DNA from: Candidatus Enterocola sp. | Lineage (GTDB): Bacteria; Bacteroidota; Bacteroidia; Bacteroidales; Paludibacteraceae | DNA length: 63,007 bases | Assembly (NCBI GenBank): GCA_045635045.1 | Contig: JAZRBL010000115.1 | Coordinates: 1-63,007, forward strand | Direction of reading: 5' to 3' | Shown here: one piece after another, positions 1 to 63,007 of the stretch | How positions within the stretch are numbered: the first letter of the stretch is position 1 | How the letters are laid out: the number at the start of each line of letters is the position of its first letter | Made by a program: the position numbers and the translations under genes | The notes under the pieces: model-generated | The model's input: the letters and a program-made list of their open reading frames with translations, nothing else | The model's database searches: none | What the model was told of the DNA's origin: nothing

Positions 1-2
1 AA

Positions 3-781
3 CAAGTTCAACAACCTTTAGAGGTAATCGAAAATGTTATTTTAAACATTAGGGGTAAGCAAGTGATGCTTGATCGCGACCTAGCGCGTTTGTATGGGGT
101 AGAAACTAAGGTGTTAAATCAGGCGGTAAAACGTAATATAGAGCGTTTTCCAGAGGATTTTATGTTTCAATTAACAAAAGAAGAATTTGAGAATTGGAAG
201 TCACAAATTGTGACATCCAATTGGAAGTCGCATTTTGCGACTTCCAATTCTATTGTAAAAGGAGTACGTAAATGCCCATACGCATTTACAGAAAATGGAA
301 TTGCAATGCTCAGCGGTTTATTGAACTCGCCTATAGCTATTCATGTAAATATTCAAATTTTCAAGCTCTTTCAAAATACGAACTCCCTAAAGAAAATGTT
401 TTTTACAATAATCAACTCTTTGATGCCCATATTCTTATGTCGCAATTGGTGGAATCGGCAACACTGCGCATCGTTGTTATTGATAATTATGTAGATGCGT
501 CGGTGCTTGCCTTGCTAACCAAGCGTAAACAAGAGGTTTCAGCCGAAATTTATACCTACAAAATAAGCGAGCAGTTTTCGCTCGATTTAGAAAAGCACAA
601 TGCACAATATCCCGCAGTTGAGGTTTGTATTAGTAAGAAATCGCACGATCGATTCTTAATTATTGACGATACAGTTTATCACGTTGGTGCGTCAATAAAA
701 GATTTGGGGAAGAAACTTTGTGCGGTTATGCAGATGAATTCCATTACTTCAGAGGAGATAATGGGTAAGATAAAGCCCTAA
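3..781 (+). pseudogene. ORF6N-domain (KilA-N-like DNA-binding) protein, 5'-truncated by window edge and split by a frameshift
   Basis: The frame of nt 3 is open from the window edge. It reads ..IENVILNIRGKQVMLDRDLARLYGVETKVLNQAVKRNIERFPEDFMFQLT..AFTENGIAMLSGLL, the ORF6N signature as I recall it. Sensible sequence ends at ..VNIQIF (~nt 362). It resumes in the frame of nt 272 (FQALSKYELPKENVFYNNQLFDAHIL..HDRFLIIDDTVYHVGASIKDLGKK) and runs to the stop at 779-781. The frame switch coincides with the T4 run at 358-361. Confidence 0.55.
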
Positions 782-818
782 ATTTTCTTAATCTGGTGGA
801 AAAATCGATTTTTTTCTG

Positions 819-826
819 TAAGTTTG
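819..826 (+). promoter_or_regulatory. Bacteroidota -7 promoter box (TAAGTTTG)
   Basis: Exact match to TAnnTTTG, 24 nt upstream of the ATG at 850. Confidence 0.45.
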
Positions 827-849
827 TGTGTTAGTAAATACGATAGAGT

Positions 850-1590
850 ATGCATAAAAATTTAGTACTGATTCCTACCTACAACGAGAAGGAAAACATA
901 GAGGCGATTATTAGAGTTGTATTGGCATTGCCGGTGGCATTTGAAATTTTGGTAATTGACGATAATTCGCCCGATGGCACTGCTGGTATCGTAAAAAATC
1001 TTCAGAAAGAGTTTACAACCAATCTTCATTTGTTGGAGCGTCCTGGCAAACAGGGCTTGGGTAGAGCTTATATTGCAGGATTTGACTGGGCTATTGCACA
1101 TCAATACGACTATATTTTTGAGATGGATGCCGACTTTTCGCACAATCCAAACGACTTGGTGCGCCTTTACAAGGCGTGTGCCGAAGAAGGTGCCGATGTG
1201 TCGGTAGGTTCGCGTTATGTGTCGGGCGTAAATGTGGTAAACTGGCCCATGGGACGTGTGTTAATGTCTTATTTTGCGTCTAAATACGTACGTTTTGTTA
1301 CCAGAATTCCAGTGGCCGATACCACGGCTGGTTTTGTGTGTTATTCGCGCAAAGTATTGGAAACCATAGAATTGGATAAGATTAAGTTTGTGGGGTATGC
1401 TTTCCAAATTGAAATGAAATTTACCGCCTATAAATGTGGCTTTAAAATTAAAGAGGTGCCCATTATTTTTGTGAACCGCGAATTAGGCACGTCTAAAATG
1501 AGCGGTGGCATTTTTAGCGAAGCGCTGTTGGGCGTACTAAAACTCAAAATCCGCTCGTGGTTCCGCAAATATCCCCAAGCTAACTCCTAA
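850..1590 (+). CDS. GT2 polyprenol/dolichol-phosphate mannosyltransferase-like glycosyltransferase
   Basis: 246 aa. Motifs: LVLIPTYNEKENIE, VIDDNSPDGT, GLGRAYIAGF, FEMDADFSHNP, GSRYV, AGFVCY..GYAFQIEM. Confidence 0.85.
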   Translation: MHKNLVLIPTYNEKENIEAIIRVVLALPVAFEILVIDDNSPDGTAGIVKNLQKEFTTNLHLLERPGKQGLGRAYIAGFDWAIAHQYDYIFEMDADFSHNPNDLVRLYKACAEEGADVSVGSRYVSGVNVVNWPMGRVLMSYFASKYVRFVTRIPVADTTAGFVCYSRKVLETIELDKIKFVGYAFQIEMKFTAYKCGFKIKEVPIIFVNRELGTSKMSGGIFSEALLGVLKLKIRSWFRKYPQANS

Positions 1591-1607
1591 CTCCTAACTC
1601 CTAACTT
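1581..1607. repeat. Heptamer tandem repeat TAACTCC x3.9
   Basis: The sequence taactcc taactcc taactcc taactt spans the GT2 stop codon (1588-1590) and most of the spacer to pyrC. Confidence 0.8.
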
Positions 1608-1615
1608 AGGGTAAC

Positions 1616-2956
1616 ATGATTCTAATTGAAAACGCTCATATAGTAAACGAGGGTCGCATTGTAAAGGGTGCTATTCTTGTTAAGAACGATAGTATAGATA
1701 GTATTTTTAAAGGTGAAGCGCCTGCTTCGGTGCGCGAAAAGGCAACCCAGGTGATAGATGCTTCGGATTGTTGGGTAATGCCCGGGGTGATAGACGACCA
1801 TGTGCATTTTCGCGACCCTGGTATGACCGAAAAGGCCGACTTTTATACCGAAAGCAAAGCTGCTTTGGCAGGTGGGGTAACATCGGTAATGGATATGCCC
1901 AATACCAACCCATCTACCGTATCGCTCGATGCTTGGAAAGACAAAATGGCCATGATAGGTCAAAAATCGTTGGTCAACTACAGTTGCTATTTAGGGGCAA
2001 CCAATACCAATTTGGATGATGTGTTGGCTGCCGACCCAACTGCCGTTTGTGGCATTAAATTGTTTATAGGGTCGTCTACGGGTAATTTGTTGGTAGACGA
2101 TAACGACGCCATGACGGCTATTTTTAGCCAAGTAAAAGCTTTGGTGGCGGTGCATGCCGAAGATAATGCCATTATTGCTGCCAATGTGGCTAAACTTAAG
2201 GAGCAATACGGCGAAGATATGCCTGTGTCGCTTCATCCACAAATTCGTTCGCACGAAGCTTGCTTTGCATCTACCTCGTGGGCGGTAAATATGGCGCGCA
2301 AATACGGCACTCGCTTACACGTTATGCACATCAGTACCGAAAAAGAATTGGCCTTGTTCGAAGATAAACCATCGGCCGATAAATGGATTACGGCCGAAAC
2401 TTGCCCGCAATACTTGTTGTTTGATGCCTCGCACTTTGAAACCCTAGGTGCTCGCATTAAATGTAATCCTGCTATTAAATTATCGACCGATAAAAATGCC
2501 TTGCTAAAGGCGGTGGCTACCAATAGAATAGATGTAATAGGTACCGATCATGCTCCCCATTTGCTGTCGCAAAAAGAGGGCAATGCCCTAACGGCTGTAT
2601 CGGGTATGCCTGGCATTCAGTATTCGTTGCCATTGATGCTAACTTTGGCCAAACAAGGGGTGTTAAGCGTAGAGCAAGTGGTAGAAAAAATGTGCCACAA
2701 TCCAGCTCGTTTGTACCGCATGGAAAAACGCGGGTTTATACGCAAAGGGTACAAAGCCGACTTGGTAATTGTGCGTCGCAGCGATAAAAAAGAAATAACC
2801 GCATCCGATGTACTATCCAAATGCGGTTGGTCTCCTTACGAGGGCATGACGTTGCCCGTATCGGTTGCTTATACCTTTGTGAACGGTCGCCCCGTTTATG
2901 CTAATGGCATCATAGACGAAACCGTGAAAGGCGAAGCATTAAAGTTCAATCCTTAA
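1616..2956 (+). CDS. pyrC: Dihydroorotase
   Basis: 446 aa amidohydrolase. Motifs: PGVIDDHVHFRDPG, VHAED, GTDHAPH. Length and layout are typical of Bacteroidota PyrC. Confidence 0.88.
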   Translation: MILIENAHIVNEGRIVKGAILVKNDSIDSIFKGEAPASVREKATQVIDASDCWVMPGVIDDHVHFRDPGMTEKADFYTESKAALAGGVTSVMDMPNTNPSTVSLDAWKDKMAMIGQKSLVNYSCYLGATNTNLDDVLAADPTAVCGIKLFIGSSTGNLLVDDNDAMTAIFSQVKALVAVHAEDNAIIAANVAKLKEQYGEDMPVSLHPQIRSHEACFASTSWAVNMARKYGTRLHVMHISTEKELALFEDKPSADKWITAETCPQYLLFDASHFETLGARIKCNPAIKLSTDKNALLKAVATNRIDVIGTDHAPHLLSQKEGNALTAVSGMPGIQYSLPLMLTLAKQGVLSVEQVVEKMCHNPARLYRMEKRGFIRKGYKADLVIVRRSDKKEITASDVLSKCGWSPYEGMTLPVSVAYTFVNGRPVYANGIIDETVKGEALKFNP

Positions 2957-3738
2957 AACTCGTGCGTCCACTCAACGCCTTCCCAAATTTGGTAGGAGCG
3001 CAGGGCTTGGTGTACGAACATGGCCCATCCGTTGCACGTGGTGGCTCCTTTCGTTTCGGCTTGTTGCAAAAACAAGGTACGAATGGGGTTGTAAATGAGA
3101 TCATATACCAAGTGCTTCTCGGTGATTAGCTCATAGGGAATATTGGGGCACTCTTTGGTATGCGGAAAGGTGCCCACGGGAGTGGTGTTGATTATAATGG
3201 TATACGCTTGTAAGGTGGCTGCGTCAAGGTCTTGATACGAGATGTATCCTTCTTTAGGGGTTCTGGATACCAATACGTATTCAATGCCCAATTGTTGCAA
3301 GGCATAGGTAATGGCCTTAGAAGCGCCGCCTGTACCCAATACCAAGGCCTTGGTGTGCCAAGGTTGCAAAAGGGGCTTAATGGATTGCGTAAAGCCGTAC
3401 CAATCGCTGTTGTAACCTGTTAAATAGGGTTTCCCTTCTTTTTGTTCTACTTTTACTACATTCACCGCTCCAATGGCTAGAGCATTGGGATCTACCTCGT
3501 TCAAATAAGGCATAACCGCCTGCTTGTACGGAATGGTTACGTTAAAGCCACGCATCAGTGGGTGCTCCTTTACAATAGCAGGAAACTGTTCTATGCTATC
3601 GATGTCAAAGGCCAAATACTGCGACTTTATCCCTTTTTGGACAAATTTTTCGTTAAAAAAAGTAGGCGAGTAGGAATGTACCAATGGATGGCCTATAATT
3701 CCGTACTCTTTGGTAATTATTTTTTGCGTTTTTGGCAT
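2953..3738 (-). CDS. aroE: Shikimate dehydrogenase
   Basis: 261 aa. Motifs: YGIIGHPLVHSYSP, FNVTIPYKQ, NTDWYG-like NSDWYGF, and the Rossmann motif VLGTGGASKA. Confidence 0.85.
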   Translation of the reverse strand: MPKTQKIITKEYGIIGHPLVHSYSPTFFNEKFVQKGIKSQYLAFDIDSIEQFPAIVKEHPLMRGFNVTIPYKQAVMPYLNEVDPNALAIGAVNVVKVEQKEGKPYLTGYNSDWYGFTQSIKPLLQPWHTKALVLGTGGASKAITYALQQLGIEYVLVSRTPKEGYISYQDLDAATLQAYTIIINTTPVGTFPHTKECPNIPYELITEKHLVYDLIYNPIRTLFLQQAETKGATTCNGWAMFVHQALRSYQIWEGVEWTHEF

Positions 3739-4430
3739 AGTTTCTTCACAATAAAGTAAACAATAACAAGGCCAAATAGGGCCATGATAATAATAGATAG
3801 CTCGTGACTATAGGCTTCAATAAGTTCTTGTTGACCTTGCGCTATGTATCCCAACAAAGCAAGCACACAGTTCCATGCCCCTGCTCCTAGGGTGGTGTAT
3901 AAAACAAAAGAGAAAAGATTCATGCGAGCCAAACCTGCAGGAATAGAGATAAGTTGTCTAACGGCAGGAATCAATCGGCCCACCAAGGTAGAAACATTGC
4001 CGTGTTTAACAAAATAGTTTTCGGCGGTCTCTATTTTTTCTTTGCTTAAAAGGCACAAGCGTCCTAGTTTGCTGTCGGCAAATTTATAAATAATAGGCCT
4101 GCCCAACCATAAGGCTAGGTAGTAGTTTATAAAGGCTCCGATGAGTGCACCTAATGTACCAAAAGCAACCACTAAAAAAATGTTGAGGTTAGAGTCTGCT
4201 TTGCTAGCAATGTACGCAGCAGGAGGAATCACAATTTCTGATGGGAAAGGTATGAAAGAACTTTCTACCGCCATAAGTGCCGTAATGGTGCCGTAGTTCA
4301 TGTTTTCTTCGTACCATTTTTCTACCACCTGAATAATGCTAGGTTCTGCTACTGCGGTGCTATTGGGTGTGTTGGCGTACAATACGCTCACCATTAATAA
4401 AGAAATCAATAATAAGAAAGTCTTTTTCAT
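3717..4430 (-). CDS. DedA/VTT-family membrane protein
   Basis: 237 aa and multi-TM. Contains FVKHGNVSTLVGRLIPAVRQLISIPAGLARM, typical of DedA. Confidence 0.8.
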   Translation of the reverse strand: MKKTFLLLISLLMVSVLYANTPNSTAVAEPSIIQVVEKWYEENMNYGTITALMAVESSFIPFPSEIVIPPAAYIASKADSNLNIFLVVAFGTLGALIGAFINYYLALWLGRPIIYKFADSKLGRLCLLSKEKIETAENYFVKHGNVSTLVGRLIPAVRQLISIPAGLARMNLFSFVLYTTLGAGAWNCVLALLGYIAQGQQELIEAYSHELSIIIMALFGLVIVYFIVKKLCQKRKK

Positions 4431-5824
4431 GTTGGTTTATTCTTGTTAAATAAAGGATTATCTAGCATAAACTGTGCCATGGTGTCGGGGTCGTTCTCTA
4501 AGGCCAGTTGGAAATATTTGGTTTGTTGTTCGGTGTTACCCATCAATTGGTAGGTAAGTGCAATGTTTAAATCGAGGGTAGGAAAGGCGGCATCTATTTC
4601 TTTTGCCGCTAAAAATAGTTCTAGCCCTTTTTCAAGTTCGTCGTTTTGTACATACAAGTAACCCAACCAGATGTTCCATGCAGGGGATTGGTCAATGTTG
4701 TGTACCTTTTGCGCATACTCGGTGGCAATGTATAGGTTGCCAATTTCAAAGAACAGGCGCGATAGCGATTTCCAAGCCTCAATAACGTACCCCGGCTCGT
4801 GTATTTGTTCAAAGAGTTGGATGGCCTTGGTGTGTTGCTGGTCTTCTAGCAAAGAAAGACCATACTCCATTTTAACGTCAATAAGGTGGGGGTATTGTTG
4901 GTGCAGTACCGCTAATCTATTTACCGATGCCTCTAGCTGTTTTAATTTTCTTTCGCAAATGGCAATGCTTAGTTCGCATTTGAGCTCGTTGTAGCCTAAC
5001 TTTTGGCACCCCGAAAAATACTCAATGGCCTTTTGGTAAGCCGATGTACTCATGCTCAATACGCCATAATAATACCACGTTTCGGCATGCTTCTCGTCTA
5101 TGCTAAGGGCATAGCGAAAGGCCTTTTCAGCCTGGATGTATTGTTGGTTGTCGCAATAAATGGCCCCTAATTTGCACCAAGCATTGACCGAGTAAGGGTC
5201 AATGTCAATAAGGTGTTCTAACGCTTTAATGGCCTTGGTAGTATTACCCAATAGTAGGTATACGTGGCTCAATAATCCCCACGACTCTTTGTCGTTAGGA
5301 CATGCGCGGCAGGCCTTTATACAATAGGTAAGAGCACGTTGAGGTAGGTCGTAGTTCATAAACAACAACCCAAAATCATAGTACATAGAGTACGAATGCG
5401 TTGTTTTAAGGGGTTCTGCCGCTTTTATACACTCTGTAGCACCAGGCATGTCGTTTTGTCGGAGGCAAATTTCTAATTTTAGCAAAAGCGCATCAAACAA
5501 ATAATCGTAAAAAGCACGTGGCATTTGCTGTTGGTGTTCGTTGGCGCAGTCTTGGTATTGAGCAATAGCCGTATCTACATGCTCGGTAGCTAGTGCTAGG
5601 TTGTTCATTTCAAAATACACCTTAGACAAATGCAAGTAAAAGGGGGTGTGGTTGGGATGAAACGCCAACCCTTTTTTTATTGCCGTAAGTGCCTTTTCAA
5701 GTTGGGCCATACGAATGTAGTGCTCGCAAATATCTTCGTAATCGTCGCTTTCTAGGTAAGCGTCCGTATTCGATTCGTATTTTTTTACGAGTGCTAAAAG
5801 GGCTTTGTCAACTTGTTTGGGCAT
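4427..5824 (-). CDS. TPR-repeat protein
   Basis: 465 aa with repeated 34-aa A/Y/L-rich helical pairs (e.g. AWCKLGAIYCDNQQYIQAEKAFRYALSIDEKHAETWYYYG). Confidence 0.75.
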   Translation of the reverse strand: MPKQVDKALLALVKKYESNTDAYLESDDYEDICEHYIRMAQLEKALTAIKKGLAFHPNHTPFYLHLSKVYFEMNNLALATEHVDTAIAQYQDCANEHQQQMPRAFYDYLFDALLLKLEICLRQNDMPGATECIKAAEPLKTTHSYSMYYDFGLLFMNYDLPQRALTYCIKACRACPNDKESWGLLSHVYLLLGNTTKAIKALEHLIDIDPYSVNAWCKLGAIYCDNQQYIQAEKAFRYALSIDEKHAETWYYYGVLSMSTSAYQKAIEYFSGCQKLGYNELKCELSIAICERKLKQLEASVNRLAVLHQQYPHLIDVKMEYGLSLLEDQQHTKAIQLFEQIHEPGYVIEAWKSLSRLFFEIGNLYIATEYAQKVHNIDQSPAWNIWLGYLYVQNDELEKGLELFLAAKEIDAAFPTLDLNIALTYQLMGNTEQQTKYFQLALENDPDTMAQFMLDNPLFNKNKPT

Positions 5825-5827
5825 GTG

Positions 5828-6934
5828 CTAGGTAGATTGAGTAGGCGTCTCCTCAGAAGGAAACTCTTTTTCGTCGATAATAAAATGTTGGTAATAAGAT
5901 ACCATTAATGCGGTTATGGGTAATGCAATAATCATGCCAAGAACGCCCATTAACGACCCCCAAACCGAAAGCGAAAGCAAAATAATGGCAGGATGTAGCC
6001 CGGTGGCGCCACCCATAATTTTAGGGGTAAGGATTAAATCCAATATAAGTTGGTTGATAACAAAGATGAGTCCAATAAATAGAATGGTCCACCAAAAATT
6101 AGACTGACCTAATGCCGATTGCATAAGTGCTACGCATAGTGGAGGAATAACTCCCAACGAGTGCATGTACGGAATCATGTTTAACACCCCTACAAACAAT
6201 CCCATAAAGATGGCCATGGGCAAGTCTAGAATGCTAAATCCAATGGCAAATAGCACGCCTAAAATAAAAGAGATAAGTGCCTGCTTTCTAAAATAGGTAT
6301 TCATCTTTTCTGCCAAGTCGTTTGCCAATTGACTGATAAAAACGCGGTATTTTTTAGGAATGTATTGGGGCCAGTTGTTTGACAGGTTGTCAAAATCCAT
6401 CAAAATAAAGAACAAATAAAGGCAGAAAATAAATATTACCACAAGGCTGGTTAAGTATTGAAACGAAGCCGATACCACATCGTAGGCCTTGGGTACAACC
6501 GATTTGATGGTAGCAATGATGTTTTCTGATTTAAACCAGTCTTCAAGGTGTGCGTCCGAAAAAACTTCGTGGAAAAACTCGCGCAACATGGGTGGCAGAG
6601 TAGCATTATGATCCAGGGCAAAATAATTTTCTATCAGCGTAGTCATTTCGGAGAGTTCGTTGCCAATAGAAGAGGCCGCAAAAACAACAATCGATGCGAT
6701 GATAGCCAAAATGCTTACCAAAAGGATGCCAACTGCCAGTCCGCGGGGCTTAATTTTAAGTCGATTTTGAATAAAATGTACAAACGGATTGAGCATGTAT
6801 GCCAATAACCATGCCCCTACAAAAGGCAATAAAACACTGCTTAAACGTTTGGTAAGAAGAAAAAGTGCTATCAATAGCAAGATTCCACCAATGGTTCTAA
6901 CCGTGCGGTCGAGCGTAAATGGTTGTTTGTTCAT
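5828..6934 (-). CDS. AI-2E family transporter (PerM/UPF0118)
   Basis: 368 aa with about 8 TM segments. The C-terminal GGATGLHPAIILLSLSVWGSLMGVLGMIIALPITA is typical of the family. Confidence 0.8.
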   Translation of the reverse strand: MNKQPFTLDRTVRTIGGILLLIALFLLTKRLSSVLLPFVGAWLLAYMLNPFVHFIQNRLKIKPRGLAVGILLVSILAIIASIVVFAASSIGNELSEMTTLIENYFALDHNATLPPMLREFFHEVFSDAHLEDWFKSENIIATIKSVVPKAYDVVSASFQYLTSLVVIFIFCLYLFFILMDFDNLSNNWPQYIPKKYRVFISQLANDLAEKMNTYFRKQALISFILGVLFAIGFSILDLPMAIFMGLFVGVLNMIPYMHSLGVIPPLCVALMQSALGQSNFWWTILFIGLIFVINQLILDLILTPKIMGGATGLHPAIILLSLSVWGSLMGVLGMIIALPITALMVSYYQHFIIDEKEFPSEETPTQST

Positions 6935-6957
6935 TTGGGCAATCGTTTAAAATATAT

Positions 6958-6973
6958 TACATTTGCAAATGTA
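6958..6973. promoter_or_regulatory. Two back-to-back divergent -7 boxes forming a 16-bp perfect palindrome TACATTTGCAAATGTA
   Basis: TACATTTG (+, 6958-6965) faces the gene at 7025. Its mirror CAAATGTA (6966-6973) is TACATTTG on the minus strand and faces the AI-2E gene start at 6934. Confidence 0.45.
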
Positions 6974-7024
6974 TAAAAAAAGCACAAAAATGAGTGCAGA
7001 AAACAAAAACCTATAACAAATTTT

Positions 7025-7612
7025 ATGGATAAAGTAACCATTATACAAGACTTGCTTGCCGATGTAAGTGCGATGCAACAACAGTTGGATGTCATGAAGC
7101 AACAACTAGAGGTGATGAAGCAACGGTTGGCCTTGGCAGAAGTAAGCATGCAAGCCGATGGCGCGGCACTACAAGCTAGCCAATTGCGCGTAAAACAATT
7201 GGAGCTGATAGTTACAAGTCAAAAGTCGCAAGTTGTTGACTCGTTTAATTGTGAAACCGATGAATCGCCTAATCGCTTAAACGACTCAATAAAAAATTCG
7301 GTCGCTGAGCTTGTCGAAGCGCCCGAATGCGATTATTCACATTCGTTCATCAATTCGTCAACTTCTTCTAAAGACGCTCGCATCATTACCGACCTTAAAA
7401 AGGCCATAGGCTTGAACGACCGTTTTCGTTTAAAACACGATTTGTTTGGCAACAACGAGGCTTTGTTCTTAGAAACCATCGATGCTTTAAACGGTTTAAC
7501 TTGTATGGAAGATGCCGATGCCTTTTTAAAAGGTAAATTTGCATGGAATGCAGATGATGCAACGGTTGTCTATTTTTACGAAATATTGGAACGTAAATTT
7601 GTGCGCCCATGA
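7025..7612 (+). CDS. Hypothetical protein with N-terminal coiled coil
   Basis: 195 aa. N-terminal heptad-like QQQLDVMKQQLEVMKQRLALAE. The stop overlaps the rsmI start by 4 nt. Family not recognised. Confidence 0.5.
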   Translation: MDKVTIIQDLLADVSAMQQQLDVMKQQLEVMKQRLALAEVSMQADGAALQASQLRVKQLELIVTSQKSQVVDSFNCETDESPNRLNDSIKNSVAELVEAPECDYSHSFINSSTSSKDARIITDLKKAIGLNDRFRLKHDLFGNNEALFLETIDALNGLTCMEDADAFLKGKFAWNADDATVVYFYEILERKFVRP

Positions 7613-8274
7613 AACTGTATATAGTGCCTACGCCTGTAGGAAATTTAGAGGATATGACTTTTAGAGCCATCAAGGTACTAAAAGAAGTAGATTTTATTTT
7701 GGCAGAAGATACGCGTACTTCTGGCATTTTGCTCAAACATTTTGGTATAGAAAACCGGTTGATGGCGCACCATAAATTTAACGAACATCATTCGGTGGCT
7801 GGGGTAATAAACCTGCTAAAACAAGGCCAAACCGGTGCGGTTATATCGGATGCAGGTACGCCTGGGCTTTCGGATCCAGGTTTTTTGATTGTGCGTGAGT
7901 GTGCGGCCGAGGGCATTGAGGTAGAGTGCTTGCCTGGCGCCACCGCAGCCATACCGGCATTGATAAACTCGGGTTTACCAATGGATCGGTTTTGCTTCGA
8001 AGGGTTTTTACCACCCAAAAAAGGCCGCCAAACCCGTTTGCAGCAGTTGGCGGGCGAAGACCGCACCATGATTATTTACGAGTCGCCCTATAGGGTGGTA
8101 AAAACCCTTCAGCACCTTGCAGAGGTGCTTGGTGGCGCAAGGCAGGCAGCCGTATCGCGCGAAATTTCTAAAATTCACAACGAAACCGTTCGCGGCACCC
8201 TCGATGAACTCATCGCCCATTTTACTGCCTACGAACCCAAAGGCGAATTTGTACTAGTAGTGGCAGGTAAATAA
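7609..8274 (+). CDS. rsmI: 16S rRNA (cytidine1402-2'-O)-methyltransferase
   Basis: 221 aa. Motifs: LYIVPTPVGNLEDMTFRAIKVLKEVDFILAEDTR and SDAGTPGLSDPG. Confidence 0.9.
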   Translation: MKLYIVPTPVGNLEDMTFRAIKVLKEVDFILAEDTRTSGILLKHFGIENRLMAHHKFNEHHSVAGVINLLKQGQTGAVISDAGTPGLSDPGFLIVRECAAEGIEVECLPGATAAIPALINSGLPMDRFCFEGFLPPKKGRQTRLQQLAGEDRTMIIYESPYRVVKTLQHLAEVLGGARQAAVSREISKIHNETVRGTLDELIAHFTAYEPKGEFVLVVAGK

Positions 8275-8280
8275 AAATAC

Positions 8281-9576
8281 ATGGGCACCCTAAAAGGCAT
8301 ACATCAATGGTTTAAAGGCAAGTTGGTTAAAAACACCCTCCAACTGCTGTCTGCCAATGTAGTAGCGCAGGCTATTGGCTTTTGCATGTATCCCTTATTA
8401 ACCCGTTGGTACAGCCCCCAAGACTTTGGACTGCTCAATTTGTTTTTAAGCATAGGCGGTGTTTTGCTGTTGTTGGCAACGGGGTCGTATTACAGCGCCA
8501 TCGTATTGCCAAAAACCGAAGATAGGGGGGCAGCATGTTTTCACGTAGGCATGGGTTGCAATGTGCTAGTTACCTTGCTATGCGTACTTTCCCTTTTCTT
8601 CTCTAGTCAAATTGCCGCTTTGTTTGGTGTGCCTTCCCTGGCAGATTGGTATTATTTATTACCCTGGTACGTATTTTTTTCGGCCTCTTGGCAATTGCTT
8701 AATTTTTGGTATGTTCGTAACCAACAATTTGGCATGGTAAGTGCCTATCAGGTATCTCAGAGTGGCATTAATTCCGGTGCTAAAGGCATCTTTGGGTATG
8801 CTGGATTTTTGCAAGGAGGTATGATAATTTCGGTGGTGTTAGCCCCTTTGTTGTCGTTGTGTGCCGTGGTGGCTAGCTCTTTTGCAAAACTAAAACCCTT
8901 GCTTTTAGTGCAACCAAAGGTGTGCAAAGAAGTAGCACGTACCTATCAAAAATTTCCCTTGTTTTCCCTACCCAAACAGTTGGTTAACTACATAGGTGGC
9001 AATATGCCCATTTTTTTGCTCTCTCCATTTTTTGATTTAAAGTATGTGGGGTATTTTGGCATGGCACTAACCTTGTCGTTTGTGCCTTTGTCGTTAATAA
9101 CCAGGTCTTTTTATCAGGTATTGTTTGCTCATGTAACCCAACTGGTTAACCAAAATAAATCCATATGGAAAGCGTATCGTCGTTACTTGTTGGTGGCAGT
9201 ATGTGTTATCGCCATAGGATTTACGGGGTTATCCCTGGTTTTGCCCGATTTGACGGGATGGCTTTTGGGACATGACAAATGGCGCATGGTAGGCATTTAC
9301 ATCCAACTGATGTTGCCTTGGCTAGCCATTATAACCCTTACCAATACGTTCGATTTTATTTTTGATATTTTTGGTAAGCAGGATAAGCAATTTTATGTTG
9401 AATTGGCCTTGTTTGTGTTGCGCGCCTTGGCCTTGCTTTGGGGCATCTATTTAAACGATGTATGGTTTGCGGTTATGGCATTTTCTTTTGTTAGTTTTTT
9501 GGTACGTTTGCTATATGCCGCTTATCAATATTACTTAATTCATCAATACGAAAAACAACGATGCCAGTTCAATTAA
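8281..9576 (+). CDS. Wzx-like (MOP superfamily) oligosaccharide flippase
   Basis: 431 aa with about 12 TM segments. The N-terminus KNTLQLLSANVVAQAIGFCMYPLLTRWYSPQDFG is typical of polysaccharide flippases. Confidence 0.7.
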   Translation: MGTLKGIHQWFKGKLVKNTLQLLSANVVAQAIGFCMYPLLTRWYSPQDFGLLNLFLSIGGVLLLLATGSYYSAIVLPKTEDRGAACFHVGMGCNVLVTLLCVLSLFFSSQIAALFGVPSLADWYYLLPWYVFFSASWQLLNFWYVRNQQFGMVSAYQVSQSGINSGAKGIFGYAGFLQGGMIISVVLAPLLSLCAVVASSFAKLKPLLLVQPKVCKEVARTYQKFPLFSLPKQLVNYIGGNMPIFLLSPFFDLKYVGYFGMALTLSFVPLSLITRSFYQVLFAHVTQLVNQNKSIWKAYRRYLLVAVCVIAIGFTGLSLVLPDLTGWLLGHDKWRMVGIYIQLMLPWLAIITLTNTFDFIFDIFGKQDKQFYVELALFVLRALALLWGIYLNDVWFAVMAFSFVSFLVRLLYAAYQYYLIHQYEKQRCQFN

Positions 9577-11126
9577 CCGCAAAACAATGGCAGCAATACG
9601 GCCCTATCTATTTGCGTGGCCGTTGCTATCAAGGCGAAGAACCTCTTCCTCTTGCTACGTTAGCAGTGCGTTTGGAGGCATGCACAACTCCTGCTCAGGT
9701 AGCCATGTGCATGCAGTCTGTTCGGGGCGAACTTTCGTTGGTGATTGCTAAACCCCAGCTTTTTTGCATAGCCGTTAGCCATACGCGTTTGTACCCCCTG
9801 TTTTATCGATGGCACGATGGTGTTTTTGAGGTTTCAGACACCCCTATGCAGCTGTTAAAAAAAGGAGATAAAATAAACCAATCGTCTTACACTCAATATA
9901 TTTACACCGGAGCTCCTTTTGCAGGTAATACGTTAAATGCAGCCATCAAACAATGTCGACCAGCCTGTGTTACCTCTTTTTTGAATAAAGCAGTAGACGA
10001 GGTTTCGTTTAGCCCTTTTGTTGTTGCTGCTGTAGATGCGCTTCCATGTGCCAACGCCCAAGCAACTTTTGCTGAGGTGTTGCGCCGTGTTTTTTTACGA
10101 ACCGTACGCAGCATTGGCCAAAGGCAAGTGGTAGTACCCCTTTCGGGTGGGTACGATTCGCGCTTGGTAGTGGCTATGTTGCACCAAATGGGTGTAAAAA
10201 ACATTGTGTGTTATACGGTAGGCGAAAACCACCCTGCCGAGCAAGATGTAGCCCGTAAGGTAGCAGATGCCTTGCAATTGCCTATTTATCATATCGATTA
10301 TCGTCAAGTGTCCTATAGGATGCAACAAGTTAACTCGCCCCATTTTTTGCAGTACGTAGACCATATAGGGGCAATGGGAAACTTTATGTGGCTGTTTGAA
10401 TACAATGCCATTTTGTGGCTTAAACAGCAAGGGGTATTACAAGACGATGCCATTTTTATTCCAGGTCATGTGGGCGATTTTTATGCAGGAAGCCATCTTC
10501 AAAAGCTAGGTTTGAAAGAAAACGATTCGATGGCTAGCATACGGCGTAAACTTTTGTTGCATGCTTTTGAATACCAAAAACCCTATTGGGATGCGACCTT
10601 TAAAAAAGAGTTGTATCAAGCCATCACCCCTTTGTCTGCCTATCAAAAACCTTATAGGGCAGCCTTGCAGTTTATTGCCGAAAACAGATTGGCGCATCAA
10701 ATTTTAAATTCGGCCAGGGTATACGAAAGCCTAGGGTACGATGTGCTATTGCCATTGTGCGATGTAGATTTTGTGCAATTTTTTGATAAAATTCCTTATG
10801 CTCAACGTAGCGATGTTTCTTTTTATCAAAATTATGTAGTAAAACAAGTTTTTGAGCCTTTGGGCATAGCTTTTAAAAAGCAAGTAAATGTGAATCAGTT
10901 GTTTAAGCAACGGATAAAGAACGTGTTTAAACTCTTCGTACCCAGAATGTTATATTTGCAGCATAAACAACGTAGGGATGTTACCACAGAGTGGTATCTG
11001 TTGGATGAGTTGTTTGCCCAGCTGCAACAAAAGGGTGTTTGTAAAAGCAAGCATGATTTTGCAAATGGCAATGAGTTGATGTTGTTGTGGTACCTTGGTC
11101 GTGTAGAGCAACAACTGTCCTTTTAA
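9561..11126 (+). CDS. Asparagine-synthase-like PP-loop ATP pyrophosphatase (no N-terminal Cys nucleophile)
   Basis: 521 aa. PP-loop VVPLSGGYDSRLV is present. The N-terminus is MPVQLT.., not MCG... The start overlaps the flippase stop by 16 nt. Confidence 0.7.
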   Translation: MPVQLTAKQWQQYGPIYLRGRCYQGEEPLPLATLAVRLEACTTPAQVAMCMQSVRGELSLVIAKPQLFCIAVSHTRLYPLFYRWHDGVFEVSDTPMQLLKKGDKINQSSYTQYIYTGAPFAGNTLNAAIKQCRPACVTSFLNKAVDEVSFSPFVVAAVDALPCANAQATFAEVLRRVFLRTVRSIGQRQVVVPLSGGYDSRLVVAMLHQMGVKNIVCYTVGENHPAEQDVARKVADALQLPIYHIDYRQVSYRMQQVNSPHFLQYVDHIGAMGNFMWLFEYNAILWLKQQGVLQDDAIFIPGHVGDFYAGSHLQKLGLKENDSMASIRRKLLLHAFEYQKPYWDATFKKELYQAITPLSAYQKPYRAALQFIAENRLAHQILNSARVYESLGYDVLLPLCDVDFVQFFDKIPYAQRSDVSFYQNYVVKQVFEPLGIAFKKQVNVNQLFKQRIKNVFKLFVPRMLYLQHKQRRDVTTEWYLLDELFAQLQQKGVCKSKHDFANGNELMLLWYLGRVEQQLSF

Positions 11127-11179
11127 GACTTGCTACAAAAAATTTAAATAATTTTATTTTTTCTGCACAAGGTTTGTAT

Positions 11180-11187
11180 TATCTTTG
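11180..11187 (+). promoter_or_regulatory. -7 promoter box (TATCTTTG)
   Basis: Exact TAnnTTTG match, 23 nt upstream of the ATG at 11210. Confidence 0.5.
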
Positions 11188-11209
11188 CGACGTATCTAAA
11201 AATGCTAAT

Positions 11210-12070
11210 ATGAAACTATTTGTAAAAAGTTTGGGCTTGGCCGCTGTATTGATGGCATTGCTCAGTAGCTGCGATTACGAAACAGCGGCTTATAAAAAAT
11301 TGCGTTTAGAAAAAGACTCTATTCAAGCATTGCAACAAAGTCAATTGGGCGAAATGGAAGAGTATTTAGATCTTATACAAGATGTAGATTCTGCATTCGA
11401 CGAAATTAGACTTTCGCAAAACATCCTAACGTTTGCATCGTACGACAGTGAAAATCCTTCGCAAAACATGCGTCAAAAAGTGGCCGATAACATGAATATG
11501 ATCAATAACTTGTTAGCGGACAACCAAGCAAGAATTGCCGAATTAGAAGAAAAATTACAAGAAAGCGATTTGAAATCGACCAAGTTGCAACGCATGGTGA
11601 ACAAGCTAACCGCCGATTTGAAGAAAAAAACACAAGAAATTACCGAGTTGCGTAATGAATTGGTTAGCAAAAACTACCAAATTGATAGCTTAACCGTTGT
11701 ATACCGCATGTCGCAAGAACGCGAAGCACAATTGGTGGCTAAAACCAACCAACAAGATAGCATCGTCACCAGCCAAGATGCTCAATTGCACCGTGCTTAC
11801 TTCTTTATGGGCAACCGTCGTGCTTTGCGCGATAATGGTATCAATGTAAAAGATCGCGAATCGGGCTACCGTACCGAATTGTTTACTCCAGTTGATATTC
11901 GTGCTTTTGACCGTTTAGAAATTGGCTCAAAATCGGCTAAAATTTTAACCAAACACCCAGAATCGTCGTATACCTTGGTAGAAAATACCGATAAAACCAA
12001 GGTGTTGGTGATTAAAAATGCTACCGATTTTTGGAGCGTATCACGCTACTTGATTATTCAAACCCGCTAA
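11210..12070 (+). CDS. Coiled-coil lipoprotein, unknown function
   Basis: Start moved to the ATG at 11210: MKLFVKSLGLAAVLMALLSSC is a lipoprotein signal with lipobox Cys. The centre is heptad-rich. The track start at 11087 lies upstream of the promoter box and overlaps the previous gene. Confidence 0.6.
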   Translation: MKLFVKSLGLAAVLMALLSSCDYETAAYKKLRLEKDSIQALQQSQLGEMEEYLDLIQDVDSAFDEIRLSQNILTFASYDSENPSQNMRQKVADNMNMINNLLADNQARIAELEEKLQESDLKSTKLQRMVNKLTADLKKKTQEITELRNELVSKNYQIDSLTVVYRMSQEREAQLVAKTNQQDSIVTSQDAQLHRAYFFMGNRRALRDNGINVKDRESGYRTELFTPVDIRAFDRLEIGSKSAKILTKHPESSYTLVENTDKTKVLVIKNATDFWSVSRYLIIQTR

Positions 12071-12076
12071 TATAGC

Positions 12077-12778
12077 ATGGGGTATAAGTACCTATTTTTT
12101 GATTTAGACAATACTTTGTGGGATTTTGATGCGAATTCAAAATACACGTTACAGGTATTGTTTGATAAATACCAATTAGGTGCTCATTTCCCAGATTTTG
12201 AAACCTATTACCAGCTGTATAGTGCTAATAATGCAAAATTATGGCAACTATACGGGGCTGGCAAAATAACCAAAGAAGCCTTGAATAACGAACGCTTTGC
12301 TTACCCATTGCGCTTGTTCAAGGCTTCTTTGTTGCCTTTGGCTCCGCTAATGGAAGCAGCGTATTTGCCTTTGCTAGCGCAGCAAACGCGCCTAAAACCC
12401 AACTGTTTAGAGGTGTTGGAGGTGGCCAAAAAGCGTCGCCATAAGCTCTTTATTATATCCAACGGATTTGTTGAAATTCAGCAACTTAAGTTGAGCAGAT
12501 CGGGGCTGCTACCTTATTTTGAGAAGTGTTATTTTTCGGAACATATAGGTGCGCATAAACCGGCTAAACTGTTTTTTGATTACGCCATCCAATCGTCCAA
12601 TGCTATAAAAAAGCAGAGTTTGGTGATTGGCGATAATTTTGAGGCCGATATCTTGGGGGCTAAAAATGCTGGCATCGACCAAGTGTATTATAATCCTTAT
12701 CCATCGGCAGAACCCTTGCCCTTTGCACCCACATACCAAATTACCAATTTACACGAACTAATCCCAATTATCGTCTAA
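12077..12778 (+). CDS. HAD-family hydrolase (YjjG-like nucleotidase type)
   Basis: 233 aa. HAD motifs: motif I FFDLDNTLWDF, motif III/IV GDNFEADILGAKNAGI. Confidence 0.8.
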   Translation: MGYKYLFFDLDNTLWDFDANSKYTLQVLFDKYQLGAHFPDFETYYQLYSANNAKLWQLYGAGKITKEALNNERFAYPLRLFKASLLPLAPLMEAAYLPLLAQQTRLKPNCLEVLEVAKKRRHKLFIISNGFVEIQQLKLSRSGLLPYFEKCYFSEHIGAHKPAKLFFDYAIQSSNAIKKQSLVIGDNFEADILGAKNAGIDQVYYNPYPSAEPLPFAPTYQITNLHELIPIIV

Positions 12779-12780
12779 TC

Positions 12781-12796
12781 GCATCAACGCATCAAC
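12781..12796. repeat. Octamer tandem repeat GCATCAAC x2
   Basis: The sequence gcatcaac gcatcaac fills the spacer between the HAD stop and the tatD ATG. The same octamer is repeated at 35012-35048. Confidence 0.7.
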
Positions 12797-13585
12797 ATGA
12801 TAGACACCCATACCCATATTTACGACCAAGCATTTGAACCCGATGCACAAGACATGGTACAACGCGCCATTGAGGTAGGAGTAACGCATGCTATTATGCC
12901 CAATGTGGATGCCTCAACGCTTTCTGCTATGCGCTCTTTTGCCAAGCGTTTTCCTTCTTTTTGTTCCATGATGATGGGGATTCATCCTACCAGCATTGAT
13001 GCCAATTATGCTTTGCAGATAGCCGTGTTTGACGATGAGATGAATGCGCGTTCTAACGAGTATATTGCTGTGGGCGAGGTAGGGATTGACTTGTACTGGG
13101 ATAAAACGTATTTAGCAGAACAAAAGAAAGCCTTTGAGCATCAAATTGATGTGGCAATTCAGCTGCAAAAGCCCATTTGTATACATTGTCGCGATGCTTT
13201 TAACGAGGTGGTTGACAGTCTTAAAAAGTTTTCTCCGGCCCATTTGCGTGGAGTTTTTCATTGCTTTACCGGAACGCCAGAAATGGCAGCGCAAATAGCT
13301 CGTTTGGGCGATTTTTACTACGGCATAGGCGGTCCTGCCACCTACAAAAATGCCAAATTTATCAACGATATTCCGCAAATTCCGCTCTCTCGCATTTTGC
13401 TAGAGACCGATGCTCCCTACTTGCCTCCTGTACCTTTTAGAGGGAAACGAAACGAGCCTGCTTATGTCGCTTACGTGGCGCAAAAGCTGGCGGAGGTGTA
13501 TCAAATATCACCAGAAGAAGTCGAAAAGCAAACCATTCAAAATGTTAAAACGTTGTTTTTCGGTGCAGTTAATAATCTTTTTTAA
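12797..13585 (+). CDS. TatD-family metal-dependent hydrolase/DNase
   Basis: 262 aa. Motifs: MIDTHTHIYD, GEVGIDLYW, IHCRDA, FHCFTG, LLETDAPYL. Confidence 0.9.
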   Translation: MIDTHTHIYDQAFEPDAQDMVQRAIEVGVTHAIMPNVDASTLSAMRSFAKRFPSFCSMMMGIHPTSIDANYALQIAVFDDEMNARSNEYIAVGEVGIDLYWDKTYLAEQKKAFEHQIDVAIQLQKPICIHCRDAFNEVVDSLKKFSPAHLRGVFHCFTGTPEMAAQIARLGDFYYGIGGPATYKNAKFINDIPQIPLSRILLETDAPYLPPVPFRGKRNEPAYVAYVAQKLAEVYQISPEEVEKQTIQNVKTLFFGAVNNLF

Positions 13586-13659
13586 GATTTTCTTTTGCCG
13601 ATTGGCTTACTTTTTGTATCTTGCACTCGTTTTTAGTGCCCATTGGGTGCTTGCCTCCT

Positions 13660-13747
13660 GGAGAGATGCTCGAGTGGTTGAAGAGGCACGCCTGGAAAGC
13701 GTGTATACGCCTAAAGCGTATCGCGGGTTCGAATCCCGCTTTCTCCG
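13660..13747 (+). tRNA. tRNA-Ser (anticodon GGA)
   Basis: Folded by hand. Acceptor GGAGAGA/TTTCTCC (one G-U pair). D arm CTC..GAG. Anticodon stem CACGC/GCGTG with loop CTGGAAA. Long variable arm ATACGC-CTAA-GCGTAT. T arm CGCGGG-TTCGAAT-CCCGC. Discriminator G. CCA is not encoded. Confidence 0.9.
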
Positions 13748-13802
13748 CGTATTAACTTAGCGACAATTTATTAACTAAAATATTAATTTTAAAGACAAAA
13801 AC

Positions 13803-14600
13803 ATGAAAAAGTTATTCGCAGTGCTAGCAGTTATGGCTAGTGTAAGTTTTATGAGTGTTTATGCACAAGATGCTGCTCCTGTTTCAGAAGAAGCTGCTGC
13901 AGTAGAACAAGTAGCAGAAGAAGCTGCTGCTCCTGCTGAAGAAGTGGCTGCTGTAGAAGAACAAGGTGGTATTCACCAAGCATTGAAAACCAAATTTATC
14001 GAAGGTGGTGCTGGCTTTATGAGTACCGTAGCTTTGTGTTTGATTTTAGGTTTGGCTATTGCTATTGAACGTATCATTTACTTGAGCTTGTCTACTACCA
14101 ACTCTAAAAAATTGTTGGCTAGCGTAGAAAGCGCATTGGAAACTCAAGGTGTTGAAGCTGCTAAAGAAGTTTGCCGTAACGCTCGTGGTCCTATCGCATC
14201 TATCTTCTATCAAGGTTTGTTGCACATGGACGAAGGTTTGGATGTTGCTGAAAAATCTATCATCGCTTACGGTAGCGTTCAATCTGGTTTGATGGAAAAG
14301 AACTTGAGCTGGATCGGTTTGTTCATCGGTTTGTGTCCTAACTTTGGTTTCATGGGTACTGTAATCGGTATGATCGAAGCTTTCGACCGCATCCAACAAG
14401 CTGGTGATATGTCTGCAACCATCGTTGCTGGTGGTATTAAAGTTGCGCTTATTACTACCGTGTTCGGTTTGATCGGTGCTATCATCCTTCAAATTTTCTA
14501 TAACTTTATCTTGGCTCGTATCGAAGCTGTAGTGGCTGACATGGAAGATTCTTCTATCACTATGTTGGACATCTTGACCAAATTCAACTTGAAAAAATAA
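13803..14600 (+). CDS. exbB: MotA/TolQ/ExbB proton-channel protein
   Basis: 265 aa. Signal peptide, then an acidic Ala/Glu-rich stretch (EEAAAVEQVAEEAAAPAEEVAAVEEQ), then the ExbB core GFMGTVIGMIEAF...ALITTVFGLIGAI. Confidence 0.85.
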   Translation: MKKLFAVLAVMASVSFMSVYAQDAAPVSEEAAAVEQVAEEAAAPAEEVAAVEEQGGIHQALKTKFIEGGAGFMSTVALCLILGLAIAIERIIYLSLSTTNSKKLLASVESALETQGVEAAKEVCRNARGPIASIFYQGLLHMDEGLDVAEKSIIAYGSVQSGLMEKNLSWIGLFIGLCPNFGFMGTVIGMIEAFDRIQQAGDMSATIVAGGIKVALITTVFGLIGAIILQIFYNFILARIEAVVADMEDSSITMLDILTKFNLKK

Positions 14601-14622
14601 TAATCAATAGGAGAGTTTGATT

Positions 14623-15075
14623 ATGTTAAAGAATTTATCACGCATTGTACTATATGTACTATGTGCAATCACAATAGTGATTACGTTGCTTTTCTTCTTA
14701 GGAGGTGACGTAGATCCTAATGCTGATTACGTGGAACCAATCTACACCAATGCAATGATTAACTTGATGTATGCTTGCTTCTTCTTAACAGCATTGTTCG
14801 CAGTAGTATCTGCAATATGGCAATTTGTAATTAAATTACAATCTAACAGAGGCTCTGCTATTAAAACCGTGGTTTCGATTTCATTAACCGTTTTGGTATT
14901 GGTAGTTAGCTACTTTATTTCAACAGGTGAATCAATTACCTTGTTAGGTTCTGGTGAAGTTGTTGACGAACAAACCGTTAGAATTGTAGATATGATGATC
15001 TATACCATCTACACCATGGTAGGTGCGGCTATTTTATTAATGATCTTTGGACCTTTGGCTAAAAAAATAAAATAA
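14623..15075 (+). CDS. Small 4-TM membrane protein, unknown function
   Basis: About 150 aa and hydrophobic. Sits between exbB and exbD. ATG at 14623 is preferred over the track's TTG at 14617. Confidence 0.55.
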   Translation: MLKNLSRIVLYVLCAITIVITLLFFLGGDVDPNADYVEPIYTNAMINLMYACFFLTALFAVVSAIWQFVIKLQSNRGSAIKTVVSISLTVLVLVVSYFISTGESITLLGSGEVVDEQTVRIVDMMIYTIYTMVGAAILLMIFGPLAKKIK

Positions 15076-15082
15076 TATCACT

Positions 15083-15673
15083 ATGGGAAAGCAAAAACGT
15101 GAAGTACCTGAGTTAAATTCAAGTTCTACGGCGGATATCGCATTCTTGTTGTTGGTATTCTTTTTGATGACAACCTCAATGGCTGTTAACAAAGGTTTGG
15201 CGCGTCGTTTGCCTCCTCCTGTTCCTGCAGAGCAAAAAACAGAAGACTTAAAGGTAAAAGAGCGTAACGTATTCGTGGTGCTAATCAATAGCGAAGACCA
15301 ATTATTGGTTCGTGGCGAGTACACCCAATTGGCAGAATTGAAAGACAAAGCCAAAGAATTTATTAAAAACGCAGGTGATGATCCTAATATGCCTGAAAAA
15401 GAACCCGTAGACGTTGAATATTTTGGAACTGTTTTGGTAACCAAAAATCACGTAATTTCGTTGCAAAACGACCGCGGTACTTCTTACTCGGCATACATCA
15501 ATGTTCAAAACGAATTGGTTGCTGCTTATAACGAATTGCGTAATGAATTAGCAAAAGCTAAATTTGCTAAAGCTTACGACGATTTGGATGCTGAACAACA
15601 AAAAGCTATCCAAAAAATCTATCCACAAAAAATCTCGGAAGCAGAACCTAAAAATTATGGAGGGAAAAAATAA
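15083..15673 (+). CDS. exbD: ExbD/TolR biopolymer transport protein
   Basis: 196 aa. Contains STADIAFLLLVFFLMTTSM, the N-terminal TM segment typical of ExbD. Confidence 0.85.
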   Translation: MGKQKREVPELNSSSTADIAFLLLVFFLMTTSMAVNKGLARRLPPPVPAEQKTEDLKVKERNVFVVLINSEDQLLVRGEYTQLAELKDKAKEFIKNAGDDPNMPEKEPVDVEYFGTVLVTKNHVISLQNDRGTSYSAYINVQNELVAAYNELRNELAKAKFAKAYDDLDAEQQKAIQKIYPQKISEAEPKNYGGKK

Positions 15674-16152
15674 TGGGAAGATTTAGATCGAATTCATCAT
15701 CTTCTGGTACACCAAAAATTAGTACTGCTTCGTTGCCCGACATCGTGTTCATGCTGTTGTTCTTCTTTATGATTGCAACAACCATGAAAGAAGTAGACTT
15801 TAAAGTAGGTATTACCGCTCCTGAGGCAACTGAACTTACCAAACTAGAAAAGAAAACCTTGGTTCGCTTTATCTATGTAGGTGTTCCTACCTTCCAATAT
15901 CGTGCTCAATATGGTACCGAACCTCGTATTCAGTTGGACGATGCTTTTGCCGAAGTATCGCAAATTGAAAATTACGTAGTATCGGAACGTTCGTCTATGC
16001 CAGAACACGAGCAAGATTTAATGACCATTTCATTGAAAGTAGACAAAGAATGTAAGATGGGTATTGTTACCGACATCAAACAAGCTTTGCGTCGTGCTTA
16101 TGCTTTGAAATTGAATTATGCCGCTGTACAACGTGCTAATTCACAATACTAA
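15673..16152 (+). CDS. exbD: ExbD/TolR biopolymer transport protein (second copy)
   Basis: 159 aa. Contains ASLPDIVFMLLFFFMIATTM. Its ATG overlaps the previous stop (TAATG). Confidence 0.85.
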   Translation: MGRFRSNSSSSGTPKISTASLPDIVFMLLFFFMIATTMKEVDFKVGITAPEATELTKLEKKTLVRFIYVGVPTFQYRAQYGTEPRIQLDDAFAEVSQIENYVVSERSSMPEHEQDLMTISLKVDKECKMGIVTDIKQALRRAYALKLNYAAVQRANSQY

Positions 16153-16179
16153 TAAAAAGTAATCTCACTTTTTTATAGA

Positions 16180-16206
16180 GGAGGGTGGCTGTGCTGCCCT
16201 CCTTTT
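16180..16206 (+). terminator. Intrinsic terminator after the exbD genes
   Basis: Hairpin GGAGGGTGGC-TGT-GCTGCCCTCC followed by TTTT. Confidence 0.55.
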
Positions 16207-16224
16207 ACCTTTATAATATACAAT

Positions 16225-17895
16225 ATGCGAAAAATAGCTATCTTATTCATTGCTTTCTTCTCTTTATCTGTTTTGTTTGCCAACGATGCTACCTGGTTTC
16301 CTCCATTAAAGATTCCGTTTGCATTAAGTGCTAGTTATGGCGAGTTGCGACCCGACCATTTTCATGCTGGTCTAGACTTTAAGACGGAGCAACGCTGTGG
16401 ATTGCCCATTTATGCGGTTCAAGATGGTTATGTGTCGCGCATTTCAGTTAAGCAATACGGTTATGGCAATTGCTTGTACATTGCTCATCCGGGTAGTGGA
16501 TATACTACTGTTTATGCCCATTTAGATGATTTTAGCGATAAAATCAAGCAGTGGGTAACCGATTATCAATACCAACACAAACAAGCTCAATTTAATGCTT
16601 ATTTGCCCGATAGCGTATTGGTGGTTAAACAGGGAGAATTAATTGCTATTAGTGGTAATACAGGTTCGTCAGGCGGTCCTCACTTGCACTTTGAGGTGCG
16701 CGAAACCGAATCGCAGTGTCCTATTGAACCCCAACGTTTTTACAAAGTGCCAGATACGATACGTCCTAAATTTCATATGATTGGATTGCAACCCATGGAT
16801 AGTACCGGGGTGGTGGCAAACCAATGTGTTTTTAGATCGTATCCTACTTGGCAACAAGAAGCGGGTAATTATTTGGCCTCTAAAGTAGAGGCTTGGGGTA
16901 AAATTGGTTTGTCGTTCAAAGCATACGACTATATGGACGGTCAGAACAATATTTACGGATTAAAATCTTTGCAAGTATTGGTAGACGATGTTTTGTATTT
17001 TACCTTCCGCATCGATCGCTTCTCTTTTGATATCGATAAAGCCATTAACGCATTTATTGACTACGAACAATGGCTGACCAAGCGTGAACTCTTTATGCGT
17101 TCGTATAAACCCCAATATCAACCACTTAATCTGTTTACGTGGCACAATGATGGCTGTTTGGAGATTAACGAAGAAAGAGATTATCGCATCCAAGCCATTG
17201 CCAAAGACTATGCTGGCAATACCTCTGTGCTTAATTTTGTGGTTAGAGGTAAAAAAATGCAGCGTCCTTTGATGTGTTCACCTGTAGGCGAATTGTTTAA
17301 AGTAGAGTCGTCTAATTTCTTCCAACAAGATGGTGTAACCGTGCAGATTCCTCGCAGAGCTATTTATAACGACTTTTATTTTAGGTATGCAACGGCCATC
17401 GATACTACTTTGAATACCCGTGTTTATTCGTTGCATAACCTAACGGTTCCTTTGCATACGGCAGGATGGTATAAGTTACCTATCGAATCGGATACCTTGC
17501 AAAATAAGAAACAATATTACGTGGCCTATAAGAATCAGAAGGGTTACTGGGGGCATGTAAACGCTACCTATGCCGGTGGCTTTATGGAAGGTAAGTTGCG
17601 TAAGTTAGGCGATTACGCTATTTTGGCAGACTCGGTAGCTCCAAAGGTTACGCCTTTGTCGATGGGACGTACCAAATTGGTATTGCGTCTAAGCGATGAA
17701 CAGAGTGGAATTTCGGCATTTAACACCTATATAGATGGTATGTGGGTGCCTTGTTCTATTGATGCCAAAAACAAAATAACCTATGTATACGATGCCAACA
17801 AAGTAAAGGCAGGTCAGCATACATTTCGTGTAGTTGTTTGGGATGCTTGTGGCAACACCACTACTTACGATACAAAGGTTACTTTGGGTAATTAA
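16225..17895 (+). CDS. M23-family metallopeptidase
   Basis: 556 aa with a signal peptide. Motifs: HFHAGLDF and GNTGSSGGPHLHFEV. Confidence 0.85.
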   Translation: MRKIAILFIAFFSLSVLFANDATWFPPLKIPFALSASYGELRPDHFHAGLDFKTEQRCGLPIYAVQDGYVSRISVKQYGYGNCLYIAHPGSGYTTVYAHLDDFSDKIKQWVTDYQYQHKQAQFNAYLPDSVLVVKQGELIAISGNTGSSGGPHLHFEVRETESQCPIEPQRFYKVPDTIRPKFHMIGLQPMDSTGVVANQCVFRSYPTWQQEAGNYLASKVEAWGKIGLSFKAYDYMDGQNNIYGLKSLQVLVDDVLYFTFRIDRFSFDIDKAINAFIDYEQWLTKRELFMRSYKPQYQPLNLFTWHNDGCLEINEERDYRIQAIAKDYAGNTSVLNFVVRGKKMQRPLMCSPVGELFKVESSNFFQQDGVTVQIPRRAIYNDFYFRYATAIDTTLNTRVYSLHNLTVPLHTAGWYKLPIESDTLQNKKQYYVAYKNQKGYWGHVNATYAGGFMEGKLRKLGDYAILADSVAPKVTPLSMGRTKLVLRLSDEQSGISAFNTYIDGMWVPCSIDAKNKITYVYDANKVKAGQHTFRVVVWDACGNTTTYDTKVTLGN

Positions 17896-17899
17896 AAGG

Positions 17900-18244
17900 C
17901 TATAATTCAACGCAAACTTGCTCTACTTGCCCGCCTAAGGGTGGGTTGAGTTTGCAAACTTGCACTTGGATGCTGTCAATACCGCTAAAATGCGCTTTTA
18001 CGGCTTGTTTGATGCGCCATGCCACGTGTTCGATAAGGTGCGAGGGTTGCTCCATTTCTTTCTTTACCACTTGGTATACCTCTAGGTAGCTAATGGCTTG
18101 TTCGATGGTATCGCTTTGAATGGCTTGGGTAGCATCGTAGGTAAAAGTAAGGGTGACGGTAAAGTGGGTGCCAACACGTTGTTCTTGTTCAAAACAACCA
18201 TGGTGAGCATAAAATTGCATGTTTTTAATGGTAATGGTAGCCAT
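17900..18244 (-). CDS. folB: Dihydroneopterin aldolase
   Basis: 114 aa. Contains IKNMQFYAHHGCFEQEQRVGTHFTV and ISYLEV. Confidence 0.85.
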   Translation of the reverse strand: MATITIKNMQFYAHHGCFEQEQRVGTHFTVTLTFTYDATQAIQSDTIEQAISYLEVYQVVKKEMEQPSHLIEHVAWRIKQAVKAHFSGIDSIQVQVCKLNPPLGGQVEQVCVEL

Positions 18245-18268
18245 ATTGGTTTTATTATAATGTAGCTA

Positions 18269-18276
18269 CAAAGATA
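18269..18276 (-). promoter_or_regulatory. -7 promoter box for folB (TATCTTTG on minus strand)
   Basis: Plus-strand CAAAGATA, 25 nt upstream of the folB ATG at 18244. Confidence 0.45.
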
Positions 18277-18350
18277 AGGTATTTGCAATAAAAGAACAAA
18301 ACTACCCATGCTTTCATTTTTTTATTGTATATTCGCACAAATTTTAACAG

Positions 18351-19097
18351 ATGAAATTACTAGACGGAAAAGTTGCTCTTATAACGGGTGCCTCTCGTGG
18401 AATAGGCAAGGCGATTGCGCTTACGTATGCACAACACGGAGCGTCGGTTGCCTTTACGTATTTAAACAGCACGGCCCTAGCTAACCAAGTGGAGGCAGAA
18501 ATAGCCGCCATGGGTGTGAAGGTAAAAGCCTATGCTTCTGATGCTTCTAGCTATGTAGGTGCACAAGAGTTAATACAACAAGTAGTAAGCGATTTTGGCA
18601 CCATCGATATATTGATTAACAATGCAGGTGTTACCCGCGATGGCTTGGTGATGCGTATGAGCGAGCAGCAATGGGATGATGTTATGGATAATAACCTAAA
18701 ATCGGCTTTTAATACCATTCATGCCATTACTCCGTTGATGATGAAAAAACGTGCTGGCTCCATTATCAATATGACCTCGGTAGTAGGGTTAAAAGGTAAC
18801 ATTGGCCAAGTAAATTACGCTGCTTCTAAAGCGGGTTTAATAGGGTTGACCACTTCGGTAGCCAAAGAGTTTGGAGCGCGCGGTATTCGTTGTAACGCCA
18901 TTGCTCCTGGTTTTATTATCACCGAAATGACCGATGCTACCAGCGAGGCGCAACGTAAATTTTGGATTGATATGGTTCCGATGCGTAGAGGGGGAACGGC
19001 AGAAGAAGTTGCCAATGTAGCCTTGTTCTTGGGGTCGGATTTAGCTAGCTATGTAAGTGGTCAGGTAATTAATTGTTGCGGTGGTTTAACACCTTAA
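18351..19097 (+). CDS. fabG: 3-oxoacyl-ACP reductase (SDR)
   Basis: 248 aa. Motifs: TGASRGIGKAIA, NNAG, YAASKAG, and the C-terminal GQVINCCGG. Confidence 0.85.
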   Translation: MKLLDGKVALITGASRGIGKAIALTYAQHGASVAFTYLNSTALANQVEAEIAAMGVKVKAYASDASSYVGAQELIQQVVSDFGTIDILINNAGVTRDGLVMRMSEQQWDDVMDNNLKSAFNTIHAITPLMMKKRAGSIINMTSVVGLKGNIGQVNYAASKAGLIGLTTSVAKEFGARGIRCNAIAPGFIITEMTDATSEAQRKFWIDMVPMRRGGTAEEVANVALFLGSDLASYVSGQVINCCGGLTP

Positions 19098-19101
19098 TGG
19101 C

Positions 19102-19896
19102 CTAATCGGTAGTAGAAAGAATGGTAAAATTGTCGGCGTGTCTGTACGTCGGCATTTTTTTTCGCATATTCTCCAAGCCCTCTTTGTTAAGAACAATGGT
19201 TCTGATTTCTTCGGTGTTGTCGGTAAAACGCTCTATAATGCGTCCTCTGTAGTCGATAACTTGCGATCCTCCACTGTATTGTAGTTGGTTGCCGTCTATG
19301 CCAATGCGGTTGCAAGCACATACGTATGCTTGGTTTTCGATTGCACGTGCCGCCAGCAAGGTTTCAAAAATGGATTGACGATTGGTAGGCCATTCGGCAA
19401 TTACCATTAAAACATCGTATTGGAGTTGATTGTTGCGCAACCATACGGGGAAACGTAGGTCGTAGCAAATGCAAAGGGCAATGTTCCATCCTTTGTAGGG
19501 CACAATTAGGTTTTGCTTGCCTGGGGTAAAGTAAAGTTCTTCTCCTCCTAAAAACAAATGCCGTTTGTCGTAAAAATAGGTGGTTTTATCGGGTAAAACA
19601 AAGAACCCTCTGTTGTAGTAATGATGGTCTTCTTGGGCTATAAAACTGCCTATAAAGGCACATTGGTGCCTTGTAGCCCATTTTTGCACCGTTTGCAGTG
19701 TAGTGCCGTTGCTGGGCTCGGCCAGTTGGGTGGCGTTGCTGCTAAATGCTGTAGAGAACATTTCGGGTAGCACCACTATATCGGTAGCAGGTAGCTGCTC
19801 CAATAAAGCTTCAAAATGCGCCAAGTTTGCATGGGTGTCTTCCCATGCAATATCGGCTTGTATAATGCTTACTCGTAATTGTTCGCTTGTTTGCAT
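19102..19896 (-). CDS. Carbon-nitrogen hydrolase (YafV/omega-amidase-like)
   Basis: 264 aa. Contains VLPEMFSTAF, the catalytic-Cys context LCICYDLRFP, and a nitrilase-superfamily layout. Confidence 0.8.
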   Translation of the reverse strand: MQTSEQLRVSIIQADIAWEDTHANLAHFEALLEQLPATDIVVLPEMFSTAFSSNATQLAEPSNGTTLQTVQKWATRHQCAFIGSFIAQEDHHYYNRGFFVLPDKTTYFYDKRHLFLGGEELYFTPGKQNLIVPYKGWNIALCICYDLRFPVWLRNNQLQYDVLMVIAEWPTNRQSIFETLLAARAIENQAYVCACNRIGIDGNQLQYSGGSQVIDYRGRIIERFTDNTEEIRTIVLNKEGLENMRKKMPTYRHADNFTILSTTD

Positions 19897-20448
19897 TTAT
19901 TCTAGACCAGTAAGAAACTTTTGAGGGTGTTTTCCTTGGGCGCCTACAAACACCGATTTGAATTGCACAAAGTCTTGCTCTTCGTTGTCGGTTGGAACCA
20001 TTAGTGGTTTAATAATGACTTCTTTCTTTTTGTAGTCTAGTACCAATGGAAGAATAGGAACACCTGCTTTTTTAGCAATGTAGTAATACCCCTTTTTCCA
20101 ATCGGGATTGGGTTTGCGAGTACCTTCGGGCGATAATACCAAATTTAGCTTATCGCACGATTTGAACACTTCGGCCAGTTTGTCTGTCATCGAGGTGCTT
20201 TTGCTGCGTTTTACGGCAATAGCTCCTTGCTTTTTTAACCACCAGCCAATGCCCCATGTGTTTATCCATTCTTCTTTTATTAAGAATGACATTTTAAAGT
20301 CGATGGACCACGCGGTTACAATTCCCCAAAAAAAGTCCCAATTGGACGTATGTGGAGCAAAGCATACCACCATTTTGGGTTCTGTTGGTACCTCTCCTAC
20401 AACTTTCCATCCTTTGCATTTAAGGATGAATTGGCTTAATTTGCGCAT
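19897..20448 (-). CDS. PlsC-family acyltransferase
   Basis: 183 aa. HX4D motif HTSNWD and the downstream SPEGTR motif. Confidence 0.7.
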   Translation of the reverse strand: MRKLSQFILKCKGWKVVGEVPTEPKMVVCFAPHTSNWDFFWGIVTAWSIDFKMSFLIKEEWINTWGIGWWLKKQGAIAVKRSKSTSMTDKLAEVFKSCDKLNLVLSPEGTRKPNPDWKKGYYYIAKKAGVPILPLVLDYKKKEVIIKPLMVPTDNEEQDFVQFKSVFVGAQGKHPQKFLTGLE

Positions 20449-20452
20449 GCTA

Positions 20453-20737
20453 TTATTTGCTTAGACCTTCTAATTCTTTACCAATGCCCAATACGTCTTG
20501 TAGCAAATCTTCGCCTAATTTTTTGTAGTAGGCTTTTACCAATTTAGGGTTGTTTTTTGCGTCGTAACGACCCGCGCGTTTTACAAAGTTATAGCTGTTG
20601 GCTACAATTTTAGATACAAGAGCATCTGCTTTTTCTTGGTTGCACTTAGGGCAAATAAAACTGATGGTAAGGCATTCGGTTAATAACTCGGCATACAAAT
20701 ACACGATGTCTTTTTTAAGATCTCTTCTACTAGCCAT
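20453..20737 (-). CDS. Hypothetical small protein
   Basis: 94 aa. Tightly packed upstream of the acyltransferase, with a 4-nt gap. Family not recognised. Confidence 0.5.
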   Translation of the reverse strand: MASRRDLKKDIVYLYAELLTECLTISFICPKCNQEKADALVSKIVANSYNFVKRAGRYDAKNNPKLVKAYYKKLGEDLLQDVLGIGKELEGLSK

Positions 20738-20820
20738 AATTTTATTATTTAATGGAATGAATGGTTGTTTATTTATGGGTTAAAGATAGTAAAATAATTG
20801 CGCGATACAAAATGGAATGT

Positions 20821-20828
20821 TATTTTTG
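20821..20828 (+). promoter_or_regulatory. -7 promoter box (TATTTTTG)
   Basis: Exact TAnnTTTG match, 19 nt upstream of the ATG at 20847. Confidence 0.5.
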
Positions 20829-20846
20829 TAGTAAAATCAAGAGAAA

Positions 20847-22295
20847 ATGACGCGGGTATTTTGTTCGTATTTCATGCTGTTGTGTGCGCTGCTGGCTTTG
20901 TTGGTAGGTGCCTCGTCGTGTACCGAAGATAGCATCAACGTTGATACCGATTTTAAGCTAGTTTTTTCGGCCGATACGCTTCGTTTTGATACCTTGTTTA
21001 CCGATATGGGTTCTGCTACCCTTAAACTTAAGGTTTACAATACTTCTGCTCAAAAAGCCCATATCGAAACCATTCGTTTGATGGGCGCTCATTATTTTCA
21101 TTTGAATATCAATGGCATTTCTGCCGATGAGACAAGCGATGTGTACCTAAACGCCAACGATAGCATGCTTATTTTTGTGCAGGCTTATATCGACCCATCT
21201 GATGCTACGAATCCGTTTGTGGTGACCGATTCTATTTTGTTTTCGCTGAACGGAAAAAATCAACTAGTGCAAGTAGAGGCTTTTGGGCAAAATGCCGTGC
21301 GTTTGCACCAACTTTCTATTACTGCCGATACGGTGTTGACGGCGCAATTGCCTTATTTGGTGTCGGACACCTTGCGTGTATTGCCTGGGGCCACTTTAAC
21401 CTTAGCGCCTGGAACCCGGTTGTACTTTAGAAAATACGCTGTTTTGTACGTAGAAGGCAGAATAGTAGCCGAAGGGAATTCAGGGCAAATAATTCAATTT
21501 AGGGGCGATAGAGACGACTACATGAATACCCTTCCCCCTTTGTCTTACGATTTGTGCTCGGGTCAGTGGGGCGGTATAGTGTTTGCGCAGGGAAGCTTTG
21601 ATAATAGGTTGTTGCACGTGGATGTGCGCAATACCGATTTTGGCATTCGGGTAGATAGTACCGATATCGAAAAACAAGTTTTGTGGGTAGAAAACTCCAT
21701 CTTGCGCAATTCTACGGGTAATGTGCTAGAGGCAGTGCATGCTAAAATGGTAGTCAATAACTCGCTGTTGTACAATGCCGGTAATTATGTGGTGGCCTTG
21801 CAGGGGGGTAATTACACGTGGAAACATTGTACTTTTGCCAATTACTATCAGTTTGCTTGGGGCGGTAGAACCAATCCTATTTTGTTGTATGCTAACCGAC
21901 GCATGGATGCAACAGGGGCTACATCGCCCATGTCGTTTACTTCTAGGATGTACAATTCTGTGGTGTACGGAAGTTATTCCAACGAAATTCAGTTTAAGTG
22001 CGAGGAAACCCCAGCCGATGCGTACGTATTTTCGCATTGTTTATTGCGACACAAAGTAACTACCATAACCAATCCGCCTTACCAGCAATGTATTTTTAAC
22101 GCCGATCCTAAGTATGCCTTCCAACAATGGGAAGAAGAATTTCCACATGTGTACGATTTTACGCCGCTGGCGGGGTCGGGTGCTATCGGTATAGCCGATA
22201 ACGCTATTGCCAACGAGTTTCCGCTCGATTTAAATGGCAATAAAAGGTTGTTGGACGGATCGGCAGATGCCGGTTGTTACGAATACGTTCAATAA
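20847..22295 (+). CDS. Lipoprotein with parallel beta-helix-like repeats
   Basis: 482 aa. Signal and lipobox LLVGASSC. Contains NSILRNSTGNVLEAVHAKMVVNNSLLYNAGNYVV, a repeat pattern of the right-handed beta-helix kind. Confidence 0.6.
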   Translation: MTRVFCSYFMLLCALLALLVGASSCTEDSINVDTDFKLVFSADTLRFDTLFTDMGSATLKLKVYNTSAQKAHIETIRLMGAHYFHLNINGISADETSDVYLNANDSMLIFVQAYIDPSDATNPFVVTDSILFSLNGKNQLVQVEAFGQNAVRLHQLSITADTVLTAQLPYLVSDTLRVLPGATLTLAPGTRLYFRKYAVLYVEGRIVAEGNSGQIIQFRGDRDDYMNTLPPLSYDLCSGQWGGIVFAQGSFDNRLLHVDVRNTDFGIRVDSTDIEKQVLWVENSILRNSTGNVLEAVHAKMVVNNSLLYNAGNYVVALQGGNYTWKHCTFANYYQFAWGGRTNPILLYANRRMDATGATSPMSFTSRMYNSVVYGSYSNEIQFKCEETPADAYVFSHCLLRHKVTTITNPPYQQCIFNADPKYAFQQWEEEFPHVYDFTPLAGSGAIGIADNAIANEFPLDLNGNKRLLDGSADAGCYEYVQ

Positions 22296-22297
22296 GT

Positions 22298-23302
22298 ATG
22301 CGTCAGGGTCTTCTTGTTTTATTTTCTCTCTTTTTTACTGCCGTTGTAGCGCAAGATACTGCTTGTACCGTTATGTTCTACAATGTGGAGAACTATTTTG
22401 ATTGCTTGGACGATAGTTTGACCAATGATAATGATTTTTTGCCCGATGCGACCAAGCATTGGACTTGGAAACGATACACCGCCAAGCGTCAAAATATAGC
22501 CCGTGTTATTGCAGCCGTGGGGAAGGGCGTGCCTCCTGCGTTGGTAGGCATGTGCGAAATAGAGAATGCTACGGTGCTTCATCAATTGGTGGCCTACCAA
22601 CCTTTATCTACGTATCGCTACCAAACCATTCATTACGAATCGCCCGATGCGCGAGGTATTGATGTGGCTCTGTTGTATCAGCCTAATTGGTTTACTCCGT
22701 TGCATAGTAGAGCCATAACGGTGTATTTTGGAGAGGCGGGTTACAGCCGCGATATTTTGTATGTTAAAGGCCTGTTGGCAGGTACAGATACCTTGCATGT
22801 GATGGTATGTCATGCGCCGTCAAGGCGAGGGGGCGAAAAAGCCAACCTACGCAGAAAACAAACTATGCAATTGGTTAGAAATGTGGCAGATAGCGTTATG
22901 CAACAATCGCCTATGGCCTCTGTGCTTATTATGGGCGACTTTAACGATACACCCACCGACGAGAGTATGCTTCATGCTTTGGGGGCAATTCCTTTATCTG
23001 CCTCCTCTGAAGAAAGTAACTTGTTGAACATTATGCCGTTGCATGGTGGAACCTATAAATACAAGGGTGAGTGGTCGCTTTTTGATCAGTTTGTTGTATC
23101 TAAAGGGTTACTGCAAGGCGATGGTTGGATAGTGGTTGATAAAAGCGGCTGTATTTTTAAGGAGGATTTTCTGTTGGAAGAAGATACCAAATACATGGGG
23201 TATAAGCCCTATAGAACTTACTTAGGCCCCCGTTATGTGGGTGGCTACTCCGATCATTTGCCTATTTATCTTCGGTTACAGGCGTCGCCGCAAAGAAAGT
23301 AA
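22298..23302 (+). CDS. Endonuclease/exonuclease/phosphatase (EEP) family protein, secreted
   Basis: Start at ATG 22298 gives the signal peptide MRQGLLVLFSLFFTAVVAQD. Motifs: FYNVENYFD, CEIEN, GDFND, SDHLP. Confidence 0.75.
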   Translation: MRQGLLVLFSLFFTAVVAQDTACTVMFYNVENYFDCLDDSLTNDNDFLPDATKHWTWKRYTAKRQNIARVIAAVGKGVPPALVGMCEIENATVLHQLVAYQPLSTYRYQTIHYESPDARGIDVALLYQPNWFTPLHSRAITVYFGEAGYSRDILYVKGLLAGTDTLHVMVCHAPSRRGGEKANLRRKQTMQLVRNVADSVMQQSPMASVLIMGDFNDTPTDESMLHALGAIPLSASSEESNLLNIMPLHGGTYKYKGEWSLFDQFVVSKGLLQGDGWIVVDKSGCIFKEDFLLEEDTKYMGYKPYRTYLGPRYVGGYSDHLPIYLRLQASPQRK

Positions 23303-23816
23303 AATGCACGTTGCCGTACTTTCTTTCTTCTATAAAGTGCGGATGGTTTTCAAAGTTATGTTCCCTACCGTGTTCTAGAATAAAAATACCATCTGCAGCC
23401 AATAATTCCTTTTCGATGATGATTTGGGGCAGCGTGGGTAATTCTTTCAGTTGGTATGGAGGGTCGGCAAAAATAAGCTGATAGCTACCCGAGGCGCGTT
23501 CTAGGTATTTGAACACATCGGCTTTTTGTAGGTAGTAATTTTTTACGCCTAGCTCGGCCGCTATTTTGCGAATGTAACCAATGTGTTGTGCACTAATTTC
23601 TACGCCAGTTACGCTATTGGCGCCGCGCGAAATAAATTCCAATCCAATGCTACCACTGCCCGAAAACAATTCCAATACAGCTATATTTTCCAATTCCATT
23701 CTATTGGAAAGCAAATTGAACAGGCCCTCTTTTGCAAAATCGGTAGTTGGACGTGCTTTTAATTGGGTAGGAGGGGTAAAACGTCTGCCTTTTAAAAAAC
23801 CACTAACAATGCGCAT
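23262..23816 (-). CDS. rsmD: 16S rRNA (guanine966-N2)-methyltransferase
   Basis: 184 aa. Motifs: MRIVSGFLKGRRF, PTTDFAKEGLFN, LELFSGSGSIGLE, DPPY. Confidence 0.85.
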   Translation of the reverse strand: MRIVSGFLKGRRFTPPTQLKARPTTDFAKEGLFNLLSNRMELENIAVLELFSGSGSIGLEFISRGANSVTGVEISAQHIGYIRKIAAELGVKNYYLQKADVFKYLERASGSYQLIFADPPYQLKELPTLPQIIIEKELLAADGIFILEHGREHNFENHPHFIEERKYGNVHFTFFAATPVTEDK

Positions 23817-24546
23817 AGTCGTTGGTATAGTGGCACAATGCCAGGTGATTAACTAAGGTTTCGTGGGCTTCTTTGCTACCCATGATGTAGGTAGGAGTGT
23901 GCTGTTGCGATAGTTGGTATTGCTCAAATACTTTGGCGGTATAGTATAGGATGTCTTGTTGGGTGGTATACGCAAAGTAGTTGGCAAAAAGCAATCTACC
24001 ATTGTTGGCAATGGTAAGGTGGACGTGTGTGGAATTAGCCCATATCCAAGCTTGTGTTTCGCCTTTTTGTTTGGTGAATTTGAGGCAATGGTCGATGTGC
24101 TCTTGCAAATGGTGATGCCACCTTGTGTGGGTAAAGAGTTTTTTTGCCAATTGGTAGTGCGCTTTGGGTATGCCAAAGAGCAAGGTAATGCCAAAAGCGG
24201 GTATTTCTTGCCAACAAACAACTAAATTAGCGGTATCGGCTTCTGGAAAATGAAACTTGTAAAGCGATAGCGCATCCTGTTGGCTAATCATTTGGCTTGG
24301 GATGAGCGTGGTGTACGGAAAATCCACCTCTATGTTGGCGCAAGTAATGTCTTGCAATGCTTCTTCGCACAATAAACGTGCTAAAGCCTGCTGCAAGTGA
24401 TGGTCGTTGGGTAAAAAATCAATGCGTTTCCAAGCGTCTGCCCAGAAAAAAGAAAGTCCATCCTCGGAAAGACGGATGGACTTATGGGGAGAAGGAATAT
24501 TATTCCCAGTTACCTGCATTGTTGTTAGCTTCTTCAATGTCACCAA
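23803..24546 (-). CDS. DUF3822-like protein
   Basis: 247 aa. SIRLSEDGLSFFW near the N-terminus and the position upstream of rsmD both match my recollection of the DUF3822 family. The true start may be the Met at 24519. Confidence 0.5.
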   Translation of the reverse strand: MVTLKKLTTMQVTGNNIPSPHKSIRLSEDGLSFFWADAWKRIDFLPNDHHLQQALARLLCEEALQDITCANIEVDFPYTTLIPSQMISQQDALSLYKFHFPEADTANLVVCWQEIPAFGITLLFGIPKAHYQLAKKLFTHTRWHHHLQEHIDHCLKFTKQKGETQAWIWANSTHVHLTIANNGRLLFANYFAYTTQQDILYYTAKVFEQYQLSQQHTPTYIMGSKEAHETLVNHLALCHYTNDYAHC

Positions 24547-25147
24547 ATTTCAAACCAGGGTATTTTTCTAGTTTTTCGGTGGTTTCGGTAAGGTTGATTA
24601 ATTCTTGTTTGTTAAGGTCGCTTAGGTACGAAGAATAAGGTGCTTTTGCGCACATTACTTTTACTTTGATACCTGCAGAACCGGTTACAATTTCCGATTT
24701 TTCCAATTCAAATTCTTGACGTGGAGAAGAGAATGGGATGTAACGTAGTGAATCGATAGGATAGTTTTTGCCAAACAAAGCTTCGATCATTGGAACGTAA
24801 GTGGTATCACGTTTAATTAAACCAAGTTTGATAGCTTGTTTTTCGGTCATACCTTCTTCCAATTGTTTGTCGGTAAGCACACCTTCTTTCAATACGATTT
24901 TAGCGTTTTCAGTTTTAACCCAATCAATAAGGGTGTCTAGGCTAGCAGTGTAATCGCCTTTGATGTTGCGATATTCGGTTTCTGCAGTACGAATGTCAAT
25001 TAAGCGTTGGATAACTTGTTTTTCGCGTGCATCTTTGGTTTCGTTAAATTCAATGGGAGTCATAACACTTTGGTACGACATCCATGCCAATGCTACTGCC
25101 GCAACAACTAGAAGTGCTTTAAGTAGGTAGTTCATTACATTATTCAT
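24500..25147 (-). CDS. Membrane-anchored hypothetical protein
   Basis: 215 aa. Single N-terminal TM segment (LLKALLVVAAVALAW). Family not recognised. Confidence 0.5.
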   Translation of the reverse strand: MNNVMNYLLKALLVVAAVALAWMSYQSVMTPIEFNETKDAREKQVIQRLIDIRTAETEYRNIKGDYTASLDTLIDWVKTENAKIVLKEGVLTDKQLEEGMTEKQAIKLGLIKRDTTYVPMIEALFGKNYPIDSLRYIPFSSPRQEFELEKSEIVTGSAGIKVKVMCAKAPYSSYLSDLNKQELINLTETTEKLEKYPGLKFGDIEEANNNAGNWE

Positions 25148-25237
25148 GTGATATAGATTTTAGTTTTTGATTTCTTTGAGGATTAACACCGCAAATGTAG
25201 GTAAATTTATTTATTTGCGCAATATTTGAGCATTTAT

Positions 25238-25245
25238 TATCTTTG
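25238..25245 (+). promoter_or_regulatory. -7 promoter box (TATCTTTG)
   Basis: Exact TAnnTTTG match, 35 nt upstream of the ATG at 25280. Confidence 0.5.
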
Positions 25246-25279
25246 TTTGTTTGTTAAAATATGCCCCATTTCTTATAAG

Positions 25280-26680
25280 ATGATACATAACTTCTATGCA
25301 TCCACTTTGCGCGATGCTTTTCCATACAATCCCACTCCAGAGCAAGAACAAGCTATTGGTAAATTGGCTTTGTTTTTAGATTCGTCTGCTGAACGCTCTA
25401 CTTTTTTGTTAAAAGGCTATGCGGGTACAGGTAAAACTACCTTGGTGGCGGCCTTGGTTAAAACGTGTATCGATTTGGATATGCCCTTTGTGCTGATGGC
25501 GCCTACGGGGCGTGCAGCCAAGGTGCTTTCTATGTATGCAGGATTTGATGCCGCAACCGTGCATCGCACCATTTACCGACAATCGTCGCCCGAAATTGGC
25601 GCCCGTTTTGAGTTGGGCTTTAACCGTATGCGCAATGCTTTGTTTGTGGTAGACGAGGCTTCGATGCTGTCGTCCGATGGCGACAAACAATTTGGTAGCG
25701 GTAGGGTTATGGACGATATGCTTAAGTATGTGTTTGGTGGTGCTCCAGGCTGTAAATTGTTGCTATTGGGCGATGATGCGCAGCTGCCTCCGGTGATGCA
25801 AAACGAAAGCTTGGCCTTGTCTGCCACTTGGTTACAAGGATGTGGTTTGCAGGTGATGGAACATACGCTTACCACCGTTGTTAGGCAAGAAGCCGCCAGC
25901 GGAATTTTAAAAAATGCCACCGAAATACGCAACCAATTGCAAACCCCTTTGCAGTTGCGTTTGCAAACCTATGCCGATGTAAGCAGAGTAGATGGCAGTA
26001 ATTTTGTCAGTACATTGGAAAATTCGTATCGGACGGTAGGCATGGACGAGACCTTAATTATTACTCGTTCCAACAAAAAGGCCTTTATGTATGCAGGTGG
26101 TATAAGAGGGCGTATTTTGTACCGCGAAGAAATGCTAGAAAATGCCGACTGGCTGATGGTGGTTAAAAATAACTACTTTTACGGCATGGACTATGGTATT
26201 GAATTGATTGCCAACGGCGATATGGCAGAGGTGGTACGCTTAAGTGGTAGTCATACCCTTTACGATATGCAGTTTGTACGAGCCACCTTGCGTTTGGTAG
26301 ATTACAATACCGAAATAGAAGTGATGTTGTTGCAAGATTCGCTGCTATGCGAGTCGCCACAACAGCTACAAGAGTTGCAAAAACGCTTGTTTTTGGCCGT
26401 TGAAGAAGATTATGCACACATCAAAAACAAACGCGATCGCTACAAAAAAATGCGCCAAGACGAGCATCTAAATGCCCTGTTGGTACGCATGGCCTATGCC
26501 GTTACCTGTCATAAAGCACAGGGTGGACAGTGGAAACATGTGTACGTAGATATGGGGCCGCTACCAGCAGAAAAAATGGATGTGGGTTTTATGCGATGGC
26601 TCTATACGGCCGTTACGCGTGCTACCGAAAAACTGTACTTTATTCAGTTCAAAGACGAATTATTCTGCGATAAAGGTTAA
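25280..26680 (+). CDS. RecD-like SF1 DNA helicase (AAA_30 + UvrD_C-type)
   Basis: Start at the Met of MIHNFYAS. Walker A GYAGTGKTT, Walker B FVVDEASM, and the C-terminal AVTCHKAQGGQWKHVYV motif. The track start at 25226 lies upstream of the promoter box. Confidence 0.8.
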   Translation: MIHNFYASTLRDAFPYNPTPEQEQAIGKLALFLDSSAERSTFLLKGYAGTGKTTLVAALVKTCIDLDMPFVLMAPTGRAAKVLSMYAGFDAATVHRTIYRQSSPEIGARFELGFNRMRNALFVVDEASMLSSDGDKQFGSGRVMDDMLKYVFGGAPGCKLLLLGDDAQLPPVMQNESLALSATWLQGCGLQVMEHTLTTVVRQEAASGILKNATEIRNQLQTPLQLRLQTYADVSRVDGSNFVSTLENSYRTVGMDETLIITRSNKKAFMYAGGIRGRILYREEMLENADWLMVVKNNYFYGMDYGIELIANGDMAEVVRLSGSHTLYDMQFVRATLRLVDYNTEIEVMLLQDSLLCESPQQLQELQKRLFLAVEEDYAHIKNKRDRYKKMRQDEHLNALLVRMAYAVTCHKAQGGQWKHVYVDMGPLPAEKMDVGFMRWLYTAVTRATEKLYFIQFKDELFCDKG

Positions 26681-26697
26681 AAATCCTAAAAAATAAG

Positions 26698-26705
26698 TAT
26701 CTTTG
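26698..26705 (+). promoter_or_regulatory. -7 promoter box (TATCTTTG)
   Basis: Exact TAnnTTTG match, 24 nt upstream of the ATG at 26729. Confidence 0.5.
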
Positions 26706-26728
26706 CCTATTATTACAAGAATCAGTAT

Positions 26729-28483
26729 ATGAAACAATTGGCAAAGAAAGTGGGTTGGCTGTTGGGCATTTTGGTCTGTTTGACAGCTTGTGTGGACAAT
26801 AACTACACCCTTGATAATTTAGATACTCAAATTGAGTTGGAGACCGAATTAGTGGCTCCTTTGCTTCATTCAAGGCTTAAAATCAACGACCTATTGTCGG
26901 ATAGTTTAAGCGGTATGAAATTGATAGTAGAAGGCGAAGATTTGTATTTGCTCTACGTCGATTCGCAGTACATGGGCAACGATTTGATAGATCAGCTAAA
27001 AGTGCTTCCTAAAGGTGCATTTAATTTTGATTTGCTAGTAGGAGAGGAGGCCGGTTCGTTGTCCATTACATCGGGCCAGATCAATGCCGAAGAAGTTATC
27101 GAGTTTTCGTCGATCAATACCAACGAAAACGAACGTTTGGATAGTATTTTAATAGGCGATTGTTATGCCGATGTAACCGTTGATGTACAAATGCCTTTGG
27201 CAGAAGGATCGTACATAGATTTTATTTTCCCTAAAGAAGCGTTGGAGTTGGACGAGGCGGTGTTCCCCGATAATACGGTGCGCATTCCTTTAACGGAACA
27301 ACAAACATCGTATCAACTACCGCTTAAAAAAGCCATGTTGCGCTTAAACGGTGGCCAAGAAGTAAAAGTATTGGTAAAAGGAGAAATTCATGCTTCCTCG
27401 CCTTTTGCACCTGGTGATGCTATTTCGGTAACGGTAGATATGAATAATTTGCTGCCTCATATTACCTACTTACATGTGGGAACGGCTCGCGATATCTACG
27501 AAGGTGAAAAAGTAATTGATTTTAACTACACCAGCGATTTTCAACAAGAAGACGCTTTCTTCCCTTTCTTTGACCCCCAAATTTTAATGTCGTGTATCAA
27601 TAATATTGGTGTGCCAGTGCGTTATTACATTGATTATGTAGAGGCTTTTGATACGCGTACAGGCGAGAAAGTACGTGCCGATTTTGGTGGTGCAGATACC
27701 GATACAACCTCTATGGTGGTTGCAACTCCATCGTACGATGCTATAAAAGGTTTGTCTAAAGATGAGCTTTTAAACTTTGATGTTCAGTCTATTATGTGTA
27801 AGAGCGAATTGCTTTTTGATAGAGAATTTGGTCATACCGATAGGCTTTTTAAAATTAATCCCAATAAACTACGCTACCATTATCGCATACGTTCGGTGGA
27901 TAATGACCCCACCAACGTGCATTTCTTCTTTCATAACAGCGATATGGAGTTAAAAGAAGATACCAAACTTCCGTTGTGGTTTGAGGGCGATAAAGACCCC
28001 GATAAAAACTTCCATATTACCCGTAACGATTCGGTCGATTTTTTGGCAACGTCTGATACCAGCAGCGGTTTTAGCCTGTCGGACGACTCGGAATTGGTTC
28101 TAAAATTGTCGTACATCAACTATTTGCCCGTTGGTGTAAAAGGTTCGATTGCCTTCTTGGATGCCAACGGACAGCGCATCTTGCAAGAGGCCGAGCAGTC
28201 GTTTGCCATTAAGGCCGGTAAGGTGGATGCTGACGGATATGTAGTTACTTCTACCGACGAGGCGGATGCCATTCGTTTGGCCTTTGGCGCTAACGAGGCT
28301 AGTCGATTGTTGTCGGAGGTGGCTACCTTTTTGTTTACGTATAAGTTGGCCAATAACGAACTGAAAACCGTACGTTTACGTACCAGCGATTGGTTGGACT
28401 TAAAGGCGAGTATGTACATCAATGGATCTTTGGTGACCGATTTGGGAAGTTGGATGAATAATGACTATGTTGTAGTAGAATAA
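26729..28483 (+). CDS. Large lipoprotein, unknown function
   Basis: 584 aa. Signal and lipobox LVCLTAC. Family not recognised. Confidence 0.6.
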   Translation: MKQLAKKVGWLLGILVCLTACVDNNYTLDNLDTQIELETELVAPLLHSRLKINDLLSDSLSGMKLIVEGEDLYLLYVDSQYMGNDLIDQLKVLPKGAFNFDLLVGEEAGSLSITSGQINAEEVIEFSSINTNENERLDSILIGDCYADVTVDVQMPLAEGSYIDFIFPKEALELDEAVFPDNTVRIPLTEQQTSYQLPLKKAMLRLNGGQEVKVLVKGEIHASSPFAPGDAISVTVDMNNLLPHITYLHVGTARDIYEGEKVIDFNYTSDFQQEDAFFPFFDPQILMSCINNIGVPVRYYIDYVEAFDTRTGEKVRADFGGADTDTTSMVVATPSYDAIKGLSKDELLNFDVQSIMCKSELLFDREFGHTDRLFKINPNKLRYHYRIRSVDNDPTNVHFFFHNSDMELKEDTKLPLWFEGDKDPDKNFHITRNDSVDFLATSDTSSGFSLSDDSELVLKLSYINYLPVGVKGSIAFLDANGQRILQEAEQSFAIKAGKVDADGYVVTSTDEADAIRLAFGANEASRLLSEVATFLFTYKLANNELKTVRLRTSDWLDLKASMYINGSLVTDLGSWMNNDYVVVE

Positions 28484-28495
28484 GGAGGGTAGGAT

Positions 28496-30085
28496 ATGAA
28501 AAAGTTACAGATTTTATTTTTTAGCTTAGTAAGTTGTGTGGGCGCATTTGCAGCACCTAATTCGTTGTATTTTATGGATTTGTTGCCCTATCAGGTGTAT
28601 CAAAATCCAGCCATGCGTCCCCTTTCTGATGTGTATGTAGAAATTCCGGGTATTTCTACGGTAGGAGCATCGTTGCATTTGGGTAGCTTGTCGTTGAACG
28701 ATGTAGCCTATGTAAAAGATGGTAAATTGGTTACCTTTTTGCATCCCGAATATGGCAACCAAGCGGGCTTCTACAATAAATTGCAAAATACCGAACATTT
28801 TAGAGCGGATGCTTATACGAGTTTTTTGGGATTTGGTTTTAAGCAAGGCGAAAAAGGGTATTTGTCTTTCAATCTATCTGCCAAAGCCGATGCGTTGCTA
28901 TCGGTACCCAAAGAATTTTTAGGTGTATTGTTAGAAGGAACCCCCGATACCTTGGGCGTGAACCGATTTGATATGAGCAATACGGCATTGCGTGCTAATC
29001 TTTATCTTGATTTATCGGCTGGCTATTCGCATCAAATTAACGAGCAGTGGCAAGTTGGGGGTAGGGTGCACTTGTTGTTGGGAGCTGCCTCTATTCATAC
29101 TACGTACGATCAATTCTATTTGGATGCCTCAAAAGACGAGTGGACACGCAATGCGGTAGGAAAATCGGCTGTTTCGCTTCCGGGTTTGACAATTGTTGAT
29201 GGGGAACCTTATATGGAGGATATCGAGACTGCTTTAGTGTATTATAGACCCAGTATGGGTGCGGCATTCGACTTGGGTGCTGTGTACAAGCCCCTTCCAG
29301 AACTATCGCTTAGTTTGTCGCTAACCGACTTAGGCTTTATGGTATGGGACAATTCGTTGATTACCCAGGTAAATAGCAAGGCAACCTACGATGGGGTAGA
29401 ATATGAAGCCGGTGTGTCTCCCATTGACGAATTAACAAAAGAGTTGGGGTCGTTGTTGGTGTTGCCAAAAGGGGTGGCGCAATCTAGGCAGTTTGTAAGC
29501 GAACTGCGTGGTAAATTGTATGTAGGCGCCGAGTATAGCTTTTTGCGCAACATGATGAGCGTGGGCTTGCTATCTAAAACCGAGTTTATGTCTAAATACG
29601 TATCGGAAGAAGTGAGTTTGAACTACAAGATACGTCCTTGCCACTGTTTTGAAATTTTGGCCGGTTACTCGTTTGTGTCGGGCGGATGGTCTACCATGAG
29701 CTTTGCCATGGACCTTAAACTACCTCCGTTTAATTTTTACGTAGCTACCGACTATGTACCCTTCCATTATTCGCCCAACGGGCTTCCTTACAAATCGCAA
29801 GCCCTTAATGTGCAAGCCGGTGTTGTGCTTACGTTCAATACCAAAGATAACGTAAAACGCTTAAAAGGCAAATTAACCGAACCCGAAGTTGTATTCCCAG
29901 AGAAAGAACCAACTACGCTCTCTGAGCCTGTAGACGTGCCCGCCGCAACCGATCCCCAAGCGGTCCCTGAGCCCGCCGAAGTAGAAACCTCGGTGTCTAA
30001 TACCACAGTAACCGAAACCGTTACCGAAAAAGTAGAAGAGGTGCAAGGCGATGAGGTAGGCGGAACCAATGTGGTGAAGTTGTAA
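28496..30085 (+). CDS. Putative outer-membrane protein with Pro/Glu/Thr/Val-rich tail
   Basis: 529 aa with a signal peptide. The body has alternating hydrophobic/aromatic strands of the beta-barrel kind. The tail is low-complexity: EPEVVFPEKEPTTLSEPVDVPAATDPQAVPEPAEVE. Confidence 0.5.
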   Translation: MKKLQILFFSLVSCVGAFAAPNSLYFMDLLPYQVYQNPAMRPLSDVYVEIPGISTVGASLHLGSLSLNDVAYVKDGKLVTFLHPEYGNQAGFYNKLQNTEHFRADAYTSFLGFGFKQGEKGYLSFNLSAKADALLSVPKEFLGVLLEGTPDTLGVNRFDMSNTALRANLYLDLSAGYSHQINEQWQVGGRVHLLLGAASIHTTYDQFYLDASKDEWTRNAVGKSAVSLPGLTIVDGEPYMEDIETALVYYRPSMGAAFDLGAVYKPLPELSLSLSLTDLGFMVWDNSLITQVNSKATYDGVEYEAGVSPIDELTKELGSLLVLPKGVAQSRQFVSELRGKLYVGAEYSFLRNMMSVGLLSKTEFMSKYVSEEVSLNYKIRPCHCFEILAGYSFVSGGWSTMSFAMDLKLPPFNFYVATDYVPFHYSPNGLPYKSQALNVQAGVVLTFNTKDNVKRLKGKLTEPEVVFPEKEPTTLSEPVDVPAATDPQAVPEPAEVETSVSNTTVTETVTEKVEEVQGDEVGGTNVVKL

Positions 30086-30103
30086 ACAACGCCACGCTAT
30101 AAA

Positions 30104-30136
30104 CCAAAAAAAGCGACCAAATTTGGTCGCTTTTTT
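30104..30136. terminator. Bidirectional intrinsic terminator
   Basis: 18-nt perfect palindrome GCGACCAAATTTGGTCGC (30113-30130). It is flanked by A7 on the left and T6 on the right, between convergent genes. Confidence 0.7.
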
Positions 30137-30159
30137 GGTTATGCAGTTGCTACCGAAAT

Positions 30160-32313
30160 TTATTCGGCAGCAGGAGCTTCTGGTTTAGGAGCACGAGGAG
30201 GACGAGGAGTCAATACTTTGTGCGAAAGTTTGAATTTGCCAGTCTTTTTGTCGATGTCCAATAGCTTAACGGTAATCATGTCGTTTTCTTTCAAACCAGC
30301 GGTTTCCATGGTTTCGATGCGTTCCCAGCTAATTTCTGAGATGTGCAACAAACCTTCTTTGCCAGGCATGAATTCAACAAATGCACCGTAAGGCATGATT
30401 GATTTTACTTTGGCTTCGTAGGTTTCGCCTACTTCTGGAATAGCCACAATGGCTTTAATTTTAGCTACAGCGCAATCAATAGATGCTTTGTTTGATGCTG
30501 CAATTTCTACTACGCCGCAATCTTCGCTTTCTTCGATAGAAATGCTAGCGCCGCTTTCGGCTTGCATGGCTTGAATAATTTTACCACCAGGGCCAATAAT
30601 AGCACCAATCATGTCTTTAGGAACATTCATGGTAACAATGCGTGGAGCGTGTGGTTTCAAGTCTTCGCGAGGTTCTGCGATGGTTTCTTTGATTTTACCC
30701 AAGATGTGCATACGGCCTTCGCGTGCTTGTTCTAGGGCTTTTTCTAGAATTTCGTACGACAAACCGTCTACTTTGATGTCCATTTGGGTAGCAGTAATAC
30801 CTTTTTCGGTACCGGTTACTTTAAAGTCCATGTCGCCCAAGTGGTCTTCGTCGCCCAAGATATCAGAAAGGATGGCATAGTTGGTACCTTTGTTTTCTGA
30901 AATCAAGCCCATGGCAATACCCGATACAGGACGTTTAATGGCTACACCGGCGTCCATAAGCGCCAAGGTACCGGCACAAACCGATGCCATAGACGATGAA
31001 CCGTTTGATTCCATGATATCAGAAACCACGCGGATAGCGTAAGGATAGTTTTCTGGGATCATCACCTTAAGGGCGCGGCAAGCCAAGTTACCGTGACCAA
31101 TTTCTCTGCGGCCTACACCACGTTGTGGACGAGCTTCGCCCGTAGAGAAGGGAGGGAAGTTATAGTGCAATAAGAAACGTTCTTTGCCTTGGATAAGGGC
31201 TTCGTCAATGAGTTTTTCATCTTGTTTGGTACCCAAAGTTACGGTACAAAGCGATTGGGTTTCGCCGCGGGTAAAGATAGAAGAACCGTGAGGACCAGGT
31301 AGGTAACCTACTTCCGACCAAATAGGACGAATTTCGGTGGTTTTACGACCGTCCAAACGAATGCCTTCGTCTAGAATAGCACGACGCATGGCTTCTTTTT
31401 CTACATCGTGGTAGTAGCGGTCAATAAGCGCTGCTTTTTCTTCTAGTTCTTCTTCGCTTAAGGTAGCTTTGTAAGCTTCGCAAACGGCTTTGAAGTTAGC
31501 ACCACGGCTGTGTTTGTCGGTGTTGCAAGATTTTGCAAGTGCATAGGTTTCTGCGTAAGTTTTTTCGCGTACGTCTTTGCGCAATTCTTCGTCGTTCACT
31601 TCGTGGCAGTATTCGCGTTTAACGGTTTTGCCAGCTGCTTCCATTAGTTCCAATTGTGCTTGGCATTGTGGAATAATGGCTTCGTGAGCGGTGCGGATAG
31701 CGTCCAAAAGGTCTTTTTCGCTTACTTCGTTCATTTCGCCTTCTACCATCATGATGTTGTCGATAGTGGCAGCAACAATAATGTCAAGGTCGGCATTTTC
31801 CAATTGTTGGAAGGTGGGATTTACCACAAATTCGCCGTTAATACGTGCTACGCGAACTTCAGAAATAGGACCGTTGAATGGAATGTCTGATACAGCGATA
31901 GCAGCCGATGCAGCCAAACCAGCCAAAGAGTCGGGCATGTCAACGCCGTCGGCCGAATAAAGGGTTACGTTTACAAACGTATCTGCGTGGTAGTTATCGG
32001 GGAATAGGGGACGAAGCGCGCGGTCTACCAAACGAGCAGTAAGGATTTCGTAGTCCGATGCTTTGCCTTCACGACGGGTAAAACCGCCTGGGAAACGTCC
32101 GCCCGAAGCAAATTTTTCTTTGTATTCTACGGTTAATGGCATGAAGTCGGTACCAGGAACAGCGTCTTGTGCTGAACATACCGTTGCCAAAAGCATGGTG
32201 TTGCCCATGCGTACCATTACAGAACCGTCGGCTTGTTTGGCCAATTTGCCGGTTTCGAGTGTAATGGTTCTACCATCTTGCAAGGTGATGGTTTTGGTAA
32301 TTACATTCATCAT
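30160..32313 (-). CDS. pnp: Polyribonucleotide nucleotidyltransferase (PNPase)
   Basis: 717 aa. Two RNase PH domains, a KH domain (IGPGGKIIQ) and an S1 domain ([20 protein letters not shown]). Confidence 0.95.
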
Positions 32314-32351
32314 AATGTTTAACTTAAAATTCTTAGACTCTAAAATTCGGA

Positions 32352-32359
32352 CAAATTTA
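32352..32359 (-). promoter_or_regulatory. -7 promoter box for pnp (TAAATTTG on minus strand)
   Basis: Plus-strand CAAATTTA, 39 nt upstream of the pnp ATG. Confidence 0.45.
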
Positions 32360-32425
32360 AGAAATAAAACAATAGGTTGGGTTACTTTTTTACGAAATAT
32401 ACCATTGTTGTTCTTAAAAAAATGT

Positions 32426-32433
32426 TATTTTTG
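32426..32433 (+). promoter_or_regulatory. -7 promoter box (TATTTTTG)
   Basis: Exact TAnnTTTG match, 39 nt upstream of the ATG at 32472. Confidence 0.5.
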
Positions 32434-32471
32434 CTTTTGAAGAATCAAATTTAACCTTAATACATACAAAC

Positions 32472-32771
32472 ATGAAAAAGTTATTTTATATGGTGGCTGC
32501 CTTGCTGTTATTGGCAACTACTTCTTGTAACCGCTATGGCGAGAATGGCCCCAATCCTTTGGATCCTAATGATTATTGTTGGGAAATAACCATGATTATT
32601 ACAAACGAAGGCCAGACTTTTACAGAAATTGAGTATCAGTGGAGTACGGGCGCCGAAATGATTGCCTTTTTTGAAATGGTGAAGCATGGCGTAAAAAAAG
32701 AGCAACCTGGGGTGGAATTAGATGTTAAAATTACAAAAACTGACCGTCCTGAGGATACTTGTAGAGAATAA
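32472..32771 (+). CDS. Small lipoprotein, paralog A
   Basis: 99 aa. Lipobox LATTSC. Shares the DPNDYCWE motif and the C-terminal EDTC with the next gene. Confidence 0.6.
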   Translation: MKKLFYMVAALLLLATTSCNRYGENGPNPLDPNDYCWEITMIITNEGQTFTEIEYQWSTGAEMIAFFEMVKHGVKKEQPGVELDVKITKTDRPEDTCRE

Positions 32772-32812
32772 TGTATTAATTTTGTCGTGTTAAATTAAAA
32801 AAACAGAACGTT

Positions 32813-33181
32813 ATGAAAAAGATTATTTATTTAGTAGCAGCATTGGCAACTATGTGCTTAGTATCTTGCCAATCAAACAGTGGTATGGATGTCAACGATC
32901 CAAATGAATACTGCTGGGAAGTAAATGTAGAAGCTAAAATCCAAGGAATGGGTGCAGAAATTAAAGTAGACAAAACAGTCTATGTATGGGGAACCGCTGC
33001 AGAAATTCAAGAATACATCAATGATGCAAAACAGCAAGCAGTAGCAGAGGGTGCAACCGTTACTATTACTAGCAGCAAATCGAATATTAAAAACGAAGAT
33101 GCCTGCGACGAAAGCAATGATTTAAATACTGACATGCAGTTCCCTGATGTAGAATACCCAGATTTCGATTTCGATTTCTAA
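32813..33181 (+). CDS. Small lipoprotein, paralog B
   Basis: 122 aa. Lipobox CLVSC. Contains DPNEYCWE and EDAC, with an acidic tail ending DFDFDF. Confidence 0.6.
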   Translation: MKKIIYLVAALATMCLVSCQSNSGMDVNDPNEYCWEVNVEAKIQGMGAEIKVDKTVYVWGTAAEIQEYINDAKQQAVAEGATVTITSSKSNIKNEDACDESNDLNTDMQFPDVEYPDFDFDF

Positions 33182-33206
33182 TATAGTCTAAGCTTACTTA
33201 TTTTAC

Positions 33207-33376
33207 AGCCGTACCGCTCATTTGGCTAACTTAACAATCTTTTATTAAACGAGTAACTTCGGGTTATCAATGGCGTGCTGCTATTGCGCAAGCAATTGGG
33301 CAGATTACAAAGAGTTCCGAGGCCTCAAATCCTTACTATTTATGAGTTTGGATCATAATGGCGGTACGGTTTTTTT
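33207..33376 (+). ncRNA. Candidate structured small RNA (unclassified)
   Basis: A 9-bp perfect long-range helix pairs CCGTACCGC (33209-33217) with GCGGTACGG (33361-33369), followed immediately by T7. Internal hairpins are capped by GCAA (CTGCT-ATTGC-GCAA-GCAAT-TGGGCAG) and TTCGG (TAAC-TTCGG-GTTA). The 212-nt convergent spacer has no convincing ORF. Confidence 0.3.
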
Positions 33377-33393
33377 GTGCCCTTATGTCAGGG

Positions 33394-34473
33394 TTATTTA
33401 GGCGCTTTTAGGTAGAGCACTATGCCAATGCCTAGGTAAATAAGGTTGGGAATCCAAACCGATAAAAGCGGGTCGACGCCGCCTTTTATGGTAAATGAAC
33501 TTGAGGTAAGGTTGAACAGCAAGTAAGTAACGCTTAATAAGAGCCCCAAAAAGATGTGGTGTCCTGTGCCACCTCTTACTTTTTTAGACGCAATGGATAC
33601 CCCTATAAGGGTAAGAATAAAAGCCGCAAAAGGGTTGGCAAACCGTTTGTATAGTTCTAGCTTATAAGCTCCTAATCCGCCTATACCTCGTTTGCTGCAT
33701 TCGGAAATATAAGCACGTAGTTGGCTGTTGGTAAGCTGTTCGTGCTCTTTAATAATTTCTTTAAAATCTTTGGGCAGCATGTTTAACTCCATGGGGAGCG
33801 AAGGCCCTTTGCTTAATTCTTCTTTTAAATCGGTAAAGGTACGTTTGGTATAATCGATGGCTCGCCATTGGTAGAGCGAATCGTACTCTATGCGCAGCGC
33901 TGTAACGCGCTCTACAAGTCTTTTCCCGTCAAATTTATCGTAAGAAAAACGGAAACCTACGTTTTTACTTAGGCTGTAGCGTTCTACGTACACAATTTCG
34001 TTGCTGGACAATTGGAGTTGTTTGTTGTTGCTACTGGCTTCAAATTGTTCGTGGTAGATATACTTTGATTCAAATTTTACCCGTTCTCGGATACTGGGTG
34101 GAATTATTTCGGAGCTAATGTAGAACGTAAAAATAGCAATAATACAGGCCGATATCATGTAGGGCACCAGAATGCGCTTAAAGCTAATGCCCCCGGCTAG
34201 CATAGCAATGATTTCCGAGTTGTAGGCTAACTTGGAGGTAACAAAAATAACCGACAAAAACGTAAACAGCGAGCTAAAAAGGTTGATGTAGTATGGAATA
34301 AAGTAAATGTAGTAGCCAAAAATAATGGTATACGTGTCCAATCCTTCTCTGTAAAAGTCGTCCATCTTTTCTGTAATATCAATAACGATGGCAATACTAA
34401 TAACTAGCAGAAGGGTTAGGGCGTAGGTTCCTAAAAATTTCTTGATGATATAAAAATCAATCTTTTTAAGCAT
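33394..34473 (-). CDS. LptF/LptG-family LPS export permease
   Basis: Start at the Met of MLKKIDFYIIKKFLGTY, the canonical YjgP/YjgQ N-terminus. Six TM segments with a large periplasmic loop. Confidence 0.8.
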   Translation of the reverse strand: MLKKIDFYIIKKFLGTYALTLLLVISIAIVIDITEKMDDFYREGLDTYTIIFGYYIYFIPYYINLFSSLFTFLSVIFVTSKLAYNSEIIAMLAGGISFKRILVPYMISACIIAIFTFYISSEIIPPSIRERVKFESKYIYHEQFEASSNNKQLQLSSNEIVYVERYSLSKNVGFRFSYDKFDGKRLVERVTALRIEYDSLYQWRAIDYTKRTFTDLKEELSKGPSLPMELNMLPKDFKEIIKEHEQLTNSQLRAYISECSKRGIGGLGAYKLELYKRFANPFAAFILTLIGVSIASKKVRGGTGHHIFLGLLLSVTYLLFNLTSSSFTIKGGVDPLLSVWIPNLIYLGIGIVLYLKAPK

Positions 34474-34544
34474 AGCAAGGGCAAAGATACGCATTTTTTA
34501 TAAAAAAAATAGCAAAAAAATTTGCATGGTATTTGTAAATACTA

Positions 34545-34552
34545 TATCTTTG
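34545..34552 (+). promoter_or_regulatory. -7 promoter box (TATCTTTG) for the perR cluster
   Basis: Exact TAnnTTTG match, 62 nt upstream of the ATG at 34614. Confidence 0.5.
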
Positions 34553-34567
34553 CAATACAAACAAAGA

Positions 34568-34580
34568 TGTAATGATTACA
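34568..34580. promoter_or_regulatory. Fur-family-box-like palindrome TGTAATgATTACA
   Basis: Perfect 6-1-6 inverted repeat between the -7 box and the Fur/PerR start codon. Its shape resembles the 7-1-7 Fur/PerR box (TGATAATnATTATCA). Confidence 0.4.
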
Positions 34581-34613
34581 ACTTTGAGATAAAAACAAAA
34601 AAAGGAGGCGCCA

Positions 34614-35039
34614 ATGCCAGTAAAGGTGAAGACATATTTACAAGAGAAAGGAGTGAATCCTTCTGTGCAACGCATGGCAGTAATGCAGTATTTATTAACG
34701 CATTTTACGCATCCTACGGTAGACGAAATTTATTCCAATCTATCGGAAAGCATGCCCACCCTTTCTAAAACAACCGTTTATAATACGCTAAAAGTATTGG
34801 TAGAAAACGGAGCGGCCTTGCAACTGACCATTGACGAAAAAAACACCCGTTACGACGGAAATACACATCCGCACGCGCATTTTATTTGCATGGGTTGTGG
34901 AAAAGTACACGATGTAGAGGGAGTTAATTTGGTTGCCGTAGACAAAACGAGTCATAATGGCTTGCAAATAACCGAAACCCAGGTTTATTACAAAGGGTAT
35001 TGCACCGAGTGTCAACGCATCAACGCATCAACGCATTAA
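34614..35039 (+). CDS. perR: Fur-family repressor, PerR-like
   Basis: 141 aa. Contains VQRMAVMQYLL..HPTVDEIY, TVYNTLKVL, HPHAHFICMGCGKVHDV and YCTECQ (two CxxC pairs). Lies next to rubrerythrin. Confidence 0.8.
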   Translation: MPVKVKTYLQEKGVNPSVQRMAVMQYLLTHFTHPTVDEIYSNLSESMPTLSKTTVYNTLKVLVENGAALQLTIDEKNTRYDGNTHPHAHFICMGCGKVHDVEGVNLVAVDKTSHNGLQITETQVYYKGYCTECQRINASTH

Positions 35040-35048
35040 CAAATCAAC
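35012..35048. repeat. Degenerate octamer tandem repeat (GCATCAAC-type) x~4.5
   Basis: The sequence tcaac gcatcaac gcatcaac gcattaac aaatcaac encodes the PerR C-terminus (..RINASTH) and its stop codon. Confidence 0.7.
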
Positions 35049-35066
35049 ACTTAATAGAATAGAACC

Positions 35067-35186
35067 ATGAAAAAATTTGTATGTACCGTATGTGGATATG
35101 TTCACTATGGCGAACAACCACCAGCCATTTGCCCCAAATGCAAACAACCTGCTAAAGTATTTAAAGAAGTACCTAGTAATAAATAA
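35067..35186 (+). CDS. 39-aa stand-alone rubredoxin-like zinc-ribbon protein (not in ORF track)
   Basis: Hand translation: MKKFVCTVCGYVHYGEQPPAICPKCKQPAKVFKEVPSNK*. The CxxC-x12-CxxC spacing is identical to the N-terminus of the rubrerythrin at 35307 ([32 protein letters not shown]). Confidence 0.6.
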   Translation: MKKFVCTVCGYVHYGEQPPAICPKCKQPAKVFKEVPSNK

Positions 35187-35306
35187 TGACTAATCGACTA
35201 AAATTTTGAGTAGCGAGCGCAGAGGCAAGTTTACTTGACTATGCCGAGTCACGAGAAATTTCATGAAATGCGAAGCATTGAATAAACAAATAAACACTAA
35301 AAAGAT

Positions 35307-35852
35307 ATGAAAAAATTTATTTGCAGCGTATGTGGATACGTACACGAAGGAGATAGTGCACCAGCAATGTGCCCACAATGTAGACAAGGTGCTGAAAAAT
35401 TCAGCGAACTAGTAGAAAACGAACTATCGTTTGTAACTGAACACGTAATTGGTATTGCTAAAGATACCGATGACGAAATGAAAAAAGACCTAAACGCACA
35501 CTTTATGGGCGAAGCTACCGAAGTGGGTATGTATTTGGCTATGAGCCGTCAGGCAGACCGCGAAGGTTACCCAGAAATTGCCGAAGCGTTTAAACGCTAT
35601 GCGTTCGAAGAAGCTGAACACTGTGCTAAATTTGCCGAATTGCTAGGCGATGTGGTTTGGGATACCAAAACCAACCTAGAAAAACGAATGAATGCCGAAA
35701 GTGGTGCTTGCGCAGACAAAATGCGTATTGCAAAACGTGCCAAAGAATTGAACTTGGATGCTATTCACGACACCGTTCACGAAATGGCAAAAGACGAAGC
35801 TCGTCACGGTCGTGGTTTCAAAGGTTTATTTGATCGCTACTTTGGAAAATAA
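35307..35852 (+). CDS. rbr: Reverse rubrerythrin (N-terminal rubredoxin-like domain + ferritin-like diiron domain)
   Basis: 181 aa. N-terminal CSVC..CPQC. Diiron ligand context [13 protein letters not shown], and [11 protein letters not shown]. Confidence 0.9.
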
Positions 35853-35871
35853 TATAAAAGTAGAAATTGAA

Positions 35872-35904
35872 AGAGGTGGACTAGCAAGTCCACCTCTTTT
35901 TTTA
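35872..35904. terminator. Bidirectional intrinsic terminator between rbr and ftsZ
   Basis: Hairpin AGAGGTGGACT-AGCA-AGTCCACCTCT followed by T7. The T-run overlaps the ftsZ stop codon. Confidence 0.7.
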
Positions 35905-37122
35905 TCGTTTTCGCAGGCTAGGAGGAAGGGTGTAATCTACTTCTTCTTCGTCATCTTCGGCCCATTCTCCCCAATCGATGACGTCTACAGGGCTTGTTTT
36001 GTCTTCTTGTGGACTTTGCGATTTTTCTTCGCTGGGTAGAACTTCTTCGGTATTAGGAGTGATTTCTTGGGGTTTTTCTAGGAAAGAAAAATCATTCGAT
36101 GTATTTTCTGTGTTACTGTTGTCTTCTATAATCGATTTGATCTCAAAGCCAGTGGCAATGATGGTAATGCTCATTTTGTCTTCTAAATCGTCGTCGTAAT
36201 AGGCACCCCAAATAAATTCAATGTCGGCACCAATGGCGTTGATAAATTTGGTAATTTCGTTGGTTTCGCCTGGTGTCATCTGGTGGTCGTGCGAATTTTT
36301 GGTATAAAGCAGCACTCTTTCGGCTCCTCGGATGTCATTGTCGTGCAATAGAGGAGAGTTCAGTGCCTCTTGAATGGCTTTGGTAACCCTGTTCTCGCCC
36401 GATGCGTAGCCTGTATTCATAATGGCAACCCCACAGTCGCGCATAATGGTGCATACGTCGGCAAAGTCGACGTTGATGTAACCAGTACTGTTGGTCATAT
36501 CGGCAATGCTCTTAATGGCTTCGCTCAAAATTTCGTCGGCCTTGGCAAAAGCGTTGTCCATGCAGTAGTCGCTGTATATTTTTACCAATTGACGGTTGTC
36601 AATTACCAAAAGAGCATCCACGTTTTCGCGCATTTTTTCCAAGCCTAATTTGGCTTTATTAAATTTGCGCATCCCTTCAAACTCAAAAGGAATGGTTACA
36701 ATACCAATGGTAAGAATGTTCATTTCTTTGGCTATACGTGCAATAACAGGAGCCGCCCCCGTTCCTGTACCACCACCCATGCCGGCATTGATAAATACCA
36801 TGCGGGTGTTGTCCGATAGGGTAGTTTTAATTTTTTCAATGTCCTCTTCGGCCGATTGTTCTCCTACCTCGGGGTTACCACCGGCTCCTAGCCCGTGGGT
36901 CAACGATGCGCCAATTTGTACTTTTACAGGTACGGGCGATTTGCTTAAATCTTGTACATCTGTATTAAAAATAGCGTAGGTAACGTTGCTAATGCCTTGG
37001 TTGTACATGCGGTTAACAGCATTGCTGCCACCACCACCAGCTCCTATTACTTTTATAAACGTATTGGATACGTTTTTTTCGTTAAATAAAATAGGGTCAA
37101 GATTGGCATAATTATTTTCCAT
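35902..37122 (-). CDS. ftsZ: Cell division GTPase FtsZ
   Basis: 406 aa. Motifs: IKVIGAGGGGSNAV, GMGGGTGTGAAPV, and the C-terminal conserved peptide DYTLPPSLRKR. Confidence 0.95.
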   Translation of the reverse strand: MENNYANLDPILFNEKNVSNTFIKVIGAGGGGSNAVNRMYNQGISNVTYAIFNTDVQDLSKSPVPVKVQIGASLTHGLGAGGNPEVGEQSAEEDIEKIKTTLSDNTRMVFINAGMGGGTGTGAAPVIARIAKEMNILTIGIVTIPFEFEGMRKFNKAKLGLEKMRENVDALLVIDNRQLVKIYSDYCMDNAFAKADEILSEAIKSIADMTNSTGYINVDFADVCTIMRDCGVAIMNTGYASGENRVTKAIQEALNSPLLHDNDIRGAERVLLYTKNSHDHQMTPGETNEITKFINAIGADIEFIWGAYYDDDLEDKMSITIIATGFEIKSIIEDNSNTENTSNDFSFLEKPQEITPNTEEVLPSEEKSQSPQEDKTSPVDVIDWGEWAEDDEEEVDYTLPPSLRKR

Positions 37123-37142
37123 GTTGAGGTATGATTTTAAGA

Positions 37143-38195
37143 TTAAAAAATGTTTTCAATAACGTTGTCAAGTCCTTTGTTGATGCCATCTTTTAAGCCA
37201 GATTTACCTAAGGAGAATGGGCCCCAAGAGGACTTTTTCTCTACTCTGCAATCTTCGCTTCCTTGCGATAGTAAGCTTAAAAGCGTATGGTATTTGGGTT
37301 TGTTGCAAGATTGAGATAGTTCGTCGTTATTGATGATAGTGAGAGCATTGGCTATACGTACTTCTAGGTGTGTTTTGTCGGCATACCATTCGGGCAAGTG
37401 TGTAAGTAAAGATGCTCCACCCGACAAAACAATTTTACGTTCTTTGGATGATAGTAGCCCTTTTTTGATCAATTTTGATAAAATAAGGCGGGCAATATCT
37501 TCTACGCGGTCTTCAATCATCTTGGACAACTCAAGCAAACTGATGCTTTGGTTAATATCAAACGGTCCGTTGGGATTCAGGCTGACGCGTTTGTCGGGAA
37601 ATTCTAATTTATGGGGTTGCGCATCGCCCAATCTGATTTTTAGCTTTTCGGCATAATTAAGAGATAAGCCCTTGTATGTTAGGTCGTTGCTAATAAGTTG
37701 TCCGCCTATGTTAATCATACCTTTACTATCTTCTTCGCCTTTGGTACGCATGATGTAACTGGTTGTGCCCGCACCCATGTCAATAAACAAGCATCCGTTA
37801 TTTTGTTCCGCCGGGGTTAAAAATAGGTCTGCTTGCGTAGTAATTAGGTTAGGTGCCGATAGAAAACTCATGGATTCTTTGCGTTTTCCGTTAACGGTAG
37901 AAAACAATAAATCCCATTCTTTGTACGTGTTTTCTTTGGTTAACCAGCTGCTGTATAGGTAGAGTTTGTTTACCGGTATGTTGGTTTGATTACTAAGCTT
38001 TTTGCAAATGGCTTTTATATCAAAAAGTACATGGTTAATGTCCTTTACGCGTCCTTCTTCTACGGCATTTGGACGTGTTTTGGTTTCTTCTACCCCCAAT
38101 ATCTTAATGGTTTTATTGGGAAGTTTTTCGGCAACGGCACCAATAATGTTTTGAGTGCCAATGTCTATGGCGGCTATGTAGGTTGGCTTACTCAT
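37143..38195 (-). CDS. ftsA: Cell division protein FtsA (short form)
   Basis: 350 aa. Actin-fold phosphate motifs AAIDIGTQNI and IDMGAGTT, plus LSGGASL. C-terminal amphipathic GLKDGINKGLDNVIENIF. Position between ftsQ and ftsZ. Confidence 0.8.
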   Translation of the reverse strand: MSKPTYIAAIDIGTQNIIGAVAEKLPNKTIKILGVEETKTRPNAVEEGRVKDINHVLFDIKAICKKLSNQTNIPVNKLYLYSSWLTKENTYKEWDLLFSTVNGKRKESMSFLSAPNLITTQADLFLTPAEQNNGCLFIDMGAGTTSYIMRTKGEEDSKGMINIGGQLISNDLTYKGLSLNYAEKLKIRLGDAQPHKLEFPDKRVSLNPNGPFDINQSISLLELSKMIEDRVEDIARLILSKLIKKGLLSSKERKIVLSGGASLLTHLPEWYADKTHLEVRIANALTIINNDELSQSCNKPKYHTLLSLLSQGSEDCRVEKKSSWGPFSLGKSGLKDGINKGLDNVIENIF

Positions 38196-38955
38196 GCTTA
38201 TCTATTTTAGTACAGAATATAAGTTCGTCGTAAGTAATGGTAATTTTTTTATAGATGTTGGCATCGTTTTTATGTGGATATTGCAAATACCATGCCCGTA
38301 ATTTTTCCATTTTAGATTCGTAGTGGGTTAGTTTGCCCAATTCTATGTAGGCAATACCTTGTCTGCTGGTAAGCCGAATGTTTTGCTTTTCGTCTACGTG
38401 TACCTCATAAAATAGGGCGGCCCAATCCTTGTCTAACAAAAGGTATTGCATAAAATCGTACAGTTCGCCTTGAGCAAAATGGGTATTTACGTTGCCCGTT
38501 ACGATGGGGGTGTATGCGGTAAATAAGCTGGAGGTAGGCATTGGGCGTCGTTCGTTATCCATGTAATAACTTTTCCCTTCTACTGGCAAAACACGAAAAA
38601 GCGGGCAACGTTGGTACAAATTGATATGAAAATCACCCTTGTAGCCCATATAACATTCCACTTTTTTAATAGGGCTTAGTTGGGCAATGCTTTTTTCGAT
38701 GCGATGCGCCTCTTCTATACCTATCAACGTGCCAATAGGGTTGATGTTGTGTTTGGCCAAGTGATCGTATATCATAGAGGCATTTACAAAACCATGTTCC
38801 ATGCTATCTTTAACACATACACTTACACGGTTGCACTGTATTTTTTGGTCGGGTTTCTTAAAGTAGATGAGAGCAAAAATACAGTACCCTAACAAGCATG
38901 TAATGCATGTTATAATGGCAATAAGCGACAGAATATGTTTTACTTTTGGGTTCAT
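38188..38955 (-). CDS. ftsQ: Cell division protein FtsQ-like (POTRA)
   Basis: 255 aa. N-terminal TM segment followed by a POTRA-like region. Its position in the dcw cluster supports the call. Confidence 0.7.
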   Translation of the reverse strand: MNPKVKHILSLIAIITCITCLLGYCIFALIYFKKPDQKIQCNRVSVCVKDSMEHGFVNASMIYDHLAKHNINPIGTLIGIEEAHRIEKSIAQLSPIKKVECYMGYKGDFHINLYQRCPLFRVLPVEGKSYYMDNERRPMPTSSLFTAYTPIVTGNVNTHFAQGELYDFMQYLLLDKDWAALFYEVHVDEKQNIRLTSRQGIAYIELGKLTHYESKMEKLRAWYLQYPHKNDANIYKKITITYDELIFCTKIDKHE

Positions 38956-41564
38956 TTAGTCAGTGACGATAGGTATTTCGTAACTTTAGGTACTTCTTGG
39001 TCTATGTTTCCCGCGCCAATGGTAATTAATACATCAAAAGTATGATTTTTAAGTTCTTCTACCAAGGCCTCTTTGGGACTACAAATGGTTTTGTTTTTAT
39101 GCTTGATGTATTTGGCAATAAGCTCTGAATTAACCCCTTTAATGGGTAGTTCACGAGCTGGGTAAATATCGAGCAAAATAATATCGTCTAGTTGTGTTAA
39201 ACTTCTGGCAAAATCGCGTGCAAAATCGCGTGTGCGGGTATACAAGTGAGGTTGAAATACACCGCATATTTTTTTGTCGGGATACAATTGACGGATTGAA
39301 CTTACGCAAGCCTCAATTTCGGCAGGGTGATGAGCATAATCGTCGATGTAAATGCATTGCTCGTTTTTTACTTGTATGTCAAAACGACGTTTGTTGCCCT
39401 TAAACGAGGCTACACCTTTGCGCAATTGTTCGTCGGTAGCGCCATTTAATTGCGCAATGGCCATGGCTGCAACCGCGTTTTCTACATTAATTAGCACAGG
39501 AACACCCAACTCTACGTTGTCAATGCGACCTTTGGGCGAAACAAAGTCAAAAAATAGTTGACCGTCCACGGTTACGATGTTTTCGGCATAGAAATCGGCT
39601 TGTTCTGTGGTAGAATATTGGTATACCGTAACATCGGGGTGTGTAGTAGGCACTAATTCTAGTCCTTTTTTCATTACTAAGGTGCCTCCTGGTTCAATAA
39701 GCGCTGTAAAGTCGGCAAATCCTTTAAGTAGTTCCTCGTGACTACCATAAATATCCAAGTGATCGGCATCGGTAGCGGTTATAATGGCCATTTTAGGGGT
39801 TAGGCGCAAAAACGAACGGTCGTACTCGTCGGCTTCTACCACTACATCGTTGCTTTGTTTGCTACTTAGCAAGTTGGTATCGTAATTTTTGGCAATCCCA
39901 CCCAAAAAGGCATTTACTTTCTCTGGTCTTTGGTTTAATAAGTGTGCCAATAGGGTAGATGTGGTGGTTTTGCCGTGTGTGCCCGCTACGCAAAGTGCAT
40001 TTTGCCCATGGGTAAGTTCTCCCAGTATCTCGGAACGTTTTAGCAAGGTAAAATGCCCTTTTTGGAAGAATTGCAACTCGCTATGGTTGGCAGGGATAGC
40101 AGGCGTATAAACTACTACCGTGTTTTCGATGTCCATAAAGCGAACGGGAATTTGGCTAATGTTGTCTTCGTAATGAATTTTAATGCCTTCGTCTTCTAGT
40201 GCTTGGGTGAGAGGAGTATGTGTTAAGTCGTAACCTCCTACCAAGTGTCCTTTTTGGTGAAAATAGCGGGCAAGAGCACTCATTCCAATGCCTCCAATGC
40301 CTAAAAAGTAATATTGGCGCATATATTGGGATGGAGTACCAACAACTTCCGATTTAATCGATGCGACGTTATCGCTACCTGTTATTTCTTCTATTTGCTC
40401 TTCGCTCTGATTTTCTGTTACAGGGCAAGCGTTGATGTCAATAGTAGGCAATTGAATCAGTTGGAATACCTCATTGGCGATGCTAGATGCAGCGTGAGGG
40501 CGTGCAAAATAGGTGATATTTTCGCTCAAGGTATCCAATTGTTTTTTGTCTTGAATCAATTGGATGGTTTTGGTAAGCAGTTGCTGAGGGGCATCTTTAT
40601 CGGACACCATAACAGCGGCATTTCGCTCTACCAAAGCAAGTGCGTTTTTGGTCTGATGGTCTTCTGAAACGTTGGGCGAAGGTACCAATAGACAAGGTTT
40701 TCCAAGTAGACTGAGCTCTGAAATAGAGCTAGCACCTGCGCGCGAAATTACCAAGTCTGCAATGCTATAAGCAAGGTCCATGCGGGCAATAAAATCGGTG
40801 ATTACCATATTTTTAATGGGTAATGCACTGGTTTTCATTTTAATATCGTCGATATAAAATTTACCTGTTTGCCAAATTACTTGCAAATCGTTTTGGTGTA
40901 CCATGTAAAGCAGTTCTAAATCTTTTAAGATGCTCTCGTTGATGGTACGTGCCCCCAAGCTGCCTCCAATAATTAACAAGGTTTTTTTCTTTGCAGAGAA
41001 GTTAAAGAATTGGTAGGCCTCGTTGCTGTGGTCTTTTATTTTTAGTAAGTTTTGTCTTACCGGATTGCCTGTCATTACGATGTTGTTGGCAGGAAAGAAA
41101 CGTTCCATGTGGTCGTATGCAACACAGATTTTTTTGGCTTTTTTGCCCAAAATCTTATTGGTGATGCCTGCGTACGAGTTTTGTTCTTGAATTAAGGTAG
41201 GTATGCCTTGCTTGGCAGCTTGGTACAATACAGGTGCGCTGGCATAGCCTCCTACGCCAATAGCAATGTCGGGCTTAAAATCTGCTATAATTTTTTTGGC
41301 TTTCGATAAGCTTTTAAAAAGGTTTTTAAGCACTGTAAAGTTTTTGGGGGTAAGCGAACGGTACAACCCCTGAATGGGCAACCCAATGATATCGTATCCG
41401 GCAGCAGGAACTTTTTCCATTTCCATGCGTCCTTCTGCCCCTACAAATAAGATTTGTGAGTTAGGGTAGGCCTCTTTGATAGCATTGGCAATAGATACGG
41501 CAGGAAAGATGTGTCCACCTGTTCCTCCACCACTGATAAGTATGCGTTTGTTGGTTGTGTCCAT
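38952..41564 (-). CDS. murG-murC: MurG-MurC fusion protein (lipid II GlcNAc transferase + UDP-MurNAc:L-Ala ligase)
   Basis: 870 aa in one frame. Residues 1-~370 are MurG (ILISGGGTGGHIFPAVS, GGYASAP, GGSLGAR, RAGASSISE). A ~45-aa acidic linker follows. Residues ~415-870 are MurC (MRQYYFLGIGGIGMSALARYF, GTHGKTTT, DDYAHHP). Confidence 0.85.
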   Translation of the reverse strand: MDTTNKRILISGGGTGGHIFPAVSIANAIKEAYPNSQILFVGAEGRMEMEKVPAAGYDIIGLPIQGLYRSLTPKNFTVLKNLFKSLSKAKKIIADFKPDIAIGVGGYASAPVLYQAAKQGIPTLIQEQNSYAGITNKILGKKAKKICVAYDHMERFFPANNIVMTGNPVRQNLLKIKDHSNEAYQFFNFSAKKKTLLIIGGSLGARTINESILKDLELLYMVHQNDLQVIWQTGKFYIDDIKMKTSALPIKNMVITDFIARMDLAYSIADLVISRAGASSISELSLLGKPCLLVPSPNVSEDHQTKNALALVERNAAVMVSDKDAPQQLLTKTIQLIQDKKQLDTLSENITYFARPHAASSIANEVFQLIQLPTIDINACPVTENQSEEQIEEITGSDNVASIKSEVVGTPSQYMRQYYFLGIGGIGMSALARYFHQKGHLVGGYDLTHTPLTQALEDEGIKIHYEDNISQIPVRFMDIENTVVVYTPAIPANHSELQFFQKGHFTLLKRSEILGELTHGQNALCVAGTHGKTTTSTLLAHLLNQRPEKVNAFLGGIAKNYDTNLLSSKQSNDVVVEADEYDRSFLRLTPKMAIITATDADHLDIYGSHEELLKGFADFTALIEPGGTLVMKKGLELVPTTHPDVTVYQYSTTEQADFYAENIVTVDGQLFFDFVSPKGRIDNVELGVPVLINVENAVAAMAIAQLNGATDEQLRKGVASFKGNKRRFDIQVKNEQCIYIDDYAHHPAEIEACVSSIRQLYPDKKICGVFQPHLYTRTRDFARDFARSLTQLDDIILLDIYPARELPIKGVNSELIAKYIKHKNKTICSPKEALVEELKNHTFDVLITIGAGNIDQEVPKVTKYLSSLTK

Positions 41565-41570
41565 GGTATA

Positions 41571-42848
41571 TTATGCTTGATTATTAACGGGTTGGGTTGT
41601 TGTGTCGTTGTCTGTGTTAGTGGGTTCTGTGGTGCCTTCTGCGGTGGTTGTATTGATTAACGCAGCTTGCTCTTTTTTGATGCGCTCTTCGTTGTGAGCA
41701 CTAATGCCTAGCATCAGTCCAAAACCAAAAGCGGTAACAAATAACGACATACCCCCTCTACTAATAAGGGGTAAGGTTTGGCCGGTAACTGGGCCTAATT
41801 CGGTAGCAACGGCCATGTTAATAAAGGCTTGTAGCACAATAATAAGTGCTAAGCCAATTACCAAAAGGCTCTCTGTAGCCTCGTTGGGGCCGCAACGTCG
41901 GGCAATTTTGCCAGCGCGGGCCAATATAATAACGTATAGTAAGATGGTAAAAATACCTCCTATCATGCCGTATTCTTCTATAATCACAGCGTATACAAAG
42001 TCGGAGTAGGCCAACGCTAAGTAATCGCGTTGTATACTATTGCCAGGACCACAGGGTGAAATACCATTGGCAATAGCAATTTTTGAGTTCATAATTTGAC
42101 GATTTTTGTCGTCTATTACCAAGGTTTTGCCCTTTTCTTTATTTTCGTTGCTATCGCTGTACTGATCGATGCGACCTATCCATGTATTCACCCGTTTGGT
42201 AATACCATTCTCAATATTAAAGGCATAGGATATGCCAATAAATAAACCGCCTACTACCACAACAATGCCAATAAGGCTAAAAATGTATTTTAATGCTACT
42301 TTTCCAATAAACATCATCAGTATGGTAACCCCAAATAAGATAAAGGCAGTAGAGAAGTTTTGAATCATTACCAAGAAACAGAACAATCCCAGTATGCCCG
42401 ACATAATACTGAAGGTTTTGATACTCAATTTTTTTGTATTATGCGTATTGTAGTAGCCTAAAATTTCGGCAAAAAGTATAACAATGGCCAGTTTGGTAAC
42501 CTCGATAGACTGAATTTCGAAACCACCGATAGAGATGGAGCGAATGGCCCCATTTACCGATTTGCCAATGATGGGTGTTAGCACCAATAGTACGATAGAA
42601 AGTAGCGGTATGAACCACAATCCTAATCGAATATTCCTAAAAGAGAACTGATGCGTTATTAAGATAATGACGAAAGCACCAAATAAATGCTTTATATGCC
42701 CCCAGAAGGGTGATAGGTAGTCTTCGTGGCGGTAGGCGCTGCTACTAATGGCACTAAACATGATAATCCCTGATATGATAAGCAGGGATATCACGGTAAG
42801 CCAAAGAATGGCATCGCCTCTAAATATTTTTCGAATCAGTTCTTTCAT
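41571..42848 (-). CDS. ftsW: SEDS-family peptidoglycan glycosyltransferase FtsW
   Basis: 425 aa with 10 TM segments. Contains GQTLPLISRGGMS. Confidence 0.9.
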   Translation of the reverse strand: MKELIRKIFRGDAILWLTVISLLIISGIIMFSAISSSAYRHEDYLSPFWGHIKHLFGAFVIILITHQFSFRNIRLGLWFIPLLSIVLLVLTPIIGKSVNGAIRSISIGGFEIQSIEVTKLAIVILFAEILGYYNTHNTKKLSIKTFSIMSGILGLFCFLVMIQNFSTAFILFGVTILMMFIGKVALKYIFSLIGIVVVVGGLFIGISYAFNIENGITKRVNTWIGRIDQYSDSNENKEKGKTLVIDDKNRQIMNSKIAIANGISPCGPGNSIQRDYLALAYSDFVYAVIIEEYGMIGGIFTILLYVIILARAGKIARRCGPNEATESLLVIGLALIIVLQAFINMAVATELGPVTGQTLPLISRGGMSLFVTAFGFGLMLGISAHNEERIKKEQAALINTTTAEGTTEPTNTDNDTTTQPVNNQA

Positions 42849-42851
42849 GCT

Positions 42852-44189
42852 TTATAGCGATTTAACTGTTTCTTTGAACAAGCGTCCTCTGTCTTCGTAA
42901 TTTTTAAATAGGTCAAAACTAGCACAGCAGGGCGATAACAGTACGGTGTCGCCTACGTTGGCTTTTTGGTAGGCAGTTTTTACCGCTTCGTCCATAGAGT
43001 GGGTGCTTACAAATGGAATGCCCAATGGGGCAAAAAAGTTTTCTAATTTGCTGTTGTCAACCCCCATAAATATTAAGGTATGTACCTTTTCTTTGATGAG
43101 TTGTTTGATTTCGTTGTAATCGTTTCCTTTATCGGTGCCGCCTAAAATAAGCACCACGGGGGTACGCATGCTTTCTAGGGCATACCAGCAAGAATTTACG
43201 TTAGTGGCTTTAGAATCGTTGATAAACTCAACGCCTCTTACGTTGCAAACCGATTCCAAACGGTGCTCTACGCCTGCAAAGGTGTGTAGTGAGTTGCGAA
43301 TGGATTCTTTTTGGATGTTGAACGATGCCGCAGAAAGGGCAGCTGCCATCGAATTGTAAAGATTGTGTTGTCCGCGTAGCCCCAATTCTTCTAGCTCCAT
43401 TTGCAATTCACCGTTGATGGTAGCAAGGTTTAGCTGATTTTGTTGGGTATAGGCAGCCATTTCTGGGGTGGCATTCAACGAGAAAGGACGTTTTTTTGCC
43501 TTGATGGCAATTTTTTCCAATTCTTTTTGAATCACTTCGTCGTCGTTCCAATAAATAAATACATCGTTTTCGGTTTGGTTCTGGGTAATGCGCATTTTGG
43601 CATCGATGTAATTTTGGAACTTGTATTCGTAACGGTCCAAGTGGTCGGGTGTTATGTTTAGTAACACGCTAATGTCGGCCTTGAACTCGTACATATTGTC
43701 CAATTGAAAACTGCTTAATTCAATTACGTAGTAATCAAAGTTTTCGGTTGCTACTTGGTAGGCAAAACTTTTACCTACGTTGCCGGCTAAACCTACATTC
43801 AACCCTGCGTCTTTTAGCATTTGGTAGGTAAGCATGGTGGTAGTGGTTTTGCCGTTACTGCCTGTAATGCATACGGTTTTGGCGCTGTTGTATCGGCCAG
43901 CAAATTCAATTTCGGAGATAATAGGGGTTCCCAAGCCTTTTAGCTGTTGTACCAAGGTGGCTTTGTTGGGAATACCAGGGCTTTTAATCACCTCGTCGGC
44001 CTTTAAAATACGTTCGGGGGTATGGCCGTTTTCTTCCCAAGCAATGCCATATTGCTCCAGCATGGCTTTGTATTTTTCGGGGATGGTGCCCGCATCCGAA
44101 AGGAATACGTCAAATCCTTTTACTTTGGCTAAAACAGCAGCTCCAGTGCCGCTTTCGCCTCCTCCTAAAACAACTATGTACTTGCTCAT
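42852..44189 (-). CDS. murD: UDP-MurNAc-L-Ala:D-Glu ligase
   Basis: 445 aa. Motifs: VVLGGGESGTGAA and ITGSNGKTTTT. Confidence 0.9.
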   Translation of the reverse strand: MSKYIVVLGGGESGTGAAVLAKVKGFDVFLSDAGTIPEKYKAMLEQYGIAWEENGHTPERILKADEVIKSPGIPNKATLVQQLKGLGTPIISEIEFAGRYNSAKTVCITGSNGKTTTTMLTYQMLKDAGLNVGLAGNVGKSFAYQVATENFDYYVIELSSFQLDNMYEFKADISVLLNITPDHLDRYEYKFQNYIDAKMRITQNQTENDVFIYWNDDEVIQKELEKIAIKAKKRPFSLNATPEMAAYTQQNQLNLATINGELQMELEELGLRGQHNLYNSMAAALSAASFNIQKESIRNSLHTFAGVEHRLESVCNVRGVEFINDSKATNVNSCWYALESMRTPVVLILGGTDKGNDYNEIKQLIKEKVHTLIFMGVDNSKLENFFAPLGIPFVSTHSMDEAVKTAYQKANVGDTVLLSPCCASFDLFKNYEDRGRLFKETVKSL

Positions 44190-44191
44190 AC

Positions 44192-45433
44192 CTATCGTAT
44201 TTTTAAGGTTAGAATGGTAAATATAGCTAAGGCAATGCCTATAATCCAGAATCGGGTAACAATCTTAACTTCGTGCAAACCTTTCTTTTGGTAATGGTGG
44301 TGAAGGGGTGCCATTAAAAAGATGCGTCTGCCTTCGCCGTATTTTTTGCGGGTGTATTTAAAGTAGCTGGTTTGTAAGATAACCGATAAATTCTCCATCA
44401 AGAAAATGCCACACAAAATAGGAAGCAATAGCTCTTTGTGAATAAGAATGGCAAATACGCCAATAATACCCCCCAAAGCTAAGCTTCCGGTGTCGCCCAT
44501 AAATACCTGTGCTGGGAAAGTGTTGTACCACAAGAAACCTACGGTAGCACCAATAAAGGCCGCTGCGTATACTACCAATTCTTGGCTATAGGGAATAAAC
44601 ATAATGTCTAAATAATCGGCAAAAAATACGTGGCTCGATACGTAGGCTAGTACCGCCAGTGCCACCCCAATGATACTGGAGGTGCCAGCTGCCAAGCCGT
44701 CCAACCCGTCCGTTAGGTTGGCCCCGTTAGAAGTGGCCATTACAATAAAGATGGTAAGCAGGATAAAGAATATCCACGCGAGCAAATCGGCATGTTCGCC
44801 TGCAAACGCAAAGATGTCGGCATAATCTAAATTGTGTCCCGAAAAGAAGGGGATGGTGGTTTGGGTAGATTTGATGGCTTTGGCCGATGGACTGATTTGG
44901 TCTAGATTGGTGTCTAGTTGTTCTAGTACCTCGCGGTTGCCTTCGTTAACGTGTTCTACTACCACCGATGCAGGACTGAAGAACAAGGTGCAACCTACAA
45001 TTAAGCCTAGTATAATTTGTCCGGCTAGTTTCGCTTTTCCGGGGATACCCTCTTTGTTCTTTTTAAAGACCTTGATGTAATCGTCGCAAAAACCTAGTAT
45101 GCCTAGCCAAACGGTGGTAAAGAGCATGAGGAGCAGGTATAGGTTGCCTAGTCTGCCAAATAGCAAGCAAGGAACCAAAATGGCTATTAAAATAATGATA
45201 CCACCCATAGTAGGTGTGCCTTTTTTACTGTCTTGTCCGGCTAGCCCGAGCGAACGGATTTCTTCGCCAATTTGTTTCTTTTGCAAGTATTTAATAATGC
45301 GTTTGCCCACTATCATCGATAAAAATAGCGATGTGATAAGGGTGATAGCTGCCCTAAACGAGATGTAGTTAAACAAGCCTGCGCCAGGTAAGTCGAATGC
45401 AGCATCTAAATAGCGAAACAAATAGTACAACAT
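44192..45433 (-). CDS. mraY: Phospho-MurNAc-pentapeptide translocase
   Basis: 413 aa. Motifs: GTPTMGGI, NGANLTDGLDGLA, MGDTGSLALGG. Confidence 0.95.
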   Translation of the reverse strand: MLYYLFRYLDAAFDLPGAGLFNYISFRAAITLITSLFLSMIVGKRIIKYLQKKQIGEEIRSLGLAGQDSKKGTPTMGGIIILIAILVPCLLFGRLGNLYLLLMLFTTVWLGILGFCDDYIKVFKKNKEGIPGKAKLAGQIILGLIVGCTLFFSPASVVVEHVNEGNREVLEQLDTNLDQISPSAKAIKSTQTTIPFFSGHNLDYADIFAFAGEHADLLAWIFFILLTIFIVMATSNGANLTDGLDGLAAGTSSIIGVALAVLAYVSSHVFFADYLDIMFIPYSQELVVYAAAFIGATVGFLWYNTFPAQVFMGDTGSLALGGIIGVFAILIHKELLLPILCGIFLMENLSVILQTSYFKYTRKKYGEGRRIFLMAPLHHHYQKKGLHEVKIVTRFWIIGIALAIFTILTLKIR

Positions 45434-45435
45434 AT

Positions 45436-46890
45436 TTATAGGTCTTTTAATAGGTTTTCTAGTATTTTTTTGTCGTCAAAAGGATGTTTAACTCCTTCAA
45501 TTTCTTGGTAATTTTCGTGTCCTTTACCGGCTACCAAAACAAGATCGCCCGCTTTGGCCAGTTTGCATGCTGTTTTGATGGCTTGCTCGCGGTTCTCGAT
45601 GCAAATTACCTCGTTTTGTTCTTCTTTGCTCAATCCTTGCATCATGTCGTTTATGATGTCCTCTGGTTTTTCGTTTCGAGGATTGTCGGAGGTAATTACC
45701 AATTGTTGGCTGCCTTTGTAGGCTATTTTAGCCATTTCGGGACGTTTGCCTTTATCGCGGTTGCCGCCACAACCTATTACGGTAATGATGCGGCCTTTTT
45801 TGTTGATTTTTTTTAGGGTCTCTAGGGTGTTGGCTACAGCGTCGGGCGTATGGGCATAATCGACTACTGCAGTAACCCCGTTGTTGCCATAAATGGTTTC
45901 GAGACGACCTGCTACGGGTGCCAATGTACTCATTAAGCGTAAAATTTCGTCGGCTTGGCTGTGTAGCAAGAACGAGGCGCCGTAAACGGCTAGTAGGTTT
46001 TGTACGTTAAAGTCGCCTACCAACCTTACCGCTACTTCTTTGCCGTTGATGTGTAGCAGCATGCCTTCTAAACTTTCTTCCATCATCTTGCCTTTAAAGT
46101 CGGCAGGGCTTTTAACGGAATAAGAGTAAAAGTTGGCTTGGGTATTTTGCACCATGATTTTACCGTTTTTATCGTCAATGTTAACAACGGCAAAGGCATG
46201 GGGTGGTAAGGTGTCAAAGAATTTCTTTTTGGCATCAAGGTATCCTTGGAAGGTTTTGTGGTAGTCCAAGTGATCGCGTGTGATGTTAGAAAAAATAGCA
46301 CCGTCAAAGCAGATGCCAGCAATGCGTTTTTGGTCTATGGCGTGCGAGCTTACTTCCATAAAGGCGTAGCGGCAACCGGCATCGGCCATTTGAGCTAATA
46401 AAGCTTGCAATTGTACCGCATCGGGTGTAGTGTGTGTGCTAGGAACGGCTATGTCGTCTATGTAATTGCACACGGTAGATAGCAATCCTACTTTGTGTCC
46501 TAGTTGGCGGAACAAACGATAAAGTAGGGTAGCGATGGTGGTTTTTCCGTTGGTACCTGTTACTCCTACCATGATCATTTTTTCGGAGGGATGGTTGTAA
46601 AAGGCAGCCGCGATGTTACCCAAAGCATCTTGGCTATCGGAGGTTACAATGTACGTTACCGCTGGGTCTAGTTCTGTGGGCAATGTTTCGCACACAATTA
46701 CCTTTGCTCCTTGCTCAATGGCCTTGTTAATGTAGGTATGTCCATCGGTTTGGGTACCTTTGATGGCCACAAATAGACCGTTCGTTTCCACCAAACGGGA
46801 GTTGGAGGTAACGCCGCCTACGGTAGCGTTTTTAGGCCCAATTAGTTGGCTGTAGGATACGTATTCAAGTAGTTCGTGCAATTCTTTCAT
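45436..46890 (-). CDS. murE: UDP-MurNAc-tripeptide synthetase (meso-DAP-adding type)
   Basis: 484 aa. Motifs: GVTGTNGKTT, DYAHTPDA, TSDNPRNE. Confidence 0.9.
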   Translation of the reverse strand: MKELHELLEYVSYSQLIGPKNATVGGVTSNSRLVETNGLFVAIKGTQTDGHTYINKAIEQGAKVIVCETLPTELDPAVTYIVTSDSQDALGNIAAAFYNHPSEKMIMVGVTGTNGKTTIATLLYRLFRQLGHKVGLLSTVCNYIDDIAVPSTHTTPDAVQLQALLAQMADAGCRYAFMEVSSHAIDQKRIAGICFDGAIFSNITRDHLDYHKTFQGYLDAKKKFFDTLPPHAFAVVNIDDKNGKIMVQNTQANFYSYSVKSPADFKGKMMEESLEGMLLHINGKEVAVRLVGDFNVQNLLAVYGASFLLHSQADEILRLMSTLAPVAGRLETIYGNNGVTAVVDYAHTPDAVANTLETLKKINKKGRIITVIGCGGNRDKGKRPEMAKIAYKGSQQLVITSDNPRNEKPEDIINDMMQGLSKEEQNEVICIENREQAIKTACKLAKAGDLVLVAGKGHENYQEIEGVKHPFDDKKILENLLKDL

Positions 46891-49001
46891 TGTTCACAAG
46901 TAAGGGTAATGGATGTAACGTTTTCAATAGGGGTTCCGGGTAAAACAGATTGCTCTTTAATGACTCCAGAACCTTTTATATCTACTTTTATTCCTTGATT
47001 CTCTAGTATGTATAAGGCACTTTCTAGGTCGTGTTCTTTTAAGTTGGGAATCGTGCCATTCATTTGTAAGTTTAGCTCGCTAATGCTAGAGTTGTGTTGA
47101 GTGGCTTTTTTTAGTTCCCAAGTACTGTTGGTAATGCTATCTTGACGTTGCATTTTCAGGATGTATGCTTTTTCTGCCACTTTTTTGTACACTTCGCCAC
47201 AGATGCTTCCTGTGCCCCCTCTTTTGTGGTCGCGCGCATAGACAATGCAAGAATACATGGGTTTTTCTGCAGGGAAATAACCACAAAACGTAACTTGGTG
47301 ACGGGTTTTACCTTCCTTATTTTTTTTGCTACCCCTTTCAAATACCTGTGCTGTGCCTGTTTTGCCGGCCGATTTAAATAAGGGAGACTGCATGTTGCGC
47401 GCCGTTCCGTATTTTACTACCCCCTCTAGGATTCCTCGCATTTGCCCCAATGTTTTGTCGGATGCAATTTTAGGGTTAATCACCTCTACCTCTGTGGTTT
47501 TGTATACCTTGCCATCTTTTAGTATTTTTTCGGTAAACAAAGGTTTTACCATTACCCCGTTATTGGCAATGGCGTTGTATAGCATTAGGGTATAAATGGG
47601 GGGCACTTGTGTTTCGTAACCAATTGACATCCAGGGTAGTGTAGTGCCGTACCAATCGCGTTTTCCGGGTGTTTTTAATTTTACACTACCGTGTCCAGGA
47701 ATTTCCATCTTAATGGGCTTTGTAATGCCTAGTTTATGTACACCGTCTACAAATTTTTGTGGGTTTTTGACGTAATGTTCTACAATTAGGGCCGATACCC
47801 CTACGTTTGATGATTGATGCATAACGGTTGCTACCGATGCTACACCGAAGCCTTTGCCGTTGTGGTCGCGCATCCATCTGTCGGCAAACATCATTTTACC
47901 ATCTTGTGTATCTACCATGGTGGTAGAGTCGATGTAACCGTCTTCCATGGCAACCAAAAACGAGATGGTTTTAAAGGTAGAACCGGGTTCTACTTGGTTG
48001 GCCATGGCAAAGTTTTTGGATTCGATGTATTGGTTCGAATGTTTGTCCCATTGTAAATTGGAGATGGCTTTGATTTTTCCGGTAGCGGTTTCCATTAGAA
48101 TCACGCAACCTTGCTCGCTTTCGCTCCAGGTGAGTTGCTCGCGCAAAGCTTGTTCGGCTACCTCTTGTAGGTCGATGTTGATGGTACTCATTACGTCCAT
48201 GCCATCTTCGGGCTCTTGGGTTACAATCAGCACGTTTTTGCCTGCCTTGCGGCGTTTGATGCCCAAACCGTCTTTGCCCCTTAAAAGGCTGTCGTATGCT
48301 AATTCAAGACCATTTTTACCCCTGCCCTCAATGCCGTAAACACCGCCAATGGTACGAGATGCCAACGAACCATATGGATGTTCTCTGCGGATGCGCTCTT
48401 TTACCGTAAAGCCGCCTTGTACAGCCCCTCTGTTCAGGATAGGGAACTCTTTTACCTCCATGTAATCGAGGTATGAGACGGGTTTGTTGTGCAACCTGAA
48501 CTCCGATTTGCCGGCTCGGTAGGCTTGGCGTAGTTCTTTTTCGCGTTGTTTGGCATTTCCGCCAAACTTTTTGGTCAAGGCCTCTGCCAATTCGCCTACG
48601 TGTTCATCGAAATAGGTTTTACCTGTTTTTTTGTTGATAACACCCAGTGCTTCTACACGGGTGTCGAAATTCAAGAAATAGTAGGGAATTGAACTGGATA
48701 ACAAGCGGCCATCGTCCGAAAGAATATTGCCACGTTTGGCAGCAATGGTGTCGGCTTGTGGAAAGTGGCGCTTTGATATTTTGCGCAATTCTTCGCCTTG
48801 AAAATATTGAATATCTACAATTTTGTAGATAATGGCGGCAAAACCAAGTGTAATGAGTGCATATAGTACAAAAAAACGGCGCACAAAAGGGGTGTTCTCT
48901 CCGGTAGGAAGAGATTTGTTCTTTTTAAATGTAGCTAGGACAAATACAATGATTACCAAAGCTACATAGAAGAATACCCATAAGTAAGGAAGCCATTTCA
49001 T
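46887..49001 (-). CDS. ftsI: Penicillin-binding protein 3 / FtsI with C-terminal PASTA-like domain
   Basis: 704 aa. N-terminal TM segment. Transpeptidase motifs STFK (PGSTFKT), SSN, KTGT. The last ~65 aa look PASTA-like. Confidence 0.9.
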   Translation of the reverse strand: MKWLPYLWVFFYVALVIIVFVLATFKKNKSLPTGENTPFVRRFFVLYALITLGFAAIIYKIVDIQYFQGEELRKISKRHFPQADTIAAKRGNILSDDGRLLSSSIPYYFLNFDTRVEALGVINKKTGKTYFDEHVGELAEALTKKFGGNAKQREKELRQAYRAGKSEFRLHNKPVSYLDYMEVKEFPILNRGAVQGGFTVKERIRREHPYGSLASRTIGGVYGIEGRGKNGLELAYDSLLRGKDGLGIKRRKAGKNVLIVTQEPEDGMDVMSTINIDLQEVAEQALREQLTWSESEQGCVILMETATGKIKAISNLQWDKHSNQYIESKNFAMANQVEPGSTFKTISFLVAMEDGYIDSTTMVDTQDGKMMFADRWMRDHNGKGFGVASVATVMHQSSNVGVSALIVEHYVKNPQKFVDGVHKLGITKPIKMEIPGHGSVKLKTPGKRDWYGTTLPWMSIGYETQVPPIYTLMLYNAIANNGVMVKPLFTEKILKDGKVYKTTEVEVINPKIASDKTLGQMRGILEGVVKYGTARNMQSPLFKSAGKTGTAQVFERGSKKNKEGKTRHQVTFCGYFPAEKPMYSCIVYARDHKRGGTGSICGEVYKKVAEKAYILKMQRQDSITNSTWELKKATQHNSSISELNLQMNGTIPNLKEHDLESALYILENQGIKVDIKGSGVIKEQSVLPGTPIENVTSITLTCEQ

Positions 49002-49357
49002 TGTTTGCTACTTTCTTCCGATTTTATTCGTACCCGATAAGCAGGAACGTTTTCTTCTATTAAGTTAAGTTGATGTTTGTCTACTAGGTCTTTAATCGTT
49101 CCAATGCGGCTAATTTGCAGCAATTTAGACTCGTTATAAACCGAGATGTATTTTTCGTTAACCAGCTCTTTTCTAAGCCTGTGTATTTCTTTGTAGCTTT
49201 GTTCGCAGATCATTCGATTGTTCATGTAAATGAACGATAAAATGATACCCAAAACAATTACGCCTATTTGTCGCGCAAAAAAATCCTTGCTAAAGATATC
49301 TCCGGTTAAGATTTCTTGTAAGAACGTGCCTATTTTATTGCGTTTGTTTTCTGACAT
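48998..49357 (-). CDS. ftsL: FtsL-like division protein
   Basis: 119 aa with a single TM segment and a coiled coil. Position between rsmH and ftsI. Confidence 0.65.
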   Translation of the reverse strand: MSENKRNKIGTFLQEILTGDIFSKDFFARQIGVIVLGIILSFIYMNNRMICEQSYKEIHRLRKELVNEKYISVYNESKLLQISRIGTIKDLVDKHQLNLIEENVPAYRVRIKSEESSKQ

Positions 49358-49359
49358 AC

Positions 49360-50259
49360 TTACAATTTTTCTGCGATGCGTAATTTGGCGCTTCTAGAGC
49401 GTGGGTTGGTGTTAATTTCGTCGTTGCTAGGTATAATAACTTGTCTGTTAATTAGTTTAAAGGGGGTGTTTACCTTTCCAAAAAAGTCTTTGTCTTGTTT
49501 GCCTTCAAAATTGCCGGTTTTAAGAAAGTTTTTTACCAACCTGTCTTCTAGCGAGTGGTAGGTAATTACGGCCAATCTGCCTCCTGGTTTTAAGACGGCT
49601 AGCGCCCCTTTTAGCATTTCTTTTAGCGCATCCATTTCTTGGTTTACTTCAATGCGCAATGCCTGAAAGAGCGGTGCCAATTGTTTTTTACTATCCCTGC
49701 CTAAGTAGGGTTGTAGCAAGTTGACCAATTGGAATATGCCGGTTATGGGTGCGTTGTTGCGCTCTTTTACCAATGCTTTGGCAATTTTTCTGGCTTGCGA
49801 TATTTCGCCGTAATAGTAGAATACATCGGCCAAGGCTTCTTCCGAATAGGTGTTGATTACCTTTTCGGCGGTAAGGGAAGCCGATTGATTCATGCGCATG
49901 TCTAATTTTCCGTCAAAGCGAAAGGAAAAACCACGTTCTGCTTCGTCAAAGTGGTGCGACGATACGCCTAAGTCGGCCAAAATACCATCTACGCCCTCTA
50001 CTTGGTAGTAGCGCATAAAGTTGGTAATGTACCTAAAGTTGGACCAAACAAACTGAAAATGTTCGTCGTTTGGAATATTTTGTTGGGCGTCTTTGTCTTG
50101 GTCAAAGCTAAACAAGCGTCCGCCGTCTGCTAGGTGACGAAGAATTTCGCGCGAGTGTCCACCACCACCAAAGGTTACGTCTACATAGGTGCCATTTGGC
50201 TGAATAGACAAGCCTTCAATGCTTTCGCGAAGTAGTACAGGTACGTGGTAGGTATTCAT
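49360..50259 (-). CDS. rsmH: 16S rRNA (cytosine1402-N4)-methyltransferase
   Basis: 299 aa. Motifs: HVPVLLRE, DVTFGGGGHS, DLGVSSHHFD. Confidence 0.95.
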   Translation of the reverse strand: MNTYHVPVLLRESIEGLSIQPNGTYVDVTFGGGGHSREILRHLADGGRLFSFDQDKDAQQNIPNDEHFQFVWSNFRYITNFMRYYQVEGVDGILADLGVSSHHFDEAERGFSFRFDGKLDMRMNQSASLTAEKVINTYSEEALADVFYYYGEISQARKIAKALVKERNNAPITGIFQLVNLLQPYLGRDSKKQLAPLFQALRIEVNQEMDALKEMLKGALAVLKPGGRLAVITYHSLEDRLVKNFLKTGNFEGKQDKDFFGKVNTPFKLINRQVIIPSNDEINTNPRSRSAKLRIAEKL

Positions 50260-50268
50260 TGTTCGCTG

Positions 50269-50733
50269 TTATTTTTCGGGGGTATTGCGGGCGTTTTTCA
50301 TCAGTTGCTCCATTTTGGATGCAAACAAATTGGCGTCGATAAAGGTATTTTCTACCTCGCCGGCGGGCCAAATCTCAATAACGGTATCGCGGCCAATAAA
50401 TCGAATATTGGAAGCAATGCCCGTAGCGGTTAAATAGCGCTTAGGAATAAGCATGCGGCCGTTTTCTTCTAGTTCGATGCGATCTGCTTCTGCAACAAAT
50501 TGACGAAAAATCATATCCTCTTCTCTTACCCAAGGATTGAGTTGCGCTCTAAGCTCGCTTATGGTGCTTTCCCAGGCTGCTTCGGGGTACAAAACAAGGC
50601 AGTTTTCAAATAGCCCTTTTCGTAGGTAAAATACCTTCTCGTCGCCCAAAAGGCGTCGAAAAGAAGCAGGAAGAAATGCCCGTCCTTTGGCATCTACTTT
50701 TGCGTCGCTATTTCCAATTAAAGAGGGTGTCAT
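50269..50733 (-). CDS. mraZ: Transcriptional regulator MraZ
   Basis: Start at the Met of MTPSLIGNSDAKVDAKGRAFLPASFRR (154 aa). A second half-domain contains ELEENGRMLIPKRY. Confidence 0.9.
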   Translation of the reverse strand: MTPSLIGNSDAKVDAKGRAFLPASFRRLLGDEKVFYLRKGLFENCLVLYPEAAWESTISELRAQLNPWVREEDMIFRQFVAEADRIELEENGRMLIPKRYLTATGIASNIRFIGRDTVIEIWPAGEVENTFIDANLFASKMEQLMKNARNTPEK

Positions 50734-50774
50734 AATGGCTATTCTTATCGATGGTAAAAGTACTATCTTTTGCG

Positions 50775-50815
50775 ACACTTTGCAACTTTTTTAGACACAA
50801 ATCTCCACAAAGTTA
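50775..50815 (-). promoter_or_regulatory. dcw promoter -7 box (TAACTTTG) plus phased GTG-core direct repeats (candidate MraZ operator)
   Basis: Minus strand reads TAACTTTGTGGAGATTTGTGTCTAAAAAAGTTGCAAAGTGT. The cores TTGTGG, TTGTGT, AGTTGC and AAGTGT are spaced at 10-nt intervals, 40-80 nt upstream of the mraZ ATG. Confidence 0.4.
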
Positions 50816-50940
50816 TTAACAATGTGTAGAGATGCTATTTAAACGGGCTTTTTGCTGATTTAAAGCGTGTTGCAGAAGAGGGTGGTGGAATGGGTGTTCT
50901 ATTTTGTTATTGGGATAGTTTGTATTGTTGCTAATTTTTG

Positions 50941-50948
50941 TATATTTG
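50941..50948 (+). promoter_or_regulatory. -7 promoter box (TATATTTG)
   Basis: Exact TAnnTTTG match, 21 nt upstream of the ATG at 50969. Confidence 0.5.
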
Positions 50949-50968
50949 CATAAATTTTGTTTAAGCAA

Positions 50969-51775
50969 ATGACCGAGGTAACGCAAATAAACATTAAGGG
51001 CGAACTAACCAAACGCATGAAGAAGAAACCAAATGGATTGATGGTTAAAATAGCTCGTTGGTTTTTGATTGAAGATTGGGTGAACGAGCGTTTGCGTAAA
51101 ATAGGCCCTGTTAAGGACCTTGATTTTATGGAGGGTACCCTAAAAAACTTGAACATAAAAGTGGAGGTGAAGGGGAAAGAGAATTTGCCCTTTAACGATG
51201 CTCGATTGTTGTTTGTGTGCAATCACCCTTTAGGAGGCATGGATGTATTGTCGGCTTGTTCGGCAGTACGAAGTGCGTGTCAAAAAGGGTTGCTTATTCC
51301 GGCCAACGATTTGTTGATGCAGTTAACCAGCATAAAAGATATGCTTATTCCGGTTAACAAAGTGGGGGGTCAGAGCAAGGATTTATTGGCCAAAGTAAAT
51401 GCTGCTTATGCGTCCGATAAACAGGTGATGTTTTTTCCTTCTGGAAAAGTTTCGCGTAAGCATAAAGATGGTATTTACGACGATGCTTGGAAAAAGACGT
51501 TTGTGTCAAAAGCTGTTGAGTTTCAGAGAGATGTGGTGCCTATTAGAATTGATGCAAAGAATTCTCCTTTCTTTTACAGATTGGCAAAATTTAGAGCCAA
51601 ATTGGGCATAAAACTGAACGTAGAAATGTTGTTGTTGGTAAGAGAAACCCGCAAACAATCCAATAAAACCATTACCGTAACCATCGGACAGCCTATTCCT
51701 TGGCAGCATTTTGATGCCTCTAAATCGGCCAATGATTGGGCGCAAGAAGTTAGAAAATTAGTCTATGAATTGTAA
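50969..51775 (+). CDS. Lysophospholipid/O-acyltransferase, GlsA/OlsA-like
   Basis: ATG at 50969 is preferred over the track's TTG at 50957. Acyltransferase motif VCNHPLGGMD and FPSGKVSR. Immediately precedes an N-acyl amino-acid synthase gene. Confidence 0.7.
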   Translation: MTEVTQINIKGELTKRMKKKPNGLMVKIARWFLIEDWVNERLRKIGPVKDLDFMEGTLKNLNIKVEVKGKENLPFNDARLLFVCNHPLGGMDVLSACSAVRSACQKGLLIPANDLLMQLTSIKDMLIPVNKVGGQSKDLLAKVNAAYASDKQVMFFPSGKVSRKHKDGIYDDAWKKTFVSKAVEFQRDVVPIRIDAKNSPFFYRLAKFRAKLGIKLNVEMLLLVRETRKQSNKTITVTIGQPIPWQHFDASKSANDWAQEVRKLVYEL

Positions 51776-51779
51776 TACC

Positions 51780-52727
51780 ATGGAAGAAATCATTGCTCCT
51801 GTTGAGCGTGAGTTAATCAAAGCAGAATTAACACCCGATAAATTTTTGCGTCCCACCAACAAGGGGGGTAATTTGATTTATGTAACCACTGCCAAAGATT
51901 CTCCCCATATTATGCGCGAAATAGCACGTTTGCGTGAGTTGGCGTTCAGAATGGCTGGCGGGGGTAGTGGAAAATCCATGGACATGGATAATTTTGACTT
52001 GATGGATCGCCCCTATAAACAGCTGTTTGTGTGGGACCCTCAAAACGAAGAAATTATAGGCGGTTATCGCTACATTTTAGGCAAGGATGTAGACATATTA
52101 GAAAATGGTCAGCCTAACCTGATTACTTCGGAGATGTATCATTCGTCCGAAAAGTTTATCAAAGAATACTTGCCTTATACCTTGGAGTTGGGTCGTAGCT
52201 TTGTGCATCCCGATTATCAGGCGTCTAAAATGGGGGCTAAAAGCTTGTTTTCGCTCGATAATTTATGGGATGGATTGGGCGCCTTAACGGTGCTTTTGCC
52301 CGATGCAAAATATCTGTACGGCAAGGTAACGGTATACCCTCATTACAATGCAACAGCACGCGATTTAATCTTTGGTTTTATTAATAAGTATTTTCCTGAT
52401 AACGAGAATCTTATCTCTCCAATTGATCCGTTTAAAATTGCTTATACTCCCGATCAAATAGATGCCATTTTTACGGCCGATACCTACAAAGAAAATTACA
52501 AAATCTTGAACAAAGAAGTACGTTCTTTGGGGGTAAATATTCCACCTTTGGTGAATGCTTACATGGGTCTGTCTCCTTGTATGCGTTCGTTTGGATTTGC
52601 AGTTTATCATGATTTTGGCAACCTTATTGAAATTGCCATTATGATTCCTGTAGACCAAATTTACGAGGAAAAATATACCCGTCATGTGGCCACTTTTTTA
52701 ACCACTCACGAAGCTCCTTCTGTCTAA
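51780..52727 (+). CDS. N-acyl amino-acid synthase (GNAT/hemolysin-like), GlsB/OlsB-like
   Basis: About 315 aa. Contains REIARLRELAFRMAGGGSGKSMDMDNFD and GGYRYILG, typical of OlsB/GlsB-type N-acyltransferases as I recall them. An alternative start at 51765 is possible. Confidence 0.7.
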   Translation: MEEIIAPVERELIKAELTPDKFLRPTNKGGNLIYVTTAKDSPHIMREIARLRELAFRMAGGGSGKSMDMDNFDLMDRPYKQLFVWDPQNEEIIGGYRYILGKDVDILENGQPNLITSEMYHSSEKFIKEYLPYTLELGRSFVHPDYQASKMGAKSLFSLDNLWDGLGALTVLLPDAKYLYGKVTVYPHYNATARDLIFGFINKYFPDNENLISPIDPFKIAYTPDQIDAIFTADTYKENYKILNKEVRSLGVNIPPLVNAYMGLSPCMRSFGFAVYHDFGNLIEIAIMIPVDQIYEEKYTRHVATFLTTHEAPSV

Positions 52728-52817
52728 ACTTTTAGTTGGTTTTAACATTTTTGCTTTATTATGACTATAATAAGGTGGGTTTTTTGCGTTTTTACTTGAA
52801 AATCTGCCAAAAAAACA

Positions 52818-52825
52818 TAACTTTG
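52818..52825 (+). promoter_or_regulatory. -7 promoter box (TAACTTTG) for the giant ORF
   Basis: Exact TAnnTTTG match, 24 nt upstream of the ATG at 52849. Confidence 0.5.
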
Positions 52826-52848
52826 TAGACTTGTCCTAAAAAGCAACT

Positions 52849-55800
52849 ATGAAAAAATCAATTGTTCGAAAAATCGCCCTTTCGGCGTCTCTTTTTTGGG
52901 CGGCTCTTACTGCGCAAGCCGCTTATACGGTAGCTGTTTACGAAACTGCAAATCCTACCAACGTTAGGCATTTTGAGTTTGTATCTGCTGGTACCAATGT
53001 TACCAATCAATTAATAGCCAATATCGAGGCTCCGGCTGCGTTGGATGCTTGCTCTTTTTGGGTAGGCCAAGACAATGCGCAAGTGCCTGGTGTGTCGGTT
53101 GAGCAAACCCTTAGCTCGTTGATGAATGGGGTTTCTTGTTCGGGCACCTCGTTTAGCTTTACCATCTACGCAGGGGGTGCAGATGCTAACTACAAGCCAG
53201 AGAACTTTAAGTGTATCGACACTGCCGAGTATACCTACGGTATGGCTTGCTGGCCAGAACAACTAACGCTTCATTGCTCGGGTGGTGCGGCTTCGGCGGC
53301 TAATCATATCTTTACCAAAAATGGCAGTGTATGGACGTATCATTTTGAGGTAAACGATCCCAATTCTACTTTCAAATTGCTAAAGAGTCCCGATGGCGCT
53401 ACTTGGAATTGGGATGAAGGACAATTAGGACACTCGCAATCGGGTACCCAACTTCAAGCAGGATCGGGTATTACGGTAGAGAACAATGGACAAGGAAATA
53501 TTGCTTTGCAGCTTGCCGGTGTGCAAGCGGGCGATCAGGTAACACTTACCTTGCAAAAAAATGGCGCGGTGTATACCTTATCGGCCGAATACATGGCTAA
53601 ACCCATTTTGGAAAATACCAGCCAAGTATGCGGCGTAAACCCTGTGGTATCTTGTAAGGTTAAAAACTACAATTCTGCCGTTTATACCTATACATACATT
53701 GTTAATGGAGGAACCGAAACACCGCTTGCCTCTGATGTTGTAGAGGTGCTTTATCCTACTCGTTTTACCGAATATAGCCTAGTAGTAGTGGCCTACAAAG
53801 ATGGCTCGCGTGTTACCTCTGATGTGTTAGAAGTATTGGTACCTGCTAGGGTATCAGAACCGGTGTTGGTGGCCAATACAGCGGCTTGTGGTGCCGAAAT
53901 TGGTTTTACCATTGCCAATTACAGTGCTTATGCTACGGGTGTAACGTTCCAAGTTCCTACGGGATATGTGCAAAATGGGTCCAAAATTTCGTTGGCAGGT
54001 GCTCCTGTAAACGGAACGACCTATACGCTGTCTGTTACAGCCGATGATGGTTGTACTACGGCAACAAGTGCTCCAGAGAGTCAGACTTACATGGCTGACC
54101 CTGCTCAACCTACCCTTCTCGCTAATTCGGTTTGTAATCAGTTGACATTTACAGTAGATCAGCCCGAGGCTACTTATCGCTATCAATGGATGATAGATAA
54201 TGCACCGGTGACGCCTACAGGCAACTTGTATGCGGTTACCGGTAGTACACACGGTATGTTGCATACGGCTAAAGTATCGGCCTTTGCACCCAATGGATGT
54301 TCTGCAACTGGAACCCAAACGGGTACCTTTTATGCCACCCCCGATAAGCCTCAAATCACTACCAACGAGGGTTGTGGCAACGATGTGGTGTTCAAGCTTA
54401 CCAACTACGATGCTACGGCAAAGTATAAATGGACCATTTCTACATCAACGGGTGTTACCCAAACGGTAGAACCTCAAAATGGTACCGATGAGTACAAAGT
54501 GGCTTCGCCTATAGAAGGCACTGTTTATACCATGCAAGTAACAGCATGGCGCGAAATGGCAGGTGGTGCCACTTGCTCGGTAATGTCGGATGCTGTGTCG
54601 CAACTATGTAAATTACAACCTGCTCCTCCTGTAGTAGCAACGCCCATTTATCAAGTATGTCAACAAGAAGGCACTCAATTGTGGGCCGACTTGGTGCGCG
54701 TATCAACCGGTAATACCTTGGTGTGGTACGATATGGCTGGTAATCGAATGCTGGTATCGTCGGATGTGTTCTCTTTTGACATGAACATTCCTACCAATGG
54801 CACTCCTATTCAATACCAAGTAGCACAACTGTCGGCCTACGGATGCGAAAGTGAAAAAGTGACAGTAGGGGTAAATGTGGTAGAAAAACCCCTGGCGATG
54901 GCAGGTGTAGATTTGGAAATTTGTTCGGCGTCAACAGGTGTTCGCTTGGCCGAAGGCGAGGTGGAAAATGCCAATATGGATTATGCATGGTCGCCTGCTA
55001 GTTATTTAGAAAATAGCCATGTGGCATCGCCCACATTGACACATCTCAATGTTAATACAGATGATGTAATTGAATTTACCCTTACGGTATCGAACAAGAA
55101 CATGCCTTCTTGTAGAAGTACAGACCAAGTAAAGGTAAAAGTGTTGGCCTTGCCGCAAGTAACCGTTCAAGAAACTACTACGGGTATTATTGATGTGTGC
55201 GAAGGCAGTGCAATAGGGGTTACCATTGTTCCCGAAGCCGGTATTACTTACAACTGGATAGACCCCAATGGTGTGTTGGCTAGCAAAATGAGTACATCTG
55301 CTATTACGCATCCTATTGTGGCCGATCAAACCATTTCGATAACAGCAACTCGTCGTACAGAAAACACAGAATGTGTTAGCCAACCCAAAACCATTGAGTT
55401 CAAAAAAGTAGATTTGCCTGTATTCAGTGCCAGTGGTGGCAAGGGTGATAGATTGTCTGTTTGCGATGGCAAAACCATTCAATTGGGCGAGCAAGGCAAT
55501 AATCAAACCGACTATCGTTGGGAAAGTCTTCCTGCAGGCAGATTGGATAGCCGTATTCCTAATCCTTACATTACGGTTACCGAAGATGTTACCTATATTG
55601 TAACCGCAACCCTTAAGCAAGCTCCTAATTGTTCTACCAGAAGTGAGGTGTATGTAGAGCGTGCGGCTTTGCCCACCCAATACACCTTGTCAGCAGAGGG
55701 TACCAATCTTTACTGCGAAGGGGGCACCGGGGTAACCTTGATGTTGAGCAGCTCGGATACATACGTAGAGTATGCCTTGTATCGTGGTGGAGTAGAAGTG

Positions 55801-58800
55801 CAAACTTGGCAAGCGGGTACTGGCGGTATTTTCCGTTGGACCAATGTGACATCGGGTATATATACCGTTAAAGCCCGTGTTATTAGCGCCAATCCCGATG
55901 AGCAATGTGCGCAAGACATGCTAGGTCAGGTGGAAGTGATAGAAAAACCAGCTCCCAATGTAACCGTTAGCAGTGTGGGCGACGTAACTTGTCCTGGTGA
56001 CGAAACCGTGGTAAAATTGTCCTTTACCGGCGAACCTCGTTTCTATGCTAATATTTTGATTGACGGGGTGTTGCAAATTATTCAAACCGACGATAGAGAG
56101 TACGTATTCCCTTATACACCTCGTAATTATACCGATATCAAGGTGATTCAAGTAACCGATAAAAACTGCGATTTTGTGTATGCAGAAGAGAACCAGCCCA
56201 CCTTATCGTTCGATATCGTCAATATGGAGGACTTTAAAATTCATTCGTCCGATTCACACGCCAAAATATGTCCCGGAAACTCTGTAACCTTGTCTATCAA
56301 CCACGTTCCCTCTCCTGGTGATGATGTTGAGGTAAAATGGTCTACCAATGCTAGCGAGGTTTCGTCTATCCAAGTAGCACCCTCTGAAACAACCACTTAT
56401 AAATTAGAGGTGCATACCAACAATGGGCGATGTGTCTTTACCGATAGCATTACCATTGCTGTGGCAGAGATAAACGATTTGTCGATAAATGGATTGGAAG
56501 ATAAATTCTTCTGCTCTACCGAAACTGCTATCCCCATTACTGGTTCTCCTCAAGGGGGTGGATTCTCTTCCGATTATCCAGGCTTTGTAGACGGAGGATT
56601 CCTTTATCCCAATGTAGTAACTCAACAAGGTAGTACCGAAATTACCCTAACCTACGAGGTAAATAACGACGGTTGCGAACAAACCATTGAAGAGAAAGTG
56701 ATTGTAGACTATGTGCCGAACAATGTTAATTGGTGGGTAACTCCTGTGGCACAAGAGCCCGACGTAAATACGTCGTATCGCTATTGTATGCCCGATCCGG
56801 ACCAACCCGTTAAAAAACTAACCTTGCAAGGCTTCCCCATTCACCCCAATGGTTACTTTACCATTTTGAGTGCCGATAATACAGGTCAGCCCGATCCCGG
56901 TCCATACCAAGTAGCTGTTGTACCAAACGATGTAGAACGTTCTTTGTGGGATATTATTAATTTATCGAGTGGTGAGTATAAAATTATTTATACCGTTCCC
57001 GTAAATACCCAAATGGGTTGCGCGGCATCGTCCGATCCTAAAACCATTACTATCGACCCTGATTTTAGCGAAATTATTGATAACGAAAACATTTACTTGC
57101 GTAACAGCAAAGGACAAGTAACCAATGTGTTGTGCGAAAGCGATACAGAAGCTACCTTGTATGCCGATATTCAGGCTCCTGGTAAATATACGTTGAGTAT
57201 GCCTGGTATGTTGGTATCGCAAGACCAAACCAAAAGTATTGCTACTATCAATCCTTCGGTAGTACAAGGACACAACGGTAACCACCGTGCCGTATTGACC
57301 ATGGAAGACAACCACGGCTGTCCACACAAGTATTCGTTAGACTTTAAAATTACCAGTCCCGTTAACATTCACTCGTTTGGCTTGAGTAAACGTGACTTCT
57401 GTTCGTACGACGAAGATGAACCCATCCAGATTACCTCCGAAAGAGAAACCGATGGTACCATTAGTGTTTATCGTAAAAAGGCAGACGGAACCGAAGAGTT
57501 AGTGGACGCAATGGTGCCTAAAACAGCTCCTCCTTACTTCAGTCCTAAGTCGTGGGGTGCAGGCGAATACCGCATTGAGTATACCTATACTGATATTGAT
57601 GGTGTGTGCGAAGCTACTGAGTCGACCACTGTATTTGTGCACGAGCCTCCTACCATTAATCTAAACCTATTAGAAGATTATTGTAAAGGTGAACAAATAG
57701 AACTTAAAGCAACCCCCGATGGTGGTTATTACGAAACCTCTGCTCCCGATGGAACCATCTTGTTTAGTCATTTTGATACCGATAAAGTTGCCGTTGGTTT
57801 GTACACCATATCGTATACTGTAAGAAACGATAAGGGTTGTGAAAGTAAGGATTCTATTGAAGTGGAAATTCACGGCACCGAAAATATGAACATTTTTGGC
57901 TTTAACGACAGCCGCAAATATTGTTCTCCTTCGGGTAGCATAACCATCAGTGGTTTCCCCACCGAGAATGGCGAAGGTTCGTTTACGGGTCCTGCCTTCT
58001 TAACCAACAGCACTACCCAAGAAGGGTATGCTACGTTAGACTTGACCCAAGCCGACTTTAATACATCGTACGATGTAACCTATCATTACGTAGAAACCTA
58101 CACCGACCAATTTGGTGTGGACCAAACCTGTGAATCGACCACTTCGGAACGCTTTACGGTAATTAACGAAGCCATCGATTTTCATGGTATCGACGAAAAT
58201 ATGACCGTTTGTGGTTACGAAACCGTATGGCCATTGCGTGCCAATAAGACCGAAAACGTGCGTTTTGAAATGATCCCTGCATCGGCATCGGATGCCTTGA
58301 GAGACAACGGCGATGGAACCGCCGAATTGTATCCTAACTTGTTGCCCGAAGATGCTATTTATGCAGTTACTGCCTACTATAGCTACATTGAAAACGGTGT
58401 AGAGATTTGTTCGAGCACAAGAACCAAATCCTTTACCATTGCTAACATTGCGCAAGTGGCCGATGTTACCTTGTTCTGCGACGGTGGCGAAAATGCGGTT
58501 CGACTCAAGAATGTAGAATCGACCGTAGAATACGAACTTACCGTAAACGGTGTGCCTTTTGCTCGTCTATCGGGTGCCGACCAAACCCCAGAGGGTAACC
58601 TAGACTTCCCTGCCATTGCGTTGAGCCAAGCACACATTCAAGTGGCAGGTTACGAAGCCGGTTGTAAGGTGGCCATGTCGAAAGAATTAACCATTGCACG
58701 CTTAAAAATTGATTCGTTAGTAGTAAAAGACATTACCTGTGCCGGCGAATTAGACGGAAAGGCGCAAGCGTACATCAGTGGTGGTAGCTTACCTTATAAT

Positions 58801-61800
58801 CATAGCTTTACCGATGCCAATGGCAATAGCTTTACTGATTCGTTTATCCAAGGACGACCAGCAGGAGCATTTACTTATTCGGTGAAAGACGATATTGGTT
58901 GTGAACGTACTGCAACCTTTAGCATTACTACACCTACTGCATTGGATGCCAATATTTACTTTACCAATCCAAAATGTGATGGCGGTATTACTGGCTCGGT
59001 ACGTGTAGAGCCTGTTAGTGGATCGGGTAGTGCTCCTTATACCTACAAGTGGTACGATATGCGCGATTTAAGTACCGTAATAGCCGAAACGGCCGCCATA
59101 GAAGAACTAACTAGCGGACAGTATCGTTGCATTATTACCGATAAAAATGGCTGTAGCATTTCGCGCGAAGCAAGTATCAAAGCTCCAGCGCCTTTGAATA
59201 TAACGTTGGTAGAAAAACAAGACGTTGCTATTACCGGAGAAGCAACTGGCTTTATTGAGGTAAAAACTCATGGTGGTAATCCTGATTATACTTACACATG
59301 GGTAGGTAATAGCTATCCTGCTGGTTATACTACCACCGAGGCTCGTTTAGAAAACCTATTGGCAGGTATGTATCATATCAATGTAACCGATGAACGTGGT
59401 TGTACAGATTTGATTACCGTAGAGTTAACACAACCTACCTTAATTGTATTGGATGCCAAGGTTACACCAGTAAGTTGTTCTGGTAAAAATGACGGTGCTA
59501 TCCAAATGACCGTATCGGGTGGCGAATGGCCATACCAATTGATAGAGTGGAGTTGGGTAGACGAAAACGGCGTACCACAAACCTCTACCAACCAAAGCTT
59601 GACCGGTTTGAAAGCTGGTTTCTATACCTTCAAAGTAAAAGATGCCAAAGGCAATTCTGCCGAAATGATCTATCAAGTAGAAGAACCTTTACTATTAGAA
59701 GTAATAGAAGATGCTTCTACTGTATTAGCTGTACCTTGCTATGGTGCCGAAACGGCTAAAATGCGTGTTGTAGTAGGTGGCGGTACAGCACCCTATGCAA
59801 TTACCTGGCCCAATGTTCCTGCCGATAACGTATCGGACGATGAAAAAGAAGCCTTCAACTTGGGCAAAGGTAGCTATACCGTTTATATTAAAGATGCCAA
59901 TGGTTGCGAAACCCAACTTACCCGCGAGGTGACCCAACCCGATGCCCCAATGGCGTGGGTGAAAGCCGAAGTGGTGGCCGAAAATGCATGCGCCGGCGAT
60001 AACAACGGCAAAATAGAAGTGGAAGTAACAGGTGGTACCCCAGATTATAGCTATGAATGGTCGGGCGTGGGTATTGTCAACGCAAACGACCAAAACCAAG
60101 AGCAACTTGTTTCTGGCAATTATCATTTGGTGGTAACCGATGCAACTGGCGAATGTACGCTAGAAAAAGACTTTGTTGTTCAAAAAAGAGAAACCTTGCA
60201 AGTAGAGGCATTGGGAACCCATGTTACCTGCCACGGTGCAAACAACGCTACCCTTACCGCTAAGGTGTTGGGCGGTGTGCCAGAATACCAATGCAAGTGG
60301 ACCGATGCCGACGGAAATGTTTACACCGGTGCAATGCTTAGTGGCAAATCGGCAAGTACTTATAATTTAGAGGTAACCGATGCGGCTGGTTGCGTGGGCA
60401 ATAGCTCTATTACCATTACCGAACCAACCGCCTTGCAAATAACCACTACTGTAAAAGATATTACCTGTCACGATGCCAACAATGGTGAGGTGTCTGTTAC
60501 AGCAACAGGTGGAACTGCCGATTATACCTACAAATGGGAAAAATTAGGCAGTACCCAAGAGTATCCAAGTGTAACCTTGTTGACTCATTTGGATGCAGGC
60601 GATTATCGTGTTACCGTAACCGATGCCAATAATTGTTCCATTCAATTGGAAACCCCATTGATTATTACCAATCCCGAAGCCCTTACCCTTACCTACGAAG
60701 TGCAAAGAGTAGCAATAAAAGGAGATGCTACGGGTGCGATTAAGTTGAACGTACAAGGCGGAACAGGAGTCTACACCTACTATTGGTCATCAGGTCCTAG
60801 CATTACCGATGCCAACAATGATTTGTCAGAAATAACCCAACTGTTGGCAGGTAATTATACCGTTATGGTGAAAGACGAAAAAGGCTGTGAAGTATCGGCT
60901 GTAATCAATGTGCCACAAAACGAAGATATTGTTATCACCGCTCAGGTAACTCCTATTAGCTGCCATGGTCAAAGTACCGGTCGTATTGAGATTACTGGCA
61001 TTGAAGGTGGTGATGGTAACTACACTTACGAATGGACATCGCTACATACAGCCTTTACATCGACCGATAAAAACCTAGCTGGTTTGGCACCCGATGAATA
61101 CTACTTAACAGTAACCGACGGTGCAGGTGCAACTGCTACGGCTAATTATGAGTTGGTTGACCCACAAGAGATAGTGATTTCTACCATCGATATTTACTCG
61201 CAATTAGCAGTAAGTTGCTATGGAAAGAAAGATGCCTCTATTCGCATTGACGTTGAGGGAGGAGCCACACCATACCAAATTACCTGGAGCAATCCTAATA
61301 TGGTAGCACAACCTACCGACCCTATGTTGGCAGAAGGTTTAAAAGAGGGTGACTACCAAATTACCGTTGTAGATGCGTTGGGTTGCGAAAAAACACATCA
61401 ACAACATATCTCAGGGCCTACCGCACCGCTTGCCATTGTTCCTACCATTACCAATAACAAGTGTTATGGCGAAACCATGGGGGCTATCGATATAGCGGTA
61501 TCGGGTGGAACACCAGGATACACCTTTGCTTGGTCGGGCGGTTTGGGATTGGTACCCGATGCCGAAGACCAAACAACCTTGCACAGTGGCGAAACCTACC
61601 GTGTAGAAGTTACCGATGCCAACGGATGCAAAGAACAGGGCGTATATACCTTAGATGCACTTACCCCAGTACAATTTGACGTATTTAAAGAAGACGTTAG
61701 CTGTTATGGCGAAAAAACAGGTAAGGTATGGGCCACCGAACCAATGGGTGGAACCGGCAATTTTGTGTATCGTTGGAAAAACGAGGACGGAAGCATCAAC

Positions 61801-63007
61801 GTATCGCAGTTAACATTAGAACCTGTTATTGCAGGTAAATATACGTTCTCAGTAACCGACGGTAACGGATGTTTCTTGGAAAAAACCGTCGATGTAGCGC
61901 AACCTGCCCACCCACTTACTGTAACCATTGAAGGCGACAAAGTGTTGTGTACAGGTACGGCTAATGGTACGCTATATGCCAATGTTCCTCATCAAGAAGC
62001 CGATAGAAATTACAGTTATGTATGGTATAAAGACGATGTAGAACATGCACGTGGAACGGCTCAACTATCCAACCAAGGTGGTGGCAACTATCGCGTGGTA
62101 GTAACCGATAGCAAAAACTGTCCAGCTTCAGCCTCTACGACGGTTAATAGCTCGCCTCCGATGAACATCAACATTGATGTTACACACGTAGAGGTGCAAG
62201 GAGATGCCTCGGGTGCTATTAACGTAGAGGTATCGGGTGGTACTCCCGAAATTAAATATACATGGACAAGCGATAATATAGACATCAATCATAAACACGA
62301 TCAAGACCAAAGTGGTTTGGTGGCAGATGCTTACGAGTTGATGGTAACCGATTTGTATGGTTGTAAAATTGATACGCTTATTTATGTAAAACAGCCCGAG
62401 TCAATGCAAGTTAACTCTGCTATTAGGAACATTGAATGTTATGGTCAGCAAGGTTCGATAGAGTTGCGTGTACAAGGCGGTAAACAGCCCTACACGGCTG
62501 AATGGATAGGTCCTGATGGCAATCCATATCCATCTACCGAATTGAATATTTATGGATTGAATCCTGGCCGATACGAAGTTACTATTTACGACAGCGGACG
62601 CAACAATAAGGTAGGTCCATTGGTATACAACATTGCCGAAAAAACAGCCGTAGAGGTTGCTATGTTGCAGTCGAGTGTAACCAATATACCTTGTTATGGT
62701 CAAGAAGAGCGTGGTAGCGTTGCTATCCAGGTAATGGGCGGTACCGAACCATACAGTGTAAAATGGTTGGGTAATGGAATGACCGAGGACCACAACAATA
62801 AATTTGCCGTATCGGGTCTAGAAGTTGGTTTGTATAAAGTAGAAGTAACCGACCGCAACGGTTGTACACCCGCTCAAGACTTAGAGTTTGAGATTACCGA
62901 AAACGGACCTCTTGAATTGGAGGCTGAAATAGAAAATAATACCTGTCATGGAGTGAATGCAGGTTCTATTAAAGTAACTGCTACGGGCGAAGGAACACTT
63001 TCGTATC
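52849..63007 (+). CDS. Giant secreted cell-surface protein with SprB-type repeats (3'-partial, at least 3,386 aa in window)
   Basis: The ATG at 52849 gives MKKSIVRKIALSASLFWAALTAQA, a signal peptide. This frame stays open to the window end. I hand-translated 52849-55150 and checkpoints at 56401, 57661, 60001 and 62941. The frame is absent from the ORF track, which lists only stop-terminated ORFs. The C-terminal third carries SprB-repeat signatures. Confidence 0.85.
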   Translation, partial: MKKSIVRKIALSASLFWAALTAQAAYTVAVYETANPTNVRHFEFVSAGTNVTNQLIANIEAPAALDACSFWVGQDNAQVPGVSVEQTLSSLMNGVSCSGTSFSFTIYAGGADANYKPENFKCIDTAEYTYGMACWPEQLTLHCSGGAASAANHIFTKNGSVWTYHFEVNDPNSTFKLLKSPDGATWNWDEGQLGHSQSGTQLQAGSGITVENNGQGNIALQLAGVQAGDQVTLTLQKNGAVYTLSAEYMAKPILENTSQVCGVNPVVSCKVKNYNSAVYTYTYIVNGGTETPLASDVVEVLYPTRFTEYSLVVVAYKDGSRVTSDVLEVLVPARVSEPVLVANTAACGAEIGFTIANYSAYATGVTFQVPTGYVQNGSKISLAGAPVNGTTYTLSVTADDGCTTATSAPESQTYMADPAQPTLLANSVCNQLTFTVDQPEATYRYQWMIDNAPVTPTGNLYAVTGSTHGMLHTAKVSAFAPNGCSATGTQTGTFYATPDKPQITTNEGCGNDVVFKLTNYDATAKYKWTISTSTGVTQTVEPQNGTDEYKVASPIEGTVYTMQVTAWREMAGGATCSVMSDAVSQLCKLQPAPPVVATPIYQVCQQEGTQLWADLVRVSTGNTLVWYDMAGNRMLVSSDVFSFDMNIPTNGTPIQYQVAQLSAYGCESEKVTVGVNVVEKPLAMAGVDLEICSASTGVRLAEGEVENANMDYAWSPASYLENSHVASPTLTHLNVNTDDVIEFTLTVSNKNMPSCRSTDQVKVKVLALPQVTVQETTTGIIDVCEGSAIGVTIVPEAGITYNWIDPNGVLASKMSTSAITHPIVADQTISITATRRTENTECVSQPKTIEFKKVDLPVFSASGGKGDRLSVCDGKTIQLGEQGNNQTDYRWESLPAGRLDSRIPNPYITVTEDVTYIVTATLKQAPNCSTRSEVYVERAALPTQYTLSAEGTNLYCEGGTGVTLMLSSSDTYVEYALYRGGVEVQTWQAGTGGIFRWTNVTSGIYTVKARVISANPDEQCAQDMLGQVEVIEKPAPNVTVSSVGDVTCPGDETVVKLSFTGEPRFYANILIDGVLQIIQTDDREYVFPYTPRNYTDIKVIQVTDKNCDFVYAEENQPTLSFDIVNMEDFKIHSSDSHAKICPGNSVTLSINHVPSPGDDVEVKWSTNASEVSSIQVAPSETTTYKLEVHTNNGRCVFTDSITIAVAEINDLSINGLEDKFFCSTETAIPITGSPQGGGFSSDYPGFVDGGFLYPNVVTQQGSTEITLTYEVNNDGCEQTIEEKVIVDYVPNNVNWWVTPVAQEPDVNTSYRYCMPDPDQPVKKLTLQGFPIHPNGYFTILSADNTGQPDPGPYQVAVVPNDVERSLWDIINLSSGEYKIIYTVPVNTQMGCAASSDPKTITIDPDFSEIIDNENIYLRNSKGQVTNVLCESDTEATLYADIQAPGKYTLSMPGMLVSQDQTKSIATINPSVVQGHNGNHRAVLTMEDNHGCPHKYSLDFKITSPVNIHSFGLSKRDFCSYDEDEPIQITSERETDGTISVYRKKADGTEELVDAMVPKTAPPYFSPKSWGAGEYRIEYTYTDIDGVCEATESTTVFVHEPPTINLNLLEDYCKGEQIELKATPDGGYYETSAPDGTILFSHFDTDKVAVGLYTISYTVRNDKGCESKDSIEVEIHGTENMNIFGFNDSRKYCSPSGSITISGFPTENGEGSFTGPAFLTNSTTQEGYATLDLTQADFNTSYDVTYHYVETYTDQFGVDQTCESTTSERFTVINEAIDFHGIDENMTVCGYETVWPLRANKTENVRFEMIPASASDALRDNGDGTAELYPNLLPEDAIYAVTAYYSYIENGVEICSSTRTKSFTIANIAQVADVTLFCDGGENAVRLKNVESTVEYELTVNGVPFARLSGADQTPEGNLDFPAIALSQAHIQVAGYEAGCKVAMSKELTIARLKIDSLVVKDITCAGELDGKAQAYISGGSLPYNHSFTDANGNSFTDSFIQGRPAGAFTYSVKDDIGCERTATFSITTPTALDANIYFTNPKCDGGITGSVRVEPVSGSGSAPYTYKWYDMRDLSTVIAETAAIEELTSGQYRCIITDKNGCSISREASIKAPAPLNITLVEKQDVAITGEATGFIEVKTHGGNPDYTYTWVGNSYPAGYTTTEARLENLLAGMYHINVTDERGCTDLITVELTQPTLIVLDAKVTPVSCSGKNDGAIQMTVSGGEWPYQLIEWSWVDENGVPQTSTNQSLTGLKAGFYTFKVKDAKGNSAEMIYQVEEPLLLEVIEDASTVLAVPCYGAETAKMRVVVGGGTAPYAITWPNVPADNVSDDEKEAFNLGKGSYTVYIKDANGCETQLTREVTQPDAPMAWVKAEVVAENACAGDNNGKIEVEVTGGTPDYSYEWSGVGIVNANDQNQEQLVSGNYHLVVTDATGECTLEKDFVVQKRETLQVEALGTHVTCHGANNATLTAKVLGGVPEYQCKWTDADGNVYTGAMLSGKSASTYNLEVTDAAGCVGNSSITITEPTALQITTTVKDITCHDANNGEVSVTATGGTADYTYKWEKLGSTQEYPSVTLLTHLDAGDYRVTVTDANNCSIQLETPLIITNPEALTLTYEVQRVAIKGDATGAIKLNVQGGTGVYTYYWSSGPSITDANNDLSEITQLLAGNYTVMVKDEKGCEVSAVINVPQNEDIVITAQVTPISCHGQSTGRIEITGIEGGDGNYTYEWTSLHTAFTSTDKNLAGLAPDEYYLTVTDGAGATATANYELVDPQEIVISTIDIYSQLAVSCYGKKDASIRIDVEGGATPYQITWSNPNMVAQPTDPMLAEGLKEGDYQITVVDALGCEKTHQQHISGPTAPLAIVPTITNNKCYGETMGAIDIAVSGGTPGYTFAWSGGLGLVPDAEDQTTLHSGETYRVEVTDANGCKEQGVYTLDALTPVQFDVFKEDVSCYGEKTGKVWATEPMGGTGNFVYRWKNEDGSINVSQLTLEPVIAGKYTFSVTDGNGCFLEKTVDVAQPAHPLTVTIEGDKVLCTGTANGTLYANVPHQEADRNYSYVWYKDDVEHARGTAQLSNQGGGNYRVVVTDSKNCPASASTTVNSSPPMNINIDVTHVEVQGDASGAINVEVSGGTPEIKYTWTSDNIDINHKHDQDQSGLVADAYELMVTDLYGCKIDTLIYVKQPESMQVNSAIRNIECYGQQGSIELRVQGGKQPYTAEWIGPDGNPYPSTELNIYGLNPGRYEVTIYDSGRNNKVGPLVYNIAEKTAVEVAMLQSSVTNIPCYGQEERGSVAIQVMGGTEPYSVKWLGNGMTEDHNNKFAVSGLEVGLYKVEVTDRNGCTPAQDLEFEITENGPLELEAEIENNTCHGVNAGSIKVTATGEGTLSY
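58702..63007 (+). repeat. 18 tandem degenerate SprB-type repeats (~79 aa each) inside the giant ORF
   Basis: Recurrent pattern: C-x-G-x3-G-x-[IAV]..GG-x2-[PD]-Y-x-[YF]-x-W ... L-x2-G-x-Y-x-[VL]-x-V-x-D-x2-GC. Examples: ISGGSLPYNHSF, THGGNPDYTYTW, VTGGTPDYSYEW, ATGGTADYTYKW, VSGGTPGYTFAW, VMGGTEPYSVKW. Confidence 0.75.

Follow-up and report, generated by a model that had tools for sequence, protein, structure and literature searches.

Type B cargo proteins exported by a type IX secretion system (T9SS) are served by cognate shuttles, with their destination dictated by the C-terminal domain (CTD) (PMC12618676), and remain bound to their PorP-like protein (PMC9143113). In the F. johnsoniae carrier SprF, a cysteine of the C-terminal tail is linked to GldK by a disulfide; SprF Cys326 and P. 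gingivalis PorG Cys232 both form such bonds with GldK/PorK, and PorG is flexible in how many cysteines it has (PMC12635249). The F. johnsoniae variant SprF C324A, which has a single Cys, shows poor cross-linking and fails to support gliding (PMC12635249), and absence of a porE-like gene beside the carrier has been postulated by Gorasia et al. as a mark of mobile cargo (PMC9143113). The DNA analyzed here is a stretch of 63,007 nucleotides from Candidatus Enterocola sp. (Paludibacteraceae; contig JAZRBL010000115.1), hereafter the window. As judged from its sequence and from that of its orthologues, the end of the window very probably comprises the 5' 77% of a gene that encodes a T9SS type B cargo protein of ~4,395 residues, a giant filamentous surface adhesin.

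Translation of the plus strand from the ATG at 52849 gives 3,386 codons that run without a stop to the window edge (giant adhesin gene, 52849..63007, +; 3' end open, ~77% of ~4,395 codons), and each of the other five frames across 52849-63007 contains 69-240 stops. The probability of no stop expected from base composition is ~1e-87 for this frame. Comparison with the closest orthologue (L001, with 92% identity across the 3,386 residues in common) gives a dN/dS of 0.13, and values of 0.09-0.17 are found everywhere when the gene is divided by region. The frame is a real, conserved gene on which purifying selection acts. It was missing from the program-made list of open reading frames because it never reaches a stop; an earlier model-made description of the same DNA (the sequence-only reading) had proposed just such an unlisted, open-ended ORF, and the translation, the stop counts in the other frames and the dN/dS value bear this out. 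The measured composition (T 10.5%, V 9.0%, G 8.3%, A 7.8%, N 5.8%) likewise agrees with the Thr/Val/Gly/Asn-rich content given there. The downstream stop codon was found in the orthologous contigs L005 and L006, where it gives 3420+975 aa, and the full length is therefore put at ~4,395 aa. Relatives range from 4,157 to 4,473 aa: public assemblies contain called full-length proteins of 4,364 and 4,157 aa, and the representatives contain proteins of 4,389 and 4,473 aa. In collinear orthologues at 92%, 71% and 34% identity the frame stays open past 3,761-4,033 aa.

The product starts with a probable Sec signal peptide, recognized by inspection (residues 1-24; 52849..52920, +): the N-terminus MKKSIVRKIALSASLFWAALTAQA shows a basic n-region and a hydrophobic core and then an A-x-A site, with predicted cleavage after AQA leaving a mature protein that begins AYTVAV. 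Orthologues at 34-92% identity have an equivalent leader followed by [AV]YT[VL]A, in keeping with the classical signal peptide described earlier. Residues 25-260 (52921..53628, +) form an N-terminal head domain with no Pfam or NCBIfam match, in which internal repeats were looked for and none were found. Residues 1-330 gave matches at E<=1e-3 in only 12 of 1.84 billion representatives, two of them full-length giants and the others fragments or low-information sequences. Relative to orthologue L003 residues 1-287 are 42.6% identical and the rest of the protein 34%, and the AF2 model of the head is poor (pLDDT 53.9). By these searches the head is an orphan domain restricted to the giant-adhesin family. 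Assignment of the head as a SusE/F-like glycan-binding module, which a weak match with P0129 had suggested (E=8.6e-6), was rejected, as nothing significant was found in Pfam for either protein; matches of head residues 144-175 to P0125, P0127 and P0128 are a chance likeness to an FG-GAP-type propeller motif. Residues 261-1957 (53629..58719, +) follow as a chain of ~20 divergent beta-rich domains of ~85 aa, most with cysteines, among which sliding phmmer self-comparison detects locally related sets at residues 257-600, 690-965 and 1185-1740. Profile matches within this chain are all sub-threshold (K319L-like PKD, Y_Y_Y, Filamin), NCBIfam gave no match on the window protein, and the first domain of the chain (~residues 255-335) was modelled as a beta-sandwich with pLDDT 72-87.

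The SprB-repeat block occupies residues 1958-3386 (58720..63007, +) and comprises 17 full units of ~82 aa, after which unit 18 is cut behind its 22nd residue. Pfam PF13573 matches the window protein in 12 stretches (E=1.1e-99; 326 bits against a cutoff of 28), and a self-iterated HMM recovers the 17 full units and the start of the 18th at residues 1962-3386 with ~82 aa spacing. The SprB repeats named in the sequence-only reading are thus present; its statement that the protein ends in them does not hold, as the array stops ~35 residues past the window edge and ~970 residues more follow in the orthologues. Three orthologues have exactly 18 units each. The block is organized as three six-unit super-repeats (3 x 6): in both L001 and L003, none of 20,000 permutations reached the unit identity seen at offsets 6 and 12. 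The SprB unit was modelled as an Ig/PKD-like beta-sandwich (pLDDT 91); a fold search with this model returned generic Ig/PKD-like matches only, none at E<=1e-3.

Giant repeat-rich genes tend to assemble badly, the window end cuts the gene, and a word-indexed protein search with the N-terminal 700 aa returned 8,000 candidates and no match (the head alone, two fragments only); these points would suit a non-functional gene, i.e., a decaying pseudogene or a repeat collapse or expansion by mis-assembly that stays in frame by chance. Such an origin is extremely improbable and is already effectively refuted: the frame, the 18 units and the domain order are identical across independent assemblies from different samples, dN/dS is low in all regions, and pairwise identity among the SprB units is only ~26%, which makes them far too divergent for mis-assembly. 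The word-index negatives for the N-terminal 700 aa and for the head are artefacts of the search, because the same collection contains the full-length orthologues.

Between the GNAT acyltransferase gene and the giant gene lies an AT-rich hairpin with a U-run (52744..52792, +), a putative intrinsic terminator. In RNA folding it forms a 12-13 bp stem followed by UUUUUU; this fold scores weakly in the window (-7.3 kcal/mol, z -1.9) and more strongly for the equivalent hairpin in L001 (z -2.6) and L002 (z -5.2), and the hairpin is conserved in the locus alignment. A consensus terminator scan upstream of the giant gene gave no match, because the scan demands >=3 G-C pairs and the hairpin is AT-rich. 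If the hairpin terminates transcription, the giant gene would be a separate, putative transcription unit. Promoters of Bacteroidota have the consensus TTG / TAnnTTTG. A candidate of this type is found at 52796..52825 (+), with TTG at 52796-52798, a 19 nt spacer and the candidate -7 box TAACTTTG at 52818-52825, 23 nt ahead of the ATG. The position of TAnnTTT[G/A] is identical in all five aligned loci (the window, L001, L002, L004 and L003), in keeping with the -7 box that had been pointed out just upstream of the ATG. A sigma-70-type match at 52742-52771 (11 of 12) was discounted, as it overlaps the hairpin and the Bacteroidota consensus differs. Upstream of the giant gene are Acyltransf_2 and GNAT acyltransferase genes (lipid) and then a divergent dcw cluster, a neighborhood found likewise in L002 and L003. 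Neither sprC nor sprD is present upstream of the giant gene in the window, L002 or L003, and a scan of ~45 window ORFs detected no T9SS or gld genes.

Evidence on the CTD and on the carrier comes from orthologous contigs (92%, 88% and 45-47% identical) from Paludibacteraceae MAGs, which supply the missing 3' part beyond the window's own sequence. After the SprB block the orthologues encode POM152-type Ig, PKD_6 and PKD domains, followed by a type B T9SS sorting domain. The C-terminus of L005 matches Pfam CHU_C (PF13585) with 32.6 bits against a cutoff of 27; TIGR04131 on its C-terminal 500 aa reaches 24.6 bits (E=2e-5), below the cutoff of 35. The type B hallmarks FPTAFTPN, IFNxWGxxVF, GWDG, G-Y-Y and L-[IV]-R are kept in six orthologues, and precomputed CHU_C matches are present on relatives of 4,364, 4,157 and 2,942 aa. 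NCBIfam gave no match on the post-SprB tails of L001 and L003, which stop ~360 residues short of the end. An insertion follows the TPN motif of the CTD. In public data, SprB/PKD/CHU_C matches had already been precomputed for the giant orthologues.

The PorP/SprF-family gene of L005 starts 18 nt past the stop codon of the giant gene, and its product, an outer-membrane barrel of this family, scores 153.9 bits with TIGR03519 (cutoff 90.55) and 142 bits with PF11751, with the full profile covered. The same arrangement of giant gene and carrier is present in L006, L007, L008, L016 and L017, and a 36%-identical carrier is encoded behind a SprB/PKD/CHU_C protein of 2,942 aa where the genomic surroundings differ. 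MAGs carrying the cassette include CAJGDW01/JAEIGA01, JAFOFC01 and GCA_965328165.1. The two elements that the sequence-only reading had placed beyond the window, a T9SS C-terminal sorting domain and a porP/sprF-family gene directly downstream, were thus both located, in each case in orthologues only (the sorting domain in the full-length ones, with CHU_C above threshold and TIGR04131 below). Public pipelines name the partners 'PorP/SprF family type IX secretion system membrane protein'. All orthologous carriers have a single C-tail cysteine and end in ...FFCY; FFC[YHKR] is the end of every full-length carrier in the orthologous group and in the 36% tier, and this penultimate cysteine is invariant over ~85 full-length clusters, down to 36% identity. 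No porE-like gene stands beside the carrier at any examined locus; what follows it is a small OMP-like ORF, a regulator gene, a transporter gene, PfkB or DUF4290. No useful match came from searching the PDB by sequence with, as queries, the carrier, the small ORF downstream and the DUF5723 protein.

These features are best explained by a type B T9SS cargo protein held on its carrier. The giant protein would cross the inner membrane via Sec; its dedicated PorP/SprF-family carrier would then recognize the CTD at the SprA/Sov translocon, and the protein would stay carrier-bound, thus anchoring a filament on the cell surface. These export, carrier-binding and anchoring steps are proposed because the behavior has been established experimentally for the class (PMC9143113, PMC12618676, PMC12635249). 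By our own scaling the filament would be on the order of 130-190 nm long. The orphan head, presumably at its distal end, would be the likely binding tip, and we infer by analogy that the role of the giant protein is adhesive. Several points count against a T9SS adhesin: the CTD and carrier of the window's genome are deduced from its orthologues, TIGR04131 stays below its curated cutoff, the ~45 window ORFs include no T9SS or gld gene, the carrier has a single cysteine, and the head has no recognizable fold. As for the FFCY cysteine in the periplasmic C-tail of the carrier, its foremost candidate partner, by analogy, is GldK/PorK of the periplasmic track or ring, and the chances of such a disulfide bond are about even. 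It is doubtful that coupling to GldK/PorK would go on to propel the adhesin and so produce gliding; alternatively the bond would be load-bearing for a static adhesin.

The sequence-only reading had likened the protein to SprB, the mobile gliding adhesin; this likeness is not established, as the locus has no sprC/sprD, the carrier has no twin-cysteine motif, and type B adhesins are not all mobile (PMC12618676). A functional counterpart of SprB would be a complex hooked covalently to an extended GldJ/K/N track and driven along the cell surface, giving the strictly anaerobic Paludibacteraceae of ruminant guts gliding motility or a surface conveyor, which is possible, though on the unlikely side. 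Consistent with it are the combination of SprB repeats, type B CTD and adjacent SprF-family carrier; the lack of a porE-like neighbor, an arrangement tied to mobile cargo by Gorasia et al. (PMC9143113); the invariant C-tail cysteine of the carrier, given that SprF Cys326 alone bonds GldK (PMC12635249); and the maintenance of the gene pair under purifying selection across lineages to 34% identity. However, in place of sprC/sprD the giant gene has two lipid acyltransferase genes upstream, from which it is set off by the hairpin and its own candidate promoter. Paludibacter has been described as non-motile, which also counts against mobility; literature searches on Paludibacter and the Paludibacteraceae gave nothing decisive on gliding, T9SS genes or gldJ. 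In addition, the carrier has one cysteine, where close SprF homologues invariably have the twin motif, which gliding requires (PMC12635249), some type B adhesins that have cognate carriers do not move even in a gliding species (PMC12618676), and most commensals are thought to have lost gliding (PMC12635249).

The missing twin-cysteine motif and the missing sprC/sprD equally favor a purely static adhesin (e.g., to plant fiber, host surfaces or other cells), anchored by its carrier with no moving track, in which the cysteine has another role or none. To this possibility we assign somewhat less than an even chance. Fjoh_3952 and its carrier offer a precedent, as they give static foci only (PMC12618676), and the habitat is the gut (L002 comes from dairy cattle colon and L004 from sheep colon), for which loss of gliding is the general view (PMC12635249). 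On the other hand, the invariance of the penultimate cysteine across the carrier clusters argues for a function, and the carrier has no porE-like gene beside it that could link it to peptidoglycan. A further possibility is that ruminant-gut Paludibacteraceae, which are strict anaerobes, retain a functional mobile adhesin of the SprB type, its carrier attached to the GldK/PorK track via the single FFCY cysteine, without SprC/SprD and with an orphan binding tip that occurs nowhere else. This proposal is speculative and rather improbable; if true, it would represent a minimal anaerobic surface conveyor in an order regarded as largely gliding-less.

For annotation, the seemingly empty 10 kb of the ORF track is one gene, cut at the window end. 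The giant SprB-repeat adhesin and its FFCY-ending carrier constitute a conserved two-gene cassette of ruminant-gut Paludibacteraceae and related Bacteroidia, in a fixed position adjoining the dcw cluster, and the lineage-restricted head is the obvious candidate for determining what the bacteria stick to. If the carrier cysteine does bond GldK/PorK, the cassette would be naturally suited, by its single cysteine, to testing the 2025 disulfide-to-track model of how gliding and the T9SS are energized, and would bear on retention of surface-adhesin propulsion in gut Bacteroidales.

The giant adhesin gene extends a known, well-understood class and does not define a new one. With F. johnsoniae SprB/SprF (sprCDBF) it has in common a giant repetitive surface protein with PF13573 repeats, a probable Sec leader and a type B CTD, as well as a carrier gene directly downstream, no porE-like neighbor and a cysteine in the periplasmic C-tail of the carrier. 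The giant adhesin is smaller (~4,395 aa, versus 6,497 aa for SprB, the two being likened by their features), and unlike in SprB the SprB repeats account for just one third of it, flanked by other Ig/PKD types and the orphan head. The F. johnsoniae operon includes both sprC and sprD, which this locus lacks upstream; the carrier tail is FFCY with one cysteine here and Cys-X-Cys in SprF; and the host lineage belongs to anaerobic Bacteroidales of the gut, whereas F. johnsoniae is an aerobic soil glider. The cargo-shuttle pairs of PMC12618676 resemble the present pair in their two-gene cassette, conserved type B CTD motifs, putative adhesin function and a location set by the CTD-shuttle pair, but their cargo proteins are much smaller, and the domain order of the giant adhesin is not known from them. 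P. gingivalis PG1035-PorP provides a non-gliding precedent within the Bacteroidales for type B cargo held at the surface by a PorP-family barrel (PMC9143113); PG1035, however, is a small T9SS accessory protein and not a giant adhesin, and PorP pairs with PorE, while no porE-like gene adjoins the giant-family carrier. PorG of P. gingivalis is an 8-stranded barrel outside the PorP/SprF family, but as in the FFCY-ending carriers its C-tail has a single cysteine, which in that outer-membrane barrel bonds PorK (PMC12635249).

Read from the ATG at position 52849, the plus strand of the window contains 3,386 stop-free codons that continue to its last base (52849-63007), while each of the remaining five frames of this 10.2-kb stretch is interrupted by 69 to 240 stops; base composition gives a probability of ~1e-87 for a frame this open. 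The unbroken frame described in the sequence-only reading is thereby confirmed, as is its explanation, the missing stop, for the absence of the giant ORF from the ORF list. The lister omits ORFs that are open at a sequence end, and the entries it does give across the gene, short and antisense, are shadows. A scan of species-representative genomes for orthologues gave matches in Paludibacteraceae and Bacteroidia MAGs. One locus (L001) is 92% identical across all 3,386 residues, a second from dairy cattle colon (L002) is 71% identical, a third (L003) is 34% identical, and a fourth from sheep colon (L004) covers the first 131 residues only; in the first three no stop interrupts the frame before the retrieved sequence runs out (>4,033, >4,031 and >3,761 residues, respectively). 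The dN/dS ratio against L001 is 0.13 overall (head 0.12; Ig chain 0.09; SprB block 0.17). The giant ORF is a real conserved gene.

Its missing 3' end was sought in a metagenome scan using as query an alignment of the post-SprB tails of L001-L003, which yielded the remainder of the L001 contig (L005), one contig at 88% identity (L006) and two loci at 45-47% (L007 and L008). All four reach a stop codon; the full-length protein of L005 and L006 has 3420+975 = 4,395 residues, and the window therefore lacks ~1,006 codons. In the orthologue tail, POM152-type Ig domains and two domains each of the PKD_6 and PKD/PKD_4 types are accompanied by CHU_C at the C-terminus. Both features that had been expected past the window edge, a T9SS C-terminal sorting domain (CTD) and an immediately downstream porP/sprF-family gene, are present there in the orthologues. 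The CTD scores 32.6 bits with CHU_C (PF13585; cutoff 27) and 24.6 bits (E=2e-5) with the NCBIfam type B model TIGR04131, below the cutoff of 35; it has an insertion C-terminal to the TPN motif, and the motifs FPTAFTPN, IFNxWGxxVF, GWDG, G-Y-Y and terminal L-[IV]-R are kept in six orthologues. The PorP/SprF-family protein (the carrier; 331 aa), whose gene starts 18 nt past the giant-gene stop, scores 153.9 bits with TIGR03519 (against 90.55) and 142 bits over the whole PF11751 profile. The adhesin-carrier pair is also called in public assemblies, the adhesin being 4,364 aa long in GCA_965328165.1 and 4,157 aa long in a rumen-type metagenome, and in another genomic neighbourhood a 36%-identical carrier comes after a 2,942-aa protein with the same domain order, SprB/PKD_6/PKD_4/CHU_C; the conserved unit is therefore the cassette and not the locus. 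The window gene very probably encodes the N-terminal three quarters of a giant T9SS type B surface adhesin that has its own PorP/SprF-family carrier, and the CTD and carrier of the orthologues support the original interpretation as a giant T9SS-type SprB-repeat adhesin.

The protein begins with a leader assigned by inspection (residues 1-24), MKKSIVRKIALSASLFWAALTAQA followed by AYTVAV, which has the layout of a predicted Sec signal peptide; all orthologues (34-92% identity) have an equivalent leader, beyond which the mature part starts with [AV]YT[VL]A. The head domain (residues 25-260) has no internal repeat and no Pfam or NCBIfam match, and is 42.6% identical to that of L003, compared with 34% for the remainder of the protein. 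Exhaustive HMMER searching of 1.84 billion representatives with residues 1-330 gave 12 matches at E<=1e-3, two of them full-length giants (4,389 aa, 82% identity; 4,473 aa, 38%) and the others fragments or low-information. A word-indexed protein search with the N-terminal 700 aa (52849-54948) reported zero relatives from 8,000 candidates; full-length orthologues of 4,157-4,473 aa are present in that same collection, and its negatives are thus unreliable for giant repetitive proteins. Residues 261-1957 form a chain of ~20 divergent beta-rich domains, the majority containing cysteines, with locally related sets at residues 257-600, 690-965 and 1185-1740 and PKD/Filamin-type matches that are all sub-threshold.

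The SprB-type repeats already recognized by eye occupy residues 1958-3386 (58720-63007, plus strand; PF13573, E=1.1e-99) as 17 full units of ~82 aa and an 18th that is cut after 22 residues, and L001, L002 and L003 have exactly 18 units each. The array is organized as three super-repeats of six units: units at offsets of 6 and 12 share on average 30.7% identity in L001 (26.8% permuted) and 34.9% in L003 (27.9% permuted), values reached by none of 20,000 permutations. In both L001 and L003 the first cysteine is missing in units 3, 9 and 15 and the second in units 4, 10 and 16; that this pattern is shared by lineages only 34% identical suggests that unit number and disulfide pattern are under constraint. 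AlphaFold2 predicts one unit, with the window's 17 units as alignment, to be an all-beta domain (pLDDT 91.2), for which the PDB matches from Foldseek are all generic sandwiches of the Ig/PKD-like kind (best TM 0.56, none at E<=1e-3).

Upstream, the window, L002 and L003 share a gene order consisting of a divergent dcw cluster (mraZ, rsmH, ftsL, ftsI, murE, mraY, onward), Acyltransf_2, a GNAT acyltransferase and the giant gene, with no sprC or sprD upstream of the latter in any of the three; no T9SS or gld families were found among the ~45 window ORFs scanned. The GC content of the giant ORF is 45.0%, that of the window 42.6%, and the locus looks old, vertically inherited and not island-like. 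Within the dcw cluster a single 870-aa ORF (38952-41564, minus strand) contains, besides the Glyco_transf_28 N and C domains of MurG (residues 8-349), an entire Mur ligase of the MurC type (418-851), and appears to be a MurG-MurC fusion. Elsewhere in the window, a 327-aa protein (11087-12070, plus strand) matching the NCBIfam Cbp1-family collagen-binding glycoprotein adhesin lipoprotein model (225 bits, cutoff 90) is a second putative adhesin, and a 584-aa ORF empty in both Pfam and NCBIfam (26729-28483, plus strand) precedes the gene for a 529-aa DUF5723 protein (28496-30085, plus strand; 278 bits, full-length match) with no NCBIfam match or PDB relative; the two may be a pair of uncharacterised envelope proteins.

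Immediately before the giant gene, TAACTTTG occupies 52818-52825, 23 nt 5' of the ATG, with TTG 19 nt upstream of this box, and the position of TAnnTTT[G/A] is identical across five aligned loci. The interval between the GNAT gene and the box contains an AT-rich hairpin with a U-run after it, whose fold is weak in the window (z -1.9) and stronger in L001 (z -2.6) and L002 (z -5.2); from this arrangement the giant gene looks like its own transcription unit. A sigma-70-type promoter match overlapping the hairpin (52742-52771, plus strand; TTAACA, 18 nt, TATAAT; 11/12) is unlikely to matter in a member of the Bacteroidota.

Directly 3' of the carrier lies a conserved ORF of 163-173 aa (L005 14056-14547; L006 14016-14537; L007 12212-12727; public-assembly locus L016 11107-11598) with a signal peptide, a Gly/aromatic-rich composition and the ending ...GVRY[LA]F. 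It has no match in Pfam, NCBIfam or PDB, and its product looks like a small outer-membrane beta-barrel; a PorG-like identity was rejected, as it lacks any conserved cysteine or C-tail. In L017 and L018 PfkB follows the carrier instead. In L005 a hemerythrin-LuxR (GerE) regulator gene (14683-15633) separates the small ORF from a YidE/YbjL-type transporter; the close relatives L006 and L016 lack this regulator gene there.

The carriers of L005-L008 end in ...NDRSFFCY. Among 120 database relatives surveyed, all full-length proteins of the orthologous group (at least 56% identity; all organism-named members are Paludibacteraceae MAGs) end in FFCY and the next tier (~36% identity) in FFC[YHKR]; of the remoter PorP/SprF proteins most carry one 'PCP' cysteine and a few none, and one 'PCP' carrier follows a different cargo lacking SprB repeats. 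The twin-cysteine motif is therefore absent and a single invariant C-tail cysteine present. In F. johnsoniae the link between SprF and the moving track is a disulfide joining Cys326, in the Cys324-X-Cys326 motif of the periplasmic SprF C-tail, to GldK Cys343; the SprF cysteines are not needed for carrier function, P. gingivalis PorG does an equivalent job with one cysteine, and the cysteine arrangement is flexible (PMC12635249). There is an even chance that the carrier cysteine would be disulfide-linked to GldK/PorK.

Destination in F. johnsoniae is set by the CTD-carrier pair, SprB and Fjoh_4750 moving on helical tracks and Fjoh_3952 being static (PMC12618676). That the present adhesin is actually propelled seems doubtful; a purely static adhesin, itself a tentative reading, is about equally likely. 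Gorasia et al. postulate a porE-like gene beside the porP-like gene for static type B cargo and none for mobile cargo (PMC9143113), and none of the carriers examined has a porE-like neighbour; we found no paper that settles the presence of gliding genes in Paludibacteraceae.

The adhesin class is well known and its partner genes are already named by public pipelines; modestly new are the 3 x 6 repeat organization, the invariant FFCY tail accompanying SprB-repeat cargo, the orphan head and the fixed place of the giant gene adjoining the dcw cluster. Unlike F. johnsoniae sprCDBF, the system is without sprC/sprD, and unlike SprF with its twin cysteine, the carrier has a single C-tail cysteine; because both of these defining features are missing, the giant protein is not filed as an SprB orthologue. 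Type B T9SS substrates each have a dedicated PorP/SprF-family carrier and stay bound to it on the cell surface (PMC9143113; PMC12618676), and it is in the mode of export and anchoring, which by analogy would work as in SprB/SprF, that the giant adhesin and its carrier resemble the F. johnsoniae pair.
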